DNA of 32,000 nt from Candidatus Saganbacteria bacterium (GTDB lineage: Bacteria > Margulisbacteria > WOR-1 > JAKLHX01), in the NCBI GenBank assembly GCA_026387835.1, contig JAPLKZ010000005.1, positions 60,001 to 92,000 on the forward strand. Reading direction: 5' to 3'. Within the stretch, counting starts at the first letter, position 1; every line of letters starts with the position of its first letter. The translations under genes were made by a program, and so were the position numbers. This document shows, one piece after another, positions 1 through 32,000 of the stretch. The notes below the pieces were generated by a model that was not told where the DNA came from, did not search any database, and saw only the letters and a program-made list of their open reading frames with translations.

Positions 1-2
1 TT

Positions 3-566
3 ATATCATTATTGCTTTTATGCCTGATCTGTCCTTCCGCTATCGCTGAGGGTAAAAGTCTTTCTTTCGGGATCGGTATCCCGCATTTCGTAAGCGGCTA
101 TTATCTTATGAAAGCCGGCAGGGGCCTTGAGCTGGGATACGGCGCAGGAGGTCTTTATATCCCGCCGATGAAACAGGCCTGCGGCGCGGATGTCATGATA
201 AACGGGCTGAACATAGAAGCGATGCTGAGGAAATATATCATCAGTGATCTCTTTGCCGGTGCCAGGGTGGGATATCAGATATTTACGGCGCATTCTATAC
301 AGGAGGTCAATCCGCCTTTCTATGATTCGACCATCGGCCTGCGGGGCTTCTATCTGACGCCGTCGATCGGATACAATTTCAGGCTGAAAGGCTTCTCGAT
401 CATACCCGAGGTCGGGGTCCAGATACCTCTGGCATTTGAAAAATATGAAACAAAGGTAGGGCCCGGAGACCTGGAACCTTCGGTGAAGCAGGTTGTTAAT
501 GACAACATCAACAGAATGAATGCGGCCATGCCTTTTATCCAGATAAATTTCGGTTTTGCTTTTTAA
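3..566 (+). CDS. Small outer-membrane beta-barrel protein, 5' end probably cut by the window edge
   Basis: The frame is open back to base 3 and the track start at 12 is a TTG. The visible N-terminus (..LLLCLICPSAIA/EGK) looks like the tail of a signal peptide. Alternating hydrophobic beta-strand pattern. C-terminal ..INFGFAF ends in an aromatic Phe, typical of BAM substrates. Confidence 0.5.
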   Translation: MSLLLLCLICPSAIAEGKSLSFGIGIPHFVSGYYLMKAGRGLELGYGAGGLYIPPMKQACGADVMINGLNIEAMLRKYIISDLFAGARVGYQIFTAHSIQEVNPPFYDSTIGLRGFYLTPSIGYNFRLKGFSIIPEVGVQIPLAFEKYETKVGPGDLEPSVKQVVNDNINRMNAAMPFIQINFGFAF

Positions 567-605
567 GGCGATAAAGTCTTAAAATTAATCCAAGCAAATA
601 CCCTG

Positions 606-634
606 TTGATTTCTAAGACAGCCCGTGTTATCAT
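606..634 (+). promoter_or_regulatory. Sigma70-like promoter for the RRM gene (TTGATT-17 nt-TATCAT)
   Basis: -35 TTGATT at 606-611, a 17-nt spacer, and -10 TATCAT at 629-634. This would give a leader of roughly 115-120 nt before the ATG at 759. Confidence 0.4.
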
Positions 635-758
635 ATAGAAGTCGGGATTAATGATTGAGAATTAAAAAGGTCTCTGCTTCTTTTTGTGAGTGTCACCACG
701 CAAACTGGTCCACTAAATCATTATTCAGCAGAAAAATCTAACAAAGGAGTTTTTATAC

Positions 759-1055
759 ATGAAAAGCATATTCGTAGGTAACCTTCCCTGGTCAGCCACG
801 GACGCGGAAATGACGGAAAAATTTTCCCAGTTCGGCAACGTGATATCGGCCAGAATAGTGAACGATAAGTTCACCGGAAAGTCGCGCGGATTTGGTTTTG
901 TTGATATGGAAGACGCGGATGCCGCAAAAGCTATAGCCGGGATGACCGGTTACAAGTGGGGCGACCGTGAACTGACAGTCAATGAAGGCAGACCCAAGAC
1001 CGACCGCCCGAGAGACGGCGGCGGCGGCGAAAGACGTTCATTCAACAGATATTAA
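759..1055 (+). CDS. RRM-type (RNP-1/RNP-2) glycine/arginine-tailed RNA-binding protein
   Basis: RNP-2 IFVGNL and RNP-1 RGFGFVDM motifs with canonical spacing. C-terminal RDGGGGERR tail. RBS AAAGGAG lies upstream of the ATG. Confidence 0.9.
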   Translation: MKSIFVGNLPWSATDAEMTEKFSQFGNVISARIVNDKFTGKSRGFGFVDMEDADAAKAIAGMTGYKWGDRELTVNEGRPKTDRPRDGGGGERRSFNRY

Positions 1056-1077
1056 TTTTAGTATCTTAGATTGATCC

Positions 1078-1107
1078 AGACCCCTGCTTCGGCAGGGGTC
1101 TTTTTTT
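1078..1107 (+). terminator. Rho-independent terminator
   Basis: 10-bp perfect stem AGACCCCTGC/GCAGGGGTCT with a TTCG tetraloop, followed by T7 (1101-1107). Confidence 0.85.
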
Positions 1108-1128
1108 ATCAGATGCAGCGAAAACCTC

Positions 1129-1156
1129 TTGACAAGAATTAATATAGTGGTATATT
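1129..1156 (+). promoter_or_regulatory. Sigma70-like promoter with extended -10 (TTGACA-16 nt-TGgTATATT)
   Basis: Consensus -35 TTGACA at 1129-1134. TG at 1148-1149 and TATATT at 1151-1156. RBS AAGGA at 1166-1170 precedes the ATG at 1179. Confidence 0.5.
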
Positions 1157-1178
1157 AATAATCACAAAGGAAATATAT

Positions 1179-2366
1179 ATGAAAACAAAAAAAGGTCTAT
1201 ATGTATTTTTTGCTTTCCTCCTGATCGCTCAACTCGGCATTTTTATTTACGGCTGCGGACAGACAAAACAATCATCGGGACCCACAGGCTCAATGTCCAG
1301 CACAAGCGCACTTTCTGTTGTGGTCAAAGACGCAGCTACCGGTTCGATAGTGCCGATGAGCTCAGTCTTTGTCAGCAAATCAAGTGTCACTCCGAGCTCG
1401 CGATTGCATACATCCTCGTCCAGTGACTGGGTAGAGGTCAAGGCCACCGACATGGGCATTGCGGACGTGTCTGACCTGAAAACCGACGCTTCAACGATGC
1501 TCAAAGTGGTAAAGGACGGCTATAAAGAATACGACAAGGTGGTGGATGCTGGGAAATCCATTACAGGCTATACAATTGAAATAGTAAAGACAACAGAGGC
1601 CACGGCAACACCTAAAGACACGGCATTCGATCCGACTTCGTCCGGGGGTTCTTCTACTTTGTATGCCTGCTCCAGCGTTTCCACATGCATGAGCTGCGGA
1701 TGTAATCCTGATTCGTCCATCGCTTGCGGAGGCGCGTGCGGCTGCACTGACAGTTCAACAAGCTGTAAAGGCGGAAAATGCAAAACAAGCGCTGCCGGAG
1801 GGGCAGGGACTTCAAGCTTCGGAAAATGTACGGATGCAGGATGTCCCACGGGATGTAAAAATTGCGGGGCTTGCGCCTGCACTTCCGCAGGAGGCTGCGG
1901 AGGATCTTCAAATTGCCCTATTAAAACATATACCGGAGGCGGAGGCAGCAGTGAATCCAGCGGAGCCTGTGCCGACAGTTTCTGCCCGACAGGATGCAAG
2001 GGCTGCGGTTCTTGCGTATGCACTTCAGCCGGCGGTTGCGGAGGATCTTCCTTCTGTACAGGCGGCTCAAAAGCGCCTGATTTCAGCAGCGGAGGCGGTG
2101 GCTGCACTGATGCCGGATGCCCTCCTGGATGCCGCGCTTGCGGATCCTGTGTTTGCACGACCGCTGGTAACTGCGGCGGATCAAGCAATTGCACATCAGG
2201 CGGCGGTAGTGGCGGTGGTGGCGGTGGTGGTGGCGGAATAGGTTGTTATGGTTCAGGATGCCCTGCTTCGTGCGCTACTTCACCATGCGGAGCTTGCAGT
2301 TGCACAACAAGTATCGGCGCTCCATGTTCCTCAAAAGGCGGAAGTTCTTATTGCACGGGAAGATAA
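1179..2366 (+). CDS. Cysteine-rich tandem-repeat lipoprotein (N-terminal PEGA/carboxypeptidase-regulatory-like beta domain plus C-terminal Cys/Gly/Ser repeats)
   Basis: Signal peptide with a lipobox-like IYG-C26. The segment VVVKDAATG...LKVVKDGYKEYDKVV resembles PEGA/CarboxypepD_reg folds. Residues 164-392 contain about 41 Cys arranged in repeated modules. The gene has its own promoter and terminator. Confidence 0.8.
   Translation: MKTKKGLYVFFAFLLIAQLGIFIYGCGQTKQSSGPTGSMSSTSALSVVVKDAATGSIVPMSSVFVSKSSVTPSSRLHTSSSSDWVEVKATDMGIADVSDLKTDASTMLKVVKDGYKEYDKVVDAGKSITGYTIEIVKTTEATATPKDTAFDPTSSGGSSTLYACSSVSTCMSCGCNPDSSIACGGACGCTDSSTSCKGGKCKTSAAGGAGTSSFGKCTDAGCPTGCKNCGACACTSAGGCGGSSNCPIKTYTGGGGSSESSGACADSFCPTGCKGCGSCVCTSAGGCGGSSFCTGGSKAPDFSSGGGGCTDAGCPPGCRACGSCVCTTAGNCGGSSNCTSGGGSGGGGGGGGGIGCYGSGCPASCATSPCGACSCTTSIGAPCSSKGGSSYCTGR
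1827..2354 (+). repeat. Intragenic tandem repeats: three 30-aa 8-Cys modules plus one degenerate module
   Basis: Module pattern is C-x-D-x-x-C-P-x-G-C-x-x-C-G-x-C-x-C-T-x-A-G-x-C-G-G-S-S-x-C. Copies lie at nt 1827-1916, 1968-2057 and 2103-2192, with a degenerate copy at 2244-2354. A looser proto-module lies at about 1668-1781. A GGY-codon run at about 2197-2237 encodes GGGSGGGGGGGGG. Confidence 0.8.
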
Positions 2367-2383
2367 TTCAACTTAATAACTTT

Positions 2384-2415
2384 AAAAAGGCGGATTTGAT
2401 TTTTCCGCCTTTTTT
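2384..2415 (+). terminator. Rho-independent terminator
   Basis: Stem AAAAAGGCGGA/TCCGCCTTTTT (GC core GGCGGA/TCCGCC), 9-nt loop, T-run at 2410-2415. Confidence 0.75.
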
Positions 2416-2445
2416 ATTTAAGATAATATAAGAAGGAGAAATAAT

Positions 2446-2637
2446 ATGAATAAAAACAGGATATTTTCTTTGATCTATATATTAATAGGCCTTTTAGTCA
2501 TCATTGTACCGTCATATATACTTCCCGTCTGCAACAATCCTATGATGTGCTGCAGAGCGCATACATTGCCGGTTTTGGTACTTTTGGGAGTGATCCTCAT
2601 AATACTTTCAGGAATGGAGTTCTTTCTGGATAAATGA
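2446..2637 (+). CDS. 63-aa two-TM membrane protein, DUF4418-like (half-size)
   Basis: Two hydrophobic helices flank the motif LPVCNNPMMCCRAHT. This resembles the FPVC...M.C motif I recall for DUF4418 proteins, which typically accompany FtsX/MacB transporters. RBS GAAGGAG is present. The stop overlaps the next start (ATGA at 2634-2637). Confidence 0.6.
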   Translation: MNKNRIFSLIYILIGLLVIIVPSYILPVCNNPMMCCRAHTLPVLVLLGVILIILSGMEFFLDK

Positions 2638-3812
2638 ACCTATTCTGGCTGGCTTATAAGAACTTTAAACGCAACAAATTCTGGACCGTGATCACAATTG
2701 TGATCGCGGCTGTTGCTATCGCTTCGATCTTTGCTTCTTTTACAATAGTTAACTGCATAAACTACAGCCTCGAGACGGGAAGGGAAAGGCTGGGAGCGGA
2801 CCTCGTAGTATTTCCTTCCGGTGAAGAAAATGCGATGATCAGTGCTTTTCAGACAGGAACTCCGGCGCTTTTTTATATGAAAAAAGACCTTACTGAAAAG
2901 ATCAAAAAGATCGATGGAGTGGATAAAGTCACTCCTGAACTTTTCCTGATGACGCTGTCAAAAAGCTGCTGCAGTCTCGGTATCCCCTTCAGGCTTATAG
3001 GATTTGATGCCTCGACAGATTTCGTGATAACCCCTTGGCTTCAAAAGAACAGGATAAACTCGCTTAAAGCAGATGAGGTGATAATCGGCGCTGATATCCC
3101 GTCAATGAAAGGTGAAAAAATTAAGATACTCGGAAGCGAGTTCAGAGTTGCCGGCGTCCTTGAAAGGACCGGCATCGGAGCGGATAAGTCCATCTATTTA
3201 CCGCTTGATTCAGCCAGGCAGCTCGCAATGCACAGCCTTATGATAAAGTACAGGCCTGATGAAATTTCCTCCGTCCTTGTAAAGGTCAGCAGCGGGACCG
3301 ATATAAGCGTGTGTGCAGAAAATATCAAGAAAGCGATCCCTCAGGTCGCCGTGATGGGAAGCTCGCAGTTCAACAGGGGCATAAAGGTCATATTTGACAG
3401 GATGGTAATAATGGCCGTCCTGATATTCATAGTGGTGATGGTACTCAGCTCGGTCAGCATAACAGGCGTCTTCTACGCGATGTCAAAAGCCAGGGGGCCG
3501 GAGATCGGCATACTGAGAAGCCTCGGCGCAACAAGAAGAGACATATTTTCCCTTGTCCTTATCGAATCAGTGTTTTCCACCGTCATCGGCGGTATCATCG
3601 GAGTCTTAGTATCTGCATTCTTGATCTATGACTTTAATCTCTTCCTCTCAAAACACCTGCCTTTTCCTTTTATACTGTCTTTTGGAGGGGTTGTTGAGAT
3701 GGGTGCCGTTTGTATCCTGATATCGGCCGTGCTCGGGCTTTTAGGCGCGCTTTATCCCGCGGCTAAAAGCTCAAAAATAGATCCTTTTGACGCGATCAGG
3801 CAGGGCAGTTAA
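2634..3812 (+). CDS. ABC transporter permease, FtsX/MacB family (N-terminal TM, periplasmic MacB-like domain, C-terminal FtsX 3-TM domain)
   Basis: Architecture is TM1, a periplasmic domain of about 230 aa, then three C-terminal TMs. The motif LRSLGATRRDIF is typical of the FtsX domain. Translationally coupled to both neighbours. Confidence 0.85.
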   Translation: MNLFWLAYKNFKRNKFWTVITIVIAAVAIASIFASFTIVNCINYSLETGRERLGADLVVFPSGEENAMISAFQTGTPALFYMKKDLTEKIKKIDGVDKVTPELFLMTLSKSCCSLGIPFRLIGFDASTDFVITPWLQKNRINSLKADEVIIGADIPSMKGEKIKILGSEFRVAGVLERTGIGADKSIYLPLDSARQLAMHSLMIKYRPDEISSVLVKVSSGTDISVCAENIKKAIPQVAVMGSSQFNRGIKVIFDRMVIMAVLIFIVVMVLSSVSITGVFYAMSKARGPEIGILRSLGATRRDIFSLVLIESVFSTVIGGIIGVLVSAFLIYDFNLFLSKHLPFPFILSFGGVVEMGAVCILISAVLGLLGALYPAAKSSKIDPFDAIRQGS

Positions 3813-3813
3813 G

Positions 3814-4479
3814 ATGATAGAACTTAAAAAAGCGACAAAATTATATAATGACGCAGGCAGCCTTATTTTTGCTGTGAACGAGATAGATCTTTCGATAAAA
3901 AAAGGCGACCTGATCTCGATAGCCGGTCCCTCGGGCTCAGGCAAGACCACTCTTTTGTCCCTGATCGGCTGTCTCACGAAACCTTCTTCAGGACATATTA
4001 TGATAGACGGAAGCGATGTCGCAAGCCTTGACGATGAAGCTCTTTCCGCTTTAAGGTCGGAAAAGATCGGTTTCGTCTTCCAGCAGGCTCACGTTATACC
4101 CACGATGACAGTACTTGAAAATGTCCTTCTTCCTCTTGTTTTCTCAAGAGAAAAAGATATTGAAAAAAAGAAAGAAAGGGCAGTAAAACTTCTGAGAGAC
4201 GTCGGACTCGACAGCCGCATAAACAGCCTCCCTAAAAACATGAGCGGAGGCCAGGTTAAACGCATTTCCATCGCAAGGGCTTTGATAAATTGCCCGGAGA
4301 TACTTCTCGCTGACGAGCCGACAGGAGACCTTGACCAGGCAAGCAGCAGGGAGATAATGGAAATACTTAAAAGAATGAACAGGGATGAAAACCTGACAGT
4401 GCTTCTGGTAACGCATAACCAGGAACTGGCGCAGGAAGCCCATATTAAGCTGAAGATGCGGGACGGAAAACTTGTATGA
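3814..4479 (+). CDS. ABC transporter ATP-binding protein (MacB/LolD-like)
   Basis: Walker A GPSGSGKTT, Q-loop FQQ, signature MSGGQVKR, Walker B LLADEPTGDLD, H-loop VTHN. I prefer the ATG at 3814 (one nt after the permease TAA) over the in-frame TTG at 3787. Confidence 0.9.
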   Translation: MIELKKATKLYNDAGSLIFAVNEIDLSIKKGDLISIAGPSGSGKTTLLSLIGCLTKPSSGHIMIDGSDVASLDDEALSALRSEKIGFVFQQAHVIPTMTVLENVLLPLVFSREKDIEKKKERAVKLLRDVGLDSRINSLPKNMSGGQVKRISIARALINCPEILLADEPTGDLDQASSREIMEILKRMNRDENLTVLLVTHNQELAQEAHIKLKMRDGKLV

Positions 4480-4895
4480 TCGTATGCAAAAGGATATTCT
4501 ATTTCCTTTTATGCATGATCCTTTTTCAAACAATTTCTTTTGCTAAAGAGATGATCGCATCCTATGAAGGCACTTCCCCGGGAGCTGATTGCAGCGCTCT
4601 TAAAACGACGATCGTCCTGTACAAAGGCTGCTGCGGAGCTATGGGGACTTATGATATGACTGACATATATATTGCTACGAAAGACGGGGATAAAACGTTC
4701 ACTTCAAAAGGGAAATGGCAGTATATTAAAGGAACAAAAAAGGACAAAGAAGCTATAGTGCTTCAGCTAAACTATGACAAACCAGATAAAATAAATAATT
4801 ATCTTGTTGTTGAGGGAAAATATATTAAACCGATCAATAAAGACCTGAACGAAATAAGCTGTCCTTATGGTCTGACGATGAAAAAGAAAAAATAA
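4476..4895 (+). CDS. Secreted NlpE N-terminal-domain-like protein (copper-associated CutF/NlpE family fold)
   Basis: Signal peptide ..TISFA/KE. YEGTSPGADCSALKTTIVL parallels the E. coli NlpE segment YRGVLPCADCSGIETSLFL, recalled from memory. ATGA overlap with the ATPase stop (4476-4479). Confidence 0.55.
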   Translation: MIVCKRIFYFLLCMILFQTISFAKEMIASYEGTSPGADCSALKTTIVLYKGCCGAMGTYDMTDIYIATKDGDKTFTSKGKWQYIKGTKKDKEAIVLQLNYDKPDKINNYLVVEGKYIKPINKDLNEISCPYGLTMKKKK

Positions 4896-4908
4896 AAAGA
4901 GATATTTC

Positions 4909-4937
4909 TTGACATATTCATCCGGTCAATTTACAAT
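4909..4937 (+). promoter_or_regulatory. Sigma70-like promoter (TTGACA-17 nt-TACAAT)
   Basis: -35 at 4909-4914 and -10 at 4932-4937. RBS GGGAGG at 4948-4953. ATG at 4961. Confidence 0.5.
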
Positions 4938-4960
4938 TCTTATATCAGGGAGGTAACAAT

Positions 4961-5611
4961 ATGAAACGTTTGTTGTTTGGCTTGCTGGTTTGTCTGATCC
5001 TTGTTGCTGCAGCTTCGGCAGAGATAATGATGACCGCGTGCCCGCTAGGTCAGGGAAAATGGAACGTGATGCTTGGTTCCATGGTGGACCAGAACTATTT
5101 CAACATGGGAAGCACGGATGTCATGTGGATGGACGCGGTAGGGTACGGGATAAATGACAGGCTGGACCTGTATGGGTCGATCGGTCTGGGTTATTCACAA
5201 AAAGCCACAGACCAGGCCAGGACCATGAACAGTATGACGATGTCGTCGATCGGCGTGGCAGCAAAATACACATTACTGAGCGAAGACCTGAAAATGCCCT
5301 TGTCATTGGCAGTGAACGCGGGGATCCGTACCTGCAACATGTCGATGGCCACCATGACAAACACACAATACAATACCGGCCTTGTAGCCAGCAAGATGAT
5401 AAAGCAATTCACCCCTTATGCAGGTGTGAATTACAGGACAACAAAACAGGCCTATGGCGATTATACGCAAATGGATTATACGATCGGAATGGGTATAGGG
5501 CCTATGGAAAGAATGTTCATGATAGAAGATACCCTTCAATATATAAACTTTGGAAGTTCTGCTTGGCAAAGCAACCAGATATCCGCGGGGTTCTGCTTTA
5601 ACCTGAATTGA
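4961..5611 (+). CDS. Methionine-rich secreted protein, probable outer-membrane beta-barrel
   Basis: Signal peptide ..VAAASA/EI. 21 Met in 216 aa, including the clusters TMNSMTMSS, CNMSMATMTN and GPMERMFM. Alternating beta-strand pattern. Confidence 0.6.
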   Translation: MKRLLFGLLVCLILVAAASAEIMMTACPLGQGKWNVMLGSMVDQNYFNMGSTDVMWMDAVGYGINDRLDLYGSIGLGYSQKATDQARTMNSMTMSSIGVAAKYTLLSEDLKMPLSLAVNAGIRTCNMSMATMTNTQYNTGLVASKMIKQFTPYAGVNYRTTKQAYGDYTQMDYTIGMGIGPMERMFMIEDTLQYINFGSSAWQSNQISAGFCFNLN

Positions 5612-5650
5612 TCTGATATCGATCAAGGGTTGGTTACTTATACCGGCCGA

Positions 5651-8119
5651 TCATTTGGCAAGAAGAGAAGACAGTTCTGTTAACTTCTCTAGAATCTCTC
5701 TGCGGACCCGGTCGGCAATAGTACGGTCCTTCGCAGTGTCCCATCGCGATAGAGAGACATCGGTTATTGGCGCGGTAACCCGGTCGGCTGCAGTGTCCAG
5801 AAGCACCCGGGCCGATGTTACTGCTTGATCCTCCACATCCTGCTTTTCAAGCTGTTCAACGCGGTCGCGAAGCATGCAAAGATATTCATAGTCTTCAACT
5901 CCCTCCCGGATAGCTTCCATCTGCTTGCTCGGTGTTACAGACTTGGAGTCTATAAATAAAGGAGAGTAGACCGGCGCGCCGTTGCCGAGATATTCGTTCT
6001 TCCATGAAGGGACCTCGGAAGCATCACTGAAAGACCAAAAAGATGAACCCTCGGCCTTATATTTCCACGCGAACCATTCCTGCAAACGATAATAAATGTA
6101 TGGGTCGAGCAGCCGGCTCGGGCCAAAGGTACTATAGAACCAAAGCTTGTGGCCTGCGTCGCGCTGCTTGATATAGAAATCGTCAAAATTCGGATCATGG
6201 CTGATCCAGACGGATAAATGCGGACTGAGCACCCGGCTCAAAGTAAACAAGTCAGGGGTCCCTTTCGATGGATCTGACCAGGAGGGATCCTCCCAAATAA
6301 TTACTTCTGGCTGGGCGGCAAGGATGATATTTGCGTACTCGATAATGATCCGGTCCTGTTCCGGCGTGCGGGGTTCATCCACAAGCAGAAGGCCAAGCCG
6401 GTTCGGCTTGATATCCCATTGCTCGAGCTGGCTGCACCACCAGTTGATCCAATCGGTCACGGCTTGCTGAAAAGCCGGCGTTCCTATCTGAAAACCAGCA
6501 AAACTTTCCTTGACATTGACAAAAACAAGATAATTACGCGCATTGGGCCAGAGCTGCAGCCAGGTATAGAACGCGAGCGGGTCCGGAGACTGGATCATGT
6601 GTCCGTTCGCGTCGAATTTGCCTGTAGGCAGCACCTTTAAAGTCCCCCAGGGTGAATCAACGAAGTGCTCACAGAGTTGTTGGACCAGCGCGCCGCGGTT
6701 CAGCGGGGTGACCGCATAAATGCGCTCGCGGTCCGTGTAATCCCAGCCGCTCACGTGCAACGCCGGCTGATCGGGGAATCTGAGAGGATAAATTTTCAAG
6801 CGGACGGGTATTGGCTTGCAACTTACGGCGTCACTGCCCAGAATGAGCCGGCCGTTATATTCCCCTGCTTTGACATTCTTTGGATGAAAGTTCAACCACA
6901 CTTGACAGGTAAGACCGGCTGGGATCTTTATTGCATAAATTCCTTTTTGATGTTGGATCAATGGCAATGCCGCCGCAACAGGCACACCAGGCTGGGTATC
7001 GGTGAACAACACCTCGTGAAATTCCACATAGGAAGGATCAGTACCTCCCGGCAAGCCTTTCAGGGTCAATGTAACTTTTGCATCGGTGTTTCCCGCATTA
7101 CTGAGATTGAAAACTTCGCCGCGGTATTCGTTGTTCATCATAGCCATGTTTATCGATGCATTGCCCCGGACCGGCGTGGTGATCGGGTTAAGCATGTCCC
7201 AGCGGTTGGTCTGCCAGCAGACGGTCCGGCGCAGGCCTTGTGCGCGCCAGATACCCGCCTGCACCGCGAAGATACTCCGATGAAGATCGTTTATCGGGAA
7301 GATCGTGCTGAAGGTATCCGGCAGATCGATCGTTGCGGCCGGGATCTTCTTTGCAATGGCCTTGAGCTTATTATTCAGCGGTCCGGAAACGTGATCAGGA
7401 AATCCGCCCGAATTCAATTCCCGGGTCACTGCGGCCAGGTCGTTTGCAAGTCTAAGCCTTAGAAAAGCGGCAGTCCGCATTTTGGTAAAGAAAGCCGGCA
7501 GATCAGCGATCTTCGGACCTGTAAAGGGCTTCATCAAATACGCGTCCGGGCCTTTATAGACCCCGATCTCATCCGCATAAGTATAAGCGCCCCTGGGTGC
7601 GACCACAAATTTTACGTATCGCCCGTGAGTTTTAAAACCCATGCTCTGAAAGCGATAAACGGCGGGACCTGAAACAGTAGGAGCGGTGGTTTTTCCGCTC
7701 AGAGCGACCAGGTCGCCCTCATAATGCCAGATATTTCCGTCATCGCTCACAAGAATAAAAATAGCGCCCGGGAACAAGATGCCGGTAGTATACATATTAG
7801 TATTGATAGCCGCATTGTAGGAAAATCCTGCGATCGGCTGGGTTTCCCCCAGATCGACGGTCATCACTACCGGTGAAGTGTTTTTCCAGCCAACGGCCCC
7901 CTTTAGGGACCAGGGCTTGCCCTTGACATATTGCCCGTCTGTTAAACTCGTGAGATCGCTCGCATCATTGCGAGCAGGGAAGTTCGGTCCCGGCTCCAAT
8001 TGATACTTCTTTCCCAAGGCGAGATCGAGCGCCGAGTCAGGGGATAATACGGAAATTGCGGCCCATACAGCTATCGAAAACAACAGCAGAAAAGATATGA
8101 TAATTATTCGCTGAAACAC
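5651..8119 (-). CDS. Secreted discoidin (F5/8 type C)-domain protein with a large C-terminal hydrolase-like region (possibly DUF4091/GH-like)
   Basis: Signal peptide present. The N-terminal segment LTSLTDGQ...VDLGETQPIAGF...HGRYVKFVV...ADEIGVY matches the discoidin/galactose-binding-like pattern. The C-terminal 550 aa is Trp/Tyr-rich (VDEP, WFYSTFGP, FWSF), and its function is a guess. Confidence 0.55.
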   Translation of the reverse strand: MFQRIIIISFLLLFSIAVWAAISVLSPDSALDLALGKKYQLEPGPNFPARNDASDLTSLTDGQYVKGKPWSLKGAVGWKNTSPVVMTVDLGETQPIAGFSYNAAINTNMYTTGILFPGAIFILVSDDGNIWHYEGDLVALSGKTTAPTVSGPAVYRFQSMGFKTHGRYVKFVVAPRGAYTYADEIGVYKGPDAYLMKPFTGPKIADLPAFFTKMRTAAFLRLRLANDLAAVTRELNSGGFPDHVSGPLNNKLKAIAKKIPAATIDLPDTFSTIFPINDLHRSIFAVQAGIWRAQGLRRTVCWQTNRWDMLNPITTPVRGNASINMAMMNNEYRGEVFNLSNAGNTDAKVTLTLKGLPGGTDPSYVEFHEVLFTDTQPGVPVAAALPLIQHQKGIYAIKIPAGLTCQVWLNFHPKNVKAGEYNGRLILGSDAVSCKPIPVRLKIYPLRFPDQPALHVSGWDYTDRERIYAVTPLNRGALVQQLCEHFVDSPWGTLKVLPTGKFDANGHMIQSPDPLAFYTWLQLWPNARNYLVFVNVKESFAGFQIGTPAFQQAVTDWINWWCSQLEQWDIKPNRLGLLLVDEPRTPEQDRIIIEYANIILAAQPEVIIWEDPSWSDPSKGTPDLFTLSRVLSPHLSVWISHDPNFDDFYIKQRDAGHKLWFYSTFGPSRLLDPYIYYRLQEWFAWKYKAEGSSFWSFSDASEVPSWKNEYLGNGAPVYSPLFIDSKSVTPSKQMEAIREGVEDYEYLCMLRDRVEQLEKQDVEDQAVTSARVLLDTAADRVTAPITDVSLSRWDTAKDRTIADRVRREILEKLTELSSLLAK

Positions 8120-8154
8120 TACCAGTTCTCCATCTTAGCCTGCATTGTATGAAT

Positions 8155-9141
8155 TTACTTCTTTTCGAACGGGTGAATGATCTTCCAATCGTCCTTCATG
8201 CTCACAACCGTCCAGCCTTTGGACAGGGCCTGGTCAAGACCTTTGTCGAAGGGATCGCTGCACTTGCGGTCATAAGCCCACTCGCGCTTCGCATCGGTAT
8301 GATGTACATAAAGACAAAAATGGGGGCCGCTGCCAGCTGCTGTCCATTGCATCATCGGAAGGTCGTTATCGGAATTACCGAATGATGCGATCGGGTGTTT
8401 GCCGATTTGGGATTGGATACCGACGGGTTTGCCGTTTCCGGCGGAGATAAAATTCACTGCCGGCAGACCAACGATCACCGGTTTTCCGCTGCGAAGCTCA
8501 AACTTCGTCTTTATGCTGCTTCCTATGACTTGTTCGGGTACAACACCATAGGTCTTTTCCGACCACGGACGCATAAAATCGGTACTGCCACCGGAGACAA
8601 TGTAAGTTTTGAATCCGTTCGCGCGCATGTAGGCGAGCACCTCAAGCATTGGCTGAAAAATCATCTCTGTATATAGCCGCTTGGTCTTAGGATGCTTCGC
8701 GGTGGCGATCCAGTCAGTCACGAGTTTTTCATATTCATCCGTGGTTATCCCCGACTGAGTGGTTATCATCATTTCCGCAAGCGCGTTGTTTATGCCGCCG
8801 GCCATCGCGGAGTTCATGTCACCTTTGAGAATAGAAGCAAAAGGCTCCTTGCTTTTCCACTCCGGATGCTTTGGCGCAAGGGCTTTGATGCGGGATAAGA
8901 TAAAGTAGACCTGGGAAGCCTGCGGCTGCTCCGTCCAAAGCGTGCCGTCATTGTCAAAGGTGGCGATGCGTTTATTAACCGGCACAAAATCCCGCGAGCC
9001 GGGTTTTGTCACCTTCCCGACAAAGGCGATGATAGCTTTCTTCGGTGCGGTGTTGTTCCAGGATGGCAGGGGATCTACAACAGCTAAGGCTGCGTTTGCA
9101 AGCAGCAGAACGAGAAGACTTTTTGCAAATAAACTTTTCAC
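8155..9141 (-). CDS. Secreted HAD-superfamily phosphatase
   Basis: GTG start and a signal peptide ..ANAALA/VV. HAD motif I FDNDGTLW, motif II-like VSGGS, and a C-terminal GNSDNDLPM (motif IV, DxxD type). Confidence 0.75.
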   Translation of the reverse strand: MKSLFAKSLLVLLLANAALAVVDPLPSWNNTAPKKAIIAFVGKVTKPGSRDFVPVNKRIATFDNDGTLWTEQPQASQVYFILSRIKALAPKHPEWKSKEPFASILKGDMNSAMAGGINNALAEMMITTQSGITTDEYEKLVTDWIATAKHPKTKRLYTEMIFQPMLEVLAYMRANGFKTYIVSGGSTDFMRPWSEKTYGVVPEQVIGSSIKTKFELRSGKPVIVGLPAVNFISAGNGKPVGIQSQIGKHPIASFGNSDNDLPMMQWTAAGSGPHFCLYVHHTDAKREWAYDRKCSDPFDKGLDQALSKGWTVVSMKDDWKIIHPFEKK

Positions 9142-9143
9142 AA

Positions 9144-10913
9144 TTAATTACTCCCCGGAGCTGCATATTTACCCATCTTAGCCTGCATTTCCCTGCTCAA
9201 CTGTTTAATAAGCACTGCGTTATATGATCCGGTCGGAATCGGCTTAATGGTCGGATCCTTTGTTGGATTAACATTATATATGTCGAAACCAACTATCTGT
9301 TGTTCCGCAACAGCATATTCACGCGATCTTGCCGCGGGAGAGCCCTTTTTGACCGCCGGATCAACGTCGGTGGTGACGATCGAGATCGTATTGTCGCTGT
9401 TAAGGAATATCTCAAAAGTTCGGAACTGCTGCGGGAAATCCCGGAGCGAACAAGTCTCTACCTCCCAGAAGCCTTTTTCGGGAGCGTTGACCGGATCAGG
9501 CGATATAAATGCTTTAACAATATTCAAATGGCGGTGACCCGAGATCCACATCATAAAGTTCGGATGGCTCTGAAGTTCGGCTATCAGGCCCGGAAGCGAC
9601 ACGGCATTTTGAGGATCGGTCCACCATCCCATTTCGGACCTGGGTGCGGTCACTTCTACGTTTATCGGCACATGTGCAGCGATGATCATCAGCTGACATG
9701 CGGCATCTCCGGCAGCAAGTTCTTTTTTAAGCCAGGTCCAGCGTGCAGAGTCAAGAAAGCCATGGCCGTGCACATCATTAGAATTATCGTTTTCCTTTTG
9801 GGTATCATCGAGCACTATGACCTTTATAGGGACGGATGACTTCGGCACAAAGCTATAACATGCAAAACCCTTGTCCGCGTCGGCAGGATTAAATCCGTGT
9901 CCGGCAGGGTTTGATGAAGTATTGAAAAATTCTTTCATCCATTCATCCCTCTTGAGTGAACGGCGGTCAGGATCGGCCGCGACTTTTGGAGGGTTCTTAA
10001 AATCTGCAACAGGGCCTGCGTATCTGATCTTAACGTCAGAGGCCGAACAATCGAATACTCCCATATAGAAATCGTGTTTGTTTATATTCGCGGGGTTTCT
10101 CAGGATATCTCCCATGGCCATGACTTCGCTTGTTATGTAAGTCTGCCGGAAATCCTTTCTGAGGTTATAGTCCACAGGGACTGAACCGATCCAGAAATGA
10201 TCGTGGTTGCCGAGCGTCTGATACCAGGGGATAGACTTATCAAGCCCTGCCGCTTTGTAAGGTTTCTGATAATCGATGCTACCGGCACCGATATGAGCAC
10301 CGGAACTCGGGGTGATGACCTTGCCGTCAAGGACATCGATATACCATCTTGTTTCGTTGTACTGTGTGCTGTTAGCGGCATCGCCCAGAGAGATCCCGAA
10401 ATCAAAAGGATCTTTTTTGTTTAGAGCATTTATCGTCTGTACTGCCGCATCAAGGACATGTGTTGTATACATCATGACCCCTGAACATAGCGAAGCGCTG
10501 ATCGGCAATGCTTTGTATATATGGGAAAGATAGATCGCCTGATTGGGAGCTTCTTTATCGGTAATATGTATGTCGGATATTGTAAAGAAATTTAAAAGTT
10601 TAGTTTTTTTAGTTACCGATGCACCTTTGTAAGTTGCCGGCATTATATCGGTCCTCACGTCTGCTTTGGCAGGACCGCCATACTTCCAGCTGCCATAGCC
10701 ATATTGTTTGTATTTTGAGAATTCATCAAGAGCGATCGATACAGGCGGTTTTGGGCCGGGTTTGATCGTCCTTTGGAGCGTCGTAAAAACATCAGAAGAG
10801 ATCGGGTATCCCTGGAGCTGACCGCTGCTTTTTAAGCATCCGAATAAAGAAAAGACCAGCATAGCCGCTAAAAAGACAAAACAGGACCTTTTAAACTCAT
10901 AAGACTTTTTCAT
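9144..10913 (-). CDS. Lipoprotein metallophosphoesterase (calcineurin-like; resembles the TIGR03768-type family)
   Basis: Lipobox LFG-C. Metallophosphoesterase motifs ISDIHITD, GDAANSTQYNE, GNHDHFW, AAHVP and SGHRH. Strong RBS AAGGAGGG. Confidence 0.8.
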   Translation of the reverse strand: MKKSYEFKRSCFVFLAAMLVFSLFGCLKSSGQLQGYPISSDVFTTLQRTIKPGPKPPVSIALDEFSKYKQYGYGSWKYGGPAKADVRTDIMPATYKGASVTKKTKLLNFFTISDIHITDKEAPNQAIYLSHIYKALPISASLCSGVMMYTTHVLDAAVQTINALNKKDPFDFGISLGDAANSTQYNETRWYIDVLDGKVITPSSGAHIGAGSIDYQKPYKAAGLDKSIPWYQTLGNHDHFWIGSVPVDYNLRKDFRQTYITSEVMAMGDILRNPANINKHDFYMGVFDCSASDVKIRYAGPVADFKNPPKVAADPDRRSLKRDEWMKEFFNTSSNPAGHGFNPADADKGFACYSFVPKSSVPIKVIVLDDTQKENDNSNDVHGHGFLDSARWTWLKKELAAGDAACQLMIIAAHVPINVEVTAPRSEMGWWTDPQNAVSLPGLIAELQSHPNFMMWISGHRHLNIVKAFISPDPVNAPEKGFWEVETCSLRDFPQQFRTFEIFLNSDNTISIVTTDVDPAVKKGSPAARSREYAVAEQQIVGFDIYNVNPTKDPTIKPIPTGSYNAVLIKQLSREMQAKMGKYAAPGSN

Positions 10914-10924
10914 AAACCCTCCTT

Positions 10925-11905
10925 TTAGAACTTATATGCAACACCTACATTATGATTGAAATTCGCGGCGAATTTATCGGCTGAAAGCCATAAGAAGCTG
11001 TAATAGCCGATATCAAGCTTGTCGTCGATCTTATAGCTGTATCCCAGGGTTACCGCGCCGTCAGGATTTGTCCTGTAATTATATATCCCGGCCCTGAATG
11101 AACTTCTGGTCCAAAAATTTTCTTTGTCCTTGGCCTGCGGGGTATACTCAAAGCCTGCCGAATAATAAGGATCACCATAACTTCTGAAAGCATCATAGAT
11201 ACCGGCATTGACCACCAGTCCTTTTAACTTCCCCTCGGGCATCCAGGCTATGGAAGGCCTGAAATTCACGCCATCACCAACAGAGTTGCTGAATTCCTGT
11301 TTCCATCCGGGGATGTCAGGAGATGTTGTATAACCCGACAACAGCCAGAAATTCTCGCAATGTACGCCGAGAGACCATTCTTTGTTCATTCTCCACAGGT
11401 AATCAAGATGTATCTGATTTTGGACGGTATCGGTCATTACCCTGGTCCCGAAAGGAGATCCGTAATCTTCCGACCGATAGTAAAAATAACCTATACCAAG
11501 AGACATAGTTTCGTTCCAGGGAAGCCTGAATCCTATGCTCGGCGAAAGCGCGACCGCTCCTCCTCCGCTCCACTCCCCGGCAAAGGTCCAGCCTAAATTC
11601 CCGTTTATCTTATGGGCGAAATTGACGGAGTCATAATATGAATTACCGACCCTTGCTTCCCTATTGAATAAACCGTCGTTGTCCAAAAACCGGGTCGTCA
11701 GAATGATCTGGTTTTCTCCATTTTTCCACTTATCCAACTGGGCAACGCCCGCCCTGTTCCAGTAAGCGCAGTTCGCGTCATCAGCCACGGCGACAAATGT
11801 GCCGCCCATTCCCATGGGACGGTAACCCCAGCACGCAAACGAGGTCTCAAGGAACATCACGGTCATCATCAGAAAAACGAATAAAACAAAAATCAGCTTT
11901 TTCAT
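10925..11905 (-). CDS. Outer-membrane beta-barrel (porin-like) protein, first gene of the phosphoesterase operon
   Basis: Signal peptide present. Aromatic-girdle-rich alternating strands. C-terminal ..VGVAYKF with a terminal Phe. RBS GAGGAGG. Confidence 0.6.
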   Translation of the reverse strand: MKKLIFVLFVFLMMTVMFLETSFACWGYRPMGMGGTFVAVADDANCAYWNRAGVAQLDKWKNGENQIILTTRFLDNDGLFNREARVGNSYYDSVNFAHKINGNLGWTFAGEWSGGGAVALSPSIGFRLPWNETMSLGIGYFYYRSEDYGSPFGTRVMTDTVQNQIHLDYLWRMNKEWSLGVHCENFWLLSGYTTSPDIPGWKQEFSNSVGDGVNFRPSIAWMPEGKLKGLVVNAGIYDAFRSYGDPYYSAGFEYTPQAKDKENFWTRSSFRAGIYNYRTNPDGAVTLGYSYKIDDKLDIGYYSFLWLSADKFAANFNHNVGVAYKF

Positions 11906-11977
11906 GCTTGCCTCCTCTGTTATGCCAAAATTTACAAATTACCAACATTCAACGAATATTTTATAAATATTGAATAT

Positions 11978-12006
11978 ATCTTATAATGGAGACTGCATGA
12001 TGTCAA
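11978..12006 (-). promoter_or_regulatory. Candidate promoter of the minus-strand operon (TTGACA ... TATAAG/TAAGAT)
   Basis: On the minus strand, TTGACA lies at 12006-12001, followed after 15-17 nt by TATAAG/TAAGAT (11985-11978). It is divergent from the plus-strand promoter at 12016. Confidence 0.3.
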
Positions 12007-12015
12007 GAAATTCTT

Positions 12016-12044
12016 TTGACAGCTGCTAAAAATTCTATTATACT
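12016..12044 (+). promoter_or_regulatory. Sigma70-like promoter (TTGACA-17 nt-TATACT)
   Basis: -35 at 12016-12021 and -10 at 12039-12044. RBS AAAGGAG precedes the ATG at 12067. Confidence 0.5.
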
Positions 12045-12066
12045 TTAACCAAAAAAGGAGTAATAA

Positions 12067-13302
12067 ATGAGAAAGACCGTTCTATTGTTCTGTGTCTTTG
12101 GTCTCTTTGCAGTTTCCTTCTTCTTGTCTTCCTGCGGCGGTCTTTCTCTGCGCAAGGCGGCCGTTTTTGAGGGCGGGATCCTTTACCGGACCGCCAATGA
12201 TAAATTTTATGTTCCGGTCCTTAAAGGGAGCTGGCGGGAGATGGGGCGGCAATACGGAGGTCTGCTCAAGCCACAGCTGAACGAATTCTATAATTCAGTC
12301 ACAGACTATCTCACTTCTGAGGGGATATCTTATAAAGACCAAAAAGCGAGCGCATACGCGCTTTTTAATACTTATACTGACCGCCGCCTCAAGGAGCTCG
12401 TTTATGGCATGGCGGAAACCTCCGGCCTTGGCAATGAAAAGCAGATAATGGTGAACGCGGCTTTTATGAACCTGGCGCAGTATGCCGGGATTTGGGCCGA
12501 GAAAGCAAACAAGCCAAAGACCAAAAAAGGCTGCAGCGGCGTTGCTGTATGGGACAACTACAGCCATGACGGCAAAATGATCTTCGGCCGTGATTGGGAT
12601 TTCTATTCAGTCGCATACTGGAAAAGATGGCTGCCCTCGCTGACCATTGCGGTATTCAATCCTGACGACGGATCCAACAGTGTCGCCGATATAGAATTTC
12701 TTGGATCGATCTTTACCGAGACCGCCATTAATAACAAAGGTATCTTCGCGGAATTGAACAATGGCATGCAGTCAGATCCGACTTTGACCAAAGGAAGGAC
12801 TCAGGGCCCTGTATCCCTGCTTTCTTTCATGTTTGATTGTTCAACCATAGACGAGTTTGAAAAAACAATCGAGAAGACTCCTGACGATGTATCCTATATC
12901 ATCCAGGTGGCAGGAAAAGATGCTGCCTATTCTTTTGAATGGCCCACATGGGGAGTGAGAAGAAGATCGGAAAAAGAGAGTGGATATCTGGTCGCTTACA
13001 ATAGTTTTGTCAGGCCTTTGCCTGTCTCATGGGAAAAAAAAGTTCCCCCGCCAGTTCCCCAGGATACGCGCAGAAATAATCTGCTCTCGCTGGTAAGTTC
13101 AAAAAAATACAAGGGCAGGATCGATGTCCCCGCGATGAAGGAAATACTCGGTATCTCATGGGAAGCCGGCGGGTCTACTCATGGCGGCACAGCTTATCAG
13201 GTAATAACGGCTCCCGGAGATCAAACGGTTTGGCTTAAGGGGATAGGGTATTCTGACTGGGAAAAGATCGATCTCAAACCGCTGTTCAGACGTAAAACTT
13301 GA
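12067..13302 (+). CDS. Lipoprotein, C45-peptidase / acyl-CoA:6-APA acyltransferase-like Ntn hydrolase
   Basis: Lipobox LSS-C. An internal KKG-CSGVAVWD resembles the autoprocessing Gly-Cys nucleophile site of the C45/choloylglycine-type Ntn hydrolase family. The family call is from memory of that pattern only. Confidence 0.55.
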   Translation: MRKTVLLFCVFGLFAVSFFLSSCGGLSLRKAAVFEGGILYRTANDKFYVPVLKGSWREMGRQYGGLLKPQLNEFYNSVTDYLTSEGISYKDQKASAYALFNTYTDRRLKELVYGMAETSGLGNEKQIMVNAAFMNLAQYAGIWAEKANKPKTKKGCSGVAVWDNYSHDGKMIFGRDWDFYSVAYWKRWLPSLTIAVFNPDDGSNSVADIEFLGSIFTETAINNKGIFAELNNGMQSDPTLTKGRTQGPVSLLSFMFDCSTIDEFEKTIEKTPDDVSYIIQVAGKDAAYSFEWPTWGVRRRSEKESGYLVAYNSFVRPLPVSWEKKVPPPVPQDTRRNNLLSLVSSKKYKGRIDVPAMKEILGISWEAGGSTHGGTAYQVITAPGDQTVWLKGIGYSDWEKIDLKPLFRRKT

Positions 13303-13316
13303 AAATAATAACAAAT

Positions 13317-13340
13317 AAAAAAACCTGCGAAAATCGCAGG
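13317..13340 (-). terminator. Hairpin with U-tract oriented for the minus strand
   Basis: Stem CCTGCGA / TCGCAGG (13324-13330 / 13334-13340). The run of 7 A on the plus strand (13317-13323) reads as a T-tract only on the minus strand. There is no T-tract on the plus side. Confidence 0.4.
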
Positions 13341-13532
13341 GTCTGTAATACAAAAAAGAAACTTGTCTTGAGCGAGCAGAGAGCTTGTCAAGCTGCGAGT
13401 CGGAAGACCCCCCATATTCACTCATCATAAAATATAAATATTGAAATTTCGCAAAAAAGCTTACGATGATATTATAGCGGGTCAAGCGTCCGGAGTTAAT
13501 TGCCCGCTCAATAAAAGGAAGAACGGAAAAAA

Positions 13533-14312
13533 ATGGGAGCAATTGGTACGGTCATCAGAGGAATGAGAGTGACAGAGCTGAACCCGGCAAGAGCGATCTT
13601 AAATCCTGTATATATGAGAGTGGAAGTAAAAATCCCGGATATAGTACGGATAACAGGCGGGACATTCAGGATGGGAAGCAGTGTATTACATGAATCGCCG
13701 ATAAGAACGATTTCACTGAGCGATTACGGTATGGGTAAATATCCTGTGACAAACGGCGAATATCTTGGTTATCTTCAGATAATGGAAAGAAAAGTCCCTG
13801 ATCTCGTGGCCGATCAAGCATTGGCGTTGCATCCGGTGGTAAATGTATCGTGGAACGACGCGACTGAATACTGCAAGTTCCTGACAGAGATAACGGGCAG
13901 GAACTTCAACCTGCCTACGGAAGCGCAATGGGAGTTCGCGGCAAGGGGCACCGAAGGAAGAGAATGTCCGTGGGGCGGAGCCTCTCACGAAGGACGCGTT
14001 AATTTCAACAGCAGCGGAACAACACCTGTTGACAGGTATCCTGACGGCGCTACTCCTTCAGGGATATTCGATATGTCGGGTAATGCCTGGGAATGGTGCG
14101 CTGATTGTTATCGTACATATGCGGGCGATAATTTGACAGATCCGCAAGGTCCTGACAGCGGCAATCGTAAGGTGCTGCGCGGCGGTTCATGGGCTTTCAA
14201 CTGTCCGGATTACCGGCGCGCCGCGTACCGGGGAAACAGCGATCCCGGGGGCCGGAACGGCAATATCGGGTTTCGTGTTTCCGAGCGGTATATCGCAATG
14301 AAAATTGCGTGA
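13533..14312 (+). CDS. Formylglycine-generating-enzyme (SUMF1/EgtB/PvdO) family protein
   Basis: GGTFRMGS, PVVNVSWNDATEYCKFL, LPTEAQWEFAARG, GNAWEWCAD, LRGGSW and GFRV form the classic FGE-sulfatase domain motif series. No signal peptide is seen. Confidence 0.8.
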   Translation: MGAIGTVIRGMRVTELNPARAILNPVYMRVEVKIPDIVRITGGTFRMGSSVLHESPIRTISLSDYGMGKYPVTNGEYLGYLQIMERKVPDLVADQALALHPVVNVSWNDATEYCKFLTEITGRNFNLPTEAQWEFAARGTEGRECPWGGASHEGRVNFNSSGTTPVDRYPDGATPSGIFDMSGNAWEWCADCYRTYAGDNLTDPQGPDSGNRKVLRGGSWAFNCPDYRRAAYRGNSDPGGRNGNIGFRVSERYIAMKIA

Positions 14313-14358
14313 AATTCCCGATTTTTATCAACGAAGAATATGCAGGAAGGAAAAAGAA

Positions 14359-16896
14359 ATGCAATTTCAAATAAGCAGCACAGCCGGTCTTATGCCGGCC
14401 GCGGACCAAGGGGCCGCCAATAAGATCCAGGACAGAACCACGCCGAACACACTGCTTCTTGCTATGGGCAAAAGACCCGCAAGAGATGTTGATGCCAAAA
14501 CAAAAAACAGCGAAGGCCGAGATGCATTGGGGAGTGCAATATTAAAGGGTGATACAAAGAAGGTAAAAGCCCTGATCGCTTCCGGCGTGGACGTTAAAGG
14601 AAGTGATAATGGCAATAGTATATTAAGTCTAGCCGTGTTCACATACAATACGGATATTATAAAAGCGTTGATCGACGCCGGGGCCAGTGTGAACTCAACG
14701 GACAGTAAAGGAGAAACCGCGTTGATGCAGGCGGCTTCATACGGTAAAGCGGATATATTAAAAGTATTGATCGGGGCCGGCGCTGACATAAACACGGAGA
14801 ATAAAGATGGTCAGTCTGCGCTGATGAAAGCCGCGATAAACGGCAAAGAGGATGTGGTAAAAATATTAATCGCTGCCGGGGCGGTTGTTGATAAAAAAGC
14901 TTTGAATGAAGTTAATTTTTACACAGACGGTAGCGGGGGAGCTCTTAGCGATACATTGCTTATAAGGGCAGCAAAAAATGGGAATGTCGATACAGTAAAA
15001 GCATTGATCGCCGCCGGGGCCGATGTTGAAGTAAAAAATTGTCTTTGGTCTATGGTGAGGCCAGATCGGACTAAACATTACGATGATGAAACAGCTTTAA
15101 TTGCGGCGGCATGGCAAGACAAAGCGGAAATAGTGAAGATATTGATCGCTGCGGGCGCGGATATTGAAGAAAGAGATTATTATCATAGAACGGCACTGAT
15201 GTGTGCCGCATCTTGCGGCAATACCAACACAGTAAGAACATTGATAAATTCAGGCGCGGATATAAAGGCAAAGAATAAAGACGGACGAACAGCATTGATG
15301 CAGGCCGCATTGGAAAGGGAAATCGGCGCAGTAAAAATATTGCTTGCTTCGGGAGCTGTTGAGGATAAAGCTGTTTTGAACGCAAAAGATAAAGACGGCA
15401 ATACTGAGCTGATATCAGCCGCGGGATCTTCCGTTTTCCGTGAAACCGATTCAGTAAAAGCTTTGGAATCATTGATTGCTATAGGAGCTGATCTGAACGC
15501 GACAAATGATAAAGGCGATACAGCGCTGACAGAGGCCGCAAGATCGGGTCATGCGGACATATTAAAAGCATTAATTACCGCAGGGGCTGATCTGAACGTA
15601 AAGAACAATGACTGGAATACGGCGATGATAGAAGCCGCGAGGCGAGGTTATGTGGTCATGGTAAAAGCTTTGATCGTTGCGGGGGCTGACGTGAACGAAA
15701 AAAGCAAGGAAGGGAAAACGTCCCTGGATTATATTAAAGATAACAAGGACAGTATCTTGAAACCATTTTATAGGGATATTGTTTCATTATTGGATAAAAG
15801 AATGAAAAGTGCCCCGATTAAAACCGCGACAAAAAATAATTACTGTCCTCCTCAATTGTCTCCATCCATAAAGGAGGGCATAACGAATGTGACAAGAGCA
15901 TTAATTCCAAAAAAGTCTGATATGAACACAAGTAACCGCAATGATAGTCTAATAACAGCTGTGCACAATGACGAAATAACACAAGCAAAAGCACTAATTG
16001 GCGCGGGGGCTGATCTGAACGCAAGAAATAACAAGGGTGATACAGCATTAATGATTGCCGCATATTTAGGCAAAATGGACATGTTAGCTTTATTGCTCGC
16101 CGTGGGGGCTGATCCGAACGCAAGAGATAACACGGGTAATACAGCATTAATGCATACCGCAGGTTGGGGCAAAATTGACATATTGACCTTACTGATCGCC
16201 GCTGGAGCTGATGTGAGCGCAAGAAATGATCTGGGGGGAAAAGCTTTAGATTTCGCTAAAAGGAGAATGTATAGATTTGAATCTGGATATTTGAGCCGTG
16301 AAGATAAGGAGGTTATATCTTTTCTTGAAGAAATAACGCAAAACCTGAAGACCTGGAAAAAAGAAAAAGGAAAAGACAAAGAAGTTCCAACAGCACTTAT
16401 AAAAGCCATATCCGTTGATAACACGGACAAGATAAGATCATTGGTCAATGCCGGGGCTGATCTGAACGAAACGGACAAATACGGCCTGACAGCATTGATG
16501 TGGGCGGGAAAAATGGGCAGAACAAGATCAGTCAAAGCTTTGATCGAACTCGGGGCTGATGTGAAAATTAAAAGGAAAAACGGTTATACAGTGCTTATGG
16601 ATGCCGCCAGGCACGGTCATTTGGAAACGATAAATGCCCTGATCGCGGCAGGAGCTGATGTGAACGCAAAAGATAATGACGGGGAAACAGCTCTTATGAA
16701 AGCCCTGGCCTCATATAACTACGATGTTAATATTGACGTAATAAAAATATTGATCGCCAAAGGAGCTGATGTAAATATCAAAGACCGCAAAGGGGATACG
16801 GCCTTGGATCATCTCAAAAATAATACATATTTAGAAAACGAAAAAAAAGCAGAAGTTATTCAATTATTGACAGAAAAACATAAAATCGGGAAATAG
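14359..16896 (+). CDS. Giant ankyrin-repeat protein (846 aa, at least 18 ANK repeats in three blocks)
   Basis: The consensus TALM.AA..G....VK.LI.AGADVNA recurs at least 18 times. The start is set at ATG 14359 (RBS AGGAAGGA) rather than the overlapping upstream ATG at 14305. No signal peptide. Confidence 0.9.
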   Translation: MQFQISSTAGLMPAADQGAANKIQDRTTPNTLLLAMGKRPARDVDAKTKNSEGRDALGSAILKGDTKKVKALIASGVDVKGSDNGNSILSLAVFTYNTDIIKALIDAGASVNSTDSKGETALMQAASYGKADILKVLIGAGADINTENKDGQSALMKAAINGKEDVVKILIAAGAVVDKKALNEVNFYTDGSGGALSDTLLIRAAKNGNVDTVKALIAAGADVEVKNCLWSMVRPDRTKHYDDETALIAAAWQDKAEIVKILIAAGADIEERDYYHRTALMCAASCGNTNTVRTLINSGADIKAKNKDGRTALMQAALEREIGAVKILLASGAVEDKAVLNAKDKDGNTELISAAGSSVFRETDSVKALESLIAIGADLNATNDKGDTALTEAARSGHADILKALITAGADLNVKNNDWNTAMIEAARRGYVVMVKALIVAGADVNEKSKEGKTSLDYIKDNKDSILKPFYRDIVSLLDKRMKSAPIKTATKNNYCPPQLSPSIKEGITNVTRALIPKKSDMNTSNRNDSLITAVHNDEITQAKALIGAGADLNARNNKGDTALMIAAYLGKMDMLALLLAVGADPNARDNTGNTALMHTAGWGKIDILTLLIAAGADVSARNDLGGKALDFAKRRMYRFESGYLSREDKEVISFLEEITQNLKTWKKEKGKDKEVPTALIKAISVDNTDKIRSLVNAGADLNETDKYGLTALMWAGKMGRTRSVKALIELGADVKIKRKNGYTVLMDAARHGHLETINALIAAGADVNAKDNDGETALMKALASYNYDVNIDVIKILIAKGADVNIKDRKGDTALDHLKNNTYLENEKKAEVIQLLTEKHKIGK

Positions 16897-17047
16897 CCCT
16901 CTTTATTCTGGCTTCGCTTGTAGAAAAATATATCTCTTTACAATCCAACTTGCAAAAACATTTTACTAATCACAAAATAAATGTTAAAATAATTTCCAAC
17001 TTAAACCCTCAAAACTCAGCATGATTTATACAACGGGAGGTTTGTTT

Positions 17048-18214
17048 ATGAAGAAAAGATATATGCTTTTGCTGGTAATAGTTCTTTTGGTCCTGGCAGC
17101 AGCATTCCTTGTCTCGGGAAGAAAAGAGAATCGCGATTACCTGCTTGCTTCCGGGCATCCGGAATATCCTCCGTTCATGTGGCAGGAAGGCAGCAGGATA
17201 GTCGGGGTCGGACCGGAGATCCTGTCCGAAGCCTGTAAAGAGATCGGCGTCCCGCTGAAAATAGAATTTAAGGGAAGCTGGGATGACGTGATGAATGATG
17301 TCCGCATAGGCAGGATCGATGCCGTAGTTGCTCTGTACCGGACGGATCAGCGCACAAAATATCTGAATTATTCCATATCTTACGCGAAGGACCCTGTCGT
17401 GGTTTTCGTCCGCAAGGATAAGATTTTCGCGTACCATAAATGGGACGATCTTATCGGAAAGAGCGGCACGACAACAGTGGGCGACAGCTTCGGCCAGGCT
17501 TTTGACAGTTTCATGGAGGATAAACTGGATGTTTCCAGACTGAATACCGTGAAGGAAAATTTTGAGGCGTTAAATAACGGGACAGCCGATTTTTTTGTTT
17601 ATGGGCTGTACTCCGGACTTTTTGAATCGAAAAAGCTCGGCCTGGAGAACAAGATAGCGTATCTGAAGCCTTACCTGACTACAGAGAACTGGTATCTCGC
17701 TTTTTCAAAAACATCGAAATACGCCAAATACCTGCCTGAAATAAACAGGACAATTTCAAAAATGACCGCCCGCGGCACGGTAGATAAACTGGCCGCCAAA
17801 TACACACTGTATTATGAAGAGAGCGTGCTTAACCGCGTTAAACGCCTTGTCGAGAGCGGCCTGAAATATTATGCAGAACAGGGACAGACAAAGGCATTCG
17901 CGGAATTCGACAACATAAAGGGGAAATTCTCTCAGGGAGATCTTTATCTTTTCGTTTTTGACCTCAAGGGTAAGTGCCTCGCGCACGGCGCGGACCACTC
18001 TCTGATCGGCCGTGACCTCATGGACCTGAAGGACGTCGACGGCAAGCAGTTCGTGAAAGAATTCATCACTATTGCCCGCGATCCCGGGCAGGGCTGGGTG
18101 AGCTATAAATGGAAATACAAGAACACAAACGAGATCGGGCCCAAGATCTCATACATCATGAAAATAAAGGGGAAAGACCTCCTGATAGGGTGCGGATTTT
18201 ATACTGACAAATAA
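17048..18214 (+). CDS. Periplasmic/anchored solute-binding (SBP family 3-like) plus single Cache (sCache_2-like) fusion protein
   Basis: RBS GGGAGG precedes ATG 17048, followed by an N-terminal hydrophobic anchor or signal. The first ~250 aa look like PBP type 2 / SBP_bac_3 (PEYPPFMW...). The C-terminal 130 aa carry the cache pattern (YAEQGQ..AFAEF......GDLYLFVFDLKGKCLAHG...LIG.DL..LKD.DGK.....F......GWVSYKW). No transmitter domain is present. Confidence 0.75.
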   Translation: MKKRYMLLLVIVLLVLAAAFLVSGRKENRDYLLASGHPEYPPFMWQEGSRIVGVGPEILSEACKEIGVPLKIEFKGSWDDVMNDVRIGRIDAVVALYRTDQRTKYLNYSISYAKDPVVVFVRKDKIFAYHKWDDLIGKSGTTTVGDSFGQAFDSFMEDKLDVSRLNTVKENFEALNNGTADFFVYGLYSGLFESKKLGLENKIAYLKPYLTTENWYLAFSKTSKYAKYLPEINRTISKMTARGTVDKLAAKYTLYYEESVLNRVKRLVESGLKYYAEQGQTKAFAEFDNIKGKFSQGDLYLFVFDLKGKCLAHGADHSLIGRDLMDLKDVDGKQFVKEFITIARDPGQGWVSYKWKYKNTNEIGPKISYIMKIKGKDLLIGCGFYTDK

Positions 18215-18260
18215 AATTGAAACTCTCTGCTTTTTGGTAGAAGATTCCTGAAAGATAGGA

Positions 18261-18266
18261 TATAAT
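18261..18266 (+). promoter_or_regulatory. Consensus -10 box (TATAAT) upstream of the tRNA leader
   Basis: Perfect TATAAT. No good -35 was found. The predicted start (about 18273) falls 3-4 nt before the first TTCCCCTGTAGCT copy. Confidence 0.35.
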
Positions 18267-18275
18267 AATTTTACG

Positions 18276-18288
18276 TTCCCCTGTAGCT
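18276..18288 (+). repeat. 13-nt direct repeat, copy 1 (TTCCCCTGTAGCT), identical to the tRNA-Asn 5' end
   Basis: Exact match to 18412-18424, which is 1 nt of flank plus tRNA positions 1-12. Start-to-start spacing is 136 nt. Confidence 0.9.
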
Positions 18289-18411
18289 TCCGCCAGAGGC
18301 GCCCGCCACAGGACGGGCAAGGACCCGCTTGCCTGCCAAAGGCAGGCCTCCGGCGGGCAATCGGAATAGTGATTGTTATTCTAGATTGTTTAGCCGCAGA
18401 GGATGAGAACA
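18289..18411 (+). other. 123-nt segment between the repeats, with a GC-rich structured core
   Basis: Helix GCCCGCC (18301-18307) / GGCGGGC (18352-18358) encloses the hairpins GGCAAG/CTTGCC (18316-18333) and GCCTGCC-AAA-GGCAGGC (18331-18347). The flanks are AT-rich. It does not fold as a tRNA cloverleaf. Confidence 0.4.
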
Positions 18412-18424
18412 TTCCCCTGTAGCT
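18412..18424 (+). repeat. 13-nt direct repeat, copy 2 (overlaps the tRNA 5' end)
   Basis: TTCCCCTGTAGCT, identical to 18276-18288. Confidence 0.9.
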
Positions 18425-18485
18425 CAATCGGTAGAGCACCTGACTGTTAATCAGGTTGTTGCTGGTTCGAGTCCAGCCGGGGGAG
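18413..18485 (+). tRNA. tRNA-Asn (anticodon GTT), 73 nt, CCA not encoded
   Basis: Hand-folded cloverleaf. Acceptor TCCCCTG/CGGGGGA (one G-U pair). D arm GCTC-AATCGGTA-GAGC. Anticodon arm CCTGA-CTGTTAA-TCAGG. 5-nt variable loop. T arm GCTGG-TTCGAGT-CCAGC. Discriminator G. Confidence 0.93.
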
Positions 18486-19859
18486 GAATTGAATATCAGA
18501 AGGCCCTTTGACGAATAAGTCGAAGGGCTTTTTGTATTCAGGTCGCAAAATATCTCCATCCAAATAGCAGTTCGATAATATTATGTTCATCAATTTCCGC
18601 TTTTCCTCTGCCGGCTGTGTCTTAAAGAGAGAATAAGCCTTTCTTGAAAGTTCGAGAATCCTTACCCCATCCTCGTAATAGTTGATATTAGAGCCCTTAT
18701 GGGCGTTGATCTTGATGTTTATGTTCTCAAGCTCATCTTTCCATTCCTCTGACTTGGATTGCCACTCAGCCTGCGTAATACCGCCGTCAAGCTTATCGGT
18801 ATACATTTGATCCAATCGGTTCTTAAGCTTCGTGTATTGCTGATTTAAAGCTGTTATAGCCTTATCGTTGTAGTCTCTCTCAGATTCATGGCTCTTATGA
18901 AGTGCCTCCTTTATCATCTCAAGATTGTGATCATCTATCTGAATATTCTTTAATAGCTCGGCAAGTCTTTCATCAAGGATCTCTTCACGGATATAATTCT
19001 TTTTACAATCACCGCCTTTATGTCCGGTGCAATGATAGTAGATGTATTTTCCTTTCTTCATCTCTGCTGTCACTGAGCAACCGCATTGAGAGCATGTCAA
19101 CAACCCCGTAAATGCAAAGTTCCTATGATTGCCTTTGTATTTATTCTTCTTTGCAAACATATCTTGTACAGTTTCGAATATGCCTTTATCGATAATAGGC
19201 TTGTGAATGCCTTTGTAAGTATGCTCCCTATGCACAAGTCCTTCCTTGGTCATGGCATCCCTTAATGACAATAGGGAATAATTACCGGTAGCATATAGTT
19301 CGAATGCTTTCTTCACTAACGGTGCAAGGATATTATCTTGCTCTATAAGGTGAGTTACTTTGTTGTTCCTATATCCAATCGGTGCTACGCCGGGGAATTC
19401 TCCTAACTCGGCTTTTGCTTTTAATCCCTTCTTAACTTCTTCCCCGAGATTGTTTACATAGTTTCTTGAAAGGACTGCCAGAAGATCAAGTTGTAATTTA
19501 TCTGATGACTTGGAGTTTTTATCCATGATCAAACCCTGCTTAAAGAAGTGAATCTCTTTGTCATGATTCTCCATTAGATCATAGGCCTCCAATAGATCGC
19601 TAAAGTTTCTTGTCATTCGATCAACCTTTTCGAAGACAATGACCTTAATATCCGGATGTGCTTTAGAGTATTCGATAATCTCCTTGAATGCTTTCCTGCC
19701 TTTAACCTTGGCTGATTCAGATACAGACCACTTCTTTACGATGGTCAGGCCTTTTCTTTCAGCGTATTTCTCGCCTTCTTTTTCCTGGGATTGCAGCGAA
19801 TAGCCTTCATCGGCTTGATCCTGAGAGGAAACCCGGACATATAGTAAGGCTTTATTCAT
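18447..19859 (-). CDS. Large serine recombinase (integrase type: resolvase catalytic domain, recombinase domain, zinc ribbon, coiled coil)
   Basis: N-terminus MNKALLYVRVSSQDQ (catalytic Ser motif). VFEKVDRMTRN. Zinc ribbon CSQCGCS...YYHCTGHKGGDC. Start set at ATG 19859, which forms an ATGA overlap with the res stop. The last ~40 codons are antisense to the tRNA terminator and T-arm (..PRLDSNQQQPD). Confidence 0.9.
   Translation of the reverse strand: MNKALLYVRVSSQDQADEGYSLQSQEKEGEKYAERKGLTIVKKWSVSESAKVKGRKAFKEIIEYSKAHPDIKVIVFEKVDRMTRNFSDLLEAYDLMENHDKEIHFFKQGLIMDKNSKSSDKLQLDLLAVLSRNYVNNLGEEVKKGLKAKAELGEFPGVAPIGYRNNKVTHLIEQDNILAPLVKKAFELYATGNYSLLSLRDAMTKEGLVHREHTYKGIHKPIIDKGIFETVQDMFAKKNKYKGNHRNFAFTGLLTCSQCGCSVTAEMKKGKYIYYHCTGHKGGDCKKNYIREEILDERLAELLKNIQIDDHNLEMIKEALHKSHESERDYNDKAITALNQQYTKLKNRLDQMYTDKLDGGITQAEWQSKSEEWKDELENINIKINAHKGSNINYYEDGVRILELSRKAYSLFKTQPAEEKRKLMNIILSNCYLDGDILRPEYKKPFDLFVKGPSDIQFLPRLDSNQQQPD
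18503..18533 (+). terminator. Rho-independent terminator of the tRNA
   Basis: 10-bp stem GCCCTTTGAC/GTCGAAGGGC (one G-U pair), loop GAATAA, then TTTTT (18529-18533). Confidence 0.8.
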
Positions 19860-22174
19860 AAGACAAGCTCTTTCCAATCGCTCCAATCATTATGCAAACA
19901 TTTTTCCCAGTCGAATGTAGTTTGTTGATTGATTAGCCATGAACCATTGACCTGAATGGCAATCCCACCGAATAGATCCTTTTTGTGATGTTCTTTGATA
20001 TAGCGTTGCAAAGCCTCATTTTTTGCTTTTGTAAATGTGCTTCCATCCTGGTCGCCTTTGTCTTTTGTTTCAAAGATTCCAATACGCCCATCATTGAATT
20101 GGACTAAATAATCCGGATAAAAGGTATGCAAAATACCTTTGGGGTATTCATATTTAATGCCGAAGTAATCTTTTTTATTTTCCCCGTTCTTCCACCACCA
20201 AACAATACTCTTGCTGTTATCCTCCAAATAACTCTCAAACTCCTCTTCAGGATTTGACCTGTCGATATTAAGGTAACAGGGATCAAGAATATATTTCTTT
20301 GCCTTTACTGTTTCGTCTGTATGTTGATTGTAGAATACCTCTTTTGCAATCTCAAAATCATAGAACTGCTCGCTTTCCTCGGACCGCTTTAATATTTCTT
20401 TCTCACGGACAGCTCTATACTCTTCTATGGCTTTCGAGAGGATGCCCTCGAAGATGATCCTATTTCCATTATGAACAAATATCTTCTGTACCATTAAGGA
20501 TTCTTCTTCCCATTCTCTAGAGCCAAGATACTTCTTAAACCAGACATAAATTGTTGTTTTGATCTTTGGAACTGACCTCTTAACATTCCTGAAAGATCCC
20601 AGGTTGTTCTTTATGATTTGTTCAAATAATGACTGCAAGTCATTTCCGGCAATTTGCAGCCTGGCTTTTAGTTCAGAATCAATAGTACCAATAACCTCGT
20701 CAAATGACTTGCCATCAATCTTTGCATCCTGTATTATTTCTTGCTCATATTTCTTAAGATCAATGACAACACCTTTCTTTTCAAGCAATCTTTTGTTCTC
20801 ATCGAAAAACTCTTGTTTTGTTATGCCGAATACAGAGCAAGCAATCTTATCGAATATAGGGTCGAAGCTTGCCGTAATGTCGCCATAGTCAACTCTTGAG
20901 CGATAATAGGATAGAAGTTTAATGTCCTTATAGCAGTCTTTACGAACGCCCTTCAAATGCTTGATAATATTTGGGTTATATTCTTCTCTCTTAACATGTA
21001 TGCTCTGAACATTTGTATAAATATATCCTATATTCAGTGCCTCATTTGAGTAATGCTTTAGTTCCGGCATTCTTAATATACGCCCAACGGTCTGGATTTC
21101 AAATGTTTCACTATGAGATTCCCTGAATTTAACAAGAATATGAGCTCTTGGACAATCCCAGCCGGTATCAATTGCTTGCTTAAAGATAAGATATTCAATC
21201 TCGTTGTCAGATTCAGATACCCAATCTAGGGTTTCTGACTTCTGTTCGGCAAGCCATATTGCAAGTTTTCTGTTCTTCTCAGTTACACCTTTGTCAGAAA
21301 GGAATCTTTTAACGGCTTCGATCTTGTCTTTCCCTGCTTCGGCGGTTGGAATTTGGATAAGAACTAGGGGGTTGATATTAGATCCTTCAGAATGAAACAG
21401 TTTCTTAAGCTCTAGCCGTTTCTGAAATGCCGCCTCAAGAACAACTTCCTGTGAATCATCTTCATCTTTAGCAATTTTGTCTATGCTTTGATTAATGATA
21501 AGCTCCTTCTTGATCACCCCAACATCAATAACATCTTTTGGCTCAACAAAAACAAAGCCTGCTGTATGCCTTGCCAGGTCTTTTGGGTCAGGTTGGATCC
21601 TTGGGGTAGCACTCATCTCGAGAATGACATCGGCATTTATCTCGTCTCTAAGTTCGTTTGTTCGCTCTGCCGTTGCCCCAATATGACTCTCATCAATAAT
21701 GAGAATTATCTTTCTCTGTTCTCTAGTCTTAGATAGAACTTCACGGAAGTTAATCTTCTCTCCATCTTTCATTAATACATTCTTCCAATCACCGGTGGAG
21801 CTATCTTTTGATCGTAGTTTTTCCCAGTTAACAACTACGACCTCGTTCTTAACTATGCGTTCACGCCCCCCATTAAATTCTTCTTCAACAAGTGAAACCC
21901 TGGGAGATCCGTCAAATATTCTTTCAAGGCTGTGCTTGCTCTGTAGATGTAGCTCGCCCTTGCCGACAGTAACCCAAACAAAACACATGTCCTCATCAGG
22001 AAGTTCCCTTATAAGTTCTTCAATGAATTTAGCGGTCATTATGGTTTTGCCGCTTCCCGTAGGAGCTTGAAATACACAAACCTTTTTCATCCCTTCTTTA
22101 TTTAACAAGCCTTTGACTGTACTTATTAGCTCATTCACGGCAACCCTTTGATATTCTTTTAGTTCAATATTCAT
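19856..22174 (-). CDS. res: Type III restriction enzyme Res subunit (SF2 helicase plus C-terminal PD-ExK nuclease)
   Basis: Motif I QAPTGSGKT, motif II IIDESH, motif III MSATP, motif VI QTVGRILR, and a C-terminal nuclease-like YPDYLV...IGIFETKDK. Start taken at MNIELK (22174, RBS GAGGA). In-frame ATGs at 22192 and 22186 are alternatives. Confidence 0.85.
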   Translation of the reverse strand: MNIELKEYQRVAVNELISTVKGLLNKEGMKKVCVFQAPTGSGKTIMTAKFIEELIRELPDEDMCFVWVTVGKGELHLQSKHSLERIFDGSPRVSLVEEEFNGGRERIVKNEVVVVNWEKLRSKDSSTGDWKNVLMKDGEKINFREVLSKTREQRKIILIIDESHIGATAERTNELRDEINADVILEMSATPRIQPDPKDLARHTAGFVFVEPKDVIDVGVIKKELIINQSIDKIAKDEDDSQEVVLEAAFQKRLELKKLFHSEGSNINPLVLIQIPTAEAGKDKIEAVKRFLSDKGVTEKNRKLAIWLAEQKSETLDWVSESDNEIEYLIFKQAIDTGWDCPRAHILVKFRESHSETFEIQTVGRILRMPELKHYSNEALNIGYIYTNVQSIHVKREEYNPNIIKHLKGVRKDCYKDIKLLSYYRSRVDYGDITASFDPIFDKIACSVFGITKQEFFDENKRLLEKKGVVIDLKKYEQEIIQDAKIDGKSFDEVIGTIDSELKARLQIAGNDLQSLFEQIIKNNLGSFRNVKRSVPKIKTTIYVWFKKYLGSREWEEESLMVQKIFVHNGNRIIFEGILSKAIEEYRAVREKEILKRSEESEQFYDFEIAKEVFYNQHTDETVKAKKYILDPCYLNIDRSNPEEEFESYLEDNSKSIVWWWKNGENKKDYFGIKYEYPKGILHTFYPDYLVQFNDGRIGIFETKDKGDQDGSTFTKAKNEALQRYIKEHHKKDLFGGIAIQVNGSWLINQQTTFDWEKCLHNDWSDWKELVL

Positions 22175-23975
22175 AAATGTCCTCATATACATCTAATATC
22201 TTCTGCGGAATTGGTTCTAATGATACATCTTTCCAGTCCTGGAAGTCCTGTTTGTCCAGTCCAAGAGGATCAAGAGTAAAGCAATATAATGTTTTTTTGC
22301 CTCCTATCTTGTCAAGATCCCTCTTAAGCGATTTCAATTCGCCACGCTCAAGAGAGTAATAAACTCCCATTGCATGATTGTTGTATTGATAAATACGATA
22401 GTCTCGCGTCTTTTTAATTTCATCAAATATTCCTTCACGCAAACATAGCATTTCCGTGCATTCTTGTGTGATACGACTTCTAAGGCTATCCTTACTAATT
22501 GATCGTTTAACAAAAGCTGTTTTGAAATATTTTAGATTTCCATTGGTGCCTTTTACTGCTTTACCGTTTAAGTCATTGTATCCTTTGATAATCTTACTTA
22601 TTCTGGGGTAGCATGCTTTCTGACAAATACCTTCTTTTTCATAAGCAATATCCCCTGGCTTCAGTCCTCTGCTCCTAAGCTCTTTATCTGTTTCTTCATT
22701 AACCTCATTATTTGTACACATAATGAAGCTGATTAAATTGTCATCGTCACGGTTTAATTCTAATACTGCTTGTGCTGTCGTCCCTGATCCTGCAAAAAAA
22801 TCCAAGATAACACTGCCTTTTTCTACAGTTGATTCAATCAGAAGCTTAAGCACATCTACATCTTTTGGATTGTCAAAATAGTCGCCACCTAATATATTCT
22901 TTAGTAATTTTCTGGCAGCTCTACGATCTTTGTAAATCACACTTGGTATTACCACGCCACCGGTTTCATGTAAATATCGTTTTACTTTTGGCACTGACAT
23001 TTCGTTTTCGCCCCAATGAATTCTACCCTCATTTATCCATTGATTTAATGTGTCTTTTGTAGGCCACCCTCGAACAGGAGCCTTGCAAGGTTTTTTTGTT
23101 ATAGGATGAATAACTTCGTACAACGGTCTGGAACGGCCACTCTCTGCCGAAATATCTCCGGCAAAGTAAATGCCTTTATTGTCAACATAGTTATAATGTT
23201 TATGCTGCCAACTTGGATGCTTCCTGTCTAGCCCTGCATACCATTCTTTGATCTTCTCGGAAACTATCACATAGTTATTTTTGTTTTTCTTTAACAAGTA
23301 TTTTACGGCTTTATTTATTTCATCAATACCCTTTTTCTTTACACGCCAGATAACTTTGCGATCTTTTAGATTGGTTTTTGACTTTGCATAACACAAAATA
23401 TAATCGTGCGACAAAGAAACAAATTTTGAATCATTCTTTAAGCCGCCCTCCCAAACCATCATTGCAATAAAGTTTTCAGTTCCATAGATTTCATCGCATA
23501 ACAACTTTAATTGAGCCACCTCATTATCATCAATTGATATTAAGATTAAGCCAGAATCTTTTAATAATTGTTTAGCCAAATAGAGACGTTTCTTAATAAA
23601 TGATAACCATTTACTATGCTTATATGAATCTTCGGAATCAATATACTTATCATTATATTTGAAGTCCTTATCACCCCTGTTATAAGGAGGATCAATATAT
23701 ATTAAGTCAACCTTGCTTTTATGGGTATAATTCAAAACGGAAAGAGCATGATAATTATCACCTTCTATTAGGATGTTAATAGGTTTAGAAGAATCAGTCT
23801 TAATGTCTCTGTTTTTAACTTCCTTTAGTACGGGAAGGGCATTATCTGATTCTTTTTCAAACTGCTCTTTTGTTCGTTCCTCATCCCATATAAGACCATA
23901 TTTCTTGCGAGACTCAAGCTTCTCAACAACCTTAAGTAGTTCTTCTTTTGACAGATTTGAATAATTGTTCGCCAT
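22164..23975 (-). CDS. mod: Type III DNA methyltransferase Mod subunit (beta-class N6A/N4C MTase)
   Basis: Motif IV DLIYIDPPYN precedes motif I DFFAGSGTT (beta-class order). The size and the overlap with the downstream res gene are typical of Type III systems. Confidence 0.9.
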   Translation of the reverse strand: MANNYSNLSKEELLKVVEKLESRKKYGLIWDEERTKEQFEKESDNALPVLKEVKNRDIKTDSSKPINILIEGDNYHALSVLNYTHKSKVDLIYIDPPYNRGDKDFKYNDKYIDSEDSYKHSKWLSFIKKRLYLAKQLLKDSGLILISIDDNEVAQLKLLCDEIYGTENFIAMMVWEGGLKNDSKFVSLSHDYILCYAKSKTNLKDRKVIWRVKKKGIDEINKAVKYLLKKNKNNYVIVSEKIKEWYAGLDRKHPSWQHKHYNYVDNKGIYFAGDISAESGRSRPLYEVIHPITKKPCKAPVRGWPTKDTLNQWINEGRIHWGENEMSVPKVKRYLHETGGVVIPSVIYKDRRAARKLLKNILGGDYFDNPKDVDVLKLLIESTVEKGSVILDFFAGSGTTAQAVLELNRDDDNLISFIMCTNNEVNEETDKELRSRGLKPGDIAYEKEGICQKACYPRISKIIKGYNDLNGKAVKGTNGNLKYFKTAFVKRSISKDSLRSRITQECTEMLCLREGIFDEIKKTRDYRIYQYNNHAMGVYYSLERGELKSLKRDLDKIGGKKTLYCFTLDPLGLDKQDFQDWKDVSLEPIPQKILDVYEDIYEY

Positions 23976-23976
23976 A

Positions 23977-24159
23977 TTACTTTTGCTTCCGTGTCTTCAA
24001 CAAATTCTCTATATGATATTTTTGTATCTTATTCGGTTTAACTCGATTGTTGAACCACCGATTTACTGTAGAAAAGGCAACCCCCAAGATCCCGGCAAGC
24101 TCTACCTGTGTGATCTTATTCTTCAAGCGATACTCTTCCAGTTCTTTAATCAAGTCCAT
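23977..24159 (-). CDS. XRE-family helix-turn-helix protein (possible controller of the R-M operon)
   Basis: HTH ITQVELAGILGVAFSTVNRWFN. Start chosen at MDLIKE (RBS AAGGA 7 nt upstream). The longer ORF begins at 24219. The stop lies 1 nt before the mod ATG. Confidence 0.7.
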   Translation of the reverse strand: MDLIKELEEYRLKNKITQVELAGILGVAFSTVNRWFNNRVKPNKIQKYHIENLLKTRKQK

Positions 24160-24232
24160 TTCAGCATCCTTTATAGCATAGTATAGCACTGCATATTTAA
24201 CATGTATATACTTCTTCATCCGTCAGTCAAAA

Positions 24233-24442
24233 TCAATTCTGTGCATTCTTATCAAGACTCAAGTTGAACTTTCTTAACACTCCCGGGTTGCCTCTGCCAC
24301 CGATGCCTTTTCTGTTAGGGTTCTTGCCAAAACGATATGGGAATAAGGGACAATCTATACTCGTGCATAGCTTAACCTCCAGCCGGCTACCTCCTACGCA
24401 ATTAAGGCAATGCTGTCTTATGGACTGTACTGGGGATCTCAT
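24233..24442 (-). CDS. Small zinc-ribbon-like protein (CxxC...C-x5-C) of a type seen on phages and mobile elements
   Basis: Sequence IRQHCLNCVGGSRLEVKLCTSIDCPLFPYRFGKNP. Strong RBS AGGAGG 8 nt upstream. Function unknown. Confidence 0.6.
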   Translation of the reverse strand: MRSPVQSIRQHCLNCVGGSRLEVKLCTSIDCPLFPYRFGKNPNRKGIGGRGNPGVLRKFNLSLDKNAQN

Positions 24443-24444
24443 TA

Positions 24445-24630
24445 TTAATTTCCTCCTTTCAAATTAGATGGCAGCTGTGCTTTCTCCATATCACCGCCTT
24501 CCTTTCTACAGAACACCCTGGGTATTCTGCTTTGAGTTCTTTCTTTTCTCCATATCTCAAGCATGGGAGCAGTCAAAATAGTTCTTTCCTTTTTACAGAC
24601 ATCTATAGATATAGCCATACCTATGGTCAT
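24445..24630 (-). CDS. Hypothetical 61-aa protein
   Basis: ATGA overlap with the upstream gene stop (24627-24630), and the ORF ends 2 nt before the next start. Coding status is supported only by this coupling geometry. Confidence 0.45.
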   Translation of the reverse strand: MTIGMAISIDVCKKERTILTAPMLEIWRKERTQSRIPRVFCRKEGGDMEKAQLPSNLKGGN

Positions 24631-24959
24631 TTATTTTGCCTCCCATAATAGAAGCTGCTATGCGGACCAATCAGTCTATATGTAGTGCGGCCTCCGAATA
24701 ATCCACCCTGTTTAATCTTCTCAATAAATCCATTATCTATAAGCTCTTTAAGTGCCTTGCTCATGGTTTTTGAACTAATCATGTCTTCCATACTGATATA
24801 TGATAGTTTCAGCACAAAAGGTTCTTTTGTGTTAAATGATTTTTTTAGGTATATGTAAATAATCTTTGTGGATTCCGATAATCTTCGAAAATTAGCATCA
24901 TCCAATAAATCATTTGGGAGCATTACGAAGGGAGGTGCTTTAGACTTTCCTTTTCCCAT
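24627..24959 (-). CDS. Winged-helix DNA-binding protein (phage/plasmid replication- or regulator-like)
   Basis: N-terminal F.MLPNDLLDD motif and the wHTH-like segment SYISMEDMISSKTMSKALKELIDNGFIEK. An alternative start at 24923 would give a TAATG overlap with the SpoVG-like gene. Confidence 0.6.
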   Translation of the reverse strand: MGKGKSKAPPFVMLPNDLLDDANFRRLSESTKIIYIYLKKSFNTKEPFVLKLSYISMEDMISSKTMSKALKELIDNGFIEKIKQGGLFGGRTTYRLIGPHSSFYYGRQNK

Positions 24960-25222
24960 AGCTTCACTTCCTTTTCATATTTTTCAATAATTGCATTTTC
25001 AATTAAGGTCTTTGTGTGTTCGTCCATAGGGGTATAAGAGAAGAATAATTCTCCTTGAGGTGTTCTTATCTTTGGGAAAGTTACCCAGCTGAGATGCCCG
25101 TCTGAATGAATAGCTATTGAAGACAGCTTGAGATTGAGTTCCCCGGTAAGGACGCATGATGCAAATGCTCTAAGCGTTTTCTCCGGCTTAATTCTTTTCA
25201 GTTCGATCGATTCTATCCTCAT
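24923..25222 (-). CDS. SpoVG-family nucleic-acid-binding protein
   Basis: Colinear with B. subtilis SpoVG as I recall it: I..I.L.RI.....LRAFAS..L...........I.I....L..V.FP..RTP.GE......P........I..A....Y. Confidence 0.7.
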   Translation of the reverse strand: MRIESIELKRIKPEKTLRAFASCVLTGELNLKLSSIAIHSDGHLSWVTFPKIRTPQGELFFSYTPMDEHTKTLIENAIIEKYEKEVKLWEKESLKHLPS

Positions 25223-25451
25223 TTATTTTCACTTCCAGCGACACGTTATTAGTTTCATCCCACTTGTATAACAGATCAAAGAAGGCGGCAAGGTTATTCG
25301 CCACTTCTTTGTTTTGATCACAAGTCTTAGTAGAGCTTGCATATACACAACTATTACTCACGGAAATGATTATATTGAAGAAGTGAATAGTCGAAAAGAT
25401 GCTTAAACACAGCAAACTAGCCATGTTTAAGTACGGGTAGGAATAGATCAA
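25188..25451 (-). CDS. Hypothetical protein (weak call)
   Basis: It fills the gap between two genes on the same strand. The N-terminal third is low-complexity and hydrophobic. No motif was recognised. Confidence 0.3.
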   Translation of the reverse strand: MIYSYPYLNMASLLCLSIFSTIHFFNIIISVSNSCVYASSTKTCDQNKEVANNLAAFFDLLYKWDETNNVSLEVKINEDRIDRTEKN

Positions 25452-25468
25452 ATGCAGCGAATAATGCT

Positions 25469-26311
25469 TTATTTGCGGCTTTTTAACATTGCTCTTAATG
25501 ATCTAATAGCTGAGCGGCTTTGGGTTTGGATTCTTTGCTTGTTCTTCTGTTTGCCCGACAATATATCAACAACGATAGACGCATTCTTTTCTCCGAATAT
25601 TTCAACAAGATCCTTCATTGATTTCTTTGCACCAAACATTTTTGTGATAACACCTTGAGGATCTATATACCCAAACATAGTTAGTCGACCATACATTTGC
25701 ATGGCCTGTTTTTTACCATAGCGTTTTACAAAGTCTTCCAATGCAACTGTCCCATGATAGTATTTCTTGAGATGTATTCGTTTTCTGCAATCCTTGGAGC
25801 ACCACAGCTTGTTTGGCTTGGTCACAACAAACACATCAGAGCAAGTCTTACATTGGCTTAAGAAGACACACATGCACACAAGTGAATATAAGTATTCAAA
25901 TAGAAAAGCATATATGAAATGAGACAATTTATAATCGATATCATATTCTCGCAACATATCAAATGCTGGCTGAAAGGATGTGACATAGTTTTTATCTATA
26001 CTTTTTGACGAAAAGATGGCAAGGATTGAATTTAAGCCTCTCAAAAAATCTTTAAAGGATTTGCTCGATCTTAATAAAAGAGCAAATAGCTCGTTGCATT
26101 CTTTCTTATCCTTAATGGAATCGTATAATTCATGCTGGAACAATGGATATCCCCATAAATGTTTTTCTACTACATCCATTAATTTATTGCTTGAATTGTT
26201 CTTGAGTTTGCATAATTTGTACAGATTCTTGAAGGATGGAGTTTCTTTTCTTTTTAATAACTCAAATATGTTGTGTAGGAAATTTCTTTTTTCTTCATGA
26301 ACTATCAGCAT
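25469..26311 (-). CDS. Hypothetical protein with an internal zinc-ribbon (CKTC...CSKDC), first gene of the leftward operon
   Basis: Long ORF with no recognisable catalytic motif. Start preferred at MLIVHEEK (26311, RBS TAGGAGA) over ATG 26338, which has no RBS. Confidence 0.6.
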   Translation of the reverse strand: MLIVHEEKRNFLHNIFELLKRKETPSFKNLYKLCKLKNNSSNKLMDVVEKHLWGYPLFQHELYDSIKDKKECNELFALLLRSSKSFKDFLRGLNSILAIFSSKSIDKNYVTSFQPAFDMLREYDIDYKLSHFIYAFLFEYLYSLVCMCVFLSQCKTCSDVFVVTKPNKLWCSKDCRKRIHLKKYYHGTVALEDFVKRYGKKQAMQMYGRLTMFGYIDPQGVITKMFGAKKSMKDLVEIFGEKNASIVVDILSGKQKNKQRIQTQSRSAIRSLRAMLKSRK

Positions 26312-26338
26312 AAATCTCCTATTAGTTCGGGAGGTCAT

Positions 26339-27447
26339 ACTATTAACCGTCTGTTATATTTTACTATTCTAATGCATTGTATAGCAAGGCTTATATATAA
26401 TCCCTTCCAGTCGTGTGCATTTTTCTTGGGGGGTACCCCTCTATCTATACATACTTATTCTTATGATTAGCGGAGCAGGTATTACTACAAATTCTATATG
26501 AATTTGCTTATATCGTAATTCTTCAGACATTATATTTTCGTAATTATTTTCAATTGATACGCTGGCATCAATAACATCATCACACAATAATCAGTGTGTA
26601 AATAGAATAAGCATAAATAAACATATTTACATAACACTTACGCTCTTATATAAAATTTCTTTGCTATTACTAAGTATTATGCAATAAATATATTAACAGT
26701 TTATAATTCATTGCTTATAGCATGAAGATATAAACGAGCAACTAACATCGTTTATTCTATGGATCATATGCTTACTAATATGCTTTTATATATTTCCTTA
26801 AATTAGAAGATTAAAAAAGGGACGTTCTACTCTTTTTTGTGTTCTAATATCTATCGTTAATCTATTAATATTATTAGCACATACACCCGTATTACTTTAG
26901 AGGTGTATTAATGATTGAAGATCATTACGTTAAGGTTGTAGGAACAGTTGGTCTTATCTAATTCCTGTACGGTTAACGTTCTAACCGGACATATGTGTGC
27001 TACTTGCAAACACATCCCCGGCACAGTTCTCCCAGTTGCTGGGCCGCATATTCATTCAGCTGGCACATATATGCGTGAGGCTCGATAAATTCTATTTTTT
27101 TCGTAGTGGCATACCCCCTTCATGCATTTTTGATCTGAAGTGTTTGATGTTATTTGGCTGAACTAAGAGTAAAACAAGGCATTTCTTGTGTCGGCTTTTT
27201 GTTCAAAAGCAAACATGCTAGGGGACTAAATAGATGCTTCCGGATACTTCTACTAGTACTTGAGTCACTTCGTGGATTTGTTGTTGTAGTACTTGAGTTC
27301 TTCATAGACCTTTTCACTCGACATATCTTGAGCGTTTTGCCCGCATTTGGCAGCATTTATGGGGCAAAGACTCGTATCTTACGTGTGTTTAGTCGTATTA
27401 ACTCCGTGTTTAGTCCTTATTTTGGCATCAGAAAGGAGGTGGTTTAT
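26339..27447. other. 1.1-kb ORF-free, very AT-rich divergent control region of the element (possible ori/oriT/promoters)
   Basis: No ORF of 60 aa or more lies between 26339 and 27149. The track ORF at 27154 is best read as a 5' leader. The region separates the leftward and rightward gene sets and contains the GGGGTACCCC palindrome (26430-26439), short hairpins at 26970-27063 and direct repeats at 27254-27298. Confidence 0.6.
27254..27298 (+). repeat. Two copies of TAGTACTTGAGT spaced 33 nt start-to-start (operator/iteron-like)
   Basis: Exact 12-mers at 27254-27265 and 27287-27298, about 150 nt upstream of the first rightward CDS. Confidence 0.7.
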
Positions 27448-27636
27448 ATGAATGAGCGAGAGTTCGCTGCTGTGTCCCGGGTAACGGGAGAAGTCCTTAT
27501 GACCCATGAAGGGACATATTCTGAAGCTTTGGATGCATTCGACCGTTTGTACGGTACTGAAGTCGACTATGTAGTCGAACAGTTGCCATGCCGGTCAGAT
27601 TCTCCCCACCCGGCTTATCAAGATAGCCGGTTCTAA
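27448..27636 (+). CDS. Hypothetical 62-aa protein
   Basis: ATG preceded by GAAAGGAGGTGG at ideal spacing. It is in frame with, and is the plausible core of, track ORF 27154..27636. Confidence 0.55.
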   Translation: MNEREFAAVSRVTGEVLMTHEGTYSEALDAFDRLYGTEVDYVVEQLPCRSDSPHPAYQDSRF

Positions 27637-27670
27637 CTGTCCCATTCCATCATGAAAGGAGGCGATATGC

Positions 27671-27844
27671 ATGTGTGCAACTATGAAGGATCTCTATGTC
27701 CAGACAAAGGAGATAGAAGAAAAGCTGGCTACAGGCCAGATTAACCCCGATGCTATTAAGGATTATCTAATGGCTCATAACGCTATTAGACGGGGAATAG
27801 ATGCCGGCAGAAGGCTTATAGAGGCTTCCTATGCCCGCGAATAA
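27671..27844 (+). CDS. Hypothetical 57-aa helical protein (below the ORF-track cutoff)
   Basis: RBS AAAGGAGG lies 8 nt before ATG 27671. Translation: MCATMKDLYVQTKEIEEKLATGQINPDAIKDYLMAHNAIRRGIDAGRRLIEASYARE. Confidence 0.4.
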   Translation: MCATMKDLYVQTKEIEEKLATGQINPDAIKDYLMAHNAIRRGIDAGRRLIEASYARE

Positions 27845-27891
27845 TAGGCCTTTGAGTTTCGTTGAATAATCTATGAAAGGAGACGAATATC

Positions 27892-28290
27892 ATGTCATTA
27901 AATCGTATGATCCTTACAGGAACCCTAACCCGTGACCCTGAATTAAGGTACACAAAGGAGGAGATTCCTGTTGCAAGATTCACTGTTGCCATTAAAAGCA
28001 TACAGAGAAAGGGCAAGGACAAAGACACGCAATACTTTAATTGTGTTGCATGGCGTGGACTTGCTTCTATCGTCGGTGAGTACCTAAAGAAGGGATCTTT
28101 GGTCGCCATAGAGGGAAAGCTTCAAATCAAGCCCTATGAAAGTAAGGGGATGAAGAAGCATTACACCGAGATCGTCGTAGACAATTTGCTGATGCTGGAC
28201 AAGAAGTTCTATGGCAAAGCAATACCCTCAGCAGAATCTGAAGATGTTACTTCAGAGGAAGGGAGTGAGATACATGGACAATGTGATTAG
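27892..28290 (+). CDS. ssb: Single-stranded DNA-binding protein
   Basis: OB-fold SSB pattern: NRMILTGTLTRDPELRYT...VARFTVA...TQYFNCVAWRGLA......YLKKGSLVAIEGKLQ. RBS AAAGGAG. The acidic tail lacks the canonical terminal DDIPF. Confidence 0.85.
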   Translation: MSLNRMILTGTLTRDPELRYTKEEIPVARFTVAIKSIQRKGKDKDTQYFNCVAWRGLASIVGEYLKKGSLVAIEGKLQIKPYESKGMKKHYTEIVVDNLLMLDKKFYGKAIPSAESEDVTSEEGSEIHGQCD

Positions 28291-28582
28291 TTCTTATACC
28301 TTAGGCAATGCAATCAGCGATGGCGTGTTAGTACCGGTGTTCCGTAATCGCTGGCCTTCGCTGTCTGGCTGTAAGCCTATCGTAGCAACCGCTTCGATCA
28401 TTTCAGAGTTCTCCCTGGCTGCTATTCAGGAGATATGGAATGAGTTTGTTAAATGGGTAAAGGACGAGAAGGCTGATCTTAGACCTGAGGATCGACTGTT
28501 CAAAACCCAGATGAATTCTAAGGACATTTGGGTTGTAGAAGACCCTCAGGCATATACGATCATGTTTCCATCGGACTATTAG
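28274..28582 (+). CDS. Hypothetical 102-aa protein (resembles small conserved plasmid/phage-borne proteins)
   Basis: Start at MDNVISS (RBS GGAAGGGAG), overlapping the ssb end by 17 nt. The N-terminal YTLGNAISDGVLVPV and C-terminal AYTIMFPSDY remind me of an uncharacterised mobile-element family. This is unverified. Confidence 0.5.
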   Translation: MDNVISSYTLGNAISDGVLVPVFRNRWPSLSGCKPIVATASIISEFSLAAIQEIWNEFVKWVKDEKADLRPEDRLFKTQMNSKDIWVVEDPQAYTIMFPSDY

Positions 28583-28617
28583 TATATCAAATCTGCCTGA
28601 AAGGAGGTGTGTCTTGT

Positions 28618-28956
28618 ATGGGAAATAACAAAAGGACAACGGTATACTTTGGACGGCCTTCCGGGCGTAACCCCGAACATCTTGCCAATATAATGATCCG
28701 GTTCTTTAACGGCGAATATATAAGGGGTGTAATGATCTACAAAAAGCTCTCAATGATGGGAGAGCCGTTCTTCCTGCTTAAGTATCCGTCCTATGTTAAT
28801 GACAAGGGTTTGCAGGTTCCGTTCTTTAGGTTAAGCCAAGATCGTGAACAGAAGATCATATCTCTATTCACAAAGGCTTATGAGAAGGGGGAACTTGTAG
28901 AATCCTATCCGCTTTCCTTCGTAGACACAAAGGTGTTCTCGAAAGTCCTCGCTTAG
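28618..28956 (+). CDS. Hypothetical 112-aa protein, possibly a distant SpoVG-like fold
   Basis: RBS GAAAGGAGGTG precedes ATG 28618. There is loose colinearity with the SpoVG pattern (..IRGVMIYKK...GEPF.LLKYPS....G.....F.L....R.KI....TKAYEK). The similarity is weak. Confidence 0.5.
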   Translation: MGNNKRTTVYFGRPSGRNPEHLANIMIRFFNGEYIRGVMIYKKLSMMGEPFFLLKYPSYVNDKGLQVPFFRLSQDREQKIISLFTKAYEKGELVESYPLSFVDTKVFSKVLA

Positions 28957-28969
28957 TTAGATAGTTTGT

Positions 28970-29037
28970 TAGCCGGCACCAATACCAAGGCAGCTCTTTG
29001 CCACAAGGAGTTTCTTTGTCTTGTGCGGTGTCGGCTA
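28970..29037. other. 68-nt compound stem-loop between convergent genes
   Basis: An 11-bp closing stem TAGCCGGCACC/GGTGTCGGCTA (one G-U pair) encloses smaller hairpins. It is followed by a ~28-nt AT-rich near-palindrome (about 29037-29066: TTCAAA-T-CAAATTTG-T-TTTGAA). Confidence 0.5.
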
Positions 29038-29084
29038 TATTCAAATCAAATTTGTTTGAAATATTCTTAGGGAAGAAAAGACTA

Positions 29085-30080
29085 CTAATAATAAATCCTT
29101 GTAGGGCCTTGAATATCTATTATTCTTCGTCCGTTTTCGTCATACTCCTCGAGTATCATATGAGTGTTTTTGTTTTCAATTCTTCTTGTTCGTCCATTAT
29201 CATAATAATATTTCCAAATCCCAACCTCCACCCCATTAAGGTATTGTCCAACATAACATAGTCTCCCATTTTCATAATAGTCCTTTCTAACTCCGTGTAA
29301 TTCGCCATTTTTATAGTTACATATGCTCTCCACCTTACCGTTATCATAGTGGGATCGCTGTTCACCATGAAGTTCTCCGTTTTTATAATTCGCACCCCCT
29401 GACTTGCCATCGAGTTCCCAGTCCTTATAATTAGAGATCTTTATTGGCTTACCGTCATGTAGTAGTCCTCGAGAATATTCAATAGTCTGCCCATTGAGTT
29501 TCCCGTTTTTGAATGTTCTAACTTCTAGTGTGGTTCCATCGGAATTATATTCAATGCTTTTCCCTTCGATCAATCCATTTATATAATATTGTTTCTTTAG
29601 CAGATGCATATCTGCGTCATATATTTTTCTTTCCCCGCTTATTAATCCTTCCCCATTTAATTTCTTGCTATCATAATACATTTTTGAGCCACTAAATTCA
29701 TCCTTTTCAAATTCCGGAATAGGGTGATACTTGCTCTCCACATATGAGGAACCATCTGAACATCCCCACACGGGAATAACATCAGGATCCCCGATGTTGG
29801 ATAATATACCACTCCGAATCCACGCAACGATATTGGAATCAGGTTTATATAGGATCTTATACATCTGACCGTCACCAGAATTTGAGATCACCTTATATGT
29901 TTCGGATTTATTTACAACCCCAATAATATTGTGGCTATCATCGTATACTTCTCCTGTGCTAATCACATATGCATACTCACCTCCAGAAATAGCCAAACAA
30001 CTCCCATAAATCATACTAATTAAAAATAGCGACAAGCATATAGAGATTATTTGTTTGAAGCAATTCGACTTAAATGTCAT
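29085..30080 (-). CDS. Secreted MORN-variant (YwqK-like) repeat protein with an N-terminal SH3-like region
   Basis: Signal peptide present. Repeats of the Y.NG...G....YY.NG type, for example YKNGELHGEQRSHYDNGKVESICNYKNGELHGVRKDYYENGRL. Start at the second ATG (30080, RBS GGAAGA); the ORF-track start is 30086. Confidence 0.75.
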   Translation of the reverse strand: MTFKSNCFKQIISICLSLFLISMIYGSCLAISGGEYAYVISTGEVYDDSHNIIGVVNKSETYKVISNSGDGQMYKILYKPDSNIVAWIRSGILSNIGDPDVIPVWGCSDGSSYVESKYHPIPEFEKDEFSGSKMYYDSKKLNGEGLISGERKIYDADMHLLKKQYYINGLIEGKSIEYNSDGTTLEVRTFKNGKLNGQTIEYSRGLLHDGKPIKISNYKDWELDGKSGGANYKNGELHGEQRSHYDNGKVESICNYKNGELHGVRKDYYENGRLCYVGQYLNGVEVGIWKYYYDNGRTRRIENKNTHMILEEYDENGRRIIDIQGPTRIYY

Positions 30081-30117
30081 TTGCATTCTTCCGCGATAAG
30101 CTGTTTTCTTTACTACG

Positions 30118-30139
30118 GTTCCCTGTAGGGAACTATAAT
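30118..30139 (+). promoter_or_regulatory. Perfect inverted repeat GTTCCCT-GT-AGGGAAC abutting a consensus TATAAT: operator plus -10 of the XRE gene
   Basis: 7+7-bp arms at 30118-30133. TATAAT at 30134-30139. It lies in the divergent gap between the MORN gene (minus strand) and the XRE gene (plus strand). Confidence 0.5.
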
Positions 30140-30171
30140 ATCATGCAAATATAGTACATTCAATAATTACT

Positions 30172-30393
30172 ATGATGTCAAATGAGAGCCTGAAAAAGGC
30201 AGTTGGCAGAAGAATAACTTCCCTCCGGAAAGCCAAGAATCTTACCATTGAAAAGCTTGCTTATGAGAACGATCTTGCTAAGGGCAATCTGAGTGAGCTT
30301 GAAAAGGGAAAGATTAACCCGCAACTTACGACCCTGTATAGAATTGCAAAGGGATTGGACTTGTCCTTGAAAGAATTGCTGGATATAGATTAA
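30172..30393 (+). CDS. XRE-family HTH transcriptional regulator
   Basis: LRKAKNLTIEKLAYENDLAKGNLSELEKGKINPQLTTLYRIAKGLDLSLKELL is the canonical HTH_3 pattern. Confidence 0.85.
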   Translation: MMSNESLKKAVGRRITSLRKAKNLTIEKLAYENDLAKGNLSELEKGKINPQLTTLYRIAKGLDLSLKELLDID

Positions 30394-30405
30394 TTATTAC
30401 GCCGC

Positions 30406-31515
30406 TTATAGTGAAATACCGGACTTCGCAAGAAGATCATTGTAAAGTTTTGCCTGTCCAGATGATCCAGGGATATATGCTTCCCGATTAAAATCACCAT
30501 CTTTCAAATCGATTTTATTGAAAATATTTTGAAATTCAGTTATTGATATTACCTTGTCTGGTTTTTTAAAGCTAACGTAGATATCTTTTAATAATTTCAT
30601 CAATGCAATAAATCCCGTAGATCTGTTAAGAATGGAATTCTCTTGGACTTTAGTCCACGCATCCTCCCATTTGTTTTGAATGGCCATGAAATAATTCCAA
30701 ATTATCATTGTTATTATCTCGTCTTTTTCATCAATAAAAAGATTTCTGAATATAAGCTTAATTGTTTCATCCCCAACAATGCTCTTAGGTTTTCCGCCAC
30801 GCTTGTATATATCCCTATCATTCATCGGGTTTTTCGTTATATACTTCATAATGTTTTGTGCCATTGTGGCTTGAGTTATTGTCTCTTTTTCTTTGTCTAA
30901 TGCAGTACCAAGCAGTTTTATTTTTCCGTAAAATGGACTTCCCTTTTTGAAGTTTAATACCCGAGTAATATTATGTGCTGTCTTCTGAGGGCTTCTTGAT
31001 TTTGCATATTCAAACAGATCTATTACGAGTGATTGATTAACTTTAGTTTGAGTTTTATTAATAGTTGCGAATAGTATCGCCTGATCTTCTATTTCCATGT
31101 CGATAAAGATTGTAACGTTAAGCTGGAACTTCTCCGCTGCCATGCTATTGTCTTCAAAACCGGCAATTCTATGCTGCCCGTCTAATATTTTTGCAATATC
31201 TGGCCTTTTAATTATGGTTAATTTCTTATTATCAGGATCATAGGACACATTATCAGAGTCTATCGAAAGAATTATGCTTGTTGGAAAAGAAGCATCGACC
31301 AGATTAATGTACTGTTTTAAATCGTCAACTCTCTTTGGGGAGAGAGGCCTCTGTATTCCAATATATTTTTCTATGTCTCTCTCTTCGATTCTTCTTATGT
31401 CGCTAAACGTGATTGATAGCAGATCTTTAAAGTTTATTCTGCCGATGTAAAATTTGCCTATAGGTTGATTTACTTCTATAGAATCGATTGTTATTTTATC
31501 TGCTTTATCTGCCAT
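30406..31515 (-). CDS. DGQHR-domain protein (DndB-like, ParB/Srx-fold)
   Basis: Literal motif KILDGQHRIAG. An upstream GIQRPL...RV..L..Y and FPTSIILSI follow the DGQHR-domain (TIGR03187-type) pattern. The ATG overlaps the upstream gene stop (TAATG). Confidence 0.85.
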   Translation of the reverse strand: MADKADKITIDSIEVNQPIGKFYIGRINFKDLLSITFSDIRRIEERDIEKYIGIQRPLSPKRVDDLKQYINLVDASFPTSIILSIDSDNVSYDPDNKKLTIIKRPDIAKILDGQHRIAGFEDNSMAAEKFQLNVTIFIDMEIEDQAILFATINKTQTKVNQSLVIDLFEYAKSRSPQKTAHNITRVLNFKKGSPFYGKIKLLGTALDKEKETITQATMAQNIMKYITKNPMNDRDIYKRGGKPKSIVGDETIKLIFRNLFIDEKDEIITMIIWNYFMAIQNKWEDAWTKVQENSILNRSTGFIALMKLLKDIYVSFKKPDKVISITEFQNIFNKIDLKDGDFNREAYIPGSSGQAKLYNDLLAKSGISL

Positions 31516-32000
31516 TATTTGCCCTCTGGATTTTCTGGTCCTGTTGTGTCCTTTCCAGATTCTGATTCTGGAGTTGTAGCAGCATCTTCTTCTTTAAGTT
31601 TCACCATAAGATCATCTATTTCATTGTCGCTTTCTTGTTTCAGATCGACATCGGGAAGATCTTCTTTTGATTCAAACTGGACTGAAAGGGCTCGATAAGA
31701 ACAATAAATAGAGAAACAGATTAATAATACTGAGACCCACCTTACTAAGTTTAGGTCGATGTTAATCGCAGTATTTAAAACGGGGATTATTTGTCCGGAT
31801 AAAAATATCCCACCATACATAACTGAGGAAAAAATAATAAACCATATTAAAGATATGCTTATATAATAATCGACCATCATATTCTTTTTAAGAATCCATT
31901 CTTTATTCTCATTTTCATTAAATAAAAACAATGAGGAGGATAGCAGAGCAGCACTATACAGGAAGAGATCTCCTTTATCAATAAATATATGAACTTCTTT
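31515..32000 (-). CDS. Membrane protein with a strongly acidic C-terminal tail, N-terminus probably outside the window
   Basis: At least 2 TM helices (YYISISLIWFIIFSSVMYGGIFL and WVSVLLICFSIYCSY), then an Asp/Glu-rich tail of about 55 aa. The track start (31931) is a TTG with no RBS, and the frame stays open to base 32000. Confidence 0.5.
   Translation of the reverse strand, partial: KEVHIFIDKGDLFLYSAALLSSSLFLFNENENKEWILKKNMMVDYYISISLIWFIIFSSVMYGGIFLSGQIIPVLNTAINIDLNLVRWVSVLLICFSIYCSYRALSVQFESKEDLPDVDLKQESDNEIDDLMVKLKEEDAATTPESESGKDTTGPENPEGK

What the first reader, a model, noticed from the sequence alone, without database searches (positions are those of the whole stretch)
1179..5611. Candidate undescribed envelope soft-metal system: Cys-repeat lipoprotein, DUF4418-like, MacB-type ABC pump, NlpE-N-like and Met-rich barrel
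Six same-strand genes make up the locus. The middle four are translationally coupled: ATGA at 2634-2637, TAAgATG at 3810-3816 and ATGA at 4476-4479.

Three components carry chemistry associated with Cu/Ag/Cd/Zn handling:
- a thiolate-rich lipoprotein;
- an NlpE/CutF N-domain-like protein that retains the Y-x-G-x-x-P-x-ADC-S signature;
- a barrel with about 10% Met and MxM clusters, as in Cu(I)-binding Met motifs of Pco/Cop/Cus proteins.

The small membrane protein also has a Cys cluster (PVCx5MCC). MacB-type pumps are known for macrolides, peptides and lipoproteins, not for metals. To my knowledge this combination is not a characterised system.
Basis: inference. Interest (0 to 1): 0.65.

Follow-up and report, generated by a model that had tools for sequence, protein, structure and literature searches.

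The report
Cysteine and methionine lined envelope module
A small uncultured bacterium carries an undescribed envelope gene set: an outer-membrane barrel lined with conserved methionines, a lipoprotein with 42 invariant cysteines, and an ATP-driven membrane machine with outward-facing cysteine pairs, which together probably bind and move a sulfur-loving metal such as copper.

Summary
All six genes, their overlaps and their domain calls are real. They are not one conserved six-gene system.

- **Tightest unit:** the 42-Cys lipoprotein plus the barrel. They are neighbours in 8 of 8 loci with DNA. All eight barrels have about 9-10% Met. In the six aligned, 14 Met and 2 Cys columns are invariant at 50-55% identity. 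Relatives without the lipoprotein have 2-5% Met.
- **ABC part:** DUF4418, permease and ATPase join this pair in 5 of 10 loci. The triad is widespread, single-copy and uncharacterised in Bacteria and Archaea.
  - The permease ectodomain has an invariant Cys-Cys.
  - Each DUF4418 loop carries C-x(n)-M-x-C.
  - Neighbours elsewhere are NosL copper-chaperone genes, sulfur transporters, thioredoxins and Cys/Met biosynthesis genes.
- **NlpE-like gene:** attached only here. It lacks the first Cys of the E. coli CXXC motif.
- **Rejected readings:** it is not LolCDE and not a MacAB-TolC pump.
- **Genome context:** I found no DsbB or VKOR and no DsbA above cut-off, so the exported cysteines are probably free thiols.

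The soft-metal reading is the best single explanation (about 0.45). Sulfur or thiol trafficking is a serious rival. Earlier notes from this scan describe the same triad on other genomes.

The parts
1129..1156 (+). Sigma-70-like promoter (TTGACA-16-TATATT with TG) in front of the lipoprotein gene
   Evidence: 11 of 12 matches. It follows the terminator of the upstream RRM gene (1078-1101).
1179..2366 (+). 395-aa lipoprotein. It has a signal peptide with lipobox IYGC (Cys26), a transthyretin/CarboxypepD_reg-like beta-sandwich (about residues 43-150), then a 235-residue region with 41 Cys. That region holds three exact 8-Cys modules (217-246, 264-293, 309-338), flanked by degenerate modules and a poly-Gly tract.
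   Evidence: No Pfam, NCBIfam or PDB family. Ten homologs at 47-56% identity with every Cys invariant or nearly so. AlphaFold gives pLDDT 57-80 for the N-domain and below 40 for the Cys region. The N-domain matches transthyretin-like folds weakly.
2384..2420 (+). Terminator-like hairpin (11-bp stem, 9-nt loop) with a U-run between the lipoprotein gene and the ABC genes. It may be a partial terminator that sets stoichiometry.
   Evidence: -16.5 kcal/mol, z = -2.9. The consensus scan missed it because of loop length. In L001 the two genes overlap instead.
2446..2637 (+). 63-aa half-size DUF4418 protein. It is one TM hairpin whose outward loop reads PVC-NNPMM-CC.
   Evidence: Pfam PF14387, 47.3 bits against a cut-off of 27, model positions 61-117. 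The family is an internal duplication with C-x(n)-M-x-C in each loop. It is the only copy in the genome.
2634..3812 (+). 392-aa type VII (MacB-type) ABC permease with an invariant vicinal Cys112-Cys113 in the periplasmic domain (TLSKSCCSLG...LIGFDxxTDFxIxPW)
   Evidence: Pfam MacB_PCD and FtsX. The CC motif is present in 20 of the 21 subfamily members aligned. It is absent from the two other MacB_PCD proteins of the same genome and from two Fet-like permeases.
3814..4479 (+). 221-aa ABC ATPase (LolD/MacB/FtsE-like nucleotide-binding subunit)
   Evidence: Pfam ABC_tran 1.6e-33. It falls below the cut-off of every NCBIfam equivalog.
4476..4895 (+). 139-aa secreted NlpE N-domain-like protein. It has no lipobox and no C-terminal domain. 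CXXC is reduced to PGADC, and there is an inserted YKGCCGAMGTYD loop.
   Evidence: Pfam NlpE, 45.7 bits against a cut-off of 22. Alignment to E. coli NlpE 2Z4H. The CC-x-x-M insertion is shared by three homologs at 59-72% identity. Homologs elsewhere are not next to the module.
4909..4937 (+). Sigma-70-like promoter (TTGACA-17-TACAAT) in front of the barrel gene
   Evidence: 11 of 12 matches.
4961..5611 (+). 216-aa outer-membrane 10-stranded beta-barrel with 21 Met and conserved Cys27 and Cys212. The conserved Met lie in the polar, lumen-facing phase of strands or at the two mouths.
   Evidence: Barrels that neighbour a Cys-lipoprotein have 9.0-10.4% Met in the six aligned, with 14 invariant Met columns, and two further loci are also Met-rich. 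Eleven phylum relatives have 2.2-4.9%. Representatives of the wider family have 0.3-6%.

Best explanation
The locus joins two modules that work together on a thiophilic ligand in the cell envelope. The ligand is most likely a soft metal ion such as Cu(I), possibly as a copper-sulfur species.

**Module A (always paired)**
- A 10-stranded outer-membrane barrel. Its lumen-facing strand positions and both mouths carry conserved methionines.
- A lipoprotein made of a transthyretin-like domain and about five metallothionein-like 8-Cys modules.
- Inferred roles: the thioether-lined barrel passes or holds the ion at the outer membrane, and the lipoprotein is a high-capacity thiolate sink or carrier.

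**Module B (present in about half of the loci)**
- A type VII ABC mechanotransmitter: permease with an outward Cys-Cys pair, the small DUF4418 partner with C-x(n)-M-x-C loops, and the ATPase.
- Inferred role: it uses cytoplasmic ATP hydrolysis to drive loading or unloading of the ligand at the outer face of the inner membrane. NosDFY with NosL does this for copper in N2O reductase assembly.

**Add-on in this genome**
- The NlpE-N-like protein, with its own CC-x-x-M loop.

**What is shown**
- Gene content, co-location, residue conservation, predicted folds and contexts.

**What is inferred**
- The ligand, the direction of movement (sequestration or efflux versus acquisition) and any physical contacts.
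For: 1. The Cys-lipoprotein and the Met-rich barrel are adjacent in 8 of 8 loci with DNA, in two different arrangements.
2. Met enrichment tracks the partnership.
   - Paired barrels have about 9-10% Met. In the six aligned, 14 of 21 Met columns and both Cys are invariant at 50-55% identity.
   - Eleven relatives in the same phylum have 2.2-4.9% Met. The lipoprotein was not found in any of the other 145 genomes of the phylum searched.
3. Conserved Met sit in the polar, lumen-facing phase of strands 1, 2, 4, 5, 6 and 9, or in loops and turns at both mouths. The two non-conserved Met, at 171 and 177, are in the lipid-facing phase.
4. The lipoprotein's Cys region is 17% Cys and 26% Gly, has no His and few hydrophobic residues, and every Cys is conserved. 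AlphaFold does not fold it, as expected for an apo-metallothionein-like chain.
5. DsbB and VKOR were not found, and no DsbA reaches its cut-off. The exported Cys are therefore probably thiols.
6. The ABC core has an invariant ectodomain CC in 20 of 21 members, and DUF4418 has C-x(n)-M-x-C loops.
7. DUF4418 is single-copy, and this permease type lies within 1.5 kb of it in 12 of 12 loci checked in the first survey.
8. In Nitrospirota, NosL-family genes lie beside DUF4418 in 8-9 of 14 loci. In 11 of 14 there is also a secreted beta-propeller related to ones that carry GHGGH. NosL is a Cu(I) chaperone lipoprotein whose copper is bound only by sulfur ligands, including flexible Met side chains (PMC8457098).
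9. The genome's most Cys-rich and most Met-rich proteins lie in one 4.4-kb locus.
Against: - No metal-responsive regulator, CopA, cupredoxin or other recognised metal gene lies in the window.
- The same ABC core sits in sulfur-assimilation and nitrogenase-like clusters in Clostridia, Methanomassiliicoccales and Treponema, with no obvious copper protein.
- It also sits beside YeeE-type sulfur transporters in Nitrospirota.
- Three to five of the lipoprotein-barrel loci lack the ABC core, so it is dispensable for module A.
- Most paired loci share flanking genes and therefore come from one lineage, so the 8 of 8 count is not eight independent events.
- The closest barrel homolog (P0074, 56% identity) has lost most of these Met, and I could not examine its context.
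- Which way each Met faces is deduced from strand phase, not from coordinates.
Confidence: 0.45

Rival explanations
1. Sulfur or thiol trafficking. The ABC core and its Cys-bearing partners carry sulfane sulfur, sulfide, a low-molecular-weight thiol or an organosulfur compound at the outer face of the membrane. The 42-Cys lipoprotein would be a persulfide or polysulfide carrier, or a thiol buffer.
For: - The triad shares an operon-like cluster with cysteine synthase, Cys/Met PLP enzymes, Rrf2 regulators, NitT/TauT-type importers and group-IV nitrogenase-like genes in 9 of 10 Clostridia and Methanomassiliicoccales loci.
- The same is seen on Treponema saccharophilum pTS2 by RefSeq annotation.
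- Group-IV nitrogenase-like genes are reported to be co-localised with sulfur-metabolism genes, and some members act in organic sulfur acquisition (PMC13753814, PMC13474568).
- YeeE/YedE Sulf_transp genes are adjacent in 5 of 14 Nitrospirota loci.
Against: - Methionine thioethers do not take part in persulfide or thiol-disulfide chemistry, so this reading does not explain 14 invariant Met in the barrel.
- NosL neighbours point to copper.
- The window's genome has no nitrogenase-like gene, and no sulfur-assimilation gene lies in the locus.
Confidence: 0.2
2. Dedicated biogenesis of a surface lipoprotein. The ABC core extracts the Cys-rich lipoprotein from the inner membrane in a Lol-like way. 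The barrel anchors it in the outer membrane or exposes it on the surface. Cys and Met would serve structure or adhesion rather than ligand transfer.
For: - The permease shares its C-terminal half with LolC/E (TIGR02212, 51 bits).
- Permease orthologs at 58-59% identity lie beside acyl-ACP and acyltransferase genes, or beside PEMT with Lnt nearby.
- Barrel-lipoprotein pairs such as LptDE and RcsF-OmpA are known (my own knowledge).
- The lipoprotein gene directly precedes the ABC genes and overlaps them in L001.
Against: - The score is far below the LolCE cut-off of 362 bits.
- The triad is common in monoderm Clostridia and in archaea, which have no outer membrane.
- No permease ortholog was found in 30 relatives, and DUF4418 was found in none of the other 145 genomes of the phylum, so it is not the housekeeping sorter.
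- Three to five lipoprotein-barrel loci lack it.
- This reading does not explain the conserved CC and C-M-C motifs.
Confidence: 0.15
3. Sacrificial redox shield. The Met- and Cys-rich envelope proteins scavenge oxidants or electrophiles, and the ABC system serves an unrelated neighbouring function.
For: - The proteins have extreme Met and Cys content.
- Thioredoxin-like genes accompany the triad in some lineages.
Against: - No methionine sulfoxide reductase or thiol reductase lies in the locus.
- A bulk scavenger would not need Met positions to be invariant and phase-specific.
- The ABC core carries matching thiol motifs of its own.
Confidence: 0.08
4. Chance neighbourhood. The genes lie together without a shared function.
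For: - There are probably three separate transcription units.
- The NlpE-like gene is not linked elsewhere.
- The ABC core is present only in some loci.
Against: - The lipoprotein-barrel pair recurs in two arrangements, and the barrel composition has changed with the pairing.
- The ABC genes sit immediately after the lipoprotein gene in five loci with at least three different flanks.
Confidence: 0.07

Closest known systems
NosDFY-NosL copper-delivery machinery for nitrous oxide reductase
   Same: - An ABC system with a cytoplasmic ATPase is required for assembly of a periplasmic copper-sulfur centre.
- It works with a Cu(I)-binding lipoprotein whose copper has only sulfur ligands (PMC8457098).
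- NosL-family genes lie next to DUF4418 in Nitrospirota.
   Different: - NosY is a six-helix ABC-2-type permease, and NosD is a periplasmic carrier protein.
- Here the permease is a four-helix MacB type with its own ectodomain and a CC pair, and the partner is DUF4418.
- The window has no NosZ, NosD or NosL. The presumed client is a 42-Cys lipoprotein.
Type VII ABC systems (MacAB-TolC, LolCDE, FtsEX, YbbAP-TesA)
   Same: - MacB_PCD plus FtsX architecture with a separate ATPase.
- These systems act by mechanotransmission on periplasmic or outer-leaflet substrates and partners (PMC5985334, PMC12646458).
   Different: - No membrane-fusion protein or TolC-like gene is present.
- The permease scores far below the LolCE and MacB equivalog cut-offs.
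- It has an invariant ectodomain CC and an obligate DUF4418 partner, and occurs in monoderms and archaea.
FetABCDEF accessory genes of the FetMP (P19) iron-uptake system of Campylobacter jejuni
   Same: - An ABC transporter is combined with a Cys-bearing membrane protein (DUF2318) and thioredoxins, and supports metal handling (PMC10783030).
- A FtrD-like/DUF2318 gene and a thioredoxin gene flank this permease type in a Nitrospirae genome (L027).
- A Fet-like set lies next to a DUF4418 triad in one Clostridium-class genome (L124).
   Different: - The Fet-like permeases in L124 lack the CC motif.
- No P19, Ftr1 or DUF2318 gene lies in the window.
- That FetB and FetC are MacB-type is my recollection. 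The paper calls them ABC permeases only.
Pco/Cop/Cus copper systems and Met-motif copper proteins
   Same: - Clustered methionines in envelope proteins, and an outer-membrane barrel component such as PcoB/CopB, used for Cu(I)/Ag(I). This comparison is from my own knowledge.
   Different: - No sequence relationship was detected.
- The Met are spread over lumen-facing strand positions rather than in MxxM-type tails.
- There is no RND pump, multicopper oxidase or CusF-like protein.
Bacterial metallothioneins and copper storage proteins (SmtA/BmtA, MymT, Csp1)
   Same: - A high density of conserved Cys in a low-complexity, hydrophobic-poor sequence with CxC and CxxC spacings.
   Different: - Those proteins are small and mostly cytoplasmic, or four-helix bundles in the case of Csp.
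- This one is a 395-aa lipoprotein with a folded N-domain and tandem 30-residue 8-Cys modules.
- No homology was detected.
E. coli NlpE (CutF)
   Same: - The N-terminal lipocalin-like domain is recognisable (Pfam 45.7 bits; alignment to 2Z4H).
   Different: - No lipobox, no C-terminal domain, and CXXC reduced to one Cys.
- It has an inserted CC-x-x-M loop.

Membership tests
Type VII (MacB-type) ABC transporter | Permease with a MacB periplasmic core domain between TM1 and TM2, and an FtsX C-terminal domain | tested here: met
   Pfam PF12704 at 5.9e-13 (residues 18-233) and PF02687 at 2.3e-17 (residues 263-383)
Type VII (MacB-type) ABC transporter | Cognate ABC ATPase encoded alongside | tested here: met
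   ABC_tran 1.6e-33. The gene starts 2 nt after the permease stop.
MacAB-TolC tripartite efflux pump | Membrane-fusion (MacA/HlyD-type) adaptor and outer-membrane factor | tested here: not met
   None of the nine proteins of the region matches an adaptor or TolC family. The barrel has 10 strands and is not TolC-like.
LolCDE lipoprotein sorter | Permease reaches the LolC/E equivalog score | tested here: not met
   TIGR02212 scores 51.2 bits against a cut-off of 362, and only the C-terminal half matches.
LolCDE lipoprotein sorter | Housekeeping distribution in related diderm genomes | tested here: not met
   No ortholog at E <= 1e-30 in 30 relatives. DUF4418 was found only in this genome among the 146 of the phylum. 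The triad is present in monoderms and archaea.
DUF4418 (PF14387) | Match above the Pfam gathering score | tested here: met
   47.3 bits against a cut-off of 27, covering only model positions 61-117, so this is a half-size form.
DUF4418 (PF14387) | Paired Cys with Met in the outward loop (C-x(n)-M-x-C). I derived this family feature here. | tested here: met
   Alignment of 13 members. The window reads C29-NNPMM-C35-C36.
NlpE (CutF) | N-terminal domain fold and sequence | tested here: met
   PF04170 scores 45.7 bits against a cut-off of 22.
NlpE (CutF) | Lipoprotein lipobox | tested here: not met
   The signal peptide ends ...TISFA/KE with no Cys at +1. Homologs also lack one.
NlpE (CutF) | CXXC motif of the N-domain | tested here: not met
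   PCADC of E. coli aligns with PGADC here.
NlpE (CutF) | C-terminal OB-fold domain, full length about 236 aa | tested here: not met
   The protein is 139 aa. NF007814 scores 41.7 bits against a cut-off of 243.
Metallothionein-like protein | High Cys fraction in CxC/CxxC arrays, few aromatic residues, conserved Cys | tested here: met
   17.4% Cys over 235 residues, 8 aromatic residues and no His. All Cys are conserved in 11 sequences.
Metallothionein-like protein | Stoichiometric metal-thiolate cluster binding | not testable with these tools
   This needs purified protein and metal analysis.
Outer-membrane beta-barrel protein | Signal peptide, even number of amphipathic strands, barrel fold | tested here: met
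   AlphaFold gives 10 strands at pTM 0.70. Foldseek matches FapF, COG4313, OpcA and OmpT at E 3e-6 to 1e-4.
NosDFY-NosL type metallocentre assembly system | NosD, NosY (ABC-2) and NosL components with a NosZ client | tested here: not met
   None was seen in the region examined, 1-9 kb. NosL occurs next to the triad only in other phyla. The window works like this system at most. It is not a member.

The most novel reading that the evidence does not exclude
The DUF4418 / CC-permease / ATPase triad is a distinct, pan-prokaryotic class of type VII ABC machine. It uses outward-facing thiolates to hand a thiophilic metal, or a metal-sulfur unit, to extracytoplasmic clients under ATP control. In this lineage it is coupled to a metallothionein-like lipoprotein and a methionine-lined outer-membrane barrel. 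Together these would form a complete path across the envelope for Cu(I)-like ions that needs no P-type ATPase, RND pump or multicopper oxidase.
Probability: 0.3. Interest if true: 0.8.

Novelty: new variant of a known kind. Interest (0 to 1): 0.6.

Why it matters
If the reading is right, it adds a new way for cells to handle soft metals outside the cytoplasm.

- **New parts:**
  - An outer-membrane barrel that uses a methionine ladder.
  - A lipid-anchored metallothionein-like protein.
  - An ABC mechanotransmitter whose working parts are cysteine pairs.
- **An orphan family gets a hypothesis:** DUF4418 and its permease are widespread. In the genomes sampled here the triad is in about 4% of Clostridia and 15% of Nitrospirota, and it also occurs in methanogen relatives and spirochetes. 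This work gives them a testable function. The only paper that mentions DUF4418 is unrelated.
- **A link between unexplained contexts:** the triad sits next to NosL genes, secreted beta-propeller proteins that often carry GHGGH, and sulfur transporters. It also sits in nitrogenase-like sulfur-acquisition clusters, whose genetic context has so far been little help in finding their substrates (PMC13474568).
- **A methodological point:** residue-level conservation (14 Met, 42 Cys, CC pairs) gives direct targets for mutagenesis.

Tried and rejected
1. **Met-richness as a quirk of this one protein.**
   - The library search showed 0.3-6% Met in 66 homologs, and I first took the enrichment as not conserved.
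   - This was overturned. The unannotated divergent gene next to every lipoprotein homolog is the true ortholog, and it is equally Met-rich.
2. **LolCDE and MacAB-TolC readings.** Rejected.
3. **The lipoprotein as an obligate partner of the ABC core.** Rejected, because L003, L004 and L005/6 lack the core.
4. **The NlpE-like gene as part of the conserved set.** Rejected.
5. **AlphaFold of the lipoprotein.** Only the N-domain folds. The PDB sequence search of the Cys region found only Gly-linker artefacts.
6. **Replacement of a missing CopA.**
   - The genome has no HMA domain, and its only P-type ATPase lacks the CPx metal motif and looks KdpB-like by eye.
   - Five of seven family relatives also lack HMA and have no module, so there is no replacement pattern.
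7. **The genome-contig scan.** Its pattern was a generic FtsX motif. Only six of 80 loci belonged to the subfamily.
8. **The metagenome scan with the barrel.** It gave two further loci only.
9. **Plasmid search.** It found five records. Of the two examined, the Treponema record was informative.

Full report
**1. What is in the sequence**

Six same-strand ORFs occupy 1179-5611.

Pfam and NCBIfam give:
- a half-size DUF4418 (63 aa, model positions 61-117);
- a MacB_PCD + FtsX permease;
- an ABC ATPase;
- an NlpE N-domain protein;
- only weak barrel hits for gene 6;
- nothing for gene 1.

Gene 1 encodes a lipoprotein with lipobox IYGC and 42 Cys. It contains three exact 30-residue modules of the form C-x4-CP-x2-C-x2-CG-x-C-x-C-x5-C-x5-C.

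The transcription layout is not one operon:
- An 11-of-12 promoter precedes gene 1.
- A hairpin with a U-run follows gene 1 (-16.5 kcal/mol, z = -2.9).
- A second 11-of-12 promoter precedes gene 6.

The window lies in a 1.5-Mb, 95%-complete genome of a small phylum with 146 species genomes held. Among 1111 long ORFs of that genome, gene 1 is the most Cys-rich and gene 6 the most Met-rich.

**2. Co-conservation**

The lipoprotein has ten homologs at 47-56% identity among 5.8 billion proteins. Their contigs show the following.

| Locus | Content |
|---|---|
| Window | lipoprotein, DUF4418, permease, ATPase, NlpE-like, barrel |
| L001 | barrel (divergent), lipoprotein, DUF4418, permease, ATPase |
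| L019 | same as L001; the lipoprotein gene was missed by the gene caller |
| Two contigs without DNA | lipoprotein, DUF4418 (an uncalled gap in one contig), permease, ATPase |
| L003, L004, L005/6 | barrel (divergent), lipoprotein; no ABC genes |
| L143, L144 | barrel (divergent), lipoprotein; contigs short, no ABC gene seen |

- In every locus with DNA, the unannotated 212-223-aa gene divergent from the lipoprotein gene is a homolog of the window's barrel (E 1e-63 to 1e-72).
- So barrel and lipoprotein pair in 8 of 8 loci. Most of these share flanking genes (TrkA, a Lactamase_B-family gene, HAD hydrolase) and therefore come from one lineage. The window shows a second, independent arrangement.
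- NlpE-like homologs stand elsewhere. One lies beside an RRM gene and an ECF sigma gene (L021). Another follows two small barrels in a class relative.

**3. The barrel**

- I first thought the Met enrichment was private to this protein, because 66 representative homologs have 0.3-6% Met.
- The barrels paired with a lipoprotein show otherwise. The six aligned have 9.0-10.4% Met, with 14 of 21 Met columns and Cys27 and Cys212 invariant at only 50-55% identity. The two further loci, L143 and L144, also have Met-rich barrels.
- Eleven barrels from other genomes of the phylum have 2.2-4.9% Met and 0-1 Cys. None of the other 145 genomes of the phylum gave a match to the lipoprotein.
- AlphaFold gives a 10-stranded barrel (pLDDT 73.9, pTM 0.70) that matches outer-membrane barrels.
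- Reading strand phase, the conserved Met (37, 41, 55, 57, 92, 94, 127, 132, 185) share the polar phase with conserved Asn, Asp, Gln, Lys and Glu. Others sit in the outer loops (49, 89, 129) or the periplasmic end (23, 24, 146, 182). The two non-conserved Met (171, 177) are in the hydrophobic phase. This is an inference from sequence phase, because I had no coordinates.

**4. The lipoprotein**

- All Cys are invariant or nearly so.
- The Cys region is 26% Gly, 17% Cys and 17% Ser. It has no His and only eight aromatic residues.
- AlphaFold folds only the N-domain (pLDDT 57-80). That domain resembles transthyretin-like or CnaB sandwiches weakly.
- No DsbB or VKOR was found, and no DsbA reaches its cut-off. 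Free thiols are therefore more likely than a disulfide knot. This step is an inference.

**5. The ABC core**

- DUF4418 is single-copy wherever I found it.
- In 12 of 12 loci from Clostridia, Methanomassiliicoccales, another euryarchaeon and Nitrospirota, a permease of this subfamily lies within 1.5 kb of DUF4418.
- The subfamily has an invariant vicinal CC in the ectodomain ([ST]L[ST]xxCCS...IGFDPxTDFxIxPW) in 20 of 21 members.
  - In five members these are the only two Cys.
  - The motif is absent from the genome's two other MacB_PCD proteins and from Fet-like permeases.
- DUF4418 is a duplicated hairpin. Each outward loop reads P-x-C-x(n)-M-x-C, and half-size forms keep one loop.
- The core is not LolCDE.
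  - It scores 51 bits against a cut-off of 362.
  - It was not found in 30 relatives or in the other 145 genomes of the phylum.
  - It is present in organisms without an outer membrane.

**6. Contexts of the core elsewhere**

- **Clostridia and Methanomassiliicoccales.** Nine of 10 loci lie within 6 kb of group-IV nitrogenase-like genes and/or NitT/TauT-type importers, often with cysteine synthase, Cys/Met PLP enzymes and Rrf2.
- **Treponema saccharophilum pTS2.** The independent RefSeq annotation shows a similar sulfur amino-acid cluster (cysteine synthase, Rrf2, Cys/Met PLP enzymes, an ABC importer), without nitrogenase-like genes in the stretch shown.
- **Literature.** Group-IV nitrogenase-like genes are reported to be co-localised with sulfur-metabolism genes, and some members act in organic sulfur acquisition (PMC13753814, PMC13474568).
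- **Nitrospirota.** DUF4418 is in 38 of 251 genomes. In the 14 loci examined:
  - NosL-family genes lie beside it in 8-9.
  - A secreted beta-propeller related to ones that carry GHGGH is present in 11.
  - YeeE-type Sulf_transp genes are present in 5.
- **Nitrospirae genome L027.** FtrD-like/DUF2318 and thioredoxin genes flank the permease. That gene set is the one described for FetABCDEF (PMC10783030).

NosL is a Cu(I) chaperone lipoprotein whose copper is bound only by sulfur ligands. NosDFY is an ABC system required for the copper-sulfur centre of N2O reductase (PMC8457098).

**7. Reading**

The common thread is extracytoplasmic thiol chemistry.

- In the window's lineage the clients are a thiolate-rich lipoprotein and a thioether-lined barrel. 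That favours a soft metal, because methionine does not take part in persulfide chemistry.
- I put this at about 0.45.
- Sulfur or thiol trafficking gets about 0.2.
- Dedicated lipoprotein biogenesis gets 0.15.
- The remaining readings share the rest.

Type VII ABC systems act by mechanotransmission on periplasmic partners (PMC5985334, PMC12646458). ATP-driven loading or unloading at the outer face is therefore a natural mechanism for this core, but it is inferred here.

**8. Earlier notes of this scan**

After I had found the CC motif, the DUF4418 loops and their adjacency myself, a look-up showed that other agents had described the same triad on other genomes. They reported it heading a nos operon, joined to CopA and cupredoxin genes, in ars operons, and in Nitrospirota and Clostridia clusters. 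These are unchecked AI notes. I tested only the parts that my own loci cover.

**9. Limits**

- I had no model coordinates and no multimer prediction.
- Two key contigs have no DNA.
- Many paired loci are not phylogenetically independent.

Noticed in passing
L148-L158 (Nitrospirota genomes G421, G615, G612, G475, G617, G573, G600 and others), around locus position 6700: A recurrent operon: a secreted beta-propeller protein (related to ones with a GHGGH motif), CC-permease, TPR lipoprotein, NosL, DUF4418 and ATPase. YeeE/YedE Sulf_transp genes and Cys-tipped or Met-rich barrels are often nearby. It looks like an assembly line for an unknown copper-sulfur or similar centre in the propeller protein.
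   Followed up: partly
L120-L129 (Clostridia and a Methanomassiliicoccales archaeon); L146 (Treponema saccharophilum pTS2, 5675-7745): The DUF4418 triad is embedded in clusters with group-IV nitrogenase-like genes, NifB and NifX homologs, cysteine synthase, Cys/Met PLP enzymes, Rrf2 and NitT/TauT-type importers. The papers on nitrogenase-like systems that I read do not mention this transporter.
   Followed up: partly
L124 (genome G184), 4394-12948, minus strand: A Fet-like set (P19-type Iron_transport protein, FtrD-like membrane protein, two MacB-type permeases without the CC motif, and an ATPase) lies next to an FMN_bind lipoprotein and a DUF4418 triad.
   Followed up: partly
L019, 4503-5816 (+): The public gene call misses the Cys-lipoprotein gene and calls two antisense ORFs (89 and 178 aa) instead. 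Cys- and Gly-rich genes of this family are probably under-annotated.
   Followed up: yes
window 759-1055 and L021 6760-7053: The 98-aa RRM protein upstream of the locus has an ortholog (E 1e-49) directly downstream of the NlpE-like ortholog in L021, beside an ECF sigma, a small protein and an LTXXQ protein. The NlpE-like and RRM genes therefore seem to be old neighbours, and the four-gene cassette now lies between them in the window.
   Followed up: partly
whole genome G000: No HMA domain was found. The single P-type ATPase (C5:100946-101494 region) lacks the CPx metal motif and looks KdpB-like by eye. No DsbB or VKOR was found, and no DsbA reaches its cut-off. Half of 30 relatives have HMA-bearing ATPases.
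   Followed up: partly
P0074 (library representative, context unknown): The barrel homolog closest to the window's (56% identity) has only 4.1% Met and has lost Cys27 and Cys212. This may be relaxed selection after loss of the lipoprotein partner.
   Followed up: no
L017 5264-7833 and L018 3310-5690: Permease orthologs at 58-59% identity keep the CC motif but have no DUF4418. In L017 they are translationally coupled to AMP-binding, ACP and acyltransferase genes. In L018 they are coupled to a PEMT gene, with Lnt nearby.
   Followed up: no
window 3-566 (+): An ORF cut by the window edge encodes a small barrel-like protein ending in ...NFGFAF. It matches no family and has no homolog in the related loci.
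   Followed up: partly
L001 11250-12020 (+): In L001 the gene that overlaps the end of the ATPase gene encodes a papain-family (Peptidase_C1) protein. It sits where the window has the NlpE-like gene, so the fifth position of the operon is variable.
   Followed up: partly

Follow-up and report, generated by a model that had tools for sequence, protein, structure and literature searches.

Proteins with the DGQHR motif are common, and to our knowledge only two roles have been established for DGQHR/DndB-like proteins, that of DndB as a repressor and that of DpdB as an ATPase of DNA modification. DndB acts as a transcriptional repressor of dndBCDE by binding TACGN10CGTA sites (PMC4507180), and a DndB-like protein was found to bind ATP and GTP (bioRxiv 10.1101/2025.10.10.680097). 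DpdB is a DNA-stimulated ATPase, the activity of which is needed for DpdA-dependent DNA modification, whilst SspE senses phosphorothioates and acts as an NTPase and nickase (PMC10164549). The ParB-fold domain of SspE and GmrSD senses the modification state of DNA (PMC10164549, PMC4619093). In Kiwa, a system of a different kind, a supercomplex assembled in the membrane responds to infection by phages and to conjugation (bioRxiv 10.1101/2023.02.26.530102). The locus described here represents a third, recurrent and sharply delimited setting of DGQHR proteins, in which, across at least 14 phyla, a DGQHR protein and its obligatory four-helix (4-TM) membrane partner are linked to ordinary DNA methylases. 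This setting is sometimes embedded in textbook restriction-modification (R-M) cassettes and is mirrored in phosphorothioation systems.

The locus was found in a 32,000-nt stretch of a Candidatus Saganbacteria genome, referred to below as the window. The last gene of the operon, D (30406–31515, minus strand), encodes a 369-aa DGQHR protein, and its ATG overlaps the stop codon of the upstream gene S in a TAATG at positions 31513–31517. The window contains the 3' 486 nt of S (31515–32000, minus strand, with the TAA stop at 31515–31517), the frame of which remains open up to base 32000. The full anatomy was taken from identical contigs, which show 0 mismatches in the 11,595 nt overlapping the window. 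In these contigs, S extends 135 nt past the window edge (full gene at 5427–6047 of L001) and is joined through a second TAATG stop/start overlap to a methylase gene, M (4609–5427 of L001, corresponding to virtual positions 32135–32953, minus strand). The pair in the window thus forms the second and third genes of an M-S-D operon, which spans ~2.5 kb. An earlier reading of the window from its sequence alone (the sequence-only reading) had correctly recognized the DGQHR protein, the motif elements upstream of DGQHR and the TAATG overlap. It had also regarded D as an orphan, which has to be revised: D again accompanies a DNA-modification enzyme, because the D12-class M is coupled to the pair just past the window edge, and the unit consists of three genes rather than two. 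The reported absence of canonical dnd, ssp and dpd genes was upheld both in the window and in the ~8.5 kb to the right of position 32000. No dndC, dndD, dndE or desulfurase genes were found in the window, in the ~8.5 kb beyond it or in the annotated or Pfam-scanned related loci, and neither TGT-like DpdA and DpdC genes nor phosphorothioation (PT) genes are present near the locus.

D is a full-length DndB-type protein of the ParB/sulfiredoxin (Srx) fold with intact QR, DGQHR and FxxxN motifs. The conserved stretches read IQRPL, SFPTSIILS, ILDGQHRIAG and FATINKTQ, and residues Q55/R56, D112–R116 (DGQHR), F149 and N153 are invariant or nearly so among 26 homologues. Both the profile cut-offs and the three motifs place D in the DGQHR domain family (NCBIfam TIGR03187, 209.6 bits, cut-off 58.85) and in the Pfam DndB superfamily (PF14072, 55.4 bits, cut-off 29.1, residues 21–316). 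The best full-length family match is TIGR04172, which D covers over profile positions 2–377 of 381 with 210 bits; this is under the equivalog cut-off of 450, and D is found without the phosphorothioation context of that family, which leaves it outside. D is likewise not a DpdB equivalog, scoring 79.7 bits against NF041060 (cut-off 300) and having no adjoining TGT-like gene. Among the models of PADLOC-DB 2.0, D matches only those of DpdB (the best, 86.9 bits) and DndB, and the likeness to DpdB suggests that D may possess NTPase activity. The AlphaFold model of D (pLDDT 81) has a ParB/sulfiredoxin fold at the N-terminus and a helical domain at the C-terminus. Foldseek searches with this model gave weak matches to ParB N-domains and sulfiredoxin in the PDB, together with viral DndB-like, GmrSD-N and ParB-like models, and sequence searches yielded no homologues of solved structure at E ≤ 1. 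In phage genomes, relatives of D are weak and partial only. Pfam, NCBIfam and PADLOC profiles detected neither a nuclease domain nor a restriction endonuclease (REase) family in D or S. DUF262 and DUF1524 had no Pfam match in D, (E/D)HxxP is not among its conserved columns, and Pfam detected no ParB-type HTH or C-terminal dimerisation domain.

The S family comprises inner-membrane proteins of ~175–206 aa, which have four helices and, at the C-terminus, a further helix that is short, conserved and cytoplasmic. The copy described here has 206 aa (201 aa as called by NCBI) and four hydrophobic segments, located by hydropathy at about residues 20–42, 56–73, 89–112 and 128–148. In its AF2 model, four long helices precede a C-terminal helix and a tail that is disordered; this model, of low confidence (pLDDT 68), gave no fold matches. 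The sequence-only reading had described a multi-pass membrane protein with an acidic tail; the four predicted helices and the acidity of the tail (15 D/E in the last 45 residues) agree with this, and the long tail itself turned out to be lineage-specific, since homologues stop ~30 residues sooner. No conserved pattern of charged residues, such as in a channel, is present within the helices. S has no match in Pfam, NCBIfam, PADLOC or PHROG, a word-indexed homology search with S alone returned S itself only, and a profile search retrieved 36 proteins, every one of them named 'hypothetical'. Consistent with the earlier suggestion that the pair lies outside described defence systems, none of the known defence-system models corresponds to S-D, and our search found no papers describing this pair. 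An apparent 470-aa S fusion (P0234) was rejected, as Pfam recognizes no domain in it and its N-terminus resembles a high-GC frame called in error.

By its sequence, the 272-aa M is assigned to the D12-class (alpha) N6-adenine DNA methylases, closest to DpnM. It matches Pfam MethyltransfD12 at E = 7e-49, with the FxGxG and DPPY motifs intact, and among solved structures it is most similar to DpnM (2dpm, E = 4e-49), with E. coli Dam in second place. DpnM is the GATC methylase of the DpnII system. The PADLOC type II MTase model scores higher for M than the orphan-MTase model (343 versus 198 bits); of the components of a type II R-M system, the methylase is present at this locus and a recognizable REase gene is absent. 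Short repeats (TATGCGATTA) upstream of M are found here and are absent from other loci.

M-S-D resides in an island with a GC content of 0.37, versus 0.47 in the flanks, which also contains RepA_N-like, SSB and recombinase genes and type III-like Mod/Res genes. A tRNA-Asn is located at 18412–18486 and a serine-recombinase-like ORF, the function of which was read from its translation, at 18447–19886. The mobile-element and R-M surroundings noted in the sequence-only reading are thus confirmed, as is the presence of an XRE-type HTH protein (30172–30393, Pfam scan). The latter was rejected as a component of the system, since an XRE-like ORF occurs nearby in only five of the 84 related loci described below. 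A comparison of the tRNA-Asn end of the island with its opposite end gave no direct repeats of at least 12 nt that would define the exact right boundary of the element; a lack of direct repeats is expected for a serine recombinase. There is no ParA partner in the neighbourhood of M-S-D. GATC is not avoided, with an observed/expected ratio of 1.28 in the island and in the host flanks.

Related loci were picked by similarity to D alone, which yielded 84 loci from at least 14 phyla. S is directly upstream of D in 83 of these, and the remaining locus is cut by a contig end. The S stop and the D start are separated by −14 to +15 nt in 76 of the 84 loci. A DNA amino-methylase is encoded within −5/+3.5 kb in 79 of the 84 loci; it belongs to the D12 type in most cases and to N6_N4 or MT-A70 in others, and the gene order D12-S-D is found in 49 loci. 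The strong co-conservation of the pair, which bears out the coupling proposed in the sequence-only reading, is also apparent from the correlation of distance matrices (r = 0.79 for S-D; r = 0.58 for M-D). S-D is thus an invariant pair that moves between phyla and nearly always has a DNA amino-methylase at its side, and its conservation across phyla indicates that the pairing is not due to chance. Only three loci contain S-D without a methylase within 8 kb. Three others have S-D within a DpnII cassette, the genes of which run D12, DpnII REase, S, D and N6_N4, and S-D also adjoins BglII/BstYI R-M systems; REases (DpnII, BglII/BstYI, HNH) occur in a minority of the related loci only. Five loci encode, between M and S, a 764-aa fusion of a PD-(D/E)xK-like nuclease with a DGQHR domain. 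The cassette is patchily distributed, with 50–60% identity between distant phyla, and in other genomes sits among unrelated metabolic genes. Toxin-antitoxin genes are found near S-D in plasmid loci. A search upstream of M in 52 loci, across which D is ~52% identical, revealed no conserved operator, palindrome or k-mer.

The sister family of D, TIGR04172, the NCBIfam hypothetical equivalog 'DNA phosphorothioation-associated DGQHR protein 1', shows a similar pairing. In three plasmids, the gene of the TIGR04172 member follows that of its own 4-TM partner, the stop and start overlapping by 1 or 4 nt; this partner is a protein of ~175–180 aa in which four segments are hydrophobic. Two of these pairs adjoin the restriction-side (Pbe-like) cluster of a phosphorothioation system, and in one of the two plasmids a separate DndB regulator is already present. 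The third pair has dndC/dndD and a class I SAM-dependent methyltransferase as neighbours. M-S-D and TIGR04172 are alike in that each is attached to a DNA-modification system and has the DGQHR gene preceded by an overlapping gene for a 4-TM protein. They differ in that D is only ~28% identical to TIGR04172, the membrane partner of the latter is not detected by the S profile, and its context consists of dnd or Pbe-like phosphorothioation genes with no Dam-type methylase.

Taken together, M-S-D is probably an undescribed restriction-modification-like defence cassette. As to how it would work, it is quite possible, albeit short of probable, that M marks self DNA and that a membrane-anchored S-D complex acts on DNA without the mark. 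M would modify resident DNA, probably at GATC, S would hold D at the membrane, and D would be an NTP-gated DNA-binding or nicking protein that either blocks or nicks unmarked DNA during entry or signals through S, leading to membrane collapse (abortive infection). S-D would become toxic upon the loss of M, which could explain why it is hardly ever found without a methylase. Several observations favour this reading: M resembles DpnM and the type II MTases, S directly precedes D in 83 of the 84 loci and a methylase is close by in 79, S-D occurs inside DpnII and beside BglII/BstYI systems, a nuclease-DGQHR fusion is present in five loci, the TIGR04172 pair of two plasmids lies by a phosphorothioation restriction cluster, and the region upstream of M lacks a conserved operator-like motif in the 52 loci. 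The patchy distribution of the cassette, and here its low-GC island with a recombinase-like ORF and type III-like R-M genes, point in the same direction, and ParB-fold relatives are NTPases or nickases sensing DNA marks (PMC10164549). On the other hand, restriction activity is assumed rather than seen, because neither D nor S has a recognizable nuclease domain. GATC avoidance would be expected under long-standing restriction at this site and is not observed, S-D would be superfluous for restriction where a classical REase is present, a methylase is missing within 8 kb of S-D in three loci, confidence in the S model is low, and the characterized DGQHR proteins are a repressor (DndB) and a modification helper (DpdB), not restriction enzymes. 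A bolder version, which we consider possible but doubtful, is that S-D is a portable restriction arm, whatever the chemical nature of the mark: an NTP-gated clamp or nickase of the ParB fold, anchored in the membrane and without a classical nuclease domain, which would plug into an adjoining DNA-marking enzyme (m6A/m4C methylases of three families and, in the sister clade, phosphorothioation) and catch unmarked DNA at the cell envelope.

The homology to DndB, which spans most of D, could also mean that D is an NTP-modulated repressor or limiter of the adjoining methylase or R-M genes, with S sequestering D at the membrane or releasing it on a signal. Repression by DndB has been demonstrated experimentally (PMC4507180), D has no nuclease domain, and S-D is found with complete R-M systems, for which a further nuclease would be superfluous. 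Nevertheless, such a regulatory role appears somewhat unlikely. No palindrome or operator is kept upstream of M despite the similarity of D across the loci, and a common operator is unlikely, given that the methylases linked to D come from three unrelated families and the order of the genes varies. Furthermore, one phosphorothioation plasmid encodes the sister DGQHR/4-TM pair, placed with the restriction cluster, in addition to a bona fide DndB, and DndB has no obligatory membrane partner. Alternatively, D might help the methylase on DNA through an ATPase activity, in the way DpdB helps DpdA, maybe on DNA entering at the membrane, by analogy with DpnA and the protection that it gives to incoming single strands. 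The tight operon with M in first position, the flanking of S-D by DpnII-type cassettes with a second, N6_N4 methylase and the rank of DpdB as the top PADLOC model for D would suit such assistance, as would the requirement for DpdB ATPase activity in DpdA-dependent modification (PMC10164549). We consider it very unlikely, however, since S-D is kept across swaps of the methylase family and even in three loci without a linked methylase, and D is far under the DpdB cut-off. It is also well established that D12, N6_N4 and MT-A70 methylases are active without accessory ATPases.

Sequence alone cannot separate the preferred reading of M-S-D as an R-M-like cassette from that of an abortive-infection guard. 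In the latter, S would be a pore-forming or depolarizing toxin silenced by D, and D would monitor the methylase or the methylation state and, for instance upon anti-restriction by a phage, exhaustion of SAM or a surge of unmethylated DNA, free S to cause cell death. S is indeed an invariant small multi-TM partner that strongly co-evolves with D, the pair could serve as a back-up layer beside complete R-M systems, toxin-antitoxin genes are found nearby in plasmid loci, and comparative studies have proposed back-up suicide effectors adjoining modification systems (PMC10853773, PMC12839542). Still, PADLOC membrane effector models had 0 matches for S, the TIGR04172 partner yielded only a marginal match to a 2TM 'Effector' (E = 0.009), and the helices of S lack channel-like conserved charged residues, making a guard function unlikely. 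Finally, the ParB fold of D and the presence of RepA_N-like, SSB and recombinase genes in the island might point to element maintenance, whereby a membrane-tethered ParB-like protein and a Dam-type methylase would time the replication of the element or partition it, much as SeqA/Dam or ParB do. This is extremely improbable in view of the missing ParA partner, HTH and dimerisation domain, the insertion of the cassette among unrelated metabolic genes elsewhere, its linkage to restriction endonucleases and phosphorothioation restriction clusters, and a patchy distribution with 50–60% identity between distant phyla.

If S-D is the non-self arm of an R-M-like cassette, it would represent membrane-based restriction without a canonical nuclease and explain many seemingly orphan Dam-like methylases in metagenomic genomes. 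Should the portable-arm reading be true as well, it would define a new class of restriction effector and provide a function for many uncharacterized DGQHR proteins. The cassette is small and lends itself to testing, and with a GATC methylase as partner the self/non-self prediction can be checked directly by comparing dam+ and dam− strains of E. coli.

Compared with known systems, D shares with DndB the Pfam family PF14072, the DGQHR motif, the two-domain architecture and the location next to a gene for a DNA-modifying enzyme. It differs in having a membrane partner, in lacking dndCDE and desulfurase genes and in the absence of a conserved operator. DpdB resembles D in its ParB fold, (D)GQ(H/Q)R motif and helical C-terminal domain, but is soluble and has no TM partner, and its companions DpdA/TGT and DpdC are missing at the M-S-D locus. 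SspE and GmrSD (DUF262-DUF1524) have a ParB-fold NTPase domain with a related DGQQR motif, combined with a C-terminal HNH-type DUF1524 nuclease domain and (E/D)HxxP motif that are not present in D. The resemblance to Kiwa is in working logic only: both combine a four-helix membrane protein (the tetraspan KwaA) with a cytosolic DNA-directed protein (the DNA-binding KwaB), whereas Kiwa includes neither a methylase nor a ParB-fold protein, and the Kiwa models of PADLOC-DB 2.0 show no sequence similarity to S and D. In DpnII-type R-M systems (DpnM/DpnA/DpnB), DpnM is a close relative of M; in M-S-D, which has no recognizable REase, S and D occupy the REase place. We infer that M-S-D is a new variant of modification-based defence.

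Re-reading of the window bore out the sequence-only description of D, a 369-aa DGQHR/DndB-like protein encoded on the minus strand at 30406–31515. The motifs IQRPL, SFPTSIILS, ILDGQHRIAG and FATINKTQ are present, the ATG of D and the TAA of the upstream frame share one A (TAATG, 31513–31517), and this upstream frame, encoding the membrane protein S, is open up to base 32000. Identical D is encoded on ten further contigs, one of which, L001, shares 11,595 nt with the window without a mismatch; window base 32000 corresponds to its position 5562. On the identical contigs S is complete, with 206 aa (201 aa in the NCBI annotation, in a Candidatus Saganbacteria MAG), and a second TAATG overlap links its start to the stop of a gene for a 272-aa protein, M. 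Since S and M can be read there with TAATG at both junctions, the unit is M-S-D, a translationally coupled set of three genes located at the distal end of a low-GC island. M is assigned from its sequence to the D12-class N6-adenine DNA methylases, matching the Pfam D12 profile with E = 7e-49 and carrying the motifs EPFLGSGAV and FVDPPY. Of its solved relatives, the DpnII GATC methylase DpnM matches best (E = 4e-49) and Escherichia coli Dam ranks behind it; among PADLOC models the type II methylase model (343 bits) scores above the orphan-methylase models (198 bits). M is accordingly classed as a DpnM-type methylase. The DGQHR protein described earlier as an orphan is therefore accompanied by a D12 methylase, coupled to S just past the window edge.

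Upstream of M, a 390-nt spacer is followed by genes for a metallophosphatase, a carbonic anhydrase and an HMGL-like enzyme, which are unrelated and of higher GC. The claim that canonical dnd, ssp and dpd genes are absent nearby holds for the contig extension, where none was found within about 8.5 kb. The region upstream of M contains TATGCGATTA twice, 45 nt apart (L001 4336–4509, virtual window about 33053–33226), with a third, degenerate copy, TACGCGATTGCA; TTCGCAA is also repeated within the spacer. These repeats could be local operator sites and are not common to 52 related loci.

The island has a GC content of 0.37 versus 0.47 in the flanks, the drop extending from a tRNA-Asn gene (GTT; 18412–18486, plus strand) to past the window end. 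The 3' end of a serine-recombinase-like ORF (479 aa; 18447–19886, minus strand), whose function was read from its translation, overlaps the tRNA gene. Together, the tRNA, the recombinase-like ORF and the GC drop fit an integrated element of about 15 kb that carries M-S-D distally; a direct repeat of the tRNA end was looked for at the opposite boundary of the island and not found. Genes for a RepA_N-like protein (24627–24959, a faint Pfam match), a SpoVG-like protein (24923–25222) and an SSB (27892–28290) suggest an element capable of replication, of ICE/IME or phage-plasmid type. The same island holds a further, independent system based on methylation, which consists of overlapping minus-strand genes for type III-like Res (778 aa; 19856–22192; ResIII/SWI2_SNF2) and Mod (603 aa; 22164–23975; N6_N4_Mtase), preceded by an 80-aa HTH_3 protein (23977–24219). 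A MORN-repeat protein of 333 aa, with a hydrophobic segment at its N-terminus, is also encoded in the island (29085–30086, minus strand). Its length differs between otherwise identical contigs (331 aa in L001, L002 and L005; 309 aa in L003 and L006–L010), indicating that the gene varies within the population. GCGC is almost missing from the island (2 sites against 10 expected), and CTAG is depleted (0.45) throughout the 41.5-kb composite of window and extension.

Profile searches place D in the DGQHR/DndB superfamily, as judged from 55.4 bits against Pfam DndB (PF14072; cut-off 29.1; residues 21–316) and 209.6 bits against the NCBIfam DGQHR domain TIGR03187 (cut-off 58.85). D stays below the equivalog cut-offs of TIGR04172 (DNA phosphorothioation-associated DGQHR protein 1; 210 of 450 bits) and DpdB (NF041060; 79.7 of 300 bits), and its only PADLOC matches are DpdB (86.9 bits) and DndB (27.2 bits). 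No HNH, DUF1524, PD-(D/E)xK or HEPN match was obtained with Pfam, PADLOC or NCBIfam profiles, and sequence searches detected no relative of solved structure. In the predicted structure (pLDDT 81), a ParB/sulfiredoxin-like domain forms the N-terminal part, and the helical domain at the C-terminus is well predicted. Foldseek hits in the PDB are ParB-N and sulfiredoxin, with probabilities of 0.8–0.96 but E > 0.01; among viral models they are DndB-like, GmrSD-N, AIPR and ParB-like nucleases, with E down to 1e-9. We found 2,611 relatives at E ≤ 1e-5, the best 120 of which are 51–60% identical to D, about 365–385 aa long and from distant phyla. Among 26 homologues, the QR, DGQHR and FxxxN residues show no or almost no variation.

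S has four hydrophobic segments (about residues 20–42, 56–73, 89–112 and 128–148 by family-averaged hydropathy), and its K/R-rich N-terminus implies that both ends are cytoplasmic. After the fourth helix comes a brief conserved element made up of P-x-[VI]-D and a helix. An AF2 model of low confidence (pLDDT 68, pTM 0.40) shows four long helices and a C-terminal helix, matching the hydropathy, and has no fold match. Thirty extra acidic residues are found in this copy alone among the aligned homologues. S matched nothing in Pfam, NCBIfam, PADLOC or PHROG; an exhaustive profile search yielded 321 clusters (50% identity), almost all of them stand-alone proteins of 150–220 aa. The source names found for the family all read 'hypothetical protein'.

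Three neighbourhoods compared at the outset showed the pattern again: Ignavibacteriae (methylase, 175-aa protein, DGQHR, set among xanthine dehydrogenase genes), Echinicola (methylase, small protein, DGQHR, plus an extra 764-aa gene) and a contig from Patescibacteria, where the methylase gene comes after those for a 168-aa protein and DGQHR. The first four small S-type proteins compared align with 30–34% identity. Four loci from these neighbourhoods were joined with 80 genome loci fetched by D similarity alone, and ORFs were searched with S, M and D profiles. The DGQHR and membrane proteins are co-conserved: S lies immediately upstream of D in 83 of the 84 loci (the exception ends 33 nt upstream of D), from hosts of at least 14 phyla. 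The gap from the S stop to the D start is −14 to +15 nt in 76/84 loci, and that from the M stop to the S start at most 26 nt in 53/62. A DNA amino-methylase is encoded within −5/+3.5 kb in 79/84 loci (79/82 with adequate flank), and 49 loci have the exact order D12-S-D. Pairwise distances correlate for S-D (r = 0.79) and M-D (r = 0.58), values reached by 0/999 permutations in either Mantel test. The S-D pairing is thus near-obligatory, and the methylase partner is near-constant yet interchangeable. Where D12 is not adjacent, the neighbour is N6_N4 (five loci), MT-A70 (two) or a divergent D12; at three loci no methylase was found within 8 kb of S-D. The XRE regulator, previously seen as a neighbour of the module, is not conserved (XRE-like ORFs near S-D in 5/84 loci) and was rejected as part of the system.

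Complete type II R-M systems accompany the pair at several loci. At three, a DpnII endonuclease gene stands between the D12 methylase gene and S-D, and an N6_N4 methylase gene comes after D; at one, BglII endonuclease and then MT-A70 precede S-D; on an Acinetobacter plasmid, genes for BglII/BstYI endonuclease, an HTH protein and an adenine methylase, in that order, lead up to S-D; and in pRiA4, MT-A70 and BglII/BstYI endonuclease lie a few genes from S-D. In five loci (L011 5091–7385; L015, L017, L044 and L070, the last on the opposite strand), a fusion of about 760–810 aa stands between M and S-D. It consists of a CARF-associated PD-(D/E)xK-like nuclease region and an additional DGQHR domain and may be an added nuclease effector. 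In a Patescibacteria locus (L013 1973–6594), the genes after S-D-methylase encode RadC, a MutH-domain protein of 470 aa, a Dcm-type C5 methylase and Vsr, clustering GATC- and mismatch-related functions beside the module.

True TIGR04172 members, from the sister family of D, were examined on three alphaproteobacterial plasmids (Ruegeria, Rhizobium phaseoli and Pontibrevibacter). Each annotated gene overlaps by 1 or 4 nt an upstream unannotated partner of about 175–180 aa with four hydrophobic segments (gene plus partner: L097 7438–9212; L099 8456–10209; L100 8438–10233), the last segment being followed by W-W-x-A-N-(G/W)-D. The S profile search did not detect these partners. Two of the plasmids have an adjoining Pbe-like restriction cluster ('PT system restriction enzyme', AAA/ABC ATPase, 'PT-associated protein 4'), which in Ruegeria lies beside dndBCDE with its own DndB; in the third, dndC/dndD and a class I SAM-dependent methyltransferase adjoin. 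Taken with S-D, this makes a DGQHR protein plus a 4-TM protein a two-gene module on DNA-marking systems of two chemistries.

Our tentative reading, which we rate somewhat short of probable, is an R-M-like cassette. M would mark self DNA, probably at GATC, and a membrane-anchored S-D complex would act on unmarked DNA, blocking or nicking it at entry or, alternatively, triggering S. Loci with S-D but no methylase are very rare, whereas Dam-like methylases are often encountered where S-D is absent, an asymmetry like that of restriction enzymes and their methylases. The position of the module within or next to clusters for R-M and PT restriction, the occasional nuclease-DGQHR fusion, and the patchy distribution and apparent horizontal transfer of the cassette point the same way, as does mark-sensing with NTPase or nickase activity in the ParB-fold relatives SspE and DpdB (PMC10164549). 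Binding of ATP and GTP has been shown for a DndB-like protein (bioRxiv 10.1101/2025.10.10.680097).

Against an R-M-like role count the lack of a recognisable nuclease domain in D or S, the REase already present at some loci, where S-D would be unneeded for restriction, and GATC, which is not avoided but over-represented in the composite (observed/expected 1.28, island and host flanks alike). Four rival readings stand beside it. S-D could guard against infection by abortive death, S being the toxin; it could help methylation in the manner of DpdB; or it could serve maintenance or partition of the element. The fourth, a role of D as a DndB-like governor of the methylase, is weakened, because no conserved operator was found in 52 loci, methylase families swap between loci and bona fide DndB coexists in the sister clade.

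The suggestion that the pair falls outside known defence models agrees with PADLOC-DB 2.0, in which neither the S family nor the S-D pairing has a match. The pair is also undescribed in the full-text literature searched, of incomplete coverage, including recent comparative reappraisals of Dnd and BREX systems. D is set apart from DndB, DpdB, TIGR04172 and SspE/GmrSD by a tested defining feature in each case. Action of S-D at DNA entry would resemble, in spirit, the Kiwa membrane supercomplex (bioRxiv 10.1101/2023.02.26.530102). Modification-based self/non-self discrimination is of a known kind, and we rate the non-self arm here as undescribed, with S-D as the candidate for it.
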